From: a virus
Length of the DNA: 42,177 nucleotides
Virus record (IMG/VR): IMGVR_UViG_3300012929_000013
Direction: 5' to 3' (one strand)
A program made the translations under genes and the position numbers. The notes below the pieces were generated by a model, which ran no database searches, was not told the origin of the DNA, and saw only the letters and a program-made list of their open reading frames with translations. Positions 1-42,177 of the stretch are shown in pieces. Every line of letters starts with the position of its first letter. Within the stretch, counting starts at the first letter, position 1.

Positions 1-123
1 AGCCATGCGAGATAGGCTGCCCCGGCGTCGAGCGCCAAGGCCGGATTGAACAGCTTCTCCCAATCGACTCCCATGTCGCTGGCGGCTCCCCCGTGCATCT
101 GCATGAGGCCGCGTGCCTTGCCG
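1..123. repeat. Terminal direct repeat: bases 1-123 are identical to 42055-42177 (circular closure or terminal redundancy)
   Basis: Base-by-base comparison of the first and last lines of the window. The repeat lies inside a coding sequence. Confidence 0.95.
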
Positions 124-260
124 CCGTCGCCGATCGCGTTTTCGTCAAAATTCGATTCGTGCTGGACGATGGCGCGGAGCAGCTCGGGGCGGATGCCGTG
201 GCGCTCGGCGGCGGCGGCGATCATTGCCTCAAGCTCGGGGGAGGGTGAGGGAGTCGTCAT
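1..260 (-). CDS. Lytic transglycosylase (SLT-domain endolysin), N-terminal part; continues at 41871..42054 across the circular junction
   Basis: ATG at 260 overlaps (ATGA) the stop of the upstream small ORF. Translation is MTTPSPSPELEAMIAAAAERHGIRPELLRAIVQHESNFDENAIGDGGKARGLMQM..., with the SLT catalytic-Glu context (QHES). It is in frame with track ORF 41871..42158; the joined length is 444 nt (147 aa). Confidence 0.8.
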   Translation of the reverse strand, partial: MTTPSPSPELEAMIAAAAERHGIRPELLRAIVQHESNFDENAIGDGGKARGLMQMHGGAASDMGVDWEKLFNPALALDAGAAYLAW

Positions 261-418
261 CCGCCGGCCCAGATGATGAGGGTGAGCACCATCGCGAGCA
301 CGGCGATTGAAGCCAATGCGCACACCACAATCAGCACGGCATGGAACGCGCCATCCCAGAATCCGCGCATGAAGGCAGCGCGGCGTTGCGGGCAGCGGAG
401 CAGGGCGATCGGGCTCAT
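257..418 (-). CDS. Small membrane protein (53 aa), lysis-cassette member (holin/antiholin/spanin-like candidate)
   Basis: Not in the track (<60 aa). Hand translation: MSPIALLRCPQRRAAFMRGFWDGAFHAVLIVVCALASIAVLAMVLTLIIWAGG, with one clear TM helix. GAGG lies 8 nt upstream, GC3 is high, and the stop overlaps the SLT start. Confidence 0.6.
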   Translation of the reverse strand: MSPIALLRCPQRRAAFMRGFWDGAFHAVLIVVCALASIAVLAMVLTLIIWAGG

Positions 419-426
419 GGCGCGCC

Positions 427-615
427 TCAGTTGCGCTTGCGCGCTTCGATGGCGCGCACCGCGGCATTGTGCCAGGGGCTTTTCATGCCGAGTTGCCGCT
501 CGGCCTCAAGAACCTGTTCCGGGCTCATTCTGTCACCAGGTTTTGCCGTTTTCGGCAACACATAGCAACAGCGACCGTCGGGAGTAACAATAGCGATGGG
601 GAAAGTCTTCTTCAT
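427..615 (-). CDS. Hypothetical small protein (62 aa)
   Basis: Internal start MKKTFPIAIVTPDGRCCYVLPKTAKPGDRMSPEQVLEAERQLGMKSPWHNAAVRAIEARKRN of track ORF 427..813. The upstream part of that ORF is Arg-rich out-of-frame-looking sequence. Confidence 0.5.
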   Translation of the reverse strand: MKKTFPIAIVTPDGRCCYVLPKTAKPGDRMSPEQVLEAERQLGMKSPWHNAAVRAIEARKRN

Positions 616-653
616 GGCAGCGCACGGTGGACAGTGGGTTGCATCGCCTTGGC

Positions 654-740
654 CTATAGCTTTCGCGCGAAATAATAGCCCAGGCCGCCGACGACCACGA
701 ACACCAGGATGATGAGCAGGATCTTGACGATGTCGTCCAT
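654..740 (-). CDS. 28-aa hydrophobic peptide (single TM)
   Basis: Hand translation: MDDIVKILLIILVFVVVGGLGYYFARKL. It starts 3 nt after the lipoprotein stop, in the same operon orientation. Confidence 0.45.
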   Translation of the reverse strand: MDDIVKILLIILVFVVVGGLGYYFARKL

Positions 741-743
741 GGC

Positions 744-1082
744 TTAGGGCAGCGCCACGACGGCCGGCGGGTTGGCGATCGTCTTGAGCGTGCCGGTCTG
801 CTGGCCGAGCCACGCCAGCGATGACGAGTTCGCCGCGAGCTTTGAGATCGCCTCCGCCGTGCCGCAGCCGGCCTGCACGTACACATTGACCGCGGCCACG
901 GTGGACGCCGCGCCGCCCTTCGCGACCTGGCCGGCGATCTGCCCCGCCGCGAGAGCATCCATGCAGGCGGCTTGGATGGCCCCCACGGCGGCGGCGACAT
1001 CGGTTTGCGCCGTCTGGACGCCTGAGCCGCTACAGGCCGCCAGCGAGGCCGCCAGTGCGACGGCGAGGTATGGTCTCTTCAT
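744..1082 (-). CDS. Lipoprotein (112 aa), possible outer-membrane spanin-like component
   Basis: Internal start of track ORF 744..1253. MKRPYLAVALAASLAAC has a canonical lipobox (LAAC), and there is an ATGA overlap with the upstream holin-like gene. Confidence 0.7.
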   Translation of the reverse strand: MKRPYLAVALAASLAACSGSGVQTAQTDVAAAVGAIQAACMDALAAGQIAGQVAKGGAASTVAAVNVYVQAGCGTAEAISKLAANSSSLAWLGQQTGTLKTIANPPAVVALP

Positions 1083-1390
1083 GGTGTGGCCCCTCCCCCC
1101 TTGGATGCGACCGGCCCGAGCGCGGCGGCGGCCTGCTGGGCGGTCGAGGTCTGCGGCGCCACCGGCGAGGTGACGCCGACGGTGATCGGCTTGCCGGTCG
1201 CCGCGCTGTCGACGATGGCGGCCTTGACCTGCCGGCGGTTCACGGCCGACCACACGATCGGAAACGCGGCGATGGCAATGCCGGAGATCAGTTCGTAATT
1301 GCCGGAGGTCACCGCGCCATGCGCGACGAGCACGCCGCCGACGACCTTGAGGAGATCGCGCACGAGGCCGAGGTAATCATTCTGGTCCAT
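1079..1390 (-). CDS. Holin-like membrane protein (103 aa, two TM helices)
   Basis: Two hydrophobic helices (LLKVVGGVLVAHGAV and LISGIAIAAFPIVWSAV). It is the first gene after the tail fibres and heads the lysis cluster. Confidence 0.5.
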   Translation of the reverse strand: MDQNDYLGLVRDLLKVVGGVLVAHGAVTSGNYELISGIAIAAFPIVWSAVNRRQVKAAIVDSAATGKPITVGVTSPVAPQTSTAQQAAAALGPVASKGGGATP

Positions 1391-1398
1391 GGCGAGTC

Positions 1399-2274
1399 CT
1401 ACGGCAGCCGCATGGCGCGTTTTAGCGCGTCGATCTCGCGCTGTTGCTCCTGTACGGCCTTGACCAAAACCGCGATGACCGCCTCCTGTCGATAGCTTTT
1501 CGGCGTCACCCCGTCGTCGTCGTAGATGGCGAGACGCGGATCGGCGTCGGCGACATTCTCGGCGATAAGGCCGATTTGCCGCCTGGGGAAATTTCGATCC
1601 GGATTGGGAATCGCGTCCTCGCGCATATTGAAGGCAACAGGCTCCAGCTTGCCGACGAGATCGACGGCGCGTGATTCAAGCGGCTGAATATTCATCTTGT
1701 ATCGCCGCGACGAGATGGTGCAAGCCGTCGTCTGCAAGGTCAAAATGTTGCCGGCCGACATGCAGACGAAATCGGCGTTGGTCCCCGTGGTGACACCGGG
1801 CAGAGTGATTTGCTGCGCCGAACTGACCGTCAGTCCGACCGTCGTGCCGCCGGTCTGCACGGAAAATCCGCCGGAGGCGTTCGGCGACTGGATCAGAACG
1901 CCACCCGTGCCATTGGCGCCCGCCGTCCAGTATGTCGTGCTCGCGGCGAGGCCGCCGGCGGTGGTAAAGCCGGACGATGTATTGCCGATCTCGGCGGTTC
2001 CCGGCGTGGCAGAACTGATGAGACTGAGGCGCGATTTCGCCAATGTTCCGGTATTTGTATTGCTTACAGTGTAACCAATCGGCGCATTGGCGGAGCGCGT
2101 GGAGACAAGCGCCTGCGTATTCAATGTGACCAAGAGAACACCCGCGCTGTCCATCAGCGTCGGATCGGTGATCGTCGTGCTCTGCGGTACCCCGCTCGGC
2201 GTCGATAACTGCTGCGCGGTTACGCCCGCGGCGAGGAGCGCGAAGGCTGCCGCTACCGCCCAGATGGCACGCAT
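1399..2274 (-). CDS. Tail fibre/spike protein with C-terminal peptidase-S74 intramolecular chaperone domain (291 aa)
   Basis: Internal start MRAIWAVAAAFALLAAGVTAQQ of track ORF 1399..2625 (TAATG junction with the upstream gene). The C-terminus SSRRYKMNIQPLE...RQIGLIAENVADADPRL...EQQREIDALKRAM matches the S74 autoproteolysis/chaperone pattern. Confidence 0.7.
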   Translation of the reverse strand: MRAIWAVAAAFALLAAGVTAQQLSTPSGVPQSTTITDPTLMDSAGVLLVTLNTQALVSTRSANAPIGYTVSNTNTGTLAKSRLSLISSATPGTAEIGNTSSGFTTAGGLAASTTYWTAGANGTGGVLIQSPNASGGFSVQTGGTTVGLTVSSAQQITLPGVTTGTNADFVCMSAGNILTLQTTACTISSRRYKMNIQPLESRAVDLVGKLEPVAFNMREDAIPNPDRNFPRRQIGLIAENVADADPRLAIYDDDGVTPKSYRQEAVIAVLVKAVQEQQREIDALKRAMRLP

Positions 2275-2759
2275 TACAGCACCCGCCCATGGACGAAGCC
2301 GACCGTGCTCGCCGTCAGGCTTGAGCACGCCGTCGAGCTGATCGCCACCGTGATCCCGACCGAGTACGTCTCGCCCGGCGCCGAGACGAAGCTGAGCGAC
2401 CGTGACGTGTTGGCGGCGATGTCGACGCACTCGACGAGGTTGCCGCTGGCCGTGCCCGCCGTCGTCGCGCCATTGCTCGGCAGCGCCGTCGCGTTGAACA
2501 CCATGAGCCAGCATGCCGAGGTGCACTCGGCATAGACATCGAGCAGCGTCCCCGCCGCCGCCTTGAGAACGCAGTTCGATACGGCCGAGCCGCAAACCGC
2601 CGGGATCAGCGTCGTGACATAGCACGGCTGCGAGCCGCAGCCATTGGCATTGGCCGGGGAGAAGACGCCAGGCGCGGTGCCGGTGGCATCGCGCGGCTGC
2701 GCCATGGCGGAGCCGACGACCAGAGAGAAGGCGAGAGCGAGAAGCCAGCGCGATATCAT
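2274..2759 (-). CDS. Cys-rich protein with Sec-type signal peptide (161 aa), tail-module member
   Basis: MISRWLLALAFSLVVGSAMA-QP has a signal-like N-terminus and the protein contains 8 Cys. It lies between two fibre genes. Confidence 0.7.
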   Translation of the reverse strand: MISRWLLALAFSLVVGSAMAQPRDATGTAPGVFSPANANGCGSQPCYVTTLIPAVCGSAVSNCVLKAAAGTLLDVYAECTSACWLMVFNATALPSNGATTAGTASGNLVECVDIAANTSRSLSFVSAPGETYSVGITVAISSTACSSLTASTVGFVHGRVL

Positions 2760-2775
2760 GGAAACCCCCTCGGTA

Positions 2776-3528
2776 TTACGGCACCGGCATCATGCTGGCC
2801 CGCGTATAGTTGAGCGCGAACAAGCCGCCGCCCGCCGTAATATACAGCATCATCGCGTCCCATTGCTTGAGGAGATAGAAATATCCCCGGTTGTAGCCCG
2901 GATTGACCAGCGGATCATTCGACGGGTTGATGAACTCGCCCGGCGCCGGACAGATCACCATTGGTCCGGTACCCGCGTCCACCTTCATGAACCAGACGAC
3001 GCAGGAGAGATAATCGCCGCCGTTGGCATTCGTTCCGGCCGGCGCCGGTGGGCACCAATTCGCCGTTGGATCGAGCGAGACCTGAATATTTCCGCCGGCG
3101 AGCGTCACATTGCCGTAAACGATCTCGCGATGGCTGCGCGGCGTACACTGGAAGGCCGGCACGGCAATGGTGCGCTGCGAGCGCGGCACGTTGGTGTGGT
3201 GCGTCAGCTCGGCGAGGCTCCAGTCGCCGACGCCGTCGCAGGTCAACTCGACGACATCCTGCGGCATCGGGCAGATGATGCCGTAGGGGTGGGTTGCGCC
3301 GTAGAAGCGGTTGAGCCGATCGGTGCCCTGGACGCGGAACGCCATGACGAAGGCGAAATCATCGCTCTTGCGGAAACGGCAGCGCCAGCCGGCCGGCAGC
3401 GTGCTGGCCGGCGGAAGTGCCACATTGGCATCGCCATTCTCGCAGTCGAGCCAGATTTCCGCGCCGTCCCAGCCCGCGACGACGCTGATGACCGCCGGCA
3501 TCGTCAATTTGATGAGAGGAACGGTCAT
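2776..3528 (-). CDS. Hypothetical tail-associated protein (250 aa)
   Basis: Track ORF. Placed by its position between the fibre genes; I recognise no motif. Confidence 0.7.
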   Translation of the reverse strand: MTVPLIKLTMPAVISVVAGWDGAEIWLDCENGDANVALPPASTLPAGWRCRFRKSDDFAFVMAFRVQGTDRLNRFYGATHPYGIICPMPQDVVELTCDGVGDWSLAELTHHTNVPRSQRTIAVPAFQCTPRSHREIVYGNVTLAGGNIQVSLDPTANWCPPAPAGTNANGGDYLSCVVWFMKVDAGTGPMVICPAPGEFINPSNDPLVNPGYNRGYFYLLKQWDAMMLYITAGGGLFALNYTRASMMPVP

Positions 3529-3540
3529 TTGGCGTGCTCC

Positions 3541-4356
3541 TTATGCTTGGCGGCCATAGCAGACGAGCGAGAACGCGGCGTCCGCGCCTACGCCATTAGT
3601 TGAATTGTAGACCTGGACGATGCAGCTTCCGGCAGCCCGCCCGCCGGGGACCGTTGAAATCGCATTCGCCGTGCCAGCCGCAACTTCAAGACCGGGAACC
3701 GCCGCATAGTTGGCGGTCGCGAATCCGGTCGTGAAGTTCACCGTATAATTGCCAGCCGAGTTCCTCGTCACGCTGGCGATGTTGTAGGATGCCTGAATGA
3801 CGCCGCTGGAGTTGGCGAATAGCCAAGCCTTCGCCGCACTGTCGCTGTCATTCACCCGCGCTGGCGTGACGATGGTCGCGTTGTCGGTTCCGGTTTGCAT
3901 CGTCGCCTTGGTGGCGACAGCTGCCGGGAACGTCGGATTGAGCAGCTCCCATCTGGTATTCGCCAGATTGTAGACGAGGTCGATCTGGGCGAGATTGCCG
4001 GCGATGTCGCCGGCGACAAGCGCCGTACCGCCCTTCTTGACGATGGTACGCGCGGTGCCGCCATTGATCGCCAGCGTCGGCGTCGTGGTGGCGTTCGCGG
4101 CGATAGCCCTGATCCTGATCGCCATGCCGTCGACGAGGGTCGATGGCGCGGTCGGAATGTTGGTATAGGTCACCGTCAGCGCATCGGCCGTGCCGCCGGC
4201 GACCGTCGAGACGCAAAGCGCCTCAAATAAACATGCCAACGCCGCGCGCGCGCAATCGTTAACGTTGCTGGGTAGCATCCCTTCTGGCCATCCCTGAGGC
4301 ACAGCTTGGTTATTTGAAGCTGGCGTAGCTGACCAATCCCAGGCCGAAAAAGTCAT
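3541..4356 (-). CDS. Tail fibre protein (271 aa)
   Basis: The N-terminus W..ATPASNNQAVPQGWPEGMLPSNVNDCARA matches the conserved fibre N-terminal motif (...P.G.PEGM....VN...R) seen in alphaproteobacterial phage fibres. The rest is Thr/Ala/Gly-rich. Confidence 0.65.
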   Translation of the reverse strand: MTFSAWDWSATPASNNQAVPQGWPEGMLPSNVNDCARAALACLFEALCVSTVAGGTADALTVTYTNIPTAPSTLVDGMAIRIRAIAANATTTPTLAINGGTARTIVKKGGTALVAGDIAGNLAQIDLVYNLANTRWELLNPTFPAAVATKATMQTGTDNATIVTPARVNDSDSAAKAWLFANSSGVIQASYNIASVTRNSAGNYTVNFTTGFATANYAAVPGLEVAAGTANAISTVPGGRAAGSCIVQVYNSTNGVGADAAFSLVCYGRQA

Positions 4357-4414
4357 TACCGACTACCTCTTCTGTGCGCTTGACGACGCGCGCCGCGATG
4401 CAGGATGGTGAAGC

Positions 4415-4672
4415 ATGATTTGGGCCGATAGAATCACCATCGCGCTGACCGGCTGTTTCGTCGTTTTCATCGCCGCACTTTCGGGCGGACCGAACTCGCA
4501 TTCAGTCCCGATCGAGGGGCTGGTCGGCGACTTTTTGAAGGTCGCCATGATAATATGGATACCGCTGCGGCTCATTGATTTTGCCGTCGGCGGTCCCTGG
4601 GAGCGGCGCCGGACCAGACAGCTTCGAGAGCGGATAGCACGCGCCAGTCCCTACGGCGACGGGAACGAGTAG
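4415..4672 (+). CDS. Small membrane protein (85 aa) encoded antisense to the structural operon (moron candidate)
   Basis: Track ORF with strong GC3 bias when read codon by codon. It has two hydrophobic helices (ITIALTGCFVVFIAALSG and VAMIIWIPLRLIDFAV), sits in a lower-GC gap, and TTGACG at 4380-4385 lies upstream. Confidence 0.6.
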   Translation: MIWADRITIALTGCFVVFIAALSGGPNSHSVPIEGLVGDFLKVAMIIWIPLRLIDFAVGGPWERRRTRQLRERIARASPYGDGNE

Positions 4673-6087
4673 GCATCGAGAAGACCTTGCGGGTTGCTCA
4701 ACAGCGAGCCCCGCACCCCAGCGCCGGCACCCATGTCCCAAAGATTCGGAAGCATCGGTACAGGACGCTGCTGAAACAGCGGCGAGCGCCGGCGCATCAT
4801 CTCGTCGAGCCCTCTCATCTGGCGGCCGACCAACGAGTTGTAGGCCGAGCGGGTGCCAGTACCGAGTCCTGTCGCCGCTCCGGCGCCAATAGCGGCGCCC
4901 TCCATTCCGCCGCCCATGGCCGAGCCGATCGCACCGCCAAGACTGGCAATTGCCGTTTGCCCCAGGCCACCGCCGCCGCCGAGCATGTTGCCGACACGGC
5001 GCAACGTATTCGAAGTCGCCGTACCGTTGACGACCTGCCGCATGGCGTCTAGCTCCTCCGCCGAGAAGCCTCGACTTTGCTTGTCATTGAGGAGGAGAGA
5101 GGCAAGCCGCTGCCGCAAGGTATTTCCGGTGTTCTGGCCGGAATTCGCGGCGGAGGCTCGCAGGTCGGCAGCCTCCTCGACGCCGCTGACGCGATCGGAT
5201 CGGAACATGGCGGCTGAGTTGGCCCTGGCTTCCCTGATGAGCCTAGCCGCCGCGGTGAGAGGGTTTTCAGCCACCCCAGCAGCCCCGGTCCCGTTCGCGC
5301 CGCCCGCCCCGGCGGCGGCAGAGGGGACAGGTAGAGTCGAGCCAGGGCCAGGGGAAATAGAAGCGGCGCCAGCACCAGCATCCTCAATATGCTGATCGAT
5401 CCGAGCAATGATTCTTCGGGCGGCTTCCTGCTCGGTTGGATTGCCGAAATTGCCGGCGATGCGGCCGAGCGACTTTCGGACGGCATCGAGGCTGCCGATG
5501 TTGACGGTCGATCCCGGCGGCGGATTGGAGAGACGGCCGAGGACGGCAAAGGTCTGGGGCGCAAGCTCGGAAAGGATGCCATCGGACTCAAGCTCATGTT
5601 GCGCCGTCTGGGCAAGATTGCCAATGTCGGCGCCGGGATATTCCGCGCCGGTTTGGCGTGCTGCATCGTAACCGGCACTCGCCGCGGTCTTCAGCTCGGC
5701 AGCGGTCGGAACGGGTGCCTGTCCGCGGCGCTCCGACATCAGCGCCCCAGGAACGGCGCGAGCGCCCGCCCGCATCGCCGGCGACATCGGCGAGAACATG
5801 GTTGCGAAGTCGAAGGCACGCTTCTGTCCCTCCGGACTCGCGGGGTCGAGGCGGCCAGCGTAGGCATCGCCCGGCGCCGTGAAGGCATCTAGAGCCGCGC
5901 CGGTCAAGCCGGCATGGATGTCAAAATGAACGCCGCCTTGCGGGTCCTCGCTGAACGGCAGGACGCTGAACGGCGTGCTTTGTTGCGGAATGCCATGCTG
6001 CTTCACGAGATCGGCGTCGCTCAACCCCGAGCCAGGATTAGGAATATCATGTGCCGCGATCAGGTCGCTGTCACTGAGCGGGGGCAT
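4651..6087 (-). CDS. Internal virion/ejection protein candidate (478 aa)
   Basis: Track ORF. The assignment rests on its T7-like position between the tube genes and the fibres; it has an Ala/Gly-rich C-terminus. Confidence 0.75.
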   Translation of the reverse strand: MPPLSDSDLIAAHDIPNPGSGLSDADLVKQHGIPQQSTPFSVLPFSEDPQGGVHFDIHAGLTGAALDAFTAPGDAYAGRLDPASPEGQKRAFDFATMFSPMSPAMRAGARAVPGALMSERRGQAPVPTAAELKTAASAGYDAARQTGAEYPGADIGNLAQTAQHELESDGILSELAPQTFAVLGRLSNPPPGSTVNIGSLDAVRKSLGRIAGNFGNPTEQEAARRIIARIDQHIEDAGAGAASISPGPGSTLPVPSAAAGAGGANGTGAAGVAENPLTAAARLIREARANSAAMFRSDRVSGVEEAADLRASAANSGQNTGNTLRQRLASLLLNDKQSRGFSAEELDAMRQVVNGTATSNTLRRVGNMLGGGGGLGQTAIASLGGAIGSAMGGGMEGAAIGAGAATGLGTGTRSAYNSLVGRQMRGLDEMMRRRSPLFQQRPVPMLPNLWDMGAGAGVRGSLLSNPQGLLDAYSFPSP

Positions 6088-8107
6088 TTTTCAACCATCC
6101 CTTCGCGCCCCATGTGTAGCTTTCGCCGCTCGGCGCGGTCCATTGGGTTTTTCCGACCTCGCGCGAGGACATGGGCGGCAGTTGATCGGGAACCTTCATG
6201 CCCTTGAAGGTGGGCAACTCCTTATTGGCGTAATCGATGAATTTCTCGAGCGGATTCTTCCTCAGATAGCTGCTTTGGAATTGATTCGCATCGAGCCAAT
6301 TCCCCTGCTGGCCAGGACCATGATAGTCATCGATCATGTTGCCGGTCTGGTAGGCGCCGCCGAGAAGCTGCGTCATGCCCTCGCGCAAGGCCGCCGGCTC
6401 CATGTCCGGCGAGTAGCCATGCTCCAGGAAGGCATTGAACTCGCTGTTGAGGATGCGCCCCCCCGTGCCGGCATTGGCCGTCTTCAGGTAGGCAAGCGAT
6501 TCTTGCATGCTGTTCCACAGGATCGTCTGCACGCCGGCACGATCCTTGGCGCTCATGATCTTGGCTGCCAAACCATCGAACCCCATGCCGCTGACCATTT
6601 TCGATGCGTTCGCCCTCGCCTCGCTCAAGCCGCCGGCCTCGGTCACCGCGAGGACCTTCGCCGTCGAGAGGACGCGCGCGCGCACCGTCGGGATGCTACC
6701 GCTGACCGCGTTCCAATTCTCCTCAGTCTTCGTCGATGCCGCGGACTGGCCGGAATAATCCATCTCGCCGGTCTTGAGCGTCTGATTACCGCGCGAGGAT
6801 GGAACGATAGTGCCGCGCTCAGTCACAAAATCCTTGCCGGTTAGGGCCGATTGCTGCGGCGTTGCGGCGAAATCTCCGCTCGGCGGCTTCGCCCCGCCAG
6901 CAACCGGCGTCGGCAGCGGTCCGGCACCGCTTGATAGCGGCACGCCGCCGCCGCCGAGGATCGTCGGAGCGCCAGCCGCCGGCCCCATCTTGAAGCCGTG
7001 CTGCTGCTGCGCCAGCGCCGACTCGCGCGCGAGCTGCGCACCCTGTTGAATGCCGGCGAACCGGCGCGCGATATCCTCCTCGCCCGGCTGCACGCGGTAT
7101 TGCCCGGTCTTCATGTCGAGGAAGCGTCCCGGAACGCCCGGCCGCTCGCCGCCAATGAACGGCTTGAGATCGGCAGCCTTGGCAAGCAATCCATCGCGCA
7201 GCGGCCCCGGCGGCAGTGAGTTGGCATACTCGACGAGACGCTGCTGATCGAGCGGGCCGGGGAACTGCTTCGAAATGATGTCCTTGCCCGAGCCGGGAAA
7301 CAATATATCCATGCCATAGGCGTTTTTCACGACATTGGACGGCAAACCGCCGATCGCCCCGCCGGAAGGTGCGGCGGGAGGTGCACCAGTCGCACCAACC
7401 GCCGGTAGTTGCTGCATGGGCGGTTGCTGCATCGGCGGCATCTGGGGTTGCGCCATTGGCGGCTGTTGCATCGGCGGAGCACCGCCTGCGACAGGCCCCA
7501 TATTGCCCGGCAATTGAGCGGTACCGGCCTGCATGCCAGGCGATAGTGTCGGCGGCGTGATCCAACCCGGCGCCGAGGATGGCGGCGAGGCTGGCGGTGC
7601 CGCTCCTGGTGTTGCTGTCGGCGATGCGCCAAGCTGCGGCGGAGGCTGCTCGCGGTCGGTGATGCCCTCTGGTGCCGGCGGTGGTGGCTGCGTTCCGAAA
7701 TGTCCCGACATGACGTTTTTCGCCATCGGCAGGTATTTGTTCATGTCGAATGCCGGCGGCGGCTGATTTCGCAGTATCATCTGCCCGGCATCGAGCTTGT
7801 AAAGCTGCACCGCCGTATTGAGCATCTTTTCCTGCAAGCCTTGCTGCAATATCTGCTGTTGCGTTCCGGCCTGAATTCCGCTTGTAAGCCCCTGCCCAAG
7901 TCCGGCGATAGCGCCGGCGCGAAGCTGTGCACCGGATTGCGGCAGGCGCGAATAGCCGGCATAGGGCTCGATGCCCTTGGCGATGCCGGAGCCGGCGCCG
8001 AGCAGGGCGAGCACGCGCGGATCGGTCAGCATGCCCATTCCGCCCGTCGCGTTAGGATCGGACGATGAATCGCCGCCGCCAAAGAGACCGTCGAGCAGGC
8101 CAGCCAT
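6071..8107 (-). CDS. Large internal virion protein candidate (678 aa) with Pro/Gln/Met-rich low-complexity core
   Basis: Track ORF containing PPMQQPPMAQPQMPPMQQPPMQQLP. Its synteny matches the large T7-like internal core proteins. Confidence 0.75.
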   Translation of the reverse strand: MAGLLDGLFGGGDSSSDPNATGGMGMLTDPRVLALLGAGSGIAKGIEPYAGYSRLPQSGAQLRAGAIAGLGQGLTSGIQAGTQQQILQQGLQEKMLNTAVQLYKLDAGQMILRNQPPPAFDMNKYLPMAKNVMSGHFGTQPPPPAPEGITDREQPPPQLGASPTATPGAAPPASPPSSAPGWITPPTLSPGMQAGTAQLPGNMGPVAGGAPPMQQPPMAQPQMPPMQQPPMQQLPAVGATGAPPAAPSGGAIGGLPSNVVKNAYGMDILFPGSGKDIISKQFPGPLDQQRLVEYANSLPPGPLRDGLLAKAADLKPFIGGERPGVPGRFLDMKTGQYRVQPGEEDIARRFAGIQQGAQLARESALAQQQHGFKMGPAAGAPTILGGGGVPLSSGAGPLPTPVAGGAKPPSGDFAATPQQSALTGKDFVTERGTIVPSSRGNQTLKTGEMDYSGQSAASTKTEENWNAVSGSIPTVRARVLSTAKVLAVTEAGGLSEARANASKMVSGMGFDGLAAKIMSAKDRAGVQTILWNSMQESLAYLKTANAGTGGRILNSEFNAFLEHGYSPDMEPAALREGMTQLLGGAYQTGNMIDDYHGPGQQGNWLDANQFQSSYLRKNPLEKFIDYANKELPTFKGMKVPDQLPPMSSREVGKTQWTAPSGESYTWGAKGWLKNAPAQ

Positions 8108-8958
8108 CAGAACGCCCCACCGCCGAAGAGACCGCCAAGAATGGCGCCGCCGGCAGTGCCGAAGCCCGGCATGATCATGGTGCCGAGCCCGGCGCCCGTT
8201 GCCGCGCCGCTCAATCCGCCCGCCAGATTCGATCCGCTTGCCGGCCCAAAATACGGCTGCGTCAGGGTCGATGTCCCGCCGTAGTTGCCTTGGATCATCT
8301 GGTTATACAAGCCAAGCTTGTTGTAGGGTAGCTGCTGCTGGAAGTTGAAGCGCTGAATCTGATCATTAATGCTGGCCTGCGTCTGCTGCTGCTGCTGCGC
8401 GCCGGCATCCGCCACGGCACCGATATTCTGATAGTCGGCGCCCTGCAACGATGGCGCGAGGCCTTGCGCGCGAAGCTGATTGGTCCGCTCGTCGCTATAG
8501 TTCTGATACCCGAGCGCGCCGATCGCATCGCCGAGACCGGCGGAGACACCATAGGCCGCGCCCGGCGAGTTGATCCGATTGCCCATGTTGAAGGTCGAGG
8601 TGAGCGCCGGCAGGGCCGAGGCAGTCACCTTGTCGGCCATCTGCTGGAAGTACGGATTGCCGGCGCCGAGGAAGTAGCCGCTCGATGTCAGCGCCGAGTT
8701 CTGGTCCGCCGCGTTGACCTGCGGCGTGCCGGACGTGCCTTGGGCGATCTCAGCCGCTTGCGCCTGCTGTTGCGGCGCGGTGAAGCCGGCAACCGTCGAA
8801 TTCGGGAAATAGCTCGGCGAGTAGTTCTGGTTGAGGCCTTGCGCCTGGCCCATGACATCGCTGAGGAACGGCTGCTGCCCGGACCACGGATCGGCCTTCT
8901 GCACCGTCGTCGTGGTGCCTTGCGGATTGGGACTGGAGCCGCCGCCGCCGCTGGGCAT
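8107..8958 (-). CDS. Internal virion protein candidate (283 aa), Gln/Gly-rich
   Basis: Track ORF with a TGATG junction to the next gene. Its C-terminus GGLFGGGAF echoes the next protein's N-terminus GLFGGG. Confidence 0.75.
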   Translation of the reverse strand: MPSGGGGSSPNPQGTTTTVQKADPWSGQQPFLSDVMGQAQGLNQNYSPSYFPNSTVAGFTAPQQQAQAAEIAQGTSGTPQVNAADQNSALTSSGYFLGAGNPYFQQMADKVTASALPALTSTFNMGNRINSPGAAYGVSAGLGDAIGALGYQNYSDERTNQLRAQGLAPSLQGADYQNIGAVADAGAQQQQQTQASINDQIQRFNFQQQLPYNKLGLYNQMIQGNYGGTSTLTQPYFGPASGSNLAGGLSGAATGAGLGTMIMPGFGTAGGAILGGLFGGGAF

Positions 8959-8960
8959 GG

Positions 8961-9401
8961 TCAGAACTCCCTTTCAAGAAAGACGTGCGTCGAGAGCCAG
9001 CCATAGGGCTTCATCACGCGCTCCATTCCCTTGCGCGCGAGAGCCTCTCCGCCGGTGCAACCCATCGAGATCGCCCATTCCTCGATCACCGCGATGTTGC
9101 CGATCCAGCGCTCGATGTCGTCGCCGCTGGTAGCAAGAAAGCGCAACATCCGGCGGCCTGGATAGTTGATGATTTCGGTTGTCGCGATAGCGACAATCCG
9201 GCCGTCTTCGACCGCCGACCAAAGCTGAATGTCCCTGTCGCGCACCGCCTTGACAAGCTCAATGGCGCGAAACCGTCCCTTGGTGCGCGCGCACAGCCGC
9301 TCGATAAATGGCGCAATCTCACCCCAAACGTCGATGAGGTCGCTTGCCAGAACACCGCGCAGAACCGGCGGCGGCGTCTCGATGCGCTCGGCCGCGCTCA
9401 T
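8961..9401 (-). CDS. Hypothetical protein (146 aa), possible GNAT-like fold
   Basis: Track ORF. The pattern DIQLWSAVEDGRIVAIATTEI...IEEWAISMGC...ARKGMERVMKPYGW loosely resembles acetyltransferase-fold phage proteins, but there is no clear R/QxxGxG motif. Confidence 0.3.
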   Translation of the reverse strand: MSAAERIETPPPVLRGVLASDLIDVWGEIAPFIERLCARTKGRFRAIELVKAVRDRDIQLWSAVEDGRIVAIATTEIINYPGRRMLRFLATSGDDIERWIGNIAVIEEWAISMGCTGGEALARKGMERVMKPYGWLSTHVFLEREF

Positions 9402-9880
9402 TCCGCGATCAATCCCTTGGACAGCATGTCGGCGAAGGACATGCTGCCGAGATCGCTTTGTGTTGCCATGCTACCGCCGAGAAGGCCGCTGTAGCCGGCA
9501 TTGCCTGGATTGCCGCCGAACATGCTGCCGAGCATGCCGAATATCCCTGGGTTGGCATCCGAGCCGCCACCCTTGCCCATCGCGATAAGACTTTTGAGCG
9601 CTGCCATTTGCTTGGGGTCGCTCATCAAGCTCTGCATCGTCATCGGGCTGGCGCCTGCGGCACCAGTAGGCGCCGTCGGCCCCGTCATATGCGGCGTGAA
9701 AGGCTGTCCGCCGCCACCGCCACCCATACCCATCGGCAGTTGCGGGGCCGCGTTCGCCATCGGCATGCCGGGCATCTGGGCACCGCCGGGCATACCGGCC
9801 GCACCGCCGCCGTACATCCCGCTGAGAAGCCCTTGCGGCATGTATTGACCGAGAAATGGCGATATCGGCATGGCGGTCAC
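9398..9880 (-). CDS. Gly/Met/Pro-rich low-complexity virion protein candidate (160 aa)
   Basis: Track ORF with an ATGA overlap to the downstream gene. The function is inferred only from its position. Confidence 0.7.
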   Translation of the reverse strand: MTAMPISPFLGQYMPQGLLSGMYGGGAAGMPGGAQMPGMPMANAAPQLPMGMGGGGGGQPFTPHMTGPTAPTGAAGASPMTMQSLMSDPKQMAALKSLIAMGKGGGSDANPGIFGMLGSMFGGNPGNAGYSGLLGGSMATQSDLGSMSFADMLSKGLIAE

Positions 9881-9908
9881 CCCAGGATTATGGCGCGGTG
9901 CATCCGCA

Positions 9909-10688
9909 TCATCGGTTGGTCCCTTGGAAATTCAACATTCCCGGCATTGTCTGCCACATGTCAGGATGCAGCAATCCATAGACCTGCGGCCCCAAAGAGC
10001 CACCGCCGACCGAGCCTTGCCCGCCGCCGAAATTGCCTTGAGAGCCGCTGAAAGCGCCGCCAATGCCGCTGAGACCGCCGCCACCGCCCCCAAATATTCC
10101 AGCGCCAGGACCGACATTCCCCGGCGTTCCGCCAAAGCTTACGGTACCCATCGGCGTGCTACTCAAACCAGCCCTCTCTGCTGCCATGGTGGCAACGGAT
10201 TTGCCCCCCGTCGCGATGCTGGATATCGAGTTCGGAATACCAAGACCAGCCAATCCCGCCGCCATATTGCCGACAAGGCTGGCCGGCGATGGCCCGCTAA
10301 AGGAGACACCAGGTCCTGGTCCCATGGCGCCAACACCAACATCGGCAACGCCTTGGGTGCCATGCGTTCCGCCCGGTCCGCCGGTGCGATTGCCGCCGCC
10401 ACCTTCCGCTTGACCGCCCTCGGCGCTTGAGTCGCTCGATCCCGTGCCGGGACCTCCCGTATCGCCGCCGCCGCCATGGCCGCCTTCGGCGCCCGGCCCC
10501 TCGCCGCCACTCTCGCTATCGAACTCCAAAAGTCCAGTGCGTGGGTTTCTGTCGCCAGCGCCGCCATGCGCCTTCAAGAGCGCCACCTCTCGCCGGTTCA
10601 GATGAGCCAGCACGGTATCGCCGCGCTTGCCCATGCGCTCCAGTAGTTTCGCCGCATGCCTAAGCTCCTGATTTGTCAATGTCATCAT
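9909..10688 (-). CDS. Gly-rich virion protein candidate (259 aa)
   Basis: Track ORF. A structured N-terminus (GDTVLAHLNRREVALLKAHGGAGDRNPRTGLLEF) is followed by long Gly runs. Confidence 0.7.
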   Translation of the reverse strand: MMTLTNQELRHAAKLLERMGKRGDTVLAHLNRREVALLKAHGGAGDRNPRTGLLEFDSESGGEGPGAEGGHGGGGDTGGPGTGSSDSSAEGGQAEGGGGNRTGGPGGTHGTQGVADVGVGAMGPGPGVSFSGPSPASLVGNMAAGLAGLGIPNSISSIATGGKSVATMAAERAGLSSTPMGTVSFGGTPGNVGPGAGIFGGGGGGLSGIGGAFSGSQGNFGGGQGSVGGGSLGPQVYGLLHPDMWQTMPGMLNFQGTNR

Positions 10689-10692
10689 TGAA

Positions 10693-11034
10693 TCACCCCA
10701 GAATTACGACGCGGTGCGTCCGATCGACGTTTGCGTTATTGGCATGCGTCACGACAGCACTTCCCTTTTTCAATGTCGATTGCGCGACATAGAGCGGCCC
10801 GACCCGGCAATCGACATCGGCATTCGCCGTCATCGGCATGAAGGTCAACTGACTGTAGTAGCCGATGCGGCTGTCGGTGATCGTCGTCGCCGCCGCGTTC
10901 GCCGTCAGCGTGACATCGAGCGTGACGTTCATCTTGCCGCCGCGAAGACTGTTGATCGCGCGCGCCAGCTTGCGGCGGTGCTCGTCGGCATCGGGTTCGA
11001 AATCGGGGACGAGGGCGAAGGTCGGCGCGGTCAT
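10693..11034 (-). CDS. Hypothetical virion protein (113 aa)
   Basis: Track ORF with an ATGA overlap to the upstream gene. Confidence 0.7.
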   Translation of the reverse strand: MTAPTFALVPDFEPDADEHRRKLARAINSLRGGKMNVTLDVTLTANAAATTITDSRIGYYSQLTFMPMTANADVDCRVGPLYVAQSTLKKGSAVVTHANNANVDRTHRVVILG

Positions 11035-11423
11035 TGTGCCGATGCATCTTCAATTTTAGCGCCATCCCAGTTTCGACGCGCTCTTTCAAGAGCATGCTCT
11101 TTATTCATGCCCTTGATCTCGTCGAAAAACGGCTCTTGTCCAGGGATGGTAACCTTGACCGGCTGAGAGTGTGGATAATTGCTATTGTCAAATCCGACGT
11201 TTGGGCCATTTTTGCGAAACCCCATGAGCGAATTCGGGACATTCGCGTACGGCCGCAAATTACCGACACCCAGAGATGTCGCGATTGGATCGTTAGCCAT
11301 GATGTATTTTAGCCGATCAGACAGAAGCCCCATTGAGCTGGCGGTGTCCCGTGCCTTGATACTCTGAGACAAAATACCCGGTCCAGAAAGCCAATCGTTG
11401 ATTTGATCGAGAAATCCACTCAT
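11031..11423 (-). CDS. Hypothetical protein (130 aa), lower-GC patch
   Basis: Track ORF, overlap-coupled on both sides. Local GC is visibly lower than in the flanking sequence. Confidence 0.7.
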   Translation of the reverse strand: MSGFLDQINDWLSGPGILSQSIKARDTASSMGLLSDRLKYIMANDPIATSLGVGNLRPYANVPNSLMGFRKNGPNVGFDNSNYPHSQPVKVTIPGQEPFFDEIKGMNKEHALERARRNWDGAKIEDASAQ

Positions 11424-12943
11424 CTCTCACCCACCGGCACGACATCGATATCGATGCCCTGCATCTGCGTCCACGGATCGCCAGCCGCCATCTGGATGTT
11501 GTAGCGAACGAAGCGCCCGGTCACCCGCTCGCGGCAGTACCCCAGACTGTTGATGGCGACATAAGGGCCGGCGATCTGCGCATCGATCAGCCGGTCGCGC
11601 GTGATGACCGAGACGCTCGGCGACGAGCCGGTGCCCTCGACGGTCGGAAAGGCGCGGCTGACCATGACGCGCCGGCCCGGCACCGGCTGCCCCTCCGAGG
11701 TCTGCAACGTCGCCGCCATCGAGGCGCCGTTGAAGTAGTTCATCTTGTGCGCGCTATCGAAGCCGGCGAGCGCCGCCTTGCCGCCGGTCCACACTCGGCT
11801 GTCGAGCGAAAATGGCAGCGTATCGAGCGTGAAGCCGAGCGCGTCGAGGCCGTCCAGCGTGTAACCGAATGTCAGCGAGCGGAAGATGTACTCGACGTTG
11901 ACGCTGATGATGGACCAGTTGTCGACGGCCCAGTTGTAGATCAGCAGCACGTTCGGATTGCCGCCGCTATTGCCCGAGAACGGCACCGCCCAGACGATCA
12001 GGCGGTTGACCGGATCGACCGCGGCGACGATGCGGAACATCTTCGATTGATCGACATTCTCGAAGAAATAGCGGTCCACCCGGTCGATGCCGATCGGCTT
12101 CGATTGGGTACCGTCGAAGACATAGAAGCCGTCCTCGCCGAGATAGTAGACCAGGGCGCCGAGCTGCACGATCGAGCCCGGCGCCGGCGTCCCGCGTACC
12201 CCCTCGGCCGGCAGGAAGTAGAAGATGCCCGGCGGCCCGGCGTAGATGACACGCACAACCGCGTGCTCCATGAAGAGCGCGCCATCGGCGGTGCCGAGAT
12301 TGCCGACGATGCCCTGAATCCACCCGCCGTCGCCGTAGAGATTCTGGCTGTCGGACTGCACCGCCGCCGCCGAGGCGGTGCCGAGCGTCGGGAAATTGGT
12401 CGGATCGTTGAGCGCGCTCCACCAGGCGCATTGCGGCTGATTGCCGAACACCGCATCCGTCGTGTTCGCCAGCATCAGGAAGTTCTTGATGACGGCGCAG
12501 TAGCGCGCCTTCGGCGCCCCGGCCGAGAGCAGCGAGAAGTTGCTGTCGATATCGATCGCGAAGACCTGCGGCGCATCGATGTAGTTGGTGGCGATGACCT
12601 TGCCGTTCATGAAGGTGAAGCGCCAAAAGCCGTCCGCCGGCGGAGCATAGGCGCCCCCGGCGAGGCGCGAGACATCAACCCATGTCGTCGAGCCCGAGGC
12701 CAGGCGATAGAGTTTTGTCGCGTCGCCGGCGAAGTTGAAGACGTTGCCTGACGTGTCGAGTTCTGAAATGGCGCCCTGGCAGCGCGCCGTCAGCGCACCC
12801 GAGTAGACGGCGAGCGAGGGGAACGGGCCATAGCTCTTGTTGGTCACCGGAATGACGTTCAGCATGACCGCCGAGCCGTCATTGTTGTAGTCCGGCTGAT
12901 CGGGCGCGAAATCCTGAATCTTGAGGCTGTAGGTCTGCGGCAT
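11420..12943 (-). CDS. Tail tubular protein B-like (nozzle) protein (507 aa)
   Basis: Track ORF immediately downstream of the gp11-like adaptor, in T7-like order. The sequence is beta-rich and repetitive (YYLGEDGFYVFDG...). Confidence 0.55.
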   Translation of the reverse strand: MPQTYSLKIQDFAPDQPDYNNDGSAVMLNVIPVTNKSYGPFPSLAVYSGALTARCQGAISELDTSGNVFNFAGDATKLYRLASGSTTWVDVSRLAGGAYAPPADGFWRFTFMNGKVIATNYIDAPQVFAIDIDSNFSLLSAGAPKARYCAVIKNFLMLANTTDAVFGNQPQCAWWSALNDPTNFPTLGTASAAAVQSDSQNLYGDGGWIQGIVGNLGTADGALFMEHAVVRVIYAGPPGIFYFLPAEGVRGTPAPGSIVQLGALVYYLGEDGFYVFDGTQSKPIGIDRVDRYFFENVDQSKMFRIVAAVDPVNRLIVWAVPFSGNSGGNPNVLLIYNWAVDNWSIISVNVEYIFRSLTFGYTLDGLDALGFTLDTLPFSLDSRVWTGGKAALAGFDSAHKMNYFNGASMAATLQTSEGQPVPGRRVMVSRAFPTVEGTGSSPSVSVITRDRLIDAQIAGPYVAINSLGYCRERVTGRFVRYNIQMAAGDPWTQMQGIDIDVVPVGER

Positions 12944-13602
12944 CAGAACCTCGTCGCGGCGATCCGGCCGGACGAAATGCGCGCCGTCGATGAACGGGTC
13001 AGCGACACATACGCCATCTCCTCAAGCGGCGAGAAGAAATCCTTGCCGGCCGCTTCCATCGCGCCGACCATTTGCATTGCCGTGTCATCGTTCTGATAGT
13101 TGAGCTTGAGCGCCTGCTTGGCACGCGCGCGGATCATCGCCTCGCCGTCCGTCGTCCAGGAATTGGTATCCGCGTCGGCCGAGAGCGTGGTCAGCTGCTT
13201 CACATAGCTCATCAGCAGCGCATAGATGGCGTCCGGCACCGGATAGAGATAGAGCGTATTCTGGTAATAGACGAACTGCCCCGGCACGGCCTTGCCGACC
13301 GTCGTGTCACGCAATCCCAGACGCGAGTACCACGCCCAATCGCGGCGTCTGAGGCCGTAGGGATGGCCGCCATAGGTGACATCGATGGTGTCGATTTCGA
13401 GGAGATCGCTCGGCACCGCGACCGAGTTGGCCGAGGCGGCGGTCGAGAGCGTCGTTTGCGCCTCGTTGAACCAGAAGCGCTCGCGCTCATAGTGCTGAAT
13501 CGCCGAGAGGATTTCGAGCTTGATCTGCGCCGTGGTGACCGTGGCGCCGGTCAGCAGCTCGTCGGCGATGCGGTTCTGAAGATCGACGTAGGTGCCGGTC
13601 AT
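12943..13602 (-). CDS. Tail tubular protein A-like / adaptor (219 aa)
   Basis: Internal start MTGTYVDLQNRIADELL... of track ORF 12943..13965. The pattern (I..AI..YERERFWFNE...VP.D) resembles T7 gp11-type adaptors. There is an ATGA overlap with the upstream gene. Confidence 0.6.
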   Translation of the reverse strand: MTGTYVDLQNRIADELLTGATVTTAQIKLEILSAIQHYERERFWFNEAQTTLSTAASANSVAVPSDLLEIDTIDVTYGGHPYGLRRRDWAWYSRLGLRDTTVGKAVPGQFVYYQNTLYLYPVPDAIYALLMSYVKQLTTLSADADTNSWTTDGEAMIRARAKQALKLNYQNDDTAMQMVGAMEAAGKDFFSPLEEMAYVSLTRSSTARISSGRIAATRF

Positions 13603-13841
13603 GGCTTGCCATCGCAACTGCGGACATGGAAGTGCATGCCGCGGCCGATGTAGCGGCCGCATTTCGAGCAGATGCCGGGGGCGAATTCCTTCGGCGGCTC
13701 GCTGGCGCGTTCTGCCGCGCTCGGCGCGGCGACCGGCGTCACCTTCCAGGGCTGCGGCTTCGGCGGCTCGGGCAACGGGAGCGGCGTGACGGTCGCATGC
13801 TCGGCCGCGTGCAAAGCCTGCCAAATCTGCCGGCGTCTCAT
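13599..13841 (-). CDS. Small Pro-rich protein with C-terminal Cys/His cluster (80 aa)
   Basis: Track ORF, overlap-coupled at both ends. It contains CSKCGRYIGRGMHFHVRSC. Confidence 0.55.
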   Translation of the reverse strand: MRRRQIWQALHAAEHATVTPLPLPEPPKPQPWKVTPVAAPSAAERASEPPKEFAPGICSKCGRYIGRGMHFHVRSCDGKP

Positions 13842-14314
13842 GCCGCTGCCTTTCCCTTTTGCATACGAGAGAATTCAAACCACAGATGTTTTGCCCATTC
13901 GGCATCCGCCAAAGCATTATGATCGTCACCAGCCGGGCGCTGCATGGAAGGATTGCCAACGGCATCGGCCAATTGCCTCACGTCTCGACAAAACATCGGC
14001 CATCCCTCTGGAAGGTCCATCATGGTACCGTAGAGTTGGCATAGAGCCACCCAATCGTAATCCGCGTACCAAGCCCAGAATTCTGGCTCCGCTCCAACAA
14101 AGTCGCGAATAGAATCGGCGATAGCTCGGCGAGTCATCTTATATCCTGACAGGGATGGGAAAACGTGTTTCCTCACCCATTCGGATGCTAGCGACAAATC
14201 ACATTGCAAGCTTTCAGCGTAGAAAACAGCGCCATTTTCAGCAACGATACCTATCGATATCAAGTCAATCGTGTGACCATCATCGATGAATTCAGTATCA
14301 AACCAAAATTTCAT
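13838..14314 (-). CDS. 3'-5' exo(ribo)nuclease, DEDDh / Rv2179c-like (158 aa)
   Basis: Internal start MKFWFDTEFIDDGHTIDLISIGIV... of track ORF 13838..14458, with the C-terminal motif HNALADAEW. It sits in a marked low-GC patch. Confidence 0.7.
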   Translation of the reverse strand: MKFWFDTEFIDDGHTIDLISIGIVAENGAVFYAESLQCDLSLASEWVRKHVFPSLSGYKMTRRAIADSIRDFVGAEPEFWAWYADYDWVALCQLYGTMMDLPEGWPMFCRDVRQLADAVGNPSMQRPAGDDHNALADAEWAKHLWFEFSRMQKGKAAA

Positions 14315-15027
14315 GCGACACTCTCCGCTATCGGAAACCGGCGCACGCGCAGCGCCTCGTCGAGCCAGCGCGGCTGCGTCGTCTCGGCGGTGCCATTCGT
14401 GAAGTGCAGCAGCTTCGGCACCACGTCCGGCATTTGCTCGCCGACGAGGTAGTTCCACTCGACCGGCAGCGCGCCGATTTCGGCGTCATCGAGCCAGCAG
14501 AAGCGGTGCAGATAGCGGCCCGGAAGCGTGTTCACCATCTCGACGGTAAGCCGGCGGTTGCCAGGATGGTCGGCATTGATCAGCATCAGGCTCGACCAGT
14601 TCTTGCGCGGATAATCGAGTTGCATCCGGCCATCCATCTTCGATCGGAGCGTATAAACGTGGTGCTCGTGTTGCACGCACATGACCGCGTAGCGATCGTC
14701 GGCGAGGCTGAAAAGCCCGGCGATGTCGGCGAGCGCAAGCATGTCGCACTCGCCGAACATGCACCATCCGGTTCTTTGCAGGTGGGGGACCAGGAACCGG
14801 GTGATGGCAAACTCGGTACTCATCGGCGCGCCGGAAATCACGTCCCACGATTGCCCCTGCTTGAGAATCTGCTCGCGCCTGTAGAGCCCCTCGTGACGTA
14901 ATGCCTTCTGCATCAACGGCCGGATGTGCAGCGCTGCCGACGATTGCCGCTCCAGCGAGTTGCGGAAGACCTGGAAGGATAGCGGCTGCCGCGTGTCGAA
15001 GCCGATGTGAAGGTCGAGCGTCTTCAC
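14311..15027 (-). CDS. Glycosyltransferase family 8-like protein (238 aa)
   Basis: Track ORF. FAITRFLVPHL, GECDMLALADI (DxD-like) and LLHFTNGTAETTQPRW (H-x-x-G...PW-like) fit the GT8 retaining-transferase pattern. Confidence 0.6.
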   Translation of the reverse strand: MKTLDLHIGFDTRQPLSFQVFRNSLERQSSAALHIRPLMQKALRHEGLYRREQILKQGQSWDVISGAPMSTEFAITRFLVPHLQRTGWCMFGECDMLALADIAGLFSLADDRYAVMCVQHEHHVYTLRSKMDGRMQLDYPRKNWSSLMLINADHPGNRRLTVEMVNTLPGRYLHRFCWLDDAEIGALPVEWNYLVGEQMPDVVPKLLHFTNGTAETTQPRWLDEALRVRRFPIAESVA

Positions 15028-15200
15028 GGCAGCCGCCCCATCATCGCATTATGCGCGGCAACATGACGACGCGCTGCATCACGATACGGTGCCCATTCTG
15101 CCTCGCTCTCGGCCATCGTAATCCTGGCGGAATCTTCGCTTGGCTCCAACTCCACCTTCCAAATGGCAAAGGCGACCTGATCAATGATGGGATCGTTCAT
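15024..15200 (-). CDS. Hypothetical small protein (58 aa)
   Basis: Internal start MNDPIIDQVAFAIWKVELEPSEDSARITMAESEAEWAPYRDAARRHVAAHNAMMGRLP of track ORF 15024..15410. It is overlap-coupled to the GT8 gene. Confidence 0.5.
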   Translation of the reverse strand: MNDPIIDQVAFAIWKVELEPSEDSARITMAESEAEWAPYRDAARRHVAAHNAMMGRLP

Positions 15201-15205
15201 CAGTT

Positions 15206-15610
15206 TCACTGCACGCTCCGATGCAGCGACGGCTTCGGCGAGACGCCCGGCGCCGCCATGCCAGCGTGGCGCAACGCCACGATGGCGAGACCGATGATGC
15301 GCGCCGAGGGCCACTCGTCGGGCTGATCGAAGACCGTATAGCCCATGGTGCCGTGCTCCAACTCCCCGGCCTTCAGCGCGTCGCAATGGTGCCGGTAGAA
15401 GGCGGCCCAATGCACCATCTCCTCATCGCCGAGCGCCGCCGTCGCCGCGAGGTTCCACACTTGCGCCGTCCACTCCAAATCCTCGTGATCGAAGCCAATG
15501 GCGGCGCGGTCCGACCTCACCGACATGCAGAACAGGGTGAAGAGAAAGCGCTCCGGGTTGTCGTCCGTCAGCACTTGCTTATCGATCGGCACCATCGGAC
15601 GGGCGCTCAT
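15206..15610 (-). CDS. Hypothetical protein (134 aa)
   Basis: Track ORF with protein-like composition and an ATGA overlap with the upstream gene. Confidence 0.6.
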   Translation of the reverse strand: MSARPMVPIDKQVLTDDNPERFLFTLFCMSVRSDRAAIGFDHEDLEWTAQVWNLAATAALGDEEMVHWAAFYRHHCDALKAGELEHGTMGYTVFDQPDEWPSARIIGLAIVALRHAGMAAPGVSPKPSLHRSVQ

Positions 15611-16578
15611 GCGACGTTCTCCGCCTGATCATGCGACGGCCCCTCTTTAATCCTTGTAGAAGTAGCCTTATCGAACTGATCCAAGATCAACTCAGCATCG
15701 TCGTCCCTGCGCCAGACGATGCGCCGGTTCGGTGCGCTGAACGGCAGTTGCGAGCCCGGCGGGATACCCATCAGTTCCATCCATTCCGCTGTCGGGTGAA
15801 AGTGCAGTCTACCTGTCTGATCAGCCATCAGGCGCTTTTCGAAGAGGTGAAGGAAGAACAAAAACGGCCGCTTGGCGTCGAGGTAGCACAGCGAAAACGG
15901 GCCGCCCGAGGCCGAAAGGTTCATCACCGCGGCATCGTAGAGCGCGGCGCGGATGTCGAGGTCGCAGGCGGCGAGCGGATCGGGGAATTCCGCAAGCCAG
16001 ATCGCCTCGCCCATCTTCCCGGTGTCGGAGATGAAAACCGGCCAGTATCCGCGCGATTTCAAACCCAGATGGACATCTGTCCAGGTCGCTATATTTGAGT
16101 TGCGCATGACGCTATGCGTACTGCGAAGCGTAATGGTGACGAGATTTTCACCACAACCCCATAGCCGCTTAACATGCTCGCGCGCCCGCTCGCTCGCCTC
16201 GAAACGCGGTACCATGCCGGCATCCATCGCCCGCTTCGCCACCGAGATCAGGAACGATTTGTCCGGCTCACCGTTGCCGAAGGTCAGCGGATAGAAGACC
16301 TTGCTCTTGAACGCCTCCGCCTCCTCGCGCCGGCGCAGCACCGTCACCGTCGCGCCGATCATCCGGCATAGCGGCACCAGAATGTGATCGACGCGCCAGA
16401 TTTTCTCCGCCGTCGAGATCGGCTTGTGATCCTCTTCTTTGAAGCCATCGCCCGGTCCCGGCACGATGACGACATGCAGATTCTCGCCTTGCGCGAAATG
16501 CTGCGCGCCGATGAGGAAGTGCATGAAATCGAAGCTGACCGGCGAGACAGCGAGATCGTAGAAGGCGAGAAGGGTCAT
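15607..16578 (-). CDS. Hypothetical protein (323 aa), possible GT-B-like glycosyltransferase partner
   Basis: Track ORF. The segment LVTITLRSTHSVMRNSNIATWTDVHLGLKSRGYWPVFISDT resembles the second Rossmann half of GT9-type enzymes, but the match is weak. Confidence 0.3.
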   Translation of the reverse strand: MTLLAFYDLAVSPVSFDFMHFLIGAQHFAQGENLHVVIVPGPGDGFKEEDHKPISTAEKIWRVDHILVPLCRMIGATVTVLRRREEAEAFKSKVFYPLTFGNGEPDKSFLISVAKRAMDAGMVPRFEASERAREHVKRLWGCGENLVTITLRSTHSVMRNSNIATWTDVHLGLKSRGYWPVFISDTGKMGEAIWLAEFPDPLAACDLDIRAALYDAAVMNLSASGGPFSLCYLDAKRPFLFFLHLFEKRLMADQTGRLHFHPTAEWMELMGIPPGSQLPFSAPNRRIVWRRDDDAELILDQFDKATSTRIKEGPSHDQAENVA

Positions 16579-17993
16579 TCCGCTGCCTCCCGCATCGCCT
16601 CGTCCATCGATCTCAACTCGTCGACCACCTCACCTATGGCGCTCGCCCACTCGCCTCGGTCGCGTGCCGTGCCGGTCTGCCGGAAGAAACGCGAGCTGGA
16701 GCGGTACCAGAGCTTGCCCTTGTCGGCGTAGCGCCAACCGCAGCGTATCGGGACCAGCGTCCAGGTCGGTATGCCAAGCGCATTGCTGAGATGGTGGATC
16801 GACGTTCCCACCGTGATAACAAGCTGCATCGAGGCGACGAAAGATGCCGTCTTGTCGTAGTCCCGGCACTGCACCCAACCCGGATAGTGCTTGATCCTGA
16901 TGCCCGTCTTCTCCTCGAATTCGCACACCTCACGCGCTGCGTCGCCCTGATATTGGAGCGAGTAGAAATCGGCGTCGACAGCGCGGAAGACAGGCTCCAG
17001 CGCCAGCAGCGGCACCGAGCGGACGTGCTGGTTGGTCTTCGGCGTGCCGCCGGTCCAGGCGATGCCGATGCGCGGACGAAACGAATCCCCGACAACGACA
17101 CCTGGAATATCGGCCATCAGATACGGCGTCCCCGGAAAATCCTCGTCCCTGTTGCGGAAGAACTTCGGCAGCGAGGCGATCGAGATCGAGCAGTCCGGCT
17201 CGACATGATCGAGCCATTCGAGCGACGACAGCACCTTGCGCGTGCCGTGCACCGTGCAGTGCTGGAACGAGCGCCGGAACAGCGCCTCAAGCCTGGGATG
17301 GCAATCGATGATGACGTGTGCCGAACGCTCGACGAGGTCCGGGATGCAAGAGGCGAACAGGATCTCGTCGCCGATGCCCTGCTCGCCCCAGACGATCACC
17401 GTCTTGCCATGGCTGCCGTCCCATTCCGGCAGCCCGCGGTAGATGCGGCGCTGCGTCTGCTCCACGGTCGGCAGAAAGCGCGTCTCGGCTGCCGTCCAGC
17501 CCTCGCGCCAGTGTCCGAGCGAGAGATGCGCGAAGTGGCTGCTGAACAATGCGCCGTCATGGTCCGGCCGGATCGCCATCGCCTGCTTGAGGAAATGCAA
17601 TGCCCGCACCGGATCGCCGGTGTTGGTGCAGCATTTGCCGAGATTGGCGAAGAGATCGGCGCGCGAGGGCTCATGCCGCTCATGCTTCAGCGCCGCATCA
17701 TAGAGCCCTTCGGCGCGCTCGATGTCGCCCATGGTGAAATAGGCGGCACCGAGGCTGGCGAGCGCGTCGGTGAAGATGCCGCCGCCCTTCTGCTTGCGCA
17801 CCGCGAGCGCCTGGTGCAGCAGCGCCGCCGCGATGCCCTGCCGGCCGGTCTCGATCAGGCACGAGGCGAGCGACCAGAGAGCGATGTCGTCGTCGAAATT
17901 GGTATTGAGATGGCGCGACAGCAGCGCGATCGCCGGCTCCCACTCGCTGCGGTGGATATGCGCCTTGGCCTGCTCGAAAAGCTCGCTCATCAC
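16575..17993 (-). CDS. TPR-repeat + GT9-like (heptosyltransferase-fold) glycosyltransferase (472 aa)
   Basis: Track ORF. The N-terminal ~170 aa are TPR-like helices. The C-terminal part carries VIVWGEQGIGDEILFASCIPDL, IGIAWTGG, RSVPLLALEPVF...FYSLQY and LVITVGTSIHHLSNALGIPTWTLVP...WRY, the signature of TPR-GT9 fusion proteins. Confidence 0.7.
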   Translation of the reverse strand: MMSELFEQAKAHIHRSEWEPAIALLSRHLNTNFDDDIALWSLASCLIETGRQGIAAALLHQALAVRKQKGGGIFTDALASLGAAYFTMGDIERAEGLYDAALKHERHEPSRADLFANLGKCCTNTGDPVRALHFLKQAMAIRPDHDGALFSSHFAHLSLGHWREGWTAAETRFLPTVEQTQRRIYRGLPEWDGSHGKTVIVWGEQGIGDEILFASCIPDLVERSAHVIIDCHPRLEALFRRSFQHCTVHGTRKVLSSLEWLDHVEPDCSISIASLPKFFRNRDEDFPGTPYLMADIPGVVVGDSFRPRIGIAWTGGTPKTNQHVRSVPLLALEPVFRAVDADFYSLQYQGDAAREVCEFEEKTGIRIKHYPGWVQCRDYDKTASFVASMQLVITVGTSIHHLSNALGIPTWTLVPIRCGWRYADKGKLWYRSSSRFFRQTGTARDRGEWASAIGEVVDELRSMDEAMREAAE

Positions 17994-18093
17994 GCCCCCG
18001 AAAAGCGGGCTGCCTCCTCGCGGAGGGCCTGGAGAAGACAGCCCGAGTAGACCTCGCGGTGGTTACCGCCGCGAAGCCTACCACATCGGATAC

Positions 18094-18561
18094 TTAGCCC
18101 GGTAGCCCGTCCAGCCGATAGATGCAGGTCCAATTGATGGTGACCTGCGAGGTCAGCGAGCCCGAGGCCACCTTCGCCGTCAATTGGGCGAAGCGGTTCG
18201 GGTCGAGATCGGACAGCGAGATGGTGATCCCCTGGCCGCCATTGCCTGCGGTGACGACGTTGCGGCGATTGAATGTCGACTTGGCGCCGGCGGCGATGAG
18301 GGCCGAGAGATTGCCGGTGCCGCCGGCGACGATCCCGGTATTGAAGCCGAAATCGAGGCCCGCGGTGTCGGCACAGGTATGGTCCTCGAAGAAATCGACG
18401 ACCACGGCGCCGTGCGGAATTTTCGCCAGGAGCACGATATCGCCGACCGATGGCGCGATCGCCGTGGCGGGAACCACGGCGCTGCCGGAGACCGACATGT
18501 TGCCGATGTGAACAGCCTTGATGTTGCCGAGATTGTAGTTGGTCGAGGTCGAGAGCGCCAT
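18094..18561 (-). CDS. Capsid-adjacent structural protein (155 aa), possible decoration protein
   Basis: Track ORF starting 12 nt after the capsid gene stop. The assignment rests on position only. Confidence 0.35.
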   Translation of the reverse strand: MALSTSTNYNLGNIKAVHIGNMSVSGSAVVPATAIAPSVGDIVLLAKIPHGAVVVDFFEDHTCADTAGLDFGFNTGIVAGGTGNLSALIAAGAKSTFNRRNVVTAGNGGQGITISLSDLDPNRFAQLTAKVASGSLTSQVTINWTCIYRLDGLPG

Positions 18562-18573
18562 GTGCGGTCCTCC

Positions 18574-19654
18574 TTACAATGCCGGCGCGTAGGACGACAT
18601 CACGATCGTCCCGAAGTCGGCCGAGTTGAAGACCAGCTTCTTGATGCCGAAAATCGCCCCGGCCATGACGCCGAGCTGATTGCCGTAGTCGAAAAGCTCC
18701 TCGACCCATGACATGTTGTCGGCGCCTCCCCCTCGCCCGAAGCCGATCGCCGCCGCCTGGGCGCCGCAGAAGATGCCGCGGCGGTAGTTGGTCGACGAGG
18801 TCACCGAAGACGCGACGTAGGGCACACGCGCATCCTCGACGAGGACGCAATTGTTGTAGACGCCGATGAGCCCGGTGATGATCGGGTTATCGGCGATCCG
18901 GCCGCCGGTCAGCACCGCCTTCTGAATGTCGATCCACTGCCCCGTGTTGGTATTGGTGCGAAACTGGTACGTCTGATTCGGGTGGATGAAGAGGACGTAC
19001 ATCTTGTCCCCGTTCACCGTCAGTGGCCGGATCGCCGGCGTCGCCGTCTTCGCCTTGGCGACGACCCGGTCGACATCCTTCAGGTTCATGATGAAGGTCG
19101 CCGAGAGGGATGCCTCGGTGGTGTTGCCGCCGTTCTGGTCGCAGATGATCAGGTTGGTCGTAGCGGTCGGCGCGATGGCCGCCTGGTTGCCCGAGAACGC
19201 CGTCGAGATCGAGGTGCTCTGCGTCGCGTTCGCCTGTGTCTGCTGCGTCGTCGCGCCGGCGATCTGGTTGAACATCGAGCAATCGATGCGGTCGGCCCAC
19301 CAGTCTTGCAAGCCCGCTCGCGCCTCGTCGCGGACCTCGAACGGCACGCGCTGCTCCGACATCTTGCCGCTCGACCGCACGGCGTGACGAAGCTGATCGA
19401 TGAAGAGATTGTCGGAATAGGTGATGAGCGCCTCTTCCTGGCCCTCCAGCGTCGCATCGCCCTGCACGCCGGTGCCGACGAGCTGCATGCGCAGCCCGAT
19501 GGTGACGCGGTCGCCCGGACCCTTCGAGGTCTCGGTCTTCAGGGTGATCAGGCTGTCGGTCCCGGTGGTGCCCTTGAACTGCTCGTATCGGGTTTGCTTG
19601 AGCGCCTCGACGAACAGCTTCTTTGCCCAGGCCTTCACGGCGAGGGCGTTGTTG
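18574..19654 (-). CDS. Major capsid protein, N4-gp56 type, exon 2
   Basis: This is the C-terminal 360 codons of track ORF 18574..20382. ...NNALAVKAWAKKLFVEALKQTRYEQFKG...GDRVTIGLRMQLVGTGVQGDATLEGQEEAL...IDQLRHAV matches the N4-like capsid family pattern. Exon 2 begins at a codon third position, completing GT|C. Confidence 0.8.
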
Positions 19655-20397
19655 CCTTGCGTTCGCCGGGATTCGCTACTTTCCCGACCGCCCTTGCGGG
19701 CTGCTGCATGTTCCCATGCAGAGCAGACTATATCATGGTCCCGATGAAGGACCCCGCGCGCTTCCGGCCGCTTGGCCGTACTCCCCGAAGGGATAGTCGT
19801 TGCGCCTTCCCATTGCTGGGCTCGGTTCAGGATTACCCGGTCTGGGCTTCCCCTGAGTTCACGCGGTTTGCATGCGCCGTAATATGTGGGCAAACGCCGC
19901 CGTTGTGAGCCTTCCCGAAATTGCAGTTCATGCAGAGAATCTGATAGCCGGGCGGATACCCGGTGTGTCTCAGATGATTCAGCATGGCACCGCCGCAGCC
20001 TCGTCCGTTGCTGATTGTCCACCCAAGCGAACGCCGGTGATTGGCACCGTCGTTGTTCATGTGATCCAGGGTCAGAAACCTCGGTTCCGTCTCGCCACAA
20101 CAAGCGCAAATATACCCGCCATACGCCATGATCGCTTCGTGCCTGACCTTCTGCCAGTAATCGCGGCCACGCTTTCGCTCTTTCGTGGTCCACGCTGGAT
20201 TTTCGCGGTCGCGCAAATTCTTCAGACGCCAGTACTCTTTCAGCCGCTCCTTGTTCGCCGCGCGATACTCGCGCTGATATTCCAGAGTGCAGGGCTGACA
20301 GTAGCAACGAGACCCCTTGCCCATCTCGGCAACGATCCCGCATCGAGCGCACGTTTTGACCATATGCCATCTTACTGCGCATGGGGCTAATTAATCA
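19655..20397 (-). mobile_element. Group I intron (IA2/td-like core) interrupting the major capsid gene, 743 nt
   Basis: P1 hairpin ATGGGGT/TGATTAATT/AGCCCCAT has a U.G pair at the 5' splice site (U at 20398), and the intron ends in G (19655). The 3' 178 nt read P7 GACTAT, P7.1 CCCTTCGGGG, P7.2 GGCCAAGCGGCC, P3' GCGCGC, P8 GGTCC...GGACC, P7' ATAGTC, P9 CTGCATGGGAACATGCAG (GNRA loop) and CCCGCAAGGG. Removing the intron gives an in-frame 1104-nt CDS. Confidence 0.75.
19833..20363 (-). CDS. HNH homing endonuclease (176 aa), intron-encoded
   Basis: Track ORF with Cys pairs (CARCG, CYCQPC, CACCG) and the HNH core LTLDHMNNDGANHR...ILCMNCNFGKAHNG. It lies entirely inside the proposed intron. Confidence 0.8.
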   Translation of the reverse strand: MVKTCARCGIVAEMGKGSRCYCQPCTLEYQREYRAANKERLKEYWRLKNLRDRENPAWTTKERKRGRDYWQKVRHEAIMAYGGYICACCGETEPRFLTLDHMNNDGANHRRSLGWTISNGRGCGGAMLNHLRHTGYPPGYQILCMNCNFGKAHNGGVCPHITAHANRVNSGEAQTG

Positions 20398-20420
20398 ACC
20401 CCATAAGATGTGCCTGCCAT
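20398..20420 (-). CDS. Major capsid protein exon 1 (MAGTSYGV, 23 nt)
   Basis: AAAGGAG lies 9 nt upstream of the ATG at 20420. The unspliced reading gives MAGTSYGVD-stop; spliced, it continues MAGTSYGVNNALAVKAW... Confidence 0.7.
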
Positions 20421-20607
20421 AAAACGGTGTCTCCTTTGATCAAAGAAAGTTGCGGATGTGCCGCCATGTCGCTGGCGTGCATGCGATCCGCTCCCTTGTC
20501 GCAGGAGCGCGGCGAATACCGGCTTAACGTCCCGGCCGACGGCCCTCGCTATCGCGGAAGACAGGCGGTAGACGGTTTTACAATATTATCGTGCGGTATA
20601 CCAGTCC

Positions 20608-21471
20608 TCAGCCGCCCATGATCTGCCGCCACTTGCGCGGATTGGTCGCGATCTCGGCGAAGTCGTGGTCATCCATCTCCAACAGCTTGTTCAGCGTCAG
20701 ATTGGCCGGCGGCGCGTTGCCGGCCCGCGCTGTCGAGGCTGCCGCCTGCTGGCCGCGCTGCAATGTCTCGACATGCTGCTTCCCATCGCCGGCGCCCGGC
20801 TGCTGAGCGCCATTGGTCGCCTGATAGCCTCTCCGCTTGGCGACGGCATAGATGCGCTCCGCCGGGTTGACGCCGTCCCGCATCGCCTTCGAGGCAATCG
20901 CCGCCTCCATGCGCTGGATTTCTTGCGCCACGACGCCAGGATCGGTCCAGCCGGCATCCTGTAGCTCGCCGGCGATCGACTGAATGAAATGATGATAAGC
21001 CTGGCCGAAATCCTGATGCTCGCGCGCGAAGTTTTGTGCATGCGCGGCGTAGGAATTGCGGAAACTCTCCATCTGATCGCGATGAGCATCGCGCTGGAGA
21101 ATCTGCCGCACATCCGCTTCCAGCCGCTTCCCCGCGTCAAGCGGCGCGGTATCCCAATCGGGCGCCTTCGGCTGATCGGCCGGCGTCACCGCCCGTTGAA
21201 GCAGGTTCAGCCGCTCCTCGAGCTTGCCCATGTCGCGCTGATAGCGCTGCTCGCTAGCGCGCCGCCGCTCGGTCTCCTCGCGCAGCCGCGAGGACGGCAC
21301 CATGGCATCCGGCTTGGCCAGCGTCTTTCCGTCGCCATCCGTTGATTCCGCCGGCGTATCCGGGATTGCTTCACGTGAAACATCGGCTTCCGGCACGGCT
21401 GGCTGGCGCGGCTCCGGCTGCGTCGCCGCCGTCTCTTCCGCCGTGAAATCCGTCAGGTTTTCGTCAGCCAT
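20608..21471 (-). CDS. Scaffolding protein candidate (287 aa)
   Basis: Internal start MADENLTDF... of track ORF 20608..21525. It is acidic, helical and charged, and sits between portal and capsid. Confidence 0.6.
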   Translation of the reverse strand: MADENLTDFTAEETAATQPEPRQPAVPEADVSREAIPDTPAESTDGDGKTLAKPDAMVPSSRLREETERRRASEQRYQRDMGKLEERLNLLQRAVTPADQPKAPDWDTAPLDAGKRLEADVRQILQRDAHRDQMESFRNSYAAHAQNFAREHQDFGQAYHHFIQSIAGELQDAGWTDPGVVAQEIQRMEAAIASKAMRDGVNPAERIYAVAKRRGYQATNGAQQPGAGDGKQHVETLQRGQQAAASTARAGNAPPANLTLNKLLEMDDHDFAEIATNPRKWRQIMGG

Positions 21472-21637
21472 TGGTGAATCCCGCAGCGTTAAGATAAGCC
21501 GTCCAAAGCGGCACCGTTCCGACAATTTTCCCTGCGATAACTACATTGATCTTGCGATCCGGATCATCGCCGTCATCCTCGCAAAGCTTACGTGCCAGAG
21601 GCTCAAGCCGCGCGCTCGCCGTGTCTTCATCAACCAT
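21464..21637 (-). CDS. Hypothetical small protein (57 aa)
   Basis: Not in the track. Hand translation: MVDEDTASARLEPLARKLCEDDGDDPDRKINVVIAGKIVGTVPLWTAYLNAAGFTNG. It overlaps the portal stop by 8 nt and the scaffold start by 8 nt. Confidence 0.5.
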   Translation of the reverse strand: MVDEDTASARLEPLARKLCEDDGDDPDRKINVVIAGKIVGTVPLWTAYLNAAGFTNG

Positions 21638-23789
21638 GATCGGCTCCCGTCTTCTGCTTCGCCGCAGCGCGATCCTTCACCTTCGCACTCTCGCGCTGAA
21701 TCTCGACCTTCTTCTGCTCGACATCGATATCGGAAGCCGCCGTCGCCTGCTTGATGGCGATCTCCTGCTGTGCCCGCTCGCGCTGAATCTGCATCTCGAC
21801 CTCGGCGATCCGCTTCTTGAGCTCCAATTCCTGCACCGCCAGCACCGCCTCGGCGTCCGCCTTCTGCTTCTCCATCGCCATACCGAATTGAAACTCCTGC
21901 GCCTTCAGATCGTTGTTCTGGCGCAGCGACTCCTTCTCCTGCTCGGCCTGCTGAAGCTGTTTCTGCAAGCCCTGAAGCTGATCGGTCAGCGATTGCATTT
22001 GCTTCTGGACCTGCGGCGGCACCGGCGGCGGCGCCTGGCTCAGCATGCCGCCGATCTTCTGCGCCACGCTCTCCGGCAGCGGCGAGTATTTCAGGATTTC
22101 CGCCCATACCGCGGTCGGCACCGGCGCCTTCGCCAGCATCGGCAGCATGCCCATCACCATCGACCAAATCGCCTCCTTCTGATTCGGCGAGGTCGGGCTT
22201 TCGTCGACGATCACATCGTATTTGAGGACGCTCTCGTCCTTCAGAAACGGCACGTATTTCGGCCCGTTCTCGCTGTCGATGCGGATCAGCCGCCCCTTCG
22301 GAATGTAGTGCGTCATGATGTAGAGCATGGCGCGGCCCTGCTGCTTGCGGTAGCGCCGCAGGCTGTCGAACAGCGTCGCCAGCACCGTCATGCCGGACTG
22401 CTTGCGCTGGTATTCCAGGACGCCGGCCTGCTCGCGGTCGGCGAGGCCGAGAATTTCGAGATTGACCCCGGTCACGTCTGGAATCGAGCCTGCCGCGTAT
22501 TCCATCAGCTTGTCCAAGCCGACCGGAAAGACGATAGCCTCGCGCGGCTGTATCTTCTCCAGCGCGCCGGGCTTCGCCCAGATAATCGCGTCCGAGCGCG
22601 CCCAATCCGCTTCCGCCTGACGGTCGTTCTCGAAGGCACCGCGCTCGGCGACGACGCCGCCTTTCGCATTGCTATTGATAATGTGCAGGATTTGGCTGAA
22701 GAACTTATTCGCCCAGCGCTGCGGGTCCTTCATCGCGCGGACAATGCCGTACCAGGTATTCTTGTTTCGGTCGCGCTTGCCAGTGATGAAATTTATGGTG
22801 AACTCGTGCGGGCAGCGCCCATTGCCCTGCTTCAGTATCTTGCCGCCGATGAAGGCGTTGCGGAAGACCTTGCGGGTCATCTGCGCGGTCTCGAACGGAA
22901 TCCCGAAGACCTTCAGCCGATCGCGCGCCTTGCCAGCTTGCGCCGAGGTGAACTCGGCCCGCTTCTGGGTGAACGGGTCGACGCCGATATGATAGGTCTC
23001 GCGCTCGTACCACTCGCAATAAACGATGACCACGGTCGGCTTGCGCAGCGGATCCTTATTACCCTGATCGCCCTGGTTGTAGGCGAGCTGCGGCGTCGCA
23101 TCGTGCGGATCGGCCGCGTCCGGCCGCTCAACATGCGCCCACACCGCATCGAGATCGTCATCCTCGGCATCGGGGAAAAGCGCCTTCGCCTCGCTGAACG
23201 CCATCTCGCGGTCATAGCCGCAGTAGCGCCGATCGGAGAGGTTGCGCTTGCGTGAGGTCGGGTCGTACCACGCCGTCAGAGGGTCGATGCGATCAACAGG
23301 AATAAGGCCTTCCGGGTCCTCCTCGAAGTCCGGCCGGGTTTCCGTGCAGCCAAGGCCGCATACAACCGTATCAAAGAAAGCATCAGACTCCTCGTCCTCG
23401 GCCTCGCTCTCCTCGCGGAAGAATTTCGCCGCGTTGGTGAGGAGATCGTTGAGCCCGGTCTGATCGACTTGGCGCGGAATGTAGATCGTATCGTTGCGAT
23501 GATTGACCTCCATGCCACTGACACTATCGACGACCGGGCCGACGCGATTGAAGACGACAGGCGCGCGGTCCATCTCGGTCAGCAGCCGCTTGTCCTCGGC
23601 CTCCCATTGATCGCCCGAGACCATGGCGAAGCTCTCGGCCGCCTCGACCACCCAATCGGCGAGATGCTTGCGGCTGTCCTTGTGCCAGCCCTTGATGGTG
23701 AGGAAAAGCTCGTCCTCGTCCTGCTCGGACGCGGTCGTCGCATCGGGCTCGGCCGCGCTGGTGGCATAGGTTGTCTCATCCGCCATCAT
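21630..23789 (-). CDS. Portal protein (719 aa)
   Basis: Track ORF. Size, position after the terminase, the motif AAESFAMVSGDQWEAEDKRLL...RAPVVFNRVGPVVDSVSG, and a long coiled-coil C-terminus. Confidence 0.85.
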   Translation of the reverse strand: MMADETTYATSAAEPDATTASEQDEDELFLTIKGWHKDSRKHLADWVVEAAESFAMVSGDQWEAEDKRLLTEMDRAPVVFNRVGPVVDSVSGMEVNHRNDTIYIPRQVDQTGLNDLLTNAAKFFREESEAEDEESDAFFDTVVCGLGCTETRPDFEEDPEGLIPVDRIDPLTAWYDPTSRKRNLSDRRYCGYDREMAFSEAKALFPDAEDDDLDAVWAHVERPDAADPHDATPQLAYNQGDQGNKDPLRKPTVVIVYCEWYERETYHIGVDPFTQKRAEFTSAQAGKARDRLKVFGIPFETAQMTRKVFRNAFIGGKILKQGNGRCPHEFTINFITGKRDRNKNTWYGIVRAMKDPQRWANKFFSQILHIINSNAKGGVVAERGAFENDRQAEADWARSDAIIWAKPGALEKIQPREAIVFPVGLDKLMEYAAGSIPDVTGVNLEILGLADREQAGVLEYQRKQSGMTVLATLFDSLRRYRKQQGRAMLYIMTHYIPKGRLIRIDSENGPKYVPFLKDESVLKYDVIVDESPTSPNQKEAIWSMVMGMLPMLAKAPVPTAVWAEILKYSPLPESVAQKIGGMLSQAPPPVPPQVQKQMQSLTDQLQGLQKQLQQAEQEKESLRQNNDLKAQEFQFGMAMEKQKADAEAVLAVQELELKKRIAEVEMQIQRERAQQEIAIKQATAASDIDVEQKKVEIQRESAKVKDRAAAKQKTGADHG

Positions 23790-24058
23790 GCAACCATAAC
23801 GGGATCGTCACAGTCTGGCAATTCGGTCAACCACGCCCTGCCGAGTCCGGCGATCAGGATATCGGCGGCATCAGGCGCGTCAATCGGAGCGCGCGCCGCC
23901 CAGTGGCGCCGCTCGGATGCCGGCTGATCAAGCGAATCGCGCCGACAAACGACGACGCCGATTTGTGTTTCCGCATCGAACACGAGACTTCTGACGACAA
24001 CGAATTCGGCGGGTAGGCGATCCCGCACGTCGTTCTCAATGCCGCTCACGCGGCCCAC
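23786..24058 (-). CDS. Hypothetical protein (90 aa)
   Basis: Track ORF with good GC3. ATGA overlap with the portal gene and a 13-nt overlap with TerL. Confidence 0.5.
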   Translation of the reverse strand: MGRVSGIENDVRDRLPAEFVVVRSLVFDAETQIGVVVCRRDSLDQPASERRHWAARAPIDAPDAADILIAGLGRAWLTELPDCDDPVMVA

Positions 24059-25479
24059 GCCGAGCGCCGCTTGCCGCCGTAGAGCTTGCGGCGATACTTG
24101 TCGACCATCTCGTCCGGCTTGCGGTCGAGCCCGCCGGCGAAGGTGAGGCAGAACGCATCGGCGAGATCGGGCGAGCGATGGCCGCGTTTCTTCATCTCGT
24201 CCTTCGCCTCGACCTTGACCTTGCCGGTCGATTCGATGCGGTATTTCGGGGCGCTCAGCTCAGCGATGAGCGCCTGATCATCTTGCGGTAATACCGAACT
24301 GCCACCAGCCAGCCAATCGCGAGCGCGAAACCAAAGCTCATCGCGAAGACGCATGAAACGATCGGATATAGCAGCGGCCTCGCCGACGTTAACGCCCCGC
24401 ACAGGAAGACCAAGCTCGCCCAGGCGATCGACAACGCCAGCACCCAACCCGATGACATCCACGAGTATTTCGGACGGCCGGTCGAGCTCATGAGTCAGCT
24501 TCCATTCCTCGACGATGAGGCCGGTGAGTTGCATGGTGTCCTTGCCGTGCCACGCGCGCACCGGCTCGAGCAGAGTATTCCCCTGCCGCTTGGCGAGCGC
24601 GCTGCGATCATCGCCGAAGCGCGCGACATCGACGCCCCACACCGGCCGGTAATCCGTTGCCGCCACCTTGCGGCGCGCCGCGGCCTCGCAAAGATGCAGC
24701 GGAATAACCGCATCGTCCTCGGTATCGGGGAATTCGCCGAGCACGCGGACACGGTAAGCATTGCTGTCCTTGCCGTATTTCGCGGCGATATCGTCGATGT
24801 GCCCTTGCGCGCGCGGCACGTCCTCAGAATTGACGCGCATGGTGGACCAGCGGTCACGCATGCCGTGGTGGGTGTCATAGAAGAAGCCGCTCGAGCGCGT
24901 CGGATTGGCAAACAGCACCATTTTGGCGCCCAGCGTCGACATCGAGCCGGCACCGACCTCGAAGACGATGTCGGGGATGCCGGACGCCTCCTCGACGACG
25001 AAGAGGAGGTTGTCCTCGTGGAAGCCTTGGAGAGCTTCGGGGTTGTCCTTGGAGGCGGTTCGGGCGACGGCGAAGCATTCCGGCTTGGCGGTCATGTAGA
25101 CGCGCTCGGCATCGATTTGCAGCTCGCCGCGCAGCGCCTCCGGCAGGCGGCCATGCCACTTGCGGATTTCCGGCCACACGACATCGCGCAGCTGGTCTTG
25201 GGAGTTGGCGACGATCGGCACCTTAAACGGCACGCGCGTGCACATGAACCAGAGGACGATCCAGGCGAGATCGGTGGTTTTGCCGACGCCGTGGCCGGCG
25301 CGGATGGAAAGGCGGTCTGATATCGCGAGGGCGCGCAGCGAGTCGGCTTGCCAAGGCTCAGGCTGAGCCTGCAACGCCTCGGTCACGAAGGCCAGTGGGT
25401 CGAGGTGCCAACGTCTCAGCGTCTTGCGTGCCGCCAAGGATTCCGGCGAGAAGCGCTGGGAGGCTGTCGTGTCGGACAT
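24046..25479 (-). CDS. terL: Terminase large subunit (477 aa)
   Basis: Walker A is RAGHGVGKTT and Walker B is LLFVVEEASG. A C-terminal RNase-H-like nuclease region contains VWGVDVARFGDDRS. Confidence 0.9.
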   Translation of the reverse strand: MSDTTASQRFSPESLAARKTLRRWHLDPLAFVTEALQAQPEPWQADSLRALAISDRLSIRAGHGVGKTTDLAWIVLWFMCTRVPFKVPIVANSQDQLRDVVWPEIRKWHGRLPEALRGELQIDAERVYMTAKPECFAVARTASKDNPEALQGFHEDNLLFVVEEASGIPDIVFEVGAGSMSTLGAKMVLFANPTRSSGFFYDTHHGMRDRWSTMRVNSEDVPRAQGHIDDIAAKYGKDSNAYRVRVLGEFPDTEDDAVIPLHLCEAAARRKVAATDYRPVWGVDVARFGDDRSALAKRQGNTLLEPVRAWHGKDTMQLTGLIVEEWKLTHELDRPSEILVDVIGLGAGVVDRLGELGLPVRGVNVGEAAAISDRFMRLRDELWFRARDWLAGGSSVLPQDDQALIAELSAPKYRIESTGKVKVEAKDEMKKRGHRSPDLADAFCLTFAGGLDRKPDEMVDKYRRKLYGGKRRSAWAA

Positions 25480-25687
25480 CGGCGTCTATGTGTTGGGAAG
25501 GTCTGCCGAGATGTCGATCGGCGACATATTGGGCTGCGGCCAGAGCAACTCTCTCATCTTTGCTGGCAACAAGCCTGATAATCTTTCTCATTGCTGCGGG
25601 CGTTGCTTCGGCGACGAGTTCCTTGATTTCGGGGGGAATTTTTGGTCTGCCGCCTGGATTGCCGCTTTTCCCAGGTTCGAATTTCAT
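25358..25687 (-). CDS. Terminase small subunit candidate (109 aa)
   Basis: The N-terminus MKFEPGKSGNPGGRPK is typical of small-terminase-associated proteins in proteobacterial phages, and the gene lies directly upstream of terL. Its last 122 nt overlap terL in another frame. Confidence 0.5.
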   Translation of the reverse strand: MKFEPGKSGNPGGRPKIPPEIKELVAEATPAAMRKIIRLVASKDERVALAAAQYVADRHLGRPSQHIDADVRHDSLPALLAGILGGTQDAETLAPRPTGLRDRGVAGSA

Positions 25688-25726
25688 CTGCTATGAGGCT
25701 TCCTGGCCTACTCCCTGGTATCGCGG

Positions 25727-25888
25727 TCAGAACCCCTTGCCGCCGTTGAAGCCTGGCTTTGGCTTTCCGTAACTGGCCTGAGTGACCTGCCTGGCGGGTC
25801 CGCTATCGCCGCCATCGCTGCCGGATTTCTGCGAGGGCGCGGATGTGGTCTTGGCGTTGGTGACGGTGGACGGGATGGCATGCGGCAT
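25727..25888 (-). CDS. Hypothetical small basic/Gly-rich protein (53 aa)
   Basis: Internal start MPHAIPSTVTNAKTT...KPKPGFNGGKGF of track ORF 25727..26164. GGAGG lies 7 nt upstream and GC3 is high. Confidence 0.55.
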   Translation of the reverse strand: MPHAIPSTVTNAKTTSAPSQKSGSDGGDSGPARQVTQASYGKPKPGFNGGKGF

Positions 25889-25937
25889 GGTGGGGCCTCC
25901 TGCGGAATTTGCATGATTTGCGCGATTTCCGTGATCG

Positions 25938-26480
25938 TCAAGCGAAAATATCCTGGATCGGGTCGCCGGTTTTCCAATCGAGGTCCGATCGGCGGGCGGC
26001 TTGAACGCGGGCGCCGGGAAAGATTTGCTTGGCTTGGGCGATCTCGGGGAAGGCGGCGATGAGGCGGGCGACCTCGTCAAGGGTCCAGATTTCGAGATAA
26101 CGGCCTGAGATGGCGATTGCGTGAGCGTCCTGGGGCGTCTGGACCATGGCGGCGACCTTACCATCCCCGAGTGCCACTTCCCAGACGACCGGGCTCAGCG
26201 GCGCTTGGCCGGCCTCTAGCGCGGCTGCGTCGAGGACGCGGTAGCCGCGGATCATGGCGGCCGAGAGGGCGTCGACCTCGTGCGGGTCGCCATGCCAGAT
26301 GGCATGGTCCCAGGCGACGGCTTGGCGGTCCCATCGCTCGCGCAGGTCGGGGGGGACGAGGAGGCGAAGGCGACCGACGCCCCACTTCGTATCCATTTCC
26401 CGAGCGGTTATGTCGACGTGCTCGACGAGGGCCTGAATGCGATCGACTTGGGCGGCTGTGCGGGAGATGGTGACAGTCAT
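25938..26480 (-). CDS. Hypothetical protein (180 aa)
   Basis: Track ORF; no motif recognised. Confidence 0.7.
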   Translation of the reverse strand: MTVTISRTAAQVDRIQALVEHVDITAREMDTKWGVGRLRLLVPPDLRERWDRQAVAWDHAIWHGDPHEVDALSAAMIRGYRVLDAAALEAGQAPLSPVVWEVALGDGKVAAMVQTPQDAHAIAISGRYLEIWTLDEVARLIAAFPEIAQAKQIFPGARVQAARRSDLDWKTGDPIQDIFA

Positions 26481-26513
26481 GGTGTTTTTCCTAAAAAGCC
26501 CGCCATCTCGATC

Positions 26514-26726
26514 CGTGACATTCCGGGGGAATATATCTTTAGATATATCCCGGATGTCACGGTGGTGACATTGGCCGATGTCACGCTATGTCACGCTATG
26601 TCACGATCATTGATTTCATTGATTTTTTTGATGTCACGCCCAATGTCACATGGTGTCCCTTTATCTCTGATTTTACGAAAATGGCGATGTCACGCTATGT
26701 CACGCGCCGTGACATTAGGTGTCACG
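26514..26726. repeat. Iteron cluster: about 12 copies of ATGTCACG / CGTGACAT in both orientations flanking an AT-rich core (putative replication origin or regulator array)
   Basis: Direct copies are at 26554, 26578, 26588, 26598 (three at 10-bp spacing), 26631, 26643, 26687, 26697 and 26720. Inverted copies are at 26514, 26565 and 26708. There is also a palindrome ATATATCT-TT-AGATATAT at 26531-26548, and TCATTGATT x2 followed by a T-run at 26607-26630. Confidence 0.6.
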
Positions 26727-28806
26727 CTATCCAAATCCATTCCCCATACATCCTGATAATTCCTTTGTTATCAAGACCATCGCGAATCCTCTCCCATTGC
26801 TTTCGCTCCGTCCCTGGTATGTCACGCGTGGTAATTCCAGACTGCCCAAGCTCGGCGCGGAATGTTTCAATTTTGACGACCCTGACATTGGGCAAATTGT
26901 GTCCGGCCGGAGCTGGGATCGAGTGCTCGACGAAGACATTTTTAAGGACATCGAGGGCGCGTATTTCTTTTGGTGATAGCGGCCTTGTTGCCTTTATGGA
27001 TATAGAATTGTCATCGACGGATTTGACGATACAGGAGGTCACCGGCTTGCCGCGGCGGTTGGTTCCAAGCTCTACCTTTTCAAGCCTGAAGGCGAAGGCG
27101 CCGCCGGTCTCCAGCTCCCGCTGCTTGACGACGGTGGCGACGCTGAAATCGGCGCCTTCCTGTCTTGTGACCTCGATCTCGGTATCGGTAGCGGCACGCA
27201 AGGAATTATGACCGCGCGCGCCGCGCGCCTGATCCTTGCCGCTATGATGGACAAAGGCGAGGGCAGTGGGTGCTTCCATCCTGATCCGGTCGGCATTGAT
27301 GACGACAGCGCCCATGTCTTCCGGGGCATTTTCATTGCCGCCGGCGAAGGCCCTGGCCAGGGTATCGATGACGACGAGCAAGATGGGCATTCCGATTTCA
27401 GCGGAAGCCTGCTTTATCAGGGCGATGAGCTTGCCGGTATCGGCCTTGGGATCGAGCATGTTGATGGACGTGGCGACGACGGCGAGAGGGATTTTCTGTC
27501 CTTCCATGCCATAATGTTTCTTGAGCGCGGAAAGACGGTTTTTAATCCCGAAACTGCCTTCCAGGGCGACATAGATGACCCCGCCACGGTCGACTTCGCG
27601 ATCGCGCCAGCGTCGGCCGGTGGCGATGTGAAAGGCAAGGTCCGTCATAAAGAATGTCTTGCCGCAATTGCTCTCGCCGTATACGACGGACATCTGATTA
27701 GTGCAGAGAATACCTTCAACGAAATCAATCGCATCTATGGATGGCTGCACTGCATCGAACCATATGAAAGGCAGAGGATATTCGCCGGACGATTGTTCCG
27801 GCTCTACGACGGGGTGGGGGCGTCCGGCAATCCCTTCCTTGAACGCCGCTTGAGCGATTTCGTCGGCGATCTGTTGCAGGACGGGGAACTTGCCGGTAGC
27901 GGCCCGGTGAAGCAGGTAGCCGATGCGCTGGCGCATGAGCGCCTCGCCGCGCTGATCGGCATCGAGGCTGGTGCTGCGAGCCTTGACGTTGCGCTCGTAG
28001 GTCGGCCATGCCTCGGCGAATAGCTCGATGGGCTCCGGTAGAGTTCCATTGGCGCGGACATAGCTGCCGATACAGCCGCAAATGACCTGCACCATGTACT
28101 TCTCGCGCCCGTCGCCGACGAAGCCGAAGGCAGTGCGGTCGATGCCATTGGCATGGGCGCCGGTCGCGCCATTGGGCTGAGCCCGCTCGGCGCCGCTCTC
28201 GATCAGGGCGAGGAGCCAAGGCGGCGCATCGGCCGGCTTGAGCTTGGCGGGATGGTGGCGCTCGTCCCAAAGGTAGTAGCGGCCACTGGCGTGAAGAGAC
28301 GGCGCGGCGACGATGAAGCCGCCCTCCCCCCTTGTGTCGACGCCGGGTCCGAGGATGTTGCGATCGGTCTTGATTCGTATGCCGGCGGGAGCCGTGAACA
28401 GGTAGTGCCGGCCGCCGCCGCCGGTTATCGCCTGACAGGTTTCCGGCAAGTCGTCATTGTGCATTTGCAGGAAGTGCAGCGTGTCGGCGCCCTCCTTGCC
28501 GGGCGCCTGGTCGACATCGACGACGAAAAGGTTGCCGGAGGCGGCGCCGGTGATGATGCCGATACCGTACTCGCGGTACGGACCGGTGAACCATGCCTTG
28601 ATCTGGTCGAGCCCGGCGCGTTGCGTTTGGAACGGCGTCCAGGCGATGGCGGGATGCTTGCCGGGGGAGACGCAGGCAGGGCCGAGCTGGCAGGAGCAGG
28701 AAGCGCCCGCGAGGCGATGAGCCGGTATGACCGACCAGCCGAGAGAATGATAGAAGAGCGCCCAACTGAGGGTTGCTGGAACATCAGTAGGGGCTTGCTC
28801 GGTCAT
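26722..28806 (-). CDS. Bifunctional primase-polymerase (prim-pol) fused to a RepA/DnaB-like AAA helicase domain (694 aa)
   Basis: The N-terminus has LGWSVIPA...GKHPAIAW...IKAWF...GIGIITG..SGNLFVVDVD...TGGGGRHYLF. The C-terminus has Walker A VYGESNCGKTF and Walker B LLVVIDTLARAF. Confidence 0.85.
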   Translation of the reverse strand: MTEQAPTDVPATLSWALFYHSLGWSVIPAHRLAGASCSCQLGPACVSPGKHPAIAWTPFQTQRAGLDQIKAWFTGPYREYGIGIITGAASGNLFVVDVDQAPGKEGADTLHFLQMHNDDLPETCQAITGGGGRHYLFTAPAGIRIKTDRNILGPGVDTRGEGGFIVAAPSLHASGRYYLWDERHHPAKLKPADAPPWLLALIESGAERAQPNGATGAHANGIDRTAFGFVGDGREKYMVQVICGCIGSYVRANGTLPEPIELFAEAWPTYERNVKARSTSLDADQRGEALMRQRIGYLLHRAATGKFPVLQQIADEIAQAAFKEGIAGRPHPVVEPEQSSGEYPLPFIWFDAVQPSIDAIDFVEGILCTNQMSVVYGESNCGKTFFMTDLAFHIATGRRWRDREVDRGGVIYVALEGSFGIKNRLSALKKHYGMEGQKIPLAVVATSINMLDPKADTGKLIALIKQASAEIGMPILLVVIDTLARAFAGGNENAPEDMGAVVINADRIRMEAPTALAFVHHSGKDQARGARGHNSLRAATDTEIEVTRQEGADFSVATVVKQRELETGGAFAFRLEKVELGTNRRGKPVTSCIVKSVDDNSISIKATRPLSPKEIRALDVLKNVFVEHSIPAPAGHNLPNVRVVKIETFRAELGQSGITTRDIPGTERKQWERIRDGLDNKGIIRMYGEWIWIA

Positions 28807-28830
28807 GATGCCTCCCCAATGAGGCAGGTT

Positions 28831-28860
28831 GGATGATCGCGGATTGGGCCGCGATCATCC
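28831..28860. promoter_or_regulatory. Perfect 12-bp inverted repeat GGATGATCGCGG-ATTGGG-CCGCGATCATCC just upstream of the primase gene
   Basis: Read directly from the sequence, 25 nt upstream of the primase ATG on the minus strand. There is no U-tract, so it is more likely an operator or RNA hairpin than a terminator. Confidence 0.4.
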
Positions 28861-29003
28861 TTCCCGTTGGGTCGGGCAGCAGCGGTGTAGGGCCGCCGTT
28901 ACCGTCGCCGCAGTTGCCGACCGCCGGGGGGCGGGCCGACGCGCCGGGATTGCAAGCCCCGGAAGATGCATCCTAGCATACTAGCGTGACGGTTCCCCTG
29001 CCG

Positions 29004-29219
29004 TCACCGGGACATTTTACCGTGAGATCCGTTAACCGCCATGCACAGCCGGGTTTTCTCTTCCGTTTCGGCTATATCATAGCCCTTCAACCAATGGTCC
29101 ATATTGCAATAGCGGTACGGATTGGTTTGCCGATGGCGACCGGCAAGATAAGCCACTCGACCTTCCTCGACGAGAGCAGCGATTTCCTTTCGTCTTTCAG
29201 TTTTACGGCGCGCGCTCAT
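29004..29219 (-). CDS. Rmf/CrpP-like small protein (71 aa)
   Basis: Internal start MSARRKTERRKEIAALVEEGRVAYLAGRHRQTNPYRYCNMDHWLKGYDIAE... of track ORF 29004..29345. The G..A..GR.....PY.......WL.G spacing resembles ribosome modulation factor. Confidence 0.4.
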   Translation of the reverse strand: MSARRKTERRKEIAALVEEGRVAYLAGRHRQTNPYRYCNMDHWLKGYDIAETEEKTRLCMAVNGSHGKMSR

Positions 29220-29223
29220 CGCT

Positions 29224-29898
29224 CTAGAACTCCGCGCCAGCGACGAGGGGAGCCGTCTTGGGCGTCTCCTGGACCGGCGGGGGCACATGCGTCGCCGCCA
29301 GCGTCCGTGCCGGCTGTGCGGAAGCCGGCGTCGCCCCATTGCCATTCTTGAGCGGCATATCCGCCGGCCGATCGATCCACGAGGCGATGAAGATCTGTGG
29401 TTGGTAGTTCGTCGACGACTTGGCGCCCGAGCCGGTCTTCACCGGCACGGTGCCGTGGCATTGGATGACCGGCAGCTTGCCCTGCTTCGATTCCGGCGCG
29501 GCGAGATAGGCCGAGTGCAGTCCATCGACCTGGCCCAGGACGATCTTGGCGGTATGCGCCCACTCGCGCACGTCGCCGCCGCACGACTTGGCGAGCTTGA
29601 TGCGTGAGCGGAAGCCCTGCTTGTAGTTGTCGCCGGGCTTCGCCGGCAGAGGTTGACCGAGCGGCACGAGCCGGAAGTCGGGCGCGCTGCCGGCATTGAA
29701 ATTGATCCAGCCGACCTCGATGGTGGCGAAGTCGAGGATGAAGGCGATGCCGTTGGTGATCTCGACATTGTCGGTCTGCCAATTCCCGGCGCTGTCTTGC
29801 GTGCGGTCGACGCGGAAGAAGCGTCCCGCCTTGGCGTCGTACTTCATGATCGGCGTGAAGTCGCCCGCCGTGCTTTCCGTTTGAATCCCGAGGGCCAT
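29224..29898 (-). CDS. Hypothetical protein (224 aa), possible ssDNA-binding/annealing partner of the adjacent exonuclease
   Basis: Track ORF. The function is guessed only from its position next to the Cas4-like nuclease and from a flexible C-terminal tail ending in Phe. Confidence 0.25.
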   Translation of the reverse strand: MALGIQTESTAGDFTPIMKYDAKAGRFFRVDRTQDSAGNWQTDNVEITNGIAFILDFATIEVGWINFNAGSAPDFRLVPLGQPLPAKPGDNYKQGFRSRIKLAKSCGGDVREWAHTAKIVLGQVDGLHSAYLAAPESKQGKLPVIQCHGTVPVKTGSGAKSSTNYQPQIFIASWIDRPADMPLKNGNGATPASAQPARTLAATHVPPPVQETPKTAPLVAGAEF

Positions 29899-29978
29899 TT
29901 CTGCGTTGTCCTTTCACCTTCGTCATGCGCGTTGCCGACGCGCGGCGGCTTGTCCTGCGAAGTCTTGGCGTAGCAGGA

Positions 29979-30854
29979 TCACTTTCTCAACCCGAGCGAG
30001 TCCATCGTCAAGGCCTTACCCTGCTCGCAGAATTGATAGGCCAGGCAATAATCGGCGCATCTGACACTGCGTTCCGGCATGATCTCGACACGATAGAGCG
30101 CCTTGAGGTTCTTGGCTTGCGCGGCGGCGAGGGCGTCCTTCGCGTCTTCCGCAGTGGCAAAGAGCCGCGTCGCTTTCTGGTTGCCGTCCTTCCATAGCGC
30201 GTAGGTCGCCGGCCGTGCCCAGCGCTCTTCCGCCGTGCACAGCGGCAACTTGTGCTGCGCATGCCCGTGCTCGGTCAGCCGAGCGGTGATGAACGTCTCG
30301 ACATCCTCGGTCGGCCAGAGCGGGATGTCGATGACGACAGCCGGCGTCTGTGGATACTCCGGCGTATGACGCGCCTTCGACTTCTGCCAGTCGCGCAAGA
30401 TGACGACGGCCTGTCCGCGCTCGATGCGGTAGCCGTGCTTGCGCAGCATCAGGGCATAGATGTTGAGCTGCGACACCCACTCGGGCTTGGCGCCTTCCTT
30501 GATGCTGTAGGTGCTGGTTATTTTATAGTCCTGGAGCAATCCATTCTCCAGGAGCAGCCGATCGAACTGACCGGAGATGCGCCAGCCGTGCCGCTCGAGG
30601 AAGAGGCGCTCCTCGGTCAGCGCCTCGTCGTCGGCGCGCTCCAGGATGCCATGCGCGATCTGTCCCATCAGCGCCCAGATGCGCTCGGCGACATCCTCGG
30701 TCAGCTCGGCCGCGTGCGCGATCTCGATGGCGCGCTTGCGGGCGGGGCCGATGAGGCCGGTGACGCTGATATGCGCATCGCCCTTGCTGTAGGGATCGTT
30801 GCGTACCGCGTTGACGATCGAGGACGGCAGGTTGAGACGGTTGGTTAAGATCAT
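29979..30854 (-). CDS. PD-(D/E)XK Cas4/RecB-like exonuclease (291 aa)
   Basis: Internal start MILTNRLNLPSS... of track ORF 29979..30878. Motifs: ISVTGL, GQIAHGILE, GQFDRLLL...LQDYKITS and a C-terminal Cys cluster RCADYCLAYQFCEQ. Confidence 0.7.
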   Translation of the reverse strand: MILTNRLNLPSSIVNAVRNDPYSKGDAHISVTGLIGPARKRAIEIAHAAELTEDVAERIWALMGQIAHGILERADDEALTEERLFLERHGWRISGQFDRLLLENGLLQDYKITSTYSIKEGAKPEWVSQLNIYALMLRKHGYRIERGQAVVILRDWQKSKARHTPEYPQTPAVVIDIPLWPTEDVETFITARLTEHGHAQHKLPLCTAEERWARPATYALWKDGNQKATRLFATAEDAKDALAAAQAKNLKALYRVEIMPERSVRCADYCLAYQFCEQGKALTMDSLGLRK

Positions 30855-31198
30855 GCCTGCTCCAGCTCCACCGCGCATCCGGCAACATCGCCCCAGCGCA
30901 GAACGATAGACTCGGCGAGGCTGTCATCCTCGACGACGCGCATGGTCACCAACACGTCACTGACCGCCTTTTCGAGGTTACCGAGATCGCTGCCGGCACG
31001 ATGCTTGGCCGAGAAGGTCAGGGTCATCCGGTACTTGCCAGCGACGCTGTTGGGTGATTGATCCATGCGCTGTATCATGATCTGTACGGCAGCGATGTCG
31101 CGCCAGCGCTCGTAGACCGGCGCGACGACGCGGCGGTTACGGACGGTGACGAAGAGGCCGTTCGTCGACGGCGGGAAGGGGAGAGCATAGACGATCAC
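30851..31198 (-). CDS. rusA: RusA-family Holliday junction resolvase (115 aa)
   Basis: PFPPSTNGLF...YERWRD...GSDLGNLEKAVSDVLVTMRVVEDDS matches the RusA pattern. Confidence 0.8.
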   Translation of the reverse strand: MIVYALPFPPSTNGLFVTVRNRRVVAPVYERWRDIAAVQIMIQRMDQSPNSVAGKYRMTLTFSAKHRAGSDLGNLEKAVSDVLVTMRVVEDDSLAESIVLRWGDVAGCAVELEQA

Positions 31199-31431
31199 CG
31201 CATCGCCTCTCCGGTATCCGGCGATCGATCCTGTATCGCCCGGCTGAGCTTGACACCGAGATCGCGTAATAGCGCATCGACACCGCCGCCGATCTTGCCG
31301 CGTCCGACGAATGCGATCTCGCGCAGAATGCCGCTGTCGTCGTAGACCAGCGAGACATCAAGATCATGTGTCCCCTCGCCGACCTCGATCGACATCGCGA
31401 CGGTCTCCGACATCAGCCGCCGCGGGGTCAT
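31195..31431 (-). CDS. Hypothetical small protein (78 aa)
   Basis: Internal start MTPRRLMSETVAMSIEVGEG... of track ORF 31195..31740, chosen because it overlaps (ATGA) the upstream stop. Confidence 0.55.
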   Translation of the reverse strand: MTPRRLMSETVAMSIEVGEGTHDLDVSLVYDDSGILREIAFVGRGKIGGGVDALLRDLGVKLSRAIQDRSPDTGEAMR

Positions 31432-31826
31432 GCCGCCACTCCCGGGCCATGAAGCGGTGGCAGACGCGGCACCGGCATCAATCCGGCCGAGTCGAACCGA
31501 CGCCAGCCGCGCCGCATGCCAACGACGAGCCGATTGAGCGGGCGCTGGAACTCGCGGTACTCGTCGGCATGCTCGATAATGTCCTCGCCGACGCCGCCAT
31601 GTAGGAAGCCGCCGCATTGCGCTATCAGCCATGCCTCGCCGACCGCACAGTGAGCGCATGTGCGGTGCGAGTTCCAGTGTCCATCGCAAAGGCCGCTCGC
31701 TGCCCAGTATCCCTCTCCAGCCACGATCGGGCGCCCACATTCATCGCAGCGATATGCCCGCCGAGCGCGCCGAGCGACCCGGCGATACATTTCGTACGGT
31801 TCGGCGCCGTCGATCGCGCACATCAC
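31428..31826 (-). CDS. Cys-rich hypothetical protein (132 aa, GTG start)
   Basis: Track ORF containing CDECG...C..HW..HRTCAHC, which suggests zinc binding. Confidence 0.6.
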   Translation of the reverse strand: MMCAIDGAEPYEMYRRVARRARRAYRCDECGRPIVAGEGYWAASGLCDGHWNSHRTCAHCAVGEAWLIAQCGGFLHGGVGEDIIEHADEYREFQRPLNRLVVGMRRGWRRFDSAGLMPVPRLPPLHGPGVAA

Positions 31827-32002
31827 GCCGCCCGCCCGCCGAGCTTGGTGAGCGCCTCACGGAGGATCGCCTCGCCGCCCCGGCTGACCTTGCCCTTCGC
31901 CCAATTGTGAATCGTCTGTCGGGTGACGCCGCAGATATCGGCAAGCTTGGTCCTGCCGCCGGCCAGCCGCAGTGCCCGCTCTATCTCGGTCTCTCGCTTC
32001 AT
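31823..32002 (-). CDS. Cro/YdaS-like HTH DNA-binding protein (59 aa), first gene of the leftward unit
   Basis: Not in the track. Hand translation: MKRETEIERALRLAGGRTKLADICGVTRQTIHNWAKGKVSRGGEAILREALTKLGGRAA. The HTH is LADICGVTRQTIHNW. The ATG lies 6 nt after a -10-like TATTGT. Confidence 0.7.
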   Translation of the reverse strand: MKRETEIERALRLAGGRTKLADICGVTRQTIHNWAKGKVSRGGEAILREALTKLGGRAA

Positions 32003-32008
32003 GATGAG

Positions 32009-32037
32009 ACAATATGGTGCGACAAAGATTTTGTCAA
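32009..32037 (-). promoter_or_regulatory. Leftward promoter candidate: TTGACA-17 nt-TATTGT, about 6 nt before the HTH gene ATG (near-leaderless)
   Basis: The -35 is at 32037..32032 and the -10 at 32014..32009 on the minus strand. The promoter overlaps palindrome O1. Confidence 0.55.
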
Positions 32038-32061
32038 TTAGATGTTGACAAGATTTTTGTC
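32021..32061. promoter_or_regulatory. Two 15-bp operator-like palindromes: GACAAAGATTTTGTC (32021-32035) and GACAAGATTTTTGTC (32047-32061)
   Basis: Read directly from the sequence. Each palindrome overlaps the -35/spacer of one of the divergent promoters. Confidence 0.6.
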
Positions 32062-32073
32062 GTCCACTATTTT
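32045..32073 (+). promoter_or_regulatory. Rightward early promoter candidate: TTGACA-17 nt-TATTTT
   Basis: The -35 is at 32045-32050 and the -10 at 32068-32073. It is followed by AAGGAG (32087-32092) and the ATG at 32100. Confidence 0.55.
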
Positions 32074-32099
32074 TACGTCATCGAACAAGGAGAGCCGAG

Positions 32100-32276
32100 A
32101 TGACGAAGATCGCGACATGGAAAGCCAACCCGGACCTGATGACCCGTCTGGTCGAGGCGCAGAGTCACTTCGACAACATCGACATCATGACCTTCGCCGG
32201 CATGTGCGACGACCGCGCCGAGTTGCTCCGCCACGTCGAGCGCTACGAAGCCCGCGTCGTCCACAAGGCCGCCTGA
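32100..32276 (+). CDS. Hypothetical early protein (58 aa)
   Basis: Not in the track in this frame. Hand translation: MTKIATWKANPDLMTRLVEAQSHFDNIDIMTFAGMCDDRAELLRHVERYEARVVHKAA. It has a strong RBS and high GC3. Confidence 0.6.
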   Translation: MTKIATWKANPDLMTRLVEAQSHFDNIDIMTFAGMCDDRAELLRHVERYEARVVHKAA

Positions 32277-32287
32277 AGAGAGCCGAG

Positions 32288-32482
32288 ATGACCTTATCCG
32301 AAGAAACACGCGATCTTGCCAAGCGTCTCCGTGCCGAAGCCGATCGCCTCGATGAGAGCTTCACACAGATAGCGGATTCGCGCGCCCTTCAGGGCGGCGC
32401 CATCTGCGAAGAGGCCGACGACTATCGCAAATTTGCCCGCAAGATCTTCGCGGTTGCCCGCGAAATGAACGAGTTGGAATGA
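32288..32482 (+). CDS. Hypothetical early protein (64 aa)
   Basis: Internal start MTLSEETRDLAKRLRAEADRLDES... of track ORF 32042..32482. Its initiation region is the same 15 nt as the preceding gene's. Confidence 0.6.
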   Translation: MTLSEETRDLAKRLRAEADRLDESFTQIADSRALQGGAICEEADDYRKFARKIFAVAREMNELE

Positions 32483-32510
32483 CCCGCCGCGCCGCGACAG
32501 GAGCCGCCTG

Positions 32511-33191
32511 ATGTCGACCGTCGAAATCGCCTACCGCTGGTCCACCCGCAAGCTCGCGGTCGAGCTGCCCGTCTCGCTCGACAACGCCGCGCCCGACATC
32601 CGCCTCGGCGCCGCCGTCAGGATCGCCCTCCGTCAGGGCGCCGATCTGTCTCGCGCCGTTCTGACGGGCGCCGTTCTGACGGGCGCCGATCTGACGGGCG
32701 CCGATCTGACGGGCGCCGATCTGACGGACGCCGATCTGACGGACGCCGATCTGACGGGCGCCGTTCTGTCGCGCGCCAAAGGCCTGCCGCCTATCCCGAT
32801 CGTGCCGCATATAGACGCCGCGATCCTGCGCCAGATCGAGCGCGACCCCAAGCATTTCGAAATGCATTCATGGCACGGCGACGATGAGAAATGCAATCCT
32901 GATCATTGGTGCGAGACGACGCACTGCCGCGCCGGCCTCGCCATCGCTCTCGCCGGTGAGGCGGGATGGGCACTGGAACGCGCGATTGGCCCCGCTGCGG
33001 CCGGCGCGCTGATCTATGCCGCCAGCCGGCCCGGCAAGCCGGTGCCGCAGTTCGTCACCACGAACGAGGCGGCACTGGCCGACATCCGCGCATGCGCCGC
33101 AGAGGACCCTGCTCCGCCCCAAGGGGCTTCGCAGGGCGAGCCCGGACGGCAGAAGTCCTCCGAAGCTCCCGAAGGGAGCGCAGGAGGATGA
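32511..33191 (+). CDS. Pentapeptide-repeat protein with a Cys/His/Trp-rich C-terminal domain (226 aa)
   Basis: ADLSR AVLTG AVLTG ADLTG ADLTG ADLTG ADLTD ADLTD ADLTG AVLSR is a canonical A(D/N)LXX repeat. The C-terminal part contains HFEMHSWHGDDEKCNPDHWCETTHCRAG. Confidence 0.85.
   Translation: MSTVEIAYRWSTRKLAVELPVSLDNAAPDIRLGAAVRIALRQGADLSRAVLTGAVLTGADLTGADLTGADLTDADLTDADLTGAVLSRAKGLPPIPIVPHIDAAILRQIERDPKHFEMHSWHGDDEKCNPDHWCETTHCRAGLAIALAGEAGWALERAIGPAAAGALIYAASRPGKPVPQFVTTNEAALADIRACAAEDPAPPQGASQGEPGRQKSSEAPEGSAGG
32638..32772 (+). repeat. Nine tandem 15-bp units (consensus GCGCCGATCTGACGG) inside the pentapeptide-repeat gene
   Basis: Units start at 32638, 32653, 32668, 32683, 32698, 32713, 32728, 32743 and 32758. 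The internal units differ by 0-2 nt. Confidence 0.9.
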
Positions 33192-33400
33192 CCCGCGCCG
33201 AGTTCACCCGCTGCCTGCGCGCGATGGAAGAGTTGATCGTTCGCGGCCTTCCTGGCGTGTCAGACCTTTCGGTAGACGAGATCAACGATTTCATCGACTT
33301 CCCGCTGCGAACATTCGTGAACGCTGACGATGCGACCGCCGCCGCGATCTGGCGCGAGATCGTCCTTCGACAGGCTCAGGATAAGGGGAGCGAGGAATGA
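33188..33400 (+). CDS. Hypothetical protein (70 aa)
   Basis: Internal start MTRAEFTRCLRAMEELIVRG... of track ORF 32966..33400. ATGA overlap with the upstream gene, with CAGGAGG upstream. Confidence 0.6.
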   Translation: MTRAEFTRCLRAMEELIVRGLPGVSDLSVDEINDFIDFPLRTFVNADDATAAAIWREIVLRQAQDKGSEE

Positions 33401-33582
33401 GTGAGGCGCCGATATTGGGACCGTTAGCGACCTTCACGCTCGTCGTGAAGTATACGACCGAGATCAATGCCGCGGACGCGATGGAGGCAATGAAAGAACT
33501 CATAGAAAAGGCGTGCGAAATGGGAACTCCGATAACGGCGCGCGTCGACTTTGAGATACCGTCGATGGACCTACTGCAATGA
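33397..33582 (+). CDS. Hypothetical protein (61 aa)
   Basis: Track ORF with ATGA overlaps on both sides; lower-GC segment. Confidence 0.6.
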   Translation: MSEAPILGPLATFTLVVKYTTEINAADAMEAMKELIEKACEMGTPITARVDFEIPSMDLLQ

Positions 33583-34253
33583 CCCCCGCCGACGAGGCGC
33601 GCTGGCGCGAGCTGGCGAATGCCGCCACCGAAGGACCGTGGCGAGAAGCAAAGATAGACGACCGTGGTAGAGCACCCATTTGGACAGCCTCCGGGGATTT
33701 TGTCTCGATCTACGCCAACGCCGCCTTCATCGCCGCCGCGCGCGAGGCTGTGCCGGCTCTCTTGGACGAGGTCGCGAGGCTGCGCGCGGAGATCGAGCAG
33801 CATCACGCTAAATCGATATGCTGTTGCGGTAACTACGTGACAGAGCATGGGTTGGGAGACGGGCATTCGCCCGTTAGCATGTACGATTATGCGCTTGAGC
33901 AAGCGGAGGGCGCGCTAGAAACGGCTCGCCGGCAAATCGGACAGCAGATCAAAGTCATCTCCAGCGAAAGTGAACGCGCCGACCGAAACACGATCCGCGC
34001 CGAGGCCGCCGAGAAGAGCGTCGCCGAGCTGCGCGCGGAGATCGAGAAGAGTCGCGATGCTGCATTGGATTCATCTAGCGTAGCAAAAGATATGCTTGTT
34101 GAATCGCGTACGTTTGCTAATCGCGCCCTGCGAGCCGAGGCCGCGCTGCGCGAGATTGTGCCGTTATCCGACAGCGACCAACCAGATGGCTACCGACAAC
34201 TTTACGAAATATCAAAGATTGCCCGCGCCGTCCTCTCGGAGGTCCCGGAATGA
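33579..34253 (+). CDS. Ead/Ea22-like protein (224 aa)
   Basis: RWRELANAATEGPW...ANAAFIAAAREAVPALLDEVARLRAEIE fits the Ea22-like N-terminal pattern and is followed by a coiled coil. Confidence 0.45.
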   Translation: MTPADEARWRELANAATEGPWREAKIDDRGRAPIWTASGDFVSIYANAAFIAAAREAVPALLDEVARLRAEIEQHHAKSICCCGNYVTEHGLGDGHSPVSMYDYALEQAEGALETARRQIGQQIKVISSESERADRNTIRAEAAEKSVAELRAEIEKSRDAALDSSSVAKDMLVESRTFANRALRAEAALREIVPLSDSDQPDGYRQLYEISKIARAVLSEVPE

Positions 34254-34453
34254 CCTCGACATATCTGGAAGTGCCCGCGCGCCCTCTCGCCATTCTGACG
34301 ACATACCGGGATGGCCGGGTGACGGTGCGCGAGAGCGGCACGAAATACCGCTTGACGGTGCGCAGCCACGACGCGGCGATCCAGGCGGCCAAGCACTGGC
34401 TCGGCCCCGACGTGCAAATCCTCGACGAGATCAGCGGGAGATTGAGACCATGA
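34250..34453 (+). CDS. Hypothetical protein (67 aa)
   Basis: Track ORF, overlap-coupled. Confidence 0.6.
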   Translation: MTSTYLEVPARPLAILTTYRDGRVTVRESGTKYRLTVRSHDAAIQAAKHWLGPDVQILDEISGRLRP

Positions 34454-34614
34454 GCAAAAGCATAGGCGTTGATCAAGCCGCGGTCGACTTGGCTGAGCAT
34501 TGCCTGGCCGATTGCCCGAACGCAGCACCGGCCGATATCGAGGCACTTGCCGTGGCGATCCAATATACGTGCGAGGAGTTCTGCTCGATGGTCGATGCGA
34601 GGGTGCCGCAATGA
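34450..34614 (+). CDS. Hypothetical protein (54 aa)
   Basis: Internal start MSKSIGVDQAAVDLAEHCLADCPNAAPADIEALAVAIQYTCEEFCSMVDARVPQ of track ORF 34096..34614, with ATGA overlaps. Confidence 0.55.
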   Translation: MSKSIGVDQAAVDLAEHCLADCPNAAPADIEALAVAIQYTCEEFCSMVDARVPQ

Positions 34615-34946
34615 GATTCACTCTGCCCCTGATCATCGAGATCAACGGCCACCAGGTCGAGCATGATTTGCTGGTGCGCGGGACATATCGCCCTGCCGAG
34701 AAAGACATCACCTATTTTGGCATGCATGGGCCGATTGATCCGCCAGTGCCAGCAGAATTCGAGATCGACGGCGTCTATGTCAGCGTGAAGCGCGCCTCCG
34801 GTATTCCCGTCGTCATCGACATGGCGCCGTTGCTGCTCACGCCGGCGATCTGGGCGATGATCGAGGAGGCCGGCATCGAGGCGGCGGGCAACGCGCGCGA
34901 GCAGGCTGCCGCGGACGCGGCGGAGAGCCGGAGGGATGCGACGTGA
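34611..34946 (+). CDS. Hypothetical protein (111 aa)
   Basis: Internal start MRFTLPLIIEINGHQVEHDLLVRG... of track ORF 34500..34946, with an ATGA overlap. Confidence 0.6.
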   Translation: MRFTLPLIIEINGHQVEHDLLVRGTYRPAEKDITYFGMHGPIDPPVPAEFEIDGVYVSVKRASGIPVVIDMAPLLLTPAIWAMIEEAGIEAAGNAREQAAADAAESRRDAT

Positions 34947-35152
34947 GCATGATCAGGTGCGACGACTGCGGCGACATCTTCGATTCTGATGCCGACCCCG
35001 ATTGCTTCATCGAGGGCAGTAGCCGTGTGCTGTGCGAGCCATGCCGGAACGATTATCCAGAGGGATTTTTCTCGGCCGTCGCGCGGCAGAACGAACTCAA
35101 TCGACTGATAGAGGATGAAGAGCGACGCTTCACTGAGGATGATGCGACATGA
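34943..35152 (+). CDS. Small Cys-pair (zinc-ribbon-like) protein (69 aa)
   Basis: Track ORF with a GTG start overlapping the upstream stop. It contains CDDCG...CEPC. Confidence 0.55.
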   Translation: MSMIRCDDCGDIFDSDADPDCFIEGSSRVLCEPCRNDYPEGFFSAVARQNELNRLIEDEERRFTEDDAT

Positions 35153-35304
35153 CGTTGCAAAAACTAAGCGCGCTTTTCGCAACGGTGGGAACTCTTTTCG
35201 CACTGGCTGGGCTAGTGGCGACGATCGCGCAAAATTGGCCGCTGTCGTCGCTGATGTGGAACATCGCTTACCTTATGGTACTGACAAGGATTTTTACATC
35301 ATGA
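35149..35304 (+). CDS. Small membrane protein (51 aa, two hydrophobic helices)
   Basis: Not in the track. Hand translation: MTLQKLSALFATVGTLFALAGLVATIAQNWPLSSLMWNIAYLMVLTRIFTS. ATGA overlaps on both sides. Confidence 0.55.
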   Translation: MTLQKLSALFATVGTLFALAGLVATIAQNWPLSSLMWNIAYLMVLTRIFTS

Positions 35305-35492
35305 CCGCCCCGCTCCCGAAGGGCACGCGCATTGCCGTGTCGTTCTCGCTCAATCTGCCGGCCGCCGCGACCGATACCGAGGTGTTAGCATGGCTGCGAT
35401 TCCATCTCCTGGAAACCGGAAGCCTGAGAAAAAGCGATATCTGTGAATTCAGCCTCAACGCGCAAAACGTCAGCTTCGAGGTCGACGAATGA
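35301..35492 (+). CDS. Hypothetical protein (63 aa)
   Basis: Internal start MTAPLPKGTRIAVSFSLNLPAAATDTEVLAWLRF... of track ORF 35115..35492. Confidence 0.55.
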   Translation: MTAPLPKGTRIAVSFSLNLPAAATDTEVLAWLRFHLLETGSLRKSDICEFSLNAQNVSFEVDE

Positions 35493-35851
35493 CCGCCCTC
35501 CCGGAAGCGCTCGTCGAACGCTGCACCCGTGTCGCATGGGAGCGACGTCGCACAACAAACAACGGATGTCTCCCAATTGAGTACCAGTTAGAGCCCTGGG
35601 GAGACGGCACAATTCCACGCTCAAACGACGTTGATGGTGAGACTCGCGCCGTCCTGGCCGAGGCGCATGTCGCCGACCTGATCGAGGCGCTGCGCGAGAT
35701 CGCCGATCCGATTAAATATATGAAACAGCGCGCTGCGGCAGAAGATGCGCGTATCGATGGCATGATGGCCAATCAACTTTCAAACGATCCACATTTCATC
35801 AAGGCCATCGCCATACGCGTCCTCGCCCGCATTGACGGAGCCGCGCCATGA
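35489..35851 (+). CDS. Hypothetical protein (120 aa)
   Basis: Track ORF, overlap-coupled. Confidence 0.65.
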   Translation: MTALPEALVERCTRVAWERRRTTNNGCLPIEYQLEPWGDGTIPRSNDVDGETRAVLAEAHVADLIEALREIADPIKYMKQRAAAEDARIDGMMANQLSNDPHFIKAIAIRVLARIDGAAP

Positions 35852-36450
35852 GCGCCACACCGGAAGACCGCGATCTTACGGTAGCGGAGAAAATGAGCTT
35901 CGATACTACGATGATCCGTACTCCCCCACACAAGCCCGATTGGGCCGATCTAGAAGCAGCTAACCTATACACTAACGGCCCAATAGCCGCCGCTCTGCGC
36001 GCCGCGTGCCGCAAGGGCGCCGAGGAGATGCGGGAGGCGGCAAAAGAGGCGATCGATCAAGCTCGCTGGGCTGGCCCTACAGACTTACGGGAAATCGCAT
36101 CTATCGTAGGCGCCCTGCCGCTGCCGGGAGTCGCCACAGTGACCGCCGAGAGCCGCATCGAGCGCGTCGCGAGTGCGATGCGGAAGTTCATCGACGAAGC
36201 CCCGTTGCCTGCAATGACCCACGAAGCGATCAGCGCCCATCGACTGGAGCTCGCCGCTGTCGCCATCCGCGCCCACGAGGCCGCGCTGGCGGAGGACGGC
36301 TACGAAATTGTCCCTATCCATCCGACGACCGCCATGCAGGGCGCCGCCGCGTCCCTGGCCGGCTGCAAACAATGCGACGGCTTCGGCGACGACATTCATC
36401 AGAACGATATTTGGCGCGTCATGCTCGATGCCGCGAAGGACCGGCCATGA
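35848..36450 (+). CDS. Hypothetical protein (200 aa), paralogous segment shared with 39756..40172
   Basis: RIERVASAMRKFIDEAPLPAMTHEAISAHRLELAAVAIRAHEAALAEDGYEIV aligns with RIERVADAIKEFFADTPLPEKTPEAIGAQRSALAAAAISAYEAALAEDGYAIV. Confidence 0.65.
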   Translation: MSATPEDRDLTVAEKMSFDTTMIRTPPHKPDWADLEAANLYTNGPIAAALRAACRKGAEEMREAAKEAIDQARWAGPTDLREIASIVGALPLPGVATVTAESRIERVASAMRKFIDEAPLPAMTHEAISAHRLELAAVAIRAHEAALAEDGYEIVPIHPTTAMQGAAASLAGCKQCDGFGDDIHQNDIWRVMLDAAKDRP

Positions 36451-36593
36451 TCCCCCGCCACGGTCGTACATGGTGCGCGATCCTCGAATCGTCGCCGCCG
36501 GCGCGCTCACGCAAGATCGAACTGCGGACGTGCGTCCGCGCTGTCGTCCTCGCTGCCATCCTCGGCGCCGCGCTCGGATGGTGGCTGCCATGA
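36447..36593 (+). CDS. Small C-terminally anchored membrane protein (48 aa)
   Basis: Not in the track in this form. Hand translation: MIPRHGRTWCAILESSPPARSRKIELRTCVRAVVLAAILGAALGWWLP, with ATGA overlaps. Confidence 0.5.
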   Translation: MIPRHGRTWCAILESSPPARSRKIELRTCVRAVVLAAILGAALGWWLP

Positions 36594-36829
36594 GCGACAA
36601 CAAACGCGAAAAGATTGTGCCTCGCGCTGTGCCCGCAGGCGAGGATGGCTCTGGTGGGCCATGGCGAGACGCGGTCACCAACGCGCCTCGCCCGCAAGAG
36701 GATGAAAGAATGCGCATGCTCCGGGACGAATTGAACAAGATCATCGCTCCCTATGGCGAATGGTGCCGCAATCCAGATGCGTGCGCCGGCAAGGGCTATT
36801 GCCCGCTCGATCCGACGTGCGGGGATTGA
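36590..36829 (+). CDS. Hypothetical Cys-containing protein (79 aa)
   Basis: Internal start MSDNKREKIVPRAVPAGEDGSGGPW...CRNPDACAGKGYCPLDPTCGD of track ORF 36308..36829. Confidence 0.55.
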   Translation: MSDNKREKIVPRAVPAGEDGSGGPWRDAVTNAPRPQEDERMRMLRDELNKIIAPYGEWCRNPDACAGKGYCPLDPTCGD

Positions 36830-36830
36830 G

Positions 36831-36920
36831 ATGAACGAGAACCGCACCAGCGACATCGTCATCGGCGTGGCGGCGATCCTCGCCGTCCTGATCATGATCA
36901 TCGGGGGATTTTTTGTATGA
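36831..36920 (+). CDS. 29-aa single-TM peptide
   Basis: Hand translation: MNENRTSDIVIGVAAILAVLIMIIGGFFV. Its stop overlaps the next ATG. Confidence 0.45.
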   Translation: MNENRTSDIVIGVAAILAVLIMIIGGFFV

Positions 36921-37237
36921 GAATTACCGCACGGATCATCGGCACTGTCGCTCTGTTCTGCATCGCAATCTTTGGGCTCAATGCCTTGGGGTTCTCGATC
37001 TTCGCTTTCTTCGCTCCGAAATACGAAGCGGTGCGGCGCGATCAAATGATCGAGTCACGCGCCTATTCAGAGGGCACGATCCGCGAGCTTTATACCCTTC
37101 AACGCCAATATCAGGCAGCAAAGACAGACGCCGAGCGCGACACCCTGGCCGCTGCCGCGCGCCATGAATTTTCAATCTTCCCGCAAGAGCGCCTTCCGAG
37201 CGATCTACGTGCATTCATGACGCAGGTAGGGGGATAA
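36917..37237 (+). CDS. N-terminally membrane-anchored protein (106 aa)
   Basis: Track ORF. IIGTVALFCIAIFGLNALGFSIFAFF forms a hydrophobic N-terminus. Confidence 0.65.
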   Translation: MRITARIIGTVALFCIAIFGLNALGFSIFAFFAPKYEAVRRDQMIESRAYSEGTIRELYTLQRQYQAAKTDAERDTLAAAARHEFSIFPQERLPSDLRAFMTQVGG

Positions 37238-37239
37238 TC

Positions 37240-37755
37240 ATGCACGTCAAAAGAGTGGCCATGCTCATCCTGGTCGCGGTGCTTTGCGGCGGCGCCGATA
37301 GCTGTAGCAGCGAAGGCGTTTCCGACAAGCGCGAGCGCGAGCAAACCACACGGTTGACGGAGCAGGCCAGCACGCAGGTCGGTATGCCTGCCGTAACGCG
37401 CTTCACGGAAAAGCGAAATCTCAAGGCACTATACGAGATGCGGGACAATCCGAAGCTCGCGACGGTTGCCTATATCGTCGATCTCAACGGCAAGCTGCAC
37501 AAGGTATGCGATGCGCTCGGATACGGATTTCCCTATGCGACACAGTTCACCAACCCCAATCGCGACACTTACTACGGCGATCCCGGCACGAGCATTCATT
37601 TTGCCATGCCGCAGCCGGAGCCCAATGGCCTGTTCATGCCGAATGCAGCCGATGGGACGTGGATCATGTGTCTCAATCCGGAAACGAAAGACGTGCAGCC
37701 GGTCTATGTCGAGCCGCGCGTCATCGTGAGCCCGTTCGCGCTGAAAATTGAATAG
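37240..37755 (+). CDS. Secreted or lipid-anchored protein (171 aa)
   Basis: Track ORF. MHVKRVAMLILVAVLCGGADSC is a signal-like N-terminus with Cys residues, but the lipobox is not canonical. Confidence 0.65.
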   Translation: MHVKRVAMLILVAVLCGGADSCSSEGVSDKREREQTTRLTEQASTQVGMPAVTRFTEKRNLKALYEMRDNPKLATVAYIVDLNGKLHKVCDALGYGFPYATQFTNPNRDTYYGDPGTSIHFAMPQPEPNGLFMPNAADGTWIMCLNPETKDVQPVYVEPRVIVSPFALKIE

Positions 37756-37764
37756 GAATTCATC

Positions 37765-38187
37765 ATGAGCCGACCATCGAAAGAAGACAATTGCCTCGCC
37801 GTGATCGAGGCGGAGATCGCGCTCGCCGAGAAGGAGGTCGAAATGGGGGTCGGCAGTCTCCGCGCTGCCGAGAAGATGCTGCGCAAGCTGAATACGATCC
37901 GCACCAATATCATGGTGGCGCCCGCCGCCGAGGCGAAGCCGCGCGCCGCGCGCAACTCGGTCGCCGGCGCGGTGCTGGCCGCGATCATGAACCATACACA
38001 GCCGATGTCCCTCGCTTCTCTGGGGGCTGACATCGGGTATAGCCGCTCATCCATCCGCAAGGCTCTGGCGGCGCTCCAGAAGGCCGGCAAGGTCGCCGAG
38101 AACGCGCGCGGCGAGTGGGGACTGCGCGCGGCCGATCCTGCTTCGCCGAAGGCTTCGCAGGATGCCCCGGCGAAGGCGGCGGAGTAG
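37765..38187 (+). CDS. Winged-helix (MarR-like) DNA-binding protein candidate (140 aa)
   Basis: Track ORF. VLAAIMNHTQPMSLASLGADIGYSRSSIRKALAALQKAGKVAENARGEWGL has wHTH-like spacing. Confidence 0.45.
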   Translation: MSRPSKEDNCLAVIEAEIALAEKEVEMGVGSLRAAEKMLRKLNTIRTNIMVAPAAEAKPRAARNSVAGAVLAAIMNHTQPMSLASLGADIGYSRSSIRKALAALQKAGKVAENARGEWGLRAADPASPKASQDAPAKAAE

Positions 38188-38244
38188 GCGATGACCGCGA
38201 CAATTCCTATTGCTATCCGCATATCCGCGTGCTAGCGTTGCGCC

Positions 38245-38493
38245 ATGATGACCGCCGCCGCCGCCCTGTTCGACTGGCGCAAGCGCGAGAAGCTCTCGCA
38301 GCGCGAGGTCGCCGCCGCGCTCGATATCAGCCCGTCGCATCTCAGCGACATCGAGAACGGCCGGCGCAACCTGCCCGATAGCCTGATCGATCGGGTTGGC
38401 GCGGCGACGCCGCTCGGCGCGGCGCTGCGCAAGGCACGGGCGGCCGAGTATCGGGCCAAGATCGCGGCATTGAACGGGGGCGGGAGAACATGA
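38245..38493 (+). CDS. XRE-family HTH transcriptional regulator (82 aa)
   Basis: KLSQREVAAALDISPSHLSDIENGRRNL is a canonical XRE HTH. Confidence 0.8.
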   Translation: MMTAAAALFDWRKREKLSQREVAAALDISPSHLSDIENGRRNLPDSLIDRVGAATPLGAALRKARAAEYRAKIAALNGGGRT

Positions 38494-39092
38494 CCGAGGC
38501 ATACCCCTTGGCTTGGCCGCGCGCGGTGCCGCGGACGCCTGCCATCAGGCGGAAGGCGGCGAAGTTCACAAAACATGGCCAGGCGCTGACGGTCGCGAGC
38601 GCTCTCGATCGGCTGAAAGCCAACGTCGACAATCTACGCGGCAAGAGCGGCGGACATGCCAGCGCTCTCGTCGTGAGCAGCAACATTCCGTTGCGCCGCG
38701 ACGGCTTTCCGCGCTCGGACTGGAAACCGGAAGATCCAGGCGTCGCCGTTTTTTTTCGCCTCGACGGCAAGGCCTATTGCCTGCCGTGCGACCGCTGGGA
38801 CCGCGCCCCTGACAATATCTGCGCCGTCGCCTGGCACATCGATGCGATGCGGGCGATCGAGCGCTACGGCGTCGGCACGGTGGAGCAGGCCTTCGAGGGC
38901 TTCCTCTATTTGCCGCCGCCGGCATGGTGGGACGATCTCGGTCTGCGCGAACGGCCGCGCTCGATCGACGAGGCCGAAAAGGCATGGCGGAAGATGATGC
39001 GGCGTCATCACCCGGACATCGGCGGCGATGTCGATATCGCGGCGCGGGCCAACCAAGCGATTGCGGACGCACGAAAGGATTTCGCGGCATGA
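38490..39092 (+). CDS. J-domain (DnaJ-like) protein with unknown N-terminal domain (200 aa)
   Basis: The C-terminus IDEAEKAWRKMMRRHHPDIGGDVDIAARANQAIADARKDF carries the HPD tripeptide in a J-domain context. Confidence 0.75.
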   Translation: MTEAYPLAWPRAVPRTPAIRRKAAKFTKHGQALTVASALDRLKANVDNLRGKSGGHASALVVSSNIPLRRDGFPRSDWKPEDPGVAVFFRLDGKAYCLPCDRWDRAPDNICAVAWHIDAMRAIERYGVGTVEQAFEGFLYLPPPAWWDDLGLRERPRSIDEAEKAWRKMMRRHHPDIGGDVDIAARANQAIADARKDFAA

Positions 39093-39526
39093 TCACCGAC
39101 GCCGAGCGCGAGGCCGAGATACGCGCCTGGATCGGGATGTTACCGATGCTTGGGCCTGAGGACAGCGTGGCCGCGCCGCTGCTGCGCCTTCTCGACGCGG
39201 CGCGGGCGGAGATCGCCGAATTGCGTGTCCAGATCGAGGAACTAACGGTTGGTCTCGGCCAGCTTTCCGCTGCCGGCGGGACCGCCTTGGCCCGCGCCGC
39301 CGATCTGGAACAGCAACTCGGCGCCGAGAAATCGCATCTCGCCTTGCGCGAGACATGCAGCGCTTGGTGGGAAGCACGCGCCGCCGCGATGGAAGCGGCG
39401 CTGCGGAAGTATGGGCGCCATATAGAAGATTGTGACCGCTTTGGGTTGTCGGAGAATAAGTGCATCTGCGGGCTGACGGTAGCCCTCGCCGTGCGCACCG
39501 TCCCTGCCAATGAGCCGCCACGATGA
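39089..39526 (+). CDS. Coiled-coil protein with C-terminal His/Cys knuckle (145 aa), Ea22-like C-terminus
   Basis: Internal start MITDAEREAEIRAWIGML... of track ORF 38924..39526, with the C-terminal motif EAALRKYGRHIEDCDRFGLSENKCICG. Confidence 0.6.
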   Translation: MITDAEREAEIRAWIGMLPMLGPEDSVAAPLLRLLDAARAEIAELRVQIEELTVGLGQLSAAGGTALARAADLEQQLGAEKSHLALRETCSAWWEARAAAMEAALRKYGRHIEDCDRFGLSENKCICGLTVALAVRTVPANEPPR

Positions 39527-39759
39527 CCGATGGCGATGTCATCAGGCGGGCAGCAATGATCATGTCGGATTTGCTCTCGTCGACCCTTCTCTATCAGCCG
39601 ATACGAGAGCGCGACATGCGCCGGGCTTATCTTGATGGGGATGACGGCGGCCTGTACATCTGGGAACGCGAGGCAGTCGATTGGCTCGCTCAGCGACCGA
39701 AAGACAACTGCCCCATCAATGATTGGACGGCATCGCTGGTACAGAGATTACGCCCATGA
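39523..39759 (+). CDS. Hypothetical protein (78 aa)
   Basis: Track ORF, overlap-coupled. Confidence 0.6.
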   Translation: MTDGDVIRRAAMIMSDLLSSTLLYQPIRERDMRRAYLDGDDGGLYIWEREAVDWLAQRPKDNCPINDWTASLVQRLRP

Positions 39760-40172
39760 CCGCCGAGAGCCCCCTTCGCCAAGCGCTCAGGATCGAGCGC
39801 GTCGCAGACGCCATCAAGGAATTCTTCGCCGACACGCCATTGCCGGAAAAGACGCCCGAAGCAATCGGCGCCCAACGATCAGCGCTCGCCGCCGCCGCCA
39901 TCTCTGCCTACGAGGCCGCGCTGGCGGAGGACGGGTACGCGATCGTGAGGCTGGATCGTCGCAAGCAAGAGCCGCTGAGCTTTGACGCCGTGCGCCGCGG
40001 CGACGATCTCTCCGTCGCGCTCGACCGCATCGCCGAGTTGGAAGCCGCGTTGAGAAAGCATGGTGACCACACTTCTAATTGTGACATTCGACAATATCAC
40101 GACGAGGATTTCATCGCGAAATGTGACTGCGGATGGGGCGCCCTTGCCACCGAGCCGCCCGATGACCGCTGA
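39756..40172 (+). CDS. Hypothetical protein (138 aa), mosaic paralogue of 35848..36450 and 39089..39526
   Basis: Start MTAESPLRQ... was chosen for its ATGA overlap inside track ORF 39723..40172. The C-terminal motif is EAALRKHGDHTSNCDIRQYHDEDFIAKCDCG. Confidence 0.6.
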   Translation: MTAESPLRQALRIERVADAIKEFFADTPLPEKTPEAIGAQRSALAAAAISAYEAALAEDGYAIVRLDRRKQEPLSFDAVRRGDDLSVALDRIAELEAALRKHGDHTSNCDIRQYHDEDFIAKCDCGWGALATEPPDDR

Positions 40173-40905
40173 GCCGCGCACGCCGGCGCAACGCGAGCGC
40201 GCCCCGCTTGAAAGGAGGTGGTGCCGCTTGAATCTCCCAATACAACCGAATGTGAGATGATGCGCGAGAGGAGGTGATGCCACATCGACCGCGAAAACCA
40301 ACAGTTATGCCTTAGACGACGCCCCGTCATCTGACTAGGTGGCGGGGCGCTCTATGACGGTCACCATGCAACGAGGCGTGACTTTAGCCGCCGGGCTAAA
40401 CGACCGTGAATTTGCCCGGCGCGCGGAACGTGGTAGCATTAGTGGCCCTAGGGAGTTACCACTGAACGAAAGGCGTGCCGGACTCTTGGGATGCCCGATC
40501 GAGCATCTCTGGTAGGACGCGAGAGCCCGGATCAAGTCGAGTCGGCGACACGCCTGCCGCGCCGTGCTATTATGCCATCACCGCGGCAGCGTTGGATGGA
40601 CAGCGCGTCCCCGCCACAGGGGAGCCGGGAAGCGGCGGCAGGCACCTGGACTGCAAGGTCATTCCGAGCCGGTACCAAGCCCGGCCCGCGGCAACTACCG
40701 CCGTCTCCCCTTCGGCCCGTACCACATCTCGATGTCGGATGACCATTCACACAGCGGTCGCGGAGACGCGATGTTCCGGCCACGCACCTCCGGCGGACGA
40801 GGCCGGGGGTGTAATGTGTGCAGCCACAAGAGGCCGAGCCTGTATTGCCAGCGGAACATCGCGCCTCCGCTGGCGAAGATAGCCGAGAGGGGTTAAGATT
40901 TTCCC
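40173..40905. other. 733-bp ORF-poor, hairpin-rich region (candidate structured RNA, packaging/replication signal or decayed gene)
   Basis: No ORF here has a convincing RBS, GC3 bias or protein-like composition. There are many GC stems, for example TTTAGCC-GCCG-GGCTAAA (40383-40400), CGCCCCG...CGGGGCG (40320-40349) and CTGCCGCG...CGCGGCAG (40554-40589). There are also direct repeats: AGGAGGTG(G/A)TGCC at 40213 and 40271, and CCGCTTGAA twice. Confidence 0.4.
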
Positions 40906-41472
40906 ATGCAGTGGTGCCTCTCTCACCGAGCCGACCCCGCCGCCGCTGGTCTCGCCGATAGGCATTACAATCGACAGAAGATCGGGACCAAGCAATTCGT
41001 TCCGCCGGGCCGCTGCCTCGTACTGGTCTCCGAGAATGGGCGCGCGTTTTGGATCACGTCCTGGCCCTTCGCCGAGTACGTCAAGCATCGCTGGGCTGGC
41101 GCGTGGGTATGCTCCGCCTTTCGGTCGGAAGACGCTGGACGAGCATCCGACCTCATCCGGGATGCGGTCGCCGCATCGCTGTCATGGTGGGGCGAGCCGC
41201 CGACTACTGGCATGGTGACTTTTATCGACCGCGGCCAAGTGCGCCCAACAATTGTTCGCGGTGTCGCAACTTGGGGATGGACATGGCGCAAAGCCGGTTT
41301 CTTCCCAGATGGCGAGACGAAAGGCGGCTTGCTCGCCTTCCGGCTACTCCCCGGCGATATGCCGGTGCCTACTCCGGCGATGTGTCGATCAATGCATGGC
41401 ACGCCGCTGTTCGATTTCAGCGCTTGCGCCACGCCTCGACGAGCCGCAGGATCACGGTTACCGCCGGGGTGA
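40906..41472 (+). CDS. Hypothetical protein (188 aa), possibly GNAT/XF1762-like fold
   Basis: Track ORF. The pattern DRHYNRQ...WVCSAFRSEDAGRASDLIRDAV...MVTFID...WRKAGFFPDGETKGG is reminiscent of small acetyltransferase-fold prophage proteins, but the match is weak. Confidence 0.3.
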   Translation: MQWCLSHRADPAAAGLADRHYNRQKIGTKQFVPPGRCLVLVSENGRAFWITSWPFAEYVKHRWAGAWVCSAFRSEDAGRASDLIRDAVAASLSWWGEPPTTGMVTFIDRGQVRPTIVRGVATWGWTWRKAGFFPDGETKGGLLAFRLLPGDMPVPTPAMCRSMHGTPLFDFSACATPRRAAGSRLPPG

Positions 41473-41545
41473 ACCAGACGAGGGCGATCAGCCACGCGAT
41501 CGGCACGTGCTCGTGGATCGCTTCATCGATTAGCAAGGTTTCCAT
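41417..41545 (-). CDS. 42-aa single-TM peptide on the opposite strand to its neighbours
   Basis: Not in the track. Hand translation: METLLIDEAIHEHVPIAWLIALVWFTPAVTVILRLVEAWRKR. GGAGGAG lies 10 nt upstream, GC3 is very high, and its 3' end overlaps the end of 40906..41472 by 56 nt. Confidence 0.5.
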   Translation of the reverse strand: METLLIDEAIHEHVPIAWLIALVWFTPAVTVILRLVEAWRKR

Positions 41546-41731
41546 GGGAAAAGTTCTCCTCCAACACGCGGAGGAGTTTAATTTCCGTTCGTTAATCGAT
41601 CACTCACAAGAAAGTCACAGCGGTAAGGTGGCCGCCGACGTGCGCCAACAAATCCGCCCGTCTCAAGCGCTAACCATATAAGCTTGGCGCGGCGGCTGTG
41701 ACCGCGATCACTCACTTCCCCGGCAGTGCCC

Positions 41732-41926
41732 ATGAACGACACGCAGGCGGCAGACGACGCGGCGATCGAGGGCGCCCGCAGCTTCCGCGACCGCGCGATC
41801 GAGGCCGTCCGCCAGGCCAACGGCGATTTGTTCGTCTCGCCGAATTGCGTCATGGCCGTCGACCACATGATCAGGACGGTGGTTCGGATTCTCCAAGAGA
41901 TACCGCTGGCGGCGCCTCGCGAATGA
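41732..41926 (+). CDS. Hypothetical protein (64 aa)
   Basis: ATG inside track ORF 41726..41926, translating MNDTQAADDAAIEGARSFRDRAIEAVRQANGDLF.... GC3 is very high. It converges on and overlaps the SLT gene end by 56 nt. Confidence 0.55.
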   Translation: MNDTQAADDAAIEGARSFRDRAIEAVRQANGDLFVSPNCVMAVDHMIRTVVRILQEIPLAAPRE

Positions 41927-42177
41927 GCATGTAGACGGTATTGGCGTAGGCGACGGCTTGATCGTAGAACCTCGCGCCCGAGCCATGCCGCATGGTTGAG
42001 AGGCCACCATTGTAGGCCGCGACCGCCGTCCTCTCGTCCTGAAGCTCGGTGATCAGCCATGCGAGATAGGCTGCCCCGGCGTCGAGCGCCAAGGCCGGAT
42101 TGAACAGCTTCTCCCAATCGACTCCCATGTCGCTGGCGGCTCCCCCGTGCATCTGCATGAGGCCGCGTGCCTTGCCG
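41871..42177 (-). CDS. Lytic transglycosylase, C-terminal part (same gene as 1..260; 42055-42177 duplicates 1-123)
   Basis: Track ORF 41871..42158: ...GLMQMHGGAASDMGVDWEKLFNPALALDAGAAYLAWLITELQDERTAVAAYNGGLSTMRHG, with the SLT AYNGG-type motif. Confidence 0.8.
   Translation of the reverse strand, partial: GKARGLMQMHGGAASDMGVDWEKLFNPALALDAGAAYLAWLITELQDERTAVAAYNGGLSTMRHGSGARFYDQAVAYANTVYMLIREAPPAVSLGESEPPS

Follow-up and report, generated by a model that had tools for sequence, protein, structure and literature searches.

Phage-encoded glycosylation of virion proteins is described for mycobacteriophages, in which capsid and tail-tube proteins are modified (Freeman et al., 2023, as summarised in PMC12619734). 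In bacteria, FlmG joins a TPR domain to a GT-B glycosyltransferase domain; its acceptor, flagellin, is bound by the TPR domain, on which the GT-B domain depends for activity (PMC7591256). The window analyzed here, 42,177 nucleotides of IMG/VR record IMGVR_UViG_3300012929_000013, is a complete 42-kb phage genome with glycosyltransferase genes between its capsid and tail genes. On computational grounds throughout, we find it somewhat more probable than the contrary that these genes, expressed late, form a cassette for cytoplasmic protein O-glycosylation whose target is a virion surface protein, and we present the locus as a candidate for such a system.

Layout of the locus

Seven minus-strand open reading frames (p1 to p7) occupy positions 13599-17993. 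They and the neighboring features, in order of transcription, are:

20398..20420 (-), major capsid protein exon 1, 23 nt: MAGTSYG and the first two bases of a Val codon
19655..20397 (-), group I intron of 743 nt in the capsid gene (Rfam RF00028)
18574..19654 (-), major capsid protein exon 2 (PF13252, E = 5e-67)
18094..18561 (-), p155, 155 aa, Ser/Thr/Gly/Ala-rich, directly 3' of the capsid gene
17994..18093 (-), two long, GC-rich hairpins between p155 and p1 (RNA fold -62.3 kcal/mol, z -2.56)
16575..17993 (-), p1, TPR (about 4-173) and GT9-like GT-B (about 198-471) domains (Pfam TPR, E = 4e-11; AlphaFold model)
15607..16578 (-), p2, stand-alone GT-B of GT9-like fold (AlphaFold pLDDT 91; Foldseek)
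15206..15610 (-), p3, 134 aa, no family match; homologues in loci L001, L002 and L004 only
15024..15200 (-), p4, 58 aa, starting at the ATG at 15200, 5 nt past the p3 stop
14311..15027 (-), p5, divergent GT8-type (GT-A, retaining) glycosyltransferase (phrog_28018, E = 1e-44)
13838..14314 (-), p6, DEDDh 3'-5' exonuclease of the Rv2179c/RNase AS family (PF16473, 47.7 bits; cut-off 27)
13599..13841 (-), p7, 80 aa, C-terminal CxxC...H.H...C motif, no family match
12943..13602 (-), head-to-tail adaptor, SU10 type (PF24175, E = 2e-16)
11420..12943 (-), nozzle or tail-tube protein, 507 aa (phrog_3287, virion structural protein, E = 3e-72)

ATGA or GTGA overlaps join p1/p2, p2/p3, p4/p5, p5/p6, p6/p7, and p7/adaptor, the p7 stop codon overlapping the adaptor ATG. 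The initial annotation of seven co-oriented, overlap-coupled genes therefore holds for orientation and most junctions, but not for p3 and p4, which are separated by a 5-nt gap. The nozzle gene keeps its position 3' of the adaptor across the surveyed relatives. Pfam places the structural proteins in the families P22_portal, Phage_capsid_3 (N4 gp56 type), and SU10_adaptor. Their genes are not homologous to those of T7 and have only the generic podovirus gene order in common with it; the order first described thus stands in this generic sense, and the label "T7-like" does not.

The seven genes had also been taken as one island, which their distribution contradicts: p2, p3, and p4 occur only in the closest relatives, p6 is a passenger gene that is seldom present, and p7 belongs to the backbone. 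The exonuclease assignment of p6 was confirmed by Pfam and by NCBIfam RNase_AS (146.9 bits, E = 6e-43, under the equivalog cut-off of 200), with a further match to phrog_2259 (E = 2.5e-44); a homologue was present in one of 82 related loci, outside the conserved cassette. Homologues of p7 lie 5' of the adaptor in several relatives, among them Rhizobium phage RHph_Y1_10, from which the transferases are absent. The limits of the island consequently shift, with p155 joining the cassette and p6 and p7 standing outside the proposed glycosylation mechanism. Profile searches returned no family matches for p3, p4, or p7, in agreement with the first description of p3 and p4 as unknown proteins.

The capsid gene is interrupted. 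RF00028 matched 19704-19947 with 54.9 bits (gathering score 50), the P1 helix (AUGGGGU/GCCCCAU) carries a U.G pair at the 5' splice site, the last base of the intron is G, and an HNH homing-endonuclease ORF lies within it (19833-20363). Exon 1 is preceded by an AAGGAG ribosome-binding site, and the joined exons read MAGTSYGV|NNALAVKAW, the uninterrupted N-terminus of the relative L004.

Three glycosyltransferases

The locus encodes three glycosyltransferases, p1, p2, and p5. None of them has a predicted membrane segment, and p1, p2, and p5 themselves all fall below the Pfam thresholds for GT9 and GT8.

In the AlphaFold model of p1 (pLDDT 94, pTM 0.90), a TPR superhelix packs on a two-Rossmann GT-B domain, which bears out the TPR and GT9-like composition first assigned to it. 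The top Foldseek matches in the PDB were SPY, XcOGT, and human OGT, all TPR-bearing protein O-glycosyltransferases; in BFVD, viral proteins annotated as GT9 matched p1 with target-normalised TM values of 0.71-0.77, and relatives of p1 exceeded the PF01075 cut-off. The invariant motif GxQGxGDE of p1 has GD as its counterpart in WaaC, and VITVxTxxHHLxxAxGxP has SVDTGxSHLxAAL. Stretches coding for p1 relatives numbered 470 in IMG/VR. We propose that p1 is the initiating protein O-glycosyltransferase and that its TPR domain is the acceptor-binding module.

The GT8-like character of p5 was likewise supported: PF01501 was matched by 18 of 46 homologues, and the only PDB profile matches, all weak and located at the DxD motif, were GT8 enzymes (GlyE, glycogenin). 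In an hhalign comparison with WaaJ, the DxD and H-x-T-x-G motifs aligned. DxD here is E93-C94-D95, the first Asp being replaced by Glu, and both D95 and H208 are invariant. Several p5 homologues carry the JGI name "lipopolysaccharide biosynthesis glycosyltransferase." The p5 gene is found alongside p1 in the majority of the phage loci surveyed and also in the arrays of bacteria. It is the second conserved enzyme of the cassette and, we propose, a chain extender. Catalytic-site motifs were strongly kept across 49 homologues of p1 and 46 of p5, which argues for active enzymes.

For p2, initially credited with a GT-B-like half, the model shows a complete GT-B. Its top Foldseek matches were the GT9 heptosyltransferases WaaC, 3tov, WaaF (TM 0.54), and TibC; no Pfam or PDB sequence match was obtained. 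Only 38 homologues were present in a large protein database and two among the other surveyed loci. It is an accessory enzyme, and its slot holds a SAM methyltransferase in most relatives.

p155 and the hairpin region

No Pfam or PDB match was found for p155, and a comparison with known decoration proteins gave nothing significant (top match, a "cement protein," E = 3). The N-terminal motif M-A-T-x-T-S-T and T137 are nearly invariant. According to a profile built from 26 homologues, practically every relative that bears the transferases has a p155-type protein, and few of the remaining relatives do; presence of the two was concordant in 94 of 102 lineages (Fisher p = 5e-17, uncorrected for phylogeny). 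Because p155 adjoins p1, this co-occurrence could reflect block recombination rather than function. In three loci (L167, L168, and L201), which stem from two lineages only, a p155-like protein (hhalign probability of the group, 97%) occurs with a TPR-GT9 gene that is placed after the nozzle and is thus non-adjacent. Four lineages had a p155-like protein and no transferase within the 7-9 kb available. We propose that p155 is a capsid-associated, decoration-like protein, and it is the likeliest candidate for acceptor or partner of the transferases.

The acceptor suggested originally was a Ser/Thr/Gln-rich stretch of the capsid protein, TTQQTQANATQSTS. This is an 11-residue insertion common only to the four closest relatives and missing from most transferase-bearing relatives; since its presence does not track the transferases, we rejected it.

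Downstream of p155, which forms one expression unit with the capsid gene and sits 5' of the conserved hairpin, the second hairpin of 17994-18093 is followed by CUUUUC. A simple terminator scan did not call these hairpins. Among 76 distinct p155-to-p1 gaps in relatives, 71 measured at least 33 nt, and most of these fold strongly, typically with -20 to -37 kcal/mol over 40-60 nt. The hairpin-rich gap noted earlier is therefore real, and relatives have kept it. Contrary to the first description, the late operon has other gaps of considerable size, at terminase/portal (about 256 nt), portal/scaffold (about 158 nt), and scaffold/capsid exon 1 (about 187 nt). The hairpins are probably a transcription attenuator or mRNA 3' stabiliser that divides the capsid and p155 unit from the enzyme and tail genes.

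Distribution in phages and bacteria

The combination p155-p1-(methyltransferase)-p5 is found in roughly half of the capsid relatives, interspersed on the capsid tree, where at least 11 changes of cassette state were counted (neighbor-joining tree without support values). In the capsid-seeded sample, about 36 loci had the cassette and about 30 lacked it, so the variable presence for which a survey had been advised was found. Most of the 82 loci found through p1 share the order capsid-p155-p1-...-p5-(p7)-adaptor-nozzle, and the core cassette occurs in hundreds of metagenomic phage contigs, which argues against a single, isolated insertion. Among cultured phages, the nearest relatives, RHph_Y1_10 and KLEP18-1, are both without it. 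The cassette between capsid and tail genes is swappable. Cassettes of relatives also hold methyltransferases, GT41, a GT1-like gene, and radical-SAM genes; the methyltransferases, GT41, and the GT1-like gene fit glycan tailoring.

Bacterial homologues of p1 and p5 co-occur in tandem arrays. FliD, FliS, or flagellin genes were present within 7 kb in 14 of 73 bacterial loci, and nine of the 73 adjoin type IV pilin genes. In L114 and L115, Pfam-confirmed flagellins are directly adjacent, and the adjacent TPR protein matches GT9 (29.2 bits). These neighborhoods point to a FlmG-like cytoplasmic protein O-glycosyltransferase. LPS or DNA-modification genes were not seen beside the cellular homologues where sampling could show them.

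Target of the transferases

A phage enzyme directed at host flagellin or type IV pilin instead of the virion would be just as compatible with these bacterial neighborhoods. In FlmG-type enzymes, it is the TPR domain that confers specificity for flagellin. Such modification could alter motility, or block adsorption to infected cells and debris by flagellotropic or pilus-specific competitors or by the phage's own progeny; with at least one prophage in the lineage, in Reyranella (L088), and an att site annotated in RHph_Y1_10, lysogenic conversion is conceivable. We nevertheless consider a host filament an unlikely target. The genes are translationally coupled inside the late structural operon, between capsid and adaptor, and do not form a separately expressed moron next to an attachment site, any flagellin or pilin made so late would hardly be assembled before lysis, no flagellin-like gene was present in any phage locus examined, and the TPR transferase co-varies with p155 even where its gene is relocated.

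GT9 heptosyltransferases and GT8 enzymes of the WaaJ/WaaO type are the classic families of LPS core assembly. This pairing, the structural likeness of p2 to WaaC and WaaF, the alignment of p5 with WaaJ at both catalytic motifs, and the JGI names would suit enzymes that alter the inner or outer core of host LPS, so that the receptor would be destroyed or masked in lysogens or toward the end of infection. That account is quite unlikely: protein acceptors are indicated by the TPR domain fused within p1 and by the flagellin and pilin genes beside the bacterial homologues, none of the ten commonest neighbor families checked (a limited sampling) consisted of LPS genes, the methyltransferase, GT41, and radical-SAM genes of relatives are unlike core-assembly operons, and the co-variation with p155 is left unexplained. 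Other readings are that the transferases act on phage DNA, by base glycosylation against restriction, on another cytoplasmic protein of phage or host, or on a small molecule, or that they are inactive remnants kept only by linkage. In their favor, DNA-glucosylating GT-B enzymes are familiar from phages, and p1, p2, and p5 are too divergent for curated family thresholds. We regard these options, taken together, as very improbable. The ten large non-structural ORFs scanned, whose products include a PrimPol-helicase, a PD-(D/E)XK nuclease, and a pentapeptide-repeat protein, encode no hydroxymethylase or other base-hypermodification enzyme. Acceptor binding by a TPR module and homologues linked to flagellin genes are ill-suited to a DNA substrate, and the kept catalytic motifs speak against remnants.

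Proposed mechanism and comparison with known systems

Virion glycosylation, as first suggested, is the reading best supported by the glycosyltransferase folds, the TPR architecture, the soluble nature of the three enzymes, the late-operon coupling, the link to p155, and the bacterial neighborhoods, although with an acceptor other than the Ser/Thr/Gln stretch; we infer both enzyme activity and a virion-protein acceptor. Under this model, bulk capsid protein and p155 would be made from the transcript segment 5' of the hairpin attenuator, and read-through would yield less enzyme and tail protein. The TPR superhelix of p1 would bind the acceptor, most likely p155, with the major capsid protein as alternative, and the GT9-like domain would attach the first sugar to Ser/Thr. 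The sugar would come from the host nucleotide-sugar pool; no sugar-biosynthesis genes were found among the phage ORFs examined. The glycan would then be lengthened by p5, as a retaining hexosyltransferase of GT8 type, and also by p2, the second GT9-like enzyme, whose slot in most relatives is taken by the SAM methyltransferase. Modification would precede or accompany capsid assembly. The phage may benefit through shielding, stability, or adhesion, or by escaping host sensors.

The transferases of the phage cassette are related to enzymes that bacteria use for flagellin glycosylation, and p1 shares its TPR and GT-B architecture with the cytoplasmic protein O-glycosyltransferases FlmG, OGT, and SPY. 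The cassette is probably a virion-glycosylation system, which would be of a kind so far undescribed for phages of Gram-negative bacteria.

Genome organization and late genes

The window ends on both sides in an exact 123-bp direct repeat (1-123 and 42055-42177), which indicates a complete phage genome, terminally redundant or assembled as a circle. DNA comparison with GenBank phages gave two short matches only, so the phage has no close cultured relative. By capsid protein, the nearest cultured phages are Rhizobium phage RHph_Y1_10, Microcystis phage Mae-JY35, and Paracoccus phage KLEP18-1, with 41-46% identity. The late genes follow one another on the minus strand in the order terminase, portal, scaffold, major capsid protein, p155, p1 to p7, adaptor, nozzle, and tail genes, where p155 is a 155-residue protein (18094-18561) and p1-p7 are seven ORFs numbered in the order of transcription (13599-17993). 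The structural products were assigned as follows.

Minus strand: portal, PF16510 (P22_portal), P22 type
Minus strand: major capsid protein, PF13252, N4 gp56 type
Minus strand: adaptor, PF24175, SU10 type
Minus strand, after the adaptor: nozzle protein, 507 aa
Last of the tail genes: fibre with an S74 chaperone domain

The initial annotation had described a T7-like phage with its structural genes in T7 order. The order holds, as the generic podovirus order, but the genes are not T7 homologues: the portal, capsid, and adaptor belong to the P22, N4 gp56, and SU10 types, the replication gene encodes a PrimPol-helicase, and the structural proteins have no T7 homology. The early/middle region includes a gene for a pentapeptide-repeat protein of 226 aa (32511-33191, plus strand; Pfam E 3e-16); such proteins are able to mimic DNA.

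A split capsid gene

The major capsid gene is interrupted near its start, and its parts are listed here.

20398-20420, minus strand: capsid exon 1
19655-20397, minus strand: group I intron of 743 nt, after nucleotide 23 of the major capsid gene
19833-20363: HNH homing-endonuclease ORF, inside the intron
18574-19654, minus strand: capsid exon 2

The insert scored 54.9 bits against Rfam RF00028 (gathering score 50); its 5' splice site lies in a P1 helix (AUGGGGU/GCCCCAU) at a U.G pair, and its last nucleotide is G. The reading frame is restored by splicing, and the product MAGTSYGV/NNALAVKAW (junction at the slash) is the N-terminus of the intron-less homologue in L004, a related locus. By these features, the insert is a group I intron. 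The 602-aa ORF that a naive reading gives at this place was discarded as an artefact. The capsid coding sequence also lies in two pieces around an HNH gene in the related loci L011, L013, L059, L060, L066, and L073, at positions unlike that of the window, which suggests that introns (or inteins) have entered this capsid gene family repeatedly and independently.

The genes between p155 and the adaptor

The seven ORFs are real and co-oriented, as first described, and stop/start overlaps (ATGA or GTGA) couple them through into the adaptor gene, with a 5-nt spacer between p3 and p4 as the exception. HMM scans supported the first reading of their products in part: p6 and the TPR repeats of p1 were recognized, p2, p3, p4, and p7 had no matches (Pfam, NCBIfam, and PHROG), and p1 and p5 had no GT9 or GT8 match of their own. 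No membrane segments were predicted in p1, p2, or p5.

p1 (472 aa) has TPR repeats in its N-terminal third (Pfam). In its AlphaFold model, made with 48 homologues (pLDDT 94, pTM 0.90), ten TPR-type helices are followed by two Rossmann-like halves that form a GT-B fold, with strand-helix units alternating over residues 198-471. This catalytic domain aligned with viral GT9-annotated proteins in BFVD at target-normalised TM-scores of 0.71-0.77, and its predicted fold is GT-B. For the full model, the best solved matches were SPINDLY, Xanthomonas OGT, and human OGT (E 1e-11 to 1e-9), with TM-scores of 0.3-0.43 that denote a common architecture and not close structural identity. The protein, TPR at the N-terminus and GT-B at the C-terminus, is soluble by its hydropathy (maximum 1.32 over 19 residues).

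The motifs of p1 are of GT9 type: an invariant GxQGxGDE after the first strand and VITVxTxxHHLxxAxGxP in the C-terminal half align with GD and SVDTGxSHLxAAL of WaaC. Together with the TPR repeats and the GT-B model, they fit the description of p1 as a TPR and GT9-like transferase. The hhalign comparison with WaaC gave E 0.004 and a probability of just 9%, at the SVDTGxSHL motif; the Pfam scan of p1 gave no PF01075 (GT9) match at E < 0.1 and none to the GT41 domain PF13844; and the NCBIfam heptosyltransferase I model matched weakly (E 0.057). PF01075 found weak matches in 7 of 18 p1 homologues (best E 0.013), and distant relatives rise above its cut-off of 22 bits (23.3, 23.7, and 29.2 bits). 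Single-sequence PDB searches with p1 and p5 returned either TPR proteins only or nothing, with no transferase among the matches, and PDB searches with a profile of the p1 catalytic domain gave noise only. At the Asp position of the WaaC SVDTG motif, p1 and its close relatives have Gly, Cys, or Asn, so the donor of p1 may be other than ADP-heptose.

p2 (323 aa) had been credited with a GT-B-like half; the GT-B assignment stands, but the AlphaFold model (pLDDT 91) is that of a complete GT-B protein. Ranks 1-8 of its Foldseek matches in the PDB were WaaC, the GT9 protein 3tov, and WaaF (E 2e-6 to 1e-4, TM at most 0.54), and TibC stood at rank 11; as modelled, the fold of p2 is closest to solved GT9 enzymes. 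PF01075 matched neither p2 nor any of its 36 homologues, the direct Pfam, NCBIfam, and PHROG scans of p2 gave nothing, its PDB profile search gave noise, and hhalign against WaaF gave a probability of 3%.

p5 (238 aa) is probably a divergent GT8 protein, in line with its first description as GT8-like. PF01501 matched 18 of 46 p5 homologues (best E 2.6e-6) and not p5 itself, and the PDB profile matches were GT8 enzymes only, weak (E 0.2-1.4) and placed at the DxD motif. The family consensus there is F-x-D-C-D-M-L with D95 invariant, and the window reads E93-C94-D95; H208, in H-x-T-x-G, is also invariant. Both motifs align with their WaaJ counterparts in hhalign, and the pair of a DxD and a C-terminal His motif marks p5 as a probable GT8 enzyme. 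When the p1, p2, and p5 profiles were compared by hhalign with single E. coli WaaC, WaaF, and WaaJ sequences, the expected motifs aligned at probabilities of 3-18%, which is consistent with these family assignments and not proof of them.

p6 (13838-14314, minus strand) had been read as a DEDDh exoribonuclease, and this was confirmed: it scored 47.7 bits against PF16473 (cut-off 27), and D-x-E and H-x4-D motifs are seen in its sequence. Against NCBIfam RNase_AS it scored 146.9 bits, under the equivalog cut-off of 200, and it is therefore a member of the Rv2179c/RNase AS family and not an equivalog. Although it lies in the structural operon, p6 occurs in just 1 of 82 related loci, and it may have an independent accessory function, for example RNA turnover or nucleotide-signal degradation.

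The 100-nt gap ahead of p1 (17994-18093) had been singled out as the only sizeable one in the late operon. Its hairpins are there, two of them, long and GC-rich, but gaps of similar size are present at other late-operon sites. A simple terminator scan did not call it; from its folding and conservation, we infer a terminator or attenuator. The p155/p1 gap of relatives is at least 33 nt long in 71 of 76 distinct cases, and most of these fold strongly. In most relatives, a very stable hairpin separates the p155-type gene from the TPR transferase gene, with a usual folding energy of -20 to -37 kcal/mol over 40-60 nt; it resembles a conserved attenuator, or an element that ends the transcript, behind the capsid/p155 unit. 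As p155 is encoded upstream of this recurrent hairpin, it would belong to the capsid expression unit, and the enzymes to the read-through portion.

Content and presence of the cassette among relatives

We call p155 and the transferase genes in the capsid-adaptor slot the cassette. From the 470 IMG/VR stretches that encode p1 relatives, 80 loci were fetched and the window proteins were mapped onto each. Most of these p1-seeded loci had the order capsid-p155-p1-...-p5-(p7)-adaptor-nozzle. Of the 52 loci with the whole interval visible, 40 have, next after p1, a gene for a SAM methyltransferase of about 173 aa; a six-frame search of the window did not find it, and its slot there holds p2-p3-p4. 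Beyond the window, p2 was found in two of the p1-seeded loci only, p3 in three of them, and p6 in a single one. Several relatives have p7 ahead of the adaptor, as does RHph_Y1_10, a phage without transferases. The seven genes are thus not one island, as had been thought: the core is p1 and p5, usually with a methyltransferase, p2-p4 are recent accessories, p6 a passenger, and p7 a backbone gene.

Other cassettes contain FkbM and Methyltransf_11 methyltransferases, GT41, a GT1-like gene, a radical-SAM/SPASM protein, or an ADP-ribosyltransferase domain. The last of these, of ART-PolyVal type, and the radical-SAM/SPASM enzyme occur in some cassettes (L011, 10556-11575; L072, 11799-12755; and other loci), which hints that the slot also gathers other protein-modifying enzymes.

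Since a p1-seeded sample is biased, the survey was repeated from the capsid protein; a nozzle-seeded search with the single protein had returned two loci, and the capsid alignment served instead. Among capsid-seeded loci with the downstream region visible, the cassette was present in about 36 (25 with the adaptor in view and 11 on contigs that end after p1) and absent in about 30, where capsid and adaptor are 0.4-1.1 kb apart. Presence is therefore variable among relatives, a point on which the initial annotation had proposed a survey. A neighbour-joining tree built from 102 distinct capsid sequences shows presence and absence intermingled, and parsimony requires at least 11 changes between them.

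No cassette was found in cultured phages of the phage collection; RHph_Y1_10 and KLEP18-1 are of the cassette-less type. The metagenomic genome MW202512 encodes a TPR transferase, an FkbM methyltransferase, and a 'galT-like' GT8. One locus, L088, is a prophage or integrated copy of the lineage in Reyranella sp. CPCC 100927 (NZ_VOHA01000004.1, 366,735-388,153, on a 525-kb scaffold), with a capsid gene, TPR transferase, GT8 gene, adaptor, and nozzle, and an unusually long capsid-adaptor interval of 9.5 kb. The p155 profile did not recognize its post-capsid small protein. This cultured alphaproteobacterium is a possible host of the lineage and a possible experimental handle.

Association of p155 with the transferases

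Ser, Thr, Gly, and Ala are abundant in p155, whose N-terminal M-A-T-x-T-S-T is nearly invariant. With a profile of 26 homologues (alignment A5), 65 of 68 lineages with the cassette were found to encode a p155-type protein behind the capsid gene, against 5 of 34 that were scored cassette-less, a concordance of 94 in 102 (Fisher p 5e-17 with kinship ignored). Three of those five carry a weaker p1 match and are cassette-bearing under the looser threshold of the capsid-seeded survey. Cassette-less phages have a different small protein of 125-140 aa, at best remote to p155 (hhalign probability 27%), and a small intermediate group has one that is clearly p155-like (97%).

Three loci of the intermediate group, L167, L168, and L201, encode the p155-like protein without an adjoining transferase and have a TPR-GT9 gene after the nozzle gene, which scored 23-24 bits against PF01075 and has the canonical SVDT motif. 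It lies at about 10800-12446 in L167 and at 4659-6290 in L201. This pairing of separated genes indicates that p155 and the transferase remain associated in two lineages where they are no longer adjacent. In four lineages with a p155-like protein, the 7-9 kb available contain no transferase. p155 gave no significant match in the PDB, solved decoration proteins included, and no significant similarity to the post-capsid small proteins of RHph_Y1_10 and KLEP18-1; the label of decoration protein is therefore positional only.

Bacterial homologues

At E ≤ 1e-30, 23,586 cluster representatives belong to the p1 family, a large and poorly understood group of TPR-GT9-like proteins. Many p1 relatives are giant proteins of 1,000-3,100 aa with up to 15 matched TPR-GT module stretches (P0279-P0425). 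A scan of one genome per GTDB species gave more than 500 stretches that encode p1 relatives, of which the best 80, most of them chromosomal, were examined. Typical loci among these 80 combine tandem TPR-GT9-like paralogues with a p5-like GT8 and FkbM methyltransferases. The tandem arrays reach six paralogues (within L090-L165, for example L093, L094, L111, L113, L146; L114, L115, L138), and the groups that have them, from several phyla, include Betaproteobacteria, Rhodospirillales, Planctomycetes, and Acidobacteria.

Among the 73 non-phage loci of this set, 14 had FliD, FliS, or flagellin within 7 kb; five flagellins were confirmed (Pfam), and in two planctomycete loci the TPR-GT9 gene comes directly after the flagellin gene. 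Type IV pilin genes adjoin 9 of the 73, all in Proteobacteria and mostly in Betaproteobacteria; PilB-like ATPase and GAF-cyclase genes accompany these arrays. Pilin glycosylation is normally periplasmic, and cytoplasmic transferases beside pilin genes are therefore unexpected. In the phage, the genes beside p1 that would encode abundant proteins of surface type are those of the capsid protein and p155.

Proposed function

The flagellin and pilin neighbourhoods, together with the flagellin transferase FlmG, argue by analogy that the targets of p1-type enzymes are abundant, polymerising, surface-exposed proteins, which they glycosylate in the cytoplasm. We lean toward regarding the phage genes as a virion O-glycosylation cassette, with p155 or the capsid protein as the acceptor. 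The TPR domain of p1 would bind p155, or the capsid protein; p1 would start O-glycosylation from the host nucleotide-sugar pool, p5 (here also p2) would extend the glycan, and in relatives the glycan would be methylated. The usual donors are ADP-heptose for GT9 enzymes and UDP-hexoses for GT8 enzymes, so that, speculatively, the glycan could resemble a heptose-heptose-hexose unit. A Ser/Thr/Gln-rich stretch of the capsid protein had been put forward as the acceptor; this insertion is specific to the lineage, shows no correlation with the cassette, and was rejected.

The analysis establishes the folds and families of the enzymes, their conserved catalytic motifs, the lack of membrane segments, the late-operon coupling, the conserved slot, the variable presence, the co-variation with p155, and the flagellin and pilin contexts of the bacterial homologues. 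Three other targets were considered. The flagellin and pilin contexts would fit transferases that modify host flagellin or pilin, a target at odds with expression from the late structural operon and with the link to p155. The pairing of GT9 with GT8 would suit modification of the LPS core, which agrees poorly with the fusion to TPR repeats and with the neighbourhoods of the homologues. Glycosylation of phage DNA was set aside because the large ORFs scanned included no hypermodification genes.

Taken jointly, the data tentatively outline a mobile 'glycoprotein kit' among podoviruses of Proteobacteria, a picture that we place just short of probable. It would comprise a small p155-type capsid-surface protein, an FlmG-like TPR-GT9 O-glycosyltransferase dedicated to it, a GT8 enzyme as extender, and either a methyltransferase or additional transferases, be evolutionarily tied to flagellin and pilin glycosylation islands, and occupy a fixed capsid-adaptor slot in about half of a large uncultured lineage. 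If such a kit exists, O-glycosylated virions would be widespread among environmental phages with Gram-negative hosts, and a glycosylated capsid surface would extend the phenomenon to podoviruses of these hosts. It would be common in environmental viromes, given the 470 IMG/VR stretches with p1 relatives and the cassette in about half of the capsid relatives, and virion glycosylation would be linked to the TPR-GT9-like family found beside flagellin and pilin genes. The cassette would also offer a compact, self-contained module of acceptor plus enzymes for cytoplasmic protein O-glycosylation, of use in glyco-engineering, and would bear on models of the phage surface used for adsorption, stability, recognition by immune or defence systems, and therapy. 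The Reyranella prophage, in a cultured strain, is a direct way to test the hypothesis.

Comparison with known systems

The autotransporter heptosyltransferases TibC and AAH have a GT9 fold and O-glycosylate Ser of surface proteins in the cytoplasm from ADP-heptose. TibC is among the structural matches of p2, and viral 'Aah/TibC' proteins are among the BFVD matches of p1. Unlike p1 and p2, these enzymes are iron-containing dodecamers without a TPR domain that act on autotransporter passenger domains, and their sequences have no detectable similarity to p1 or p2. OGT and SPINDLY (GT41) are TPR-containing protein O-GlcNAc and O-fucose transferases of eukaryotes and bacteria; as in p1, a TPR superhelix feeds a GT-B active site, whereas the catalytic motifs of p1 are of GT9 and not GT41 type. 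A true GT41 gene is present in the cassette of one relative, L002.

Flagellin glycosylation islands (fliC-[transferases, methyltransferases]-fliD-fliS) resemble the cassette in their TPR transferase, GT8-like, and FkbM or class I methyltransferase genes and in that these adjoin the gene of an abundant, polymerising, surface-exposed protein; the neighbour is flagellin in the islands and the capsid/p155 pair in the phage. The characterised enzyme with such an architecture is FlmG, which O-glycosylates flagellin in Caulobacter crescentus and Brevundimonas: the flagellin is bound by its TPR domain, and the GT-B domain determines the donor and has no activity in vivo by itself; the sugar transferred is pseudaminic or legionaminic acid (PMC7591256; bioRxiv 10.1101/2022.03.25.485807). 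Compared by architecture and gene context, p1 shares with FlmG the union of TPR and GT-B in a soluble protein, and its bacterial homologues adjoin flagellin, FliD, or FliS genes as flagellin glycosyltransferases would. FlmG has 596 aa with about 313 TPR residues, against 472 and about 170 in p1, and p1 is phage-encoded, in a structural operon, with no flagellin gene nearby. No flagellin gene was found in the window or in any phage locus, and the GTDB genome scan, made with p1-specific peptide patterns, returned no Caulobacter locus.

In mycobacteriophages, according to papers that cite the study, phage transferases were shown experimentally to glycosylate capsid and tail-tube subunits at their C-termini (Freeman et al. 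2023, Cell Host Microbe). The common element is a set of phage-encoded glycosyltransferases for structural proteins that gives the virion a glycan coat, here as a proposal. The mycobacteriophage systems are siphoviruses of Actinobacteria, whereas the phage studied here is a podovirus with hosts that are presumably Proteobacteria; its enzymes are TPR-GT9-like and GT8, and its likely acceptor is a separate small protein. The literature searched documents phage-encoded virion glycosylation only for phages of Actinobacteria, mainly mycobacteriophages, and suggests it for a few others; no description turned up there of TPR transferase cassettes among the structural genes of phages that infect Gram-negative bacteria. 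Virion glycosylation itself is known; what would be new, as we hypothesize it, are other enzymes, another probable acceptor, and another group of hosts.

What the first reader, a model, noticed from the sequence alone, without database searches (positions are those of the whole stretch)
19655..20397. Major capsid gene is split by a td-like group I intron carrying an HNH endonuclease
The track shows a single 602-aa ORF (18574..20382). Only its last ~360 aa look like an N4-gp56-type capsid protein. The first ~240 aa are Arg-rich nonsense that overlaps a well-formed HNH ORF in another frame, and no start codon or RBS precedes the capsid-like part.

About 770 nt upstream, a strong RBS (AAAGGAG) drives ATG GCA GGC ACA TCT TAT GGG GT (MAGTSYGV), and this reading then hits a stop. 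That exon end sits in a hairpin, ATGGGGT / loop / AGCCCCAT, with a U.G wobble at exactly U20398, which is the classic group I P1 and 5' splice site. Cutting after G19655 joins GT|C and gives MAGTSYGVNNALAVKAWAKKLF..., an in-frame 1104-nt (367-aa) capsid gene with a family-typical N-terminus.

The last 178 nt of the intron contain, in canonical order: P7 GACTAT, P7.1 CCC-TTCG-GGG, P7.2 GGCC-AAGC-GGCC, P3' GCGCGC, P8 GGTCC/GGACC, P7' ATAGTC, P9 CTGCATG-GGAA-CATGCAG and CCC-GCAA-GGG. Two stretches, ACGACTATCCCTTCGGGGAGTA and GATATAGTCTGCTCTGCATGGGAACATGCAGC, are nearly identical to the phage T4 td intron core as I recall it. That comparison is from memory and needs verification.
Basis: partly seen in the sequence, partly recalled or inferred. 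Interest (0 to 1): 0.85.

Follow-up and report, generated by a model that had tools for sequence, protein, structure and literature searches.

The report
Self-splicing intron splits phage capsid gene
The major capsid gene of this roughly 42-kb tailed phage is interrupted after its first 23 bases by a 743-base T4-td-like group I intron that carries its own HNH-type endonuclease gene; this is a well-supported but ordinary kind of mobile element that automatic gene callers misread.

Summary
Exon 1 (20420..20398, 23 nt), a 743-nt intron (20397..19655) and exon 2 (19654..18574) join into an in-frame 367-aa capsid protein. It matches capsid profiles from residue 1. Its first 36 residues are identical to an uninterrupted allele in a related phage (L008).

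Rfam's group I intron model hits above its curated threshold (54.9 bits, cutoff 50). Four other metagenomic phages carry a homologous intron at the same codon. Across these five introns, 99.4% of modelled base pairs form and 34 of 67 show compensatory changes. Every helix from P1 to P9.2 is covered, and the splice-site U·G is invariant. The recalled similarity to the T4 td core was verified (22/23 and 30/32 bases).

The 176-aa ORF lies in the P2 loop. It has an HNH-like zinc-bound motif but does not reach Pfam's HNH models. Intron presence is patchy among relatives, which fits mobility.

Corrections: the capsid is PF13252-type, not N4 gp56-type. Capsid-gene introns are already known, so this is a new member of a known kind.

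A side finding: related introns occupy three further sites in the same capsid gene family.

Splicing and homing are inferred, not shown experimentally.

The parts
20431..20437 (-). Ribosome-binding site AAAGGAG of the capsid gene, 10 nt upstream of ATG 20420
   Evidence: Read directly; coordinates computed.
20398..20420 (-). Capsid exon 1, 23 nt (ATGGCAGGCACATCTTATGGGGT). It encodes MAGTSYG plus the first two bases of Val8. The 5' splice site lies after U20398.
   Evidence: The N-terminus is conserved in uninterrupted homologues. The U.G pair at the splice site is invariant in five same-site introns.
19655..20397 (-). Group I intron, 743 nt, subgroup IA2-like (td-like). It ends in the terminal G at 19655.
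   Evidence: Rfam RF00028 54.9 bits against a cutoff of 50; covariation; homologous introns of 741-759 nt at the same codon.
20381..20404 (-). P1 hairpin. The exon strand is 20404..20398 (AUGGGGU) and the internal guide sequence is 20387..20381 (GCCCCAU). U20398 pairs with G20387. The exon-1 reading frame stops at UAA in the loop.
   Evidence: unconstrained fold of the ORF-deleted RNA; in L088 GGGGU/GCCCC becomes GGCGU/GCGCC, where the exon-side change is a synonymous Gly codon.
20377..20382 (-). P2 5' strand AUGCGC. It pairs with 19877..19872 and closes the roughly 500-nt loop that holds the endonuclease ORF.
   Evidence: Five of the six P2 pairs show changes on both sides among the five same-site introns.
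19872..19877 (-). P2 3' strand GCGCAU
19833..20363 (-). Intron ORF of 176 aa, an HNH-like endonuclease. It has an N-terminal CxxC...CxxC zinc ribbon and a CxxC-DH-N...CxxCN core. Its last ~11 codons (NRVNSGEAQTG) overlap P3-P5, and its UAA stop lies in J5/4.
   Evidence: ORF. PHROG 1035 and 2255, E = 7e-11 and 7e-10. More than 1,000 homologues with invariant C5, C8, C22, C86, C89, D100, H101, C144, N146, C147, C158, H160. AF2 model pLDDT 87.7. Matches to viral proteins annotated as HNH, E = 5e-5 to 8e-4. No Pfam or NCBIfam hit.
19665..19866 (-). Catalytic core. It contains P3 (19866..19860 with 19760..19754), P4, P5, P6/P6a, P7 (19798..19793 with 19731..19726, a pseudoknot), P7.1 (C-UUCG-G tetraloop), P7.2, P8, P9, P9.1 and P9.2.
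   Evidence: Coordinates; pair counts; T4 td identity of 22/23 and 30/32 in the P7/P7.1 and J8/7-P7'-P9 segments.
19704..19947 (-). Extent of the Rfam Intron_gpI match. The model's first two helices are forced onto ORF sequence here. The real P1 and P2 lie about 450 nt upstream.
   Evidence: The alignment shows mismatch marks in the first helix.
18574..19654 (-). Capsid exon 2, 1081 nt including the stop codon. It starts with the third base of Val8 (C19654).
   Evidence: Pfam PF13252 229 bits, residues 7-365. phrog_334 residues 1-364. PDB 8h89 major capsid protein, E = 7e-46.

Best explanation
A mobile td-like (subgroup IA2-type) group I intron of 743 nt sits inside codon 8 of the phage's major capsid gene, between the second and third bases of Val8.

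The late capsid transcript starts translation signals at AAAGGAG/ATG 20420. The ribozyme folds as follows:
- P1 pairs the end of exon 1 with the guide sequence GCCCCAU.
- P2 closes the loop that holds the ORF.
- The P3-P9.2 core lies in the last ~200 nt.

The ribozyme excises itself by the usual two guanosine-initiated transesterifications, after U20398 and after G19655. This yields an mRNA for a 367-aa PF13252-type capsid protein.

The P2 loop encodes a 176-aa HNH-like endonuclease. It most likely cuts or nicks intron-less capsid alleles of co-infecting relatives, so that repair copies the intron in (homing).

Shown here: the anatomy, the in-frame junction, homology of the junction to uninterrupted alleles, selection on the RNA structure, and a patchy distribution. 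Inferred: catalysis, the in vivo efficiency that such a highly expressed protein would need, endonuclease activity and its target.
For: - **Model hit.** Rfam RF00028 scores above the gathering threshold in the window. It scores 57-79 bits in four same-site homologues and gives no hit in the intron-less L008.
- **Junction.** The spliced CDS is in frame, 367 aa. It matches phrog_334 from residue 1 and PF13252 over residues 7-365. Its first 36 residues equal the uninterrupted L008 allele. Uninterrupted Rhizobium, Microcystis and Paracoccus phage capsids align across the junction without a gap.
- **Structure.** Five same-site introns (window, L005, L085, L087, L088): 67 pairs, 99.4% paired, 34 with changes on both sides, 0 of 500 shuffles as high, and 34-44% paired when partners are slid. 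Every helix from P1 to P9.2 has at least one compensatory pair. A six-intron set that includes the experimentally self-splicing T4 td intron gives 92% paired and 25 compensatory pairs. An unconstrained fold recovers the architecture.
- **td similarity.** Core identity to T4 td was verified. The core resembles sequences in 588 phage records, many of them beside HNH genes inside polymerase genes.
- **Not an artefact.** The same locus was assembled independently at 100% and 99.94% identity in another sample.
- **Mobility.** The nearest capsid relative, L008 (80%), lacks the intron. L085 and L087, with 54-55% identical capsids, carry it with 61-62% identical endonucleases.
Against: - There is no RNA evidence. 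The exact spliced junction was not found in the metagenome or viral contig collections.
- P10 is weak: by eye only about 2 bp are possible between exon 2 and the guide region.
- The endonuclease ORF runs into P3-P5, so its translation could compete with ribozyme folding.
- The endonuclease does not reach Pfam or NCBIfam HNH models, and its match to solved HNH structures is not significant.
- The covariation shuffle control does not correct for relatedness. The slide control does, and agrees.
Confidence: 0.93

Rival explanations
1. There is no splicing. The capsid protein starts at the internal GTG 19638 (354 aa), as gene callers annotated it. The HNH gene is a free-standing gene between the scaffold-like gene and the capsid gene, and the ribozyme-like sequence is a relic.
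For: Public gene calls for this contig and for its relatives give 337-360-aa capsids that start downstream of the intron. Free-standing HNH genes do lie just upstream of uninterrupted capsid genes in Rhizobium phage RHph_Y1_10 and Paracoccus phage KLEP18-1.
Against: - GTG 19638 has no credible RBS. Starting there would delete 13 N-terminal residues that are conserved in uninterrupted homologues and covered by the profiles.
- Exon 1 has a strong RBS and encodes exactly the missing residues in the right phase, in five independent phages.
- A relic would not keep 99.4% pairing with 34 compensated pairs, including P1 pairing to the exon.
Confidence: 0.04
2. The intron is real but no longer splices efficiently, so this is a defective genome with a disrupted capsid gene.
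For: There is no expression data. The window comes from a metagenome, so viability is unknown.
Against: - All core segments that are invariant between these introns and the active T4 td intron are intact.
- The same genome was recovered from two data sets and appears circularly complete.
- Four other phages keep the same arrangement with open, full-length spliced ORFs.
Confidence: 0.03
3. The 602-aa ORF 18574..20382 is translated as one fusion protein.
For: It is an uninterrupted ORF with an ATG start.
Against: - Its first 243 residues are 16% Arg with a third-position GC of 0.50, against 0.90 in exon 2. They overlap a conserved ORF in another frame and have no homologues.
- Its ATG lies inside P1/P2.
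Confidence: 0.005

Closest known systems
Phage T4 td intron (group I, subgroup IA2, encodes I-TevI)
   Same: Same core architecture, with P7.1/P7.2 and P9.1/P9.2. The P7-P7.1 segment is 22/23 identical and J8/7-P7'-P9 is 30/32 identical. The fold is shared, with compensatory changes. In both, the 5' exon ends ...GGGU and the upstream reading frame stops at a UAA just inside the intron.
   Different: - The host gene is the capsid gene, not thymidylate synthase.
- The ORF is HNH-like and sits in the P2 loop. In T4 td it is GIY-YIG and sits in the P6 region (annotation; sequence).
- The P2, P3, P5, P6, P7.2 and P8 sequences differ.
HNH-encoding group I introns in phage DNA polymerase, primase and RNA polymerase genes (Xanthomonas CP1/MK21, PhAPEC5/7, Pseudomonas and Erwinia T7-like phages)
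   Same: The last ~200 nt of the intron are 72-83% identical to these. They are often annotated next to 'HNH homing endonuclease' genes within split replication genes.
   Different: The host gene differs. The endonuclease family found here occurs in only 33 GenBank phage records and not in those phages, so ribozyme and ORF have separate histories.
Capsid-gene intron of mycobacteriophage LittleE, and lactococcal phage Tuc2009 as cited in the same paper
   Same: A spliced intron inside a major capsid gene with a U at the end of exon 1 and a G at the end of the intron. Splicing in LittleE was shown by RT-PCR and N-terminal sequencing (PMC3706429).
   Different: The LittleE intron type was called 'unclear, most likely group I', and it carries a LAGLIDADG-like ORF on the opposite strand. 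Here the intron is a clear td-like IA2 ribozyme with a same-strand HNH-like ORF, in a Gram-negative-type podophage lineage.
PhiPA3 gp210, an intron-encoded HNH endonuclease used in interference competition
   Same: An intron-borne HNH endonuclease in an essential phage gene that can cut the intron-less allele of a co-infecting relative (PMC11620839).
   Different: The function is demonstrated there and is only a hypothesis here. The host gene and the phage type differ.
T4 nrdB intron / I-TevIII
   Same: A group IA intron whose ORF belongs to the H-N-H family (annotation).
   Different: No detectable sequence relationship was tested for I-TevIII. A profile comparison with the T4 H-N-H protein MobE was negative.

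Membership tests
Group I intron (Rfam RF00028) | Covariance-model score at or above the curated gathering score | tested here: met
   54.9 bits against a cutoff of 50, E = 2.3e-11. Same-site homologues score 57-79 bits.
Group I intron (Rfam RF00028) | P1 helix formed by the 5' exon end and an internal guide sequence, with a U.G wobble at the 5' splice site | tested here: met
   AUGGGGU/GCCCCAU with U20398.G20387. The U.G pair is invariant and one P1 pair is compensated across five introns.
Group I intron (Rfam RF00028) | [quoted passage not shown] | tested here: met
   G19655. It is the only G near the junction that restores the frame. A G sits at the equivalent position in L005, L085, L087 and L088.
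Group I intron (Rfam RF00028) | Conserved P3-P8 core with the P3/P7 pseudoknot, maintained by covariation | tested here: met
   P3, P4, P6, P7 and P8 all have pairs changed on both sides. Slide controls drop to 34-44% paired.
Group I intron (Rfam RF00028) | Guanosine-dependent self-splicing | not testable with these tools
   Needs in vitro transcription and splicing, or RNA from infected cells.
Subgroup IA2 (T4 td-like) | Extra helices P7.1 and P7.2 between P7 and P3', plus P9.1/P9.2 extensions. This definition follows the classification of group I introns as I know it. | tested here: met
   P7.1 CCC-UUCG-GGG, P7.2 CGGCC-AAGC-GGCCG, P9.1 and P9.2 are present and covarying. They align column for column with T4 td.
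HNH endonuclease superfamily | Match to curated HNH models (Pfam, NCBIfam) | tested here: not met
   No Pfam hit even at E <= 10, apart from a non-significant Spt4 zinc finger. No NCBIfam hit. None of the 120 best homologues carries a Pfam domain.
HNH endonuclease superfamily | Catalytic motif: CxxC ... D-H ... N ... CxxC-N/H on a beta-beta-alpha core | tested here: met
   C86, C89, D100, H101, (N104), C144, N146, C147 are invariant or nearly so in 37-42 diverse members. The model has strand 97-101, helix 106-112, strand 140-144 and helix 145-153. PHROG HNH and endonuclease VII families match at E = 1e-10.
HNH endonuclease superfamily | Fold similarity to HNH structures | tested here: inconclusive
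   PDB: the best match is T5 SciA endonuclease, E = 0.29, TM 0.2-0.3. The profile against PDB sequences is best on a group II maturase HNH domain, E = 0.38. BFVD predicted structures: several proteins annotated 'HNH endonuclease' at E = 5e-5 to 8e-4 but with TM only 0.2-0.4.
Mobile (homing) intron | Presence/absence polymorphism at one precise site, with an intact empty-site allele | tested here: met
   L008 (80% identical capsid) is uninterrupted at the site. About 70 IMG/VR relatives are uninterrupted from residue 1. Intron and capsid similarities are incongruent.
Mobile (homing) intron | The endonuclease cleaves the intron-less allele near the insertion site | not testable with these tools
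   Needs a cleavage assay on an L008-type target.
N4 gp56-type capsid protein | Detectable homology to N4 gp56 or the same Pfam family | tested here: not met
   N4 gp56 is in PF25209 and this protein is in PF13252. BLASTP E = 0.11. No N4-like phage appears among the 85 tblastn hits.
PF13252 Phage_capsid_3 major capsid proteins (Bcep22 / Ralstonia GP4 / RHph_Y1_10 group) | Full-length match above the Pfam cutoff, in a capsid position within the head gene module | tested here: met
   229 bits against a cutoff of 23. PDB 8h89 major capsid protein, E = 7e-46. The terminase, P22-type portal and scaffold-like genes lie directly upstream.

The most novel reading that the evidence does not exclude
One td-like ribozyme lineage, carrying one unannotated HNH-like endonuclease family, has colonised the capsid gene of this podophage clade at four or more different positions, with a re-tuned guide sequence at each:
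- codon 8 in the window, L005, L085, L087 and L088;
- codon 31 in MW202512;
- residues 89/90 in L056;
- residues 110/111 in L059.

The ORF also sits in two different places in the ribozyme, the P2 loop or the P6 loop. If this reflects active intragenic transposition (reverse splicing or endonuclease retargeting), the endonuclease might also serve as a weapon. It would cut the capsid gene of intron-less co-infecting relatives, giving interference competition as shown for PhiPA3 gp210. In that case the capsid gene would be an arena of phage-phage conflict rather than a passive host of a selfish element.
Probability: 0.2. Interest if true: 0.6.

Novelty: new member of a known kind. Interest (0 to 1): 0.38.

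Why it matters
**Annotation.** Automatic annotation gets this gene wrong in every public copy examined, reporting a 354-aa truncated capsid, a 602-aa fusion ORF, or a 163-aa endonuclease that lacks its first zinc-binding cysteines. Capsid-based phylogenies and structural models of this phage group would therefore use clipped proteins.

**Biology.**
- The T4-td ribozyme lineage extends into the most highly expressed late gene of high-GC, soil or sediment podophages.
- It travels with an HNH-like family of more than 1,000 members that no curated library covers.
- The same gene family carries related introns at several sites.

This gives a compact natural system for studying how group I introns and their endonucleases move and retarget. 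It does not change current understanding of what such elements are.

Tried and rejected
- **Spliced junction search.** The exact 27-mer GGCACATCTTATGGGGTCAACAACGCC, which would mark an intron-less twin or a spliced transcript, gave no match in metagenome contigs or viral contigs.
- **Same-site introns in metagenomes.** The pattern TAYGGGGTTNNNTAATTAGCCCC gave one hit, L084. It proved to be unrelated AT-rich DNA, a chance match.
- **Conservation of insertion sites.** I tested whether the four intron insertion sites lie in unusually conserved capsid segments. They do not: 9-residue windows fall at the 27th-67th percentile, so I make no such claim.
- **Endonuclease classification.**
  - Pfam at E <= 10 and NCBIfam gave nothing.
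  - PDB by sequence and by profile gave nothing significant.
  - hhalign against T4 MobE was negative.
  - Foldseek against the PDB was not significant.
- **N4 gp56 relationship.** Rejected.
- **Identifying the phage.** A near-identity search of 16 kb against GenBank phages returned only two 46-nt matches to the intron core. No tRNA genes were found. The genome-contig scan gave only distant capsid relatives in two MAGs.
- **Rfam placement of P1/P2.** Rfam places the model's first two helices at 19947..~19900. This is a fitting artefact, with mismatch marks. The real P1 and P2 are at 20404..20377 and 19877..19872.
Full report
**1. What is in the sequence**

On the minus strand, a consensus RBS (AAAGGAG, 20437..20431) precedes ATG 20420 by 10 nt. 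The reading frame ATG GCA GGC ACA TCT TAT GGG GTT GAT TAA stops after nine codons.

The list of ORFs shows the 602-aa ORF 18574..20382 and, in another frame, a 176-aa ORF 19833..20363. The first 243 residues of the long ORF do not look like protein:
- They are 16% Arg, against 4.7% in the rest.
- Their frame has a third-position GC of 0.50. The overlapping 176-aa frame has 0.68, and genuine genes of this genome have 0.82-0.90.

Joining 20420..20398 to 19654..18574 gives 1104 nt in frame. The product is 367 aa and begins MAGTSYGVNNALAVKAWAKKLF. The only in-frame start codon near the capsid-like part is GTG 19638. It has no usable RBS.

**2. Is the junction right?**

- The spliced protein matches Pfam PF13252 (229 bits, residues 7-365) and PHROG 334 'major head protein' from residue 1 to profile position 1.
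- Uninterrupted capsid genes of Rhizobium phage RHph_Y1_10, Microcystis phage Mae-JY35 and Paracoccus phage KLEP18-1 read M..T.YGVN(D/N).LA.K.W.KKL. They align across the junction without a gap.
- An IMG/VR relative with an 80% identical capsid (L008) has an uninterrupted gene whose first 36 codons translate to exactly the predicted spliced N-terminus.
- Given the 23-nt exon 1, G19655 is the only G near the junction that restores the frame.

**3. Is it a group I intron?**

Rfam's Intron_gpI model is the only family that passes its gathering score in the whole window: 54.9 bits against 50, E = 2.3e-11, at 19947..19704. The model's first two helices are forced onto ORF sequence there. The real elements lie about 450 nt upstream:
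- P1 is 20404..20398 paired with 20387..20381, with U20398.G20387 at the splice site.
- P2 is 20382..20377 paired with 19877..19872. It closes the loop that holds the ORF.

An unconstrained minimum-energy fold of an ORF-deleted construct recovers P1, P2, P3, P4, P5, P6/P6a, P7.1, P7.2, P8, P9, P9.1 and P9.2.

The recalled resemblance to T4 td was checked against NC_000866:
- AACGACTATCCCTT(C/T)GGGGAGTA is 22/23 identical.
- GATATAGTCTGCTCTGCATGG(GA/TG)ACATGCAGC is 30/32 identical.
- The helices between those two stretches differ.

**4. Comparative evidence for the fold**

The closest homologues of the intron ORF lie in four further metagenomic phages: L005, L085 (with L086 a second copy), L087 and L088. 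All have the same layout of portal, scaffold-like gene, ORF and truncated 'capsid'.

In all of them exon 1 is 23 nt, the 5' splice site follows GG(G/C)GU, and the intron (741-759 nt) ends in G immediately before the wobble base of Val8. Splicing gives open 347-376-aa capsid ORFs. Rfam scores these introns at 57-79 bits and finds nothing in the intron-less L008.

On an alignment of the five ORF-less introns, the td-type structure of 67 pairs behaves as follows:
- It is 99.4% paired.
- 34 pairs have changes on both sides.
- None of 500 shuffles reaches the observed values.
- Pairing falls to 34-44% when the 3' partners are slid by 1-3 columns.
- Every helix has at least one compensated pair.

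The clearest compensatory examples are:
- P1: GGGGU/GCCCC becomes GGCGU/GCGCC. The exon-side change is a synonymous Gly codon.
- P2: five of six pairs are compensated.
- P3: CCGCGUG/CGCGCGG becomes GCUGGUG/CGCCAGC.
- P7: GACUAU/AUAGUC becomes GACCAU/AUGGUC.
- P9: both strands change together.
- The U.G pair at the splice site never varies.

A second set of six cores includes the experimentally self-splicing T4 td intron. It gives 92% pairing and 25 compensated pairs, with the same behaviour in the controls.

The shuffle control ignores relatedness, but the slide control does not. These structures were also not derived from the alignments. I take this as strong evidence that the RNA structure is under selection, meaning the ribozyme works.

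**5. The ORF**

The 176-aa protein has no Pfam or NCBIfam hit. It does match PHROG families 1035 ('endonuclease VII') and 2255 ('HNH endonuclease') at about 1e-10.

It belongs to a family of more than 1,000 metagenomic proteins. None of the best 120 carries a Pfam domain. Alignments show these invariant features:
- an N-terminal zinc ribbon: C5, C8, C22 and C25;
- a core of C86-x2-C89 ... D100-H101 ... N104 ... C144-x-N146-C147 ... C158-x-H160. This is the pattern of zinc-bound HNH nucleases in which the last His is replaced by Asn.

C5 and C8 are invariant, so the true start is ATG 20363. The downstream Met used by public gene calls, which gives 163 aa, is not the start.

Structure comparisons gave mixed results:
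- An AlphaFold model is confident (pLDDT 87.7).
- Foldseek finds viral proteins annotated as HNH endonucleases at E = 5e-5 to 8e-4.
- Its best PDB match, the T5 SciA endonuclease, is not significant.
- A profile search of PDB sequences is best, but not significant, on the HNH domain of a group II intron maturase.

I therefore call it HNH-like. Curated-family membership was tested and not met.

The ORF's last eleven codons (NRVNSGEAQTG) are simply P3-P5 read as protein, and the stop is the UAA of J5/4.

**6. Mobility**

Among 73 IMG/VR relatives of the capsid, nearly all are uninterrupted from residue 1.

Intron presence cuts across capsid similarity:
- L008 (80% identical capsid) lacks the intron.
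- L005 (67%) has it.
- L085, L087 and L088 (51-55%) have it. Their capsids are closer to the intron-less L009 and L076.

Endonuclease identities are 62%, 61%, 53% and 53% for L085, L087, L088 and L005 respectively. They do not track capsid identities.

The intron (58% GC, ORF third-position GC 0.68) is compositionally off the genome (63% GC, third-position GC 0.8-0.9).

This is the pattern expected of a homing element. Cleavage was not and cannot be tested here.

**7. Beyond the finding**

Three other relatives carry related introns with the same endonuclease family at different places in the capsid gene:
- MW202512 (L002): inside the codon aligned with window residue 31. Its P1 is CUUGGAU/GUUCAAG.
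- L056: between residues aligned with 89 and 90.
- L059: between residues aligned with 110 and 111.

Each 5' splice site follows a U and each intron ends in G. Splicing gives open 346-359-aa capsids that align gap-free across the junctions.

In those three the ORF sits in the P6 loop. In the window's group it sits in the P2 loop.

C-terminal tails of the 120 best endonuclease homologues indicate both layouts are common. This is inferred from peptide signatures only:
- At least 37 are translations of J2/3-P3-P5, which marks the P2-loop layout.
- At least 13 are translations of P6'-P7-P7.1, which marks the P6-loop layout.

The insertion sites are not unusually conserved.

**8. Context**

The neighbouring genes are:
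- a large terminase (24046..25479);
- a P22-type portal (21630..23789);
- a scaffold-like gene (20608..21525);
- a small conserved gene and a TPR protein downstream;
- tail-fibre-like genes;
- a primase-polymerase/helicase (26722..28806);
- an exonuclease.

The first and last 123 nt of the window are identical, so this is probably a complete, circularly assembled genome of about 42.05 kb. It comes from an ENA metagenome contig. Two JGI contigs from another data set are 100% and 99.94% identical across exon 1, intron and exon 2. That excludes a chimeric assembly. No near-identical phage is in GenBank.

The capsid is not N4-like. N4 gp56 is in PF25209, pairwise BLASTP gives E = 0.11, and no N4-like phage appears among the tblastn hits. 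The best solved relative is PDB 8h89.

**9. Comparison with what is known, and verdict**

Group I introns with homing endonucleases are classic in phages. Spliced introns in capsid genes have been shown for mycobacteriophage LittleE and are cited for lactococcal phage Tuc2009 (PMC3706429). The ribozyme core here is shared with hundreds of phage records.

The element is therefore a new member of a known kind. It works like T4 td plus an HNH homing endonuclease. It meets every testable criterion for group I and IA2 membership. For the HNH family it fails the curated-model criterion but meets the motif criterion.

What is modestly new:
- the host lineage and gene;
- the very short exon 1, which defeats gene callers;
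- the unannotated endonuclease family;
- the multi-site occupancy of one gene family.

By analogy with PhiPA3 gp210 (PMC11620839), the endonuclease might also harm intron-less competitors. That is speculation.

Confidence that this is a functional, spliced group I intron: about 0.93. Interest: moderate to low (0.38).

Noticed in passing
L002 (MW202512) 1849-2475; L056 2219-3030; L059 2220-3000: Related td-like introns carrying the same endonuclease family interrupt homologous capsid genes at three other positions. These align with window residue 31 (phase 2), residues 89/90 and residues 110/111. Each has its own P1 guide sequence. The GenBank record MW202512 annotates only a truncated capsid, and labels the intron ORF 'icea protein'.
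   Followed up: yes
window 19833-19866 (C-terminus of the intron ORF); proteins P0002-P0120: The endonuclease's C-terminal tail is the ribozyme read as protein. At least 37 of the 120 best homologues end in translations of J2/3-P3-P5 (..NRVNSGEAQTG, or ..KQTA in another frame). At least 13 end in translations of P6'-P7-P7.1 (..EGSTTIAQAST). The same ORF family therefore appears to occupy either the P2 loop or the P6 loop of td-like introns. This is inferred from the peptides only.
   Followed up: partly
window 1-123 and 42055-42177: The first and last 123 nt are identical. This fits a circularly assembled, probably complete phage genome of about 42,054 bp.
   Followed up: partly
window 19638 and 20324 (public gene calls; L081, L082): Public gene callers start the capsid at the internal GTG 19638 (354 aa). 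They start the endonuclease at Met14 (163 aa), which removes the invariant Cys5 and Cys8. Both are probably mis-annotations caused by the intron.
   Followed up: yes
L001 798-1373 (Rhizobium phage RHph_Y1_10); L004 208-786 (Paracoccus phage KLEP18-1): Free-standing genes annotated as HNH endonucleases lie immediately upstream of uninterrupted capsid genes in the closest cultured relatives. They were not hit by tblastn with the intron ORF at E <= 1e-3, so they are a different family.
   Followed up: partly
L005 341-358; also L085 and L087 just after P1: In three same-site introns the guide sequence AGCCCC is followed by UUGU-GGGG(C/U). The guide could therefore fold back on the P2 5' strand instead of pairing with exon 1, giving a possible alternative structure that competes with P1. 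The window itself lacks this.
   Followed up: no
window 16575-17993 (-) and 18094-18561 (-): A TPR-repeat protein and a 155-aa protein with no family match follow the capsid gene. The same pair of genes follows the capsid in L002, L087 and L081, so they are conserved parts of this head module. Their role is unknown.
   Followed up: no
window 4651-6087 (-): A 478-aa ORF in the tail-gene region gives a weak PHROG match to a 'major head protein' family (phrog_21712, E = 4e-12). It is unrelated to the real capsid gene.
   Followed up: no
L059 1396-1432 (+): Rfam abiF RNA motif hit (48.6 bits, cutoff 37), about 460 nt upstream of the capsid gene start (ATG 1893) in this IMG/VR contig.
   Followed up: no
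H79: Stenotrophomonas phage ANB28 (PQ434692) 17715-18155: A homologue of the intron endonuclease lies next to or inside the class Ia ribonucleotide reductase alpha-subunit gene. This suggests the same endonuclease family travels with introns in other host genes.
   Followed up: no
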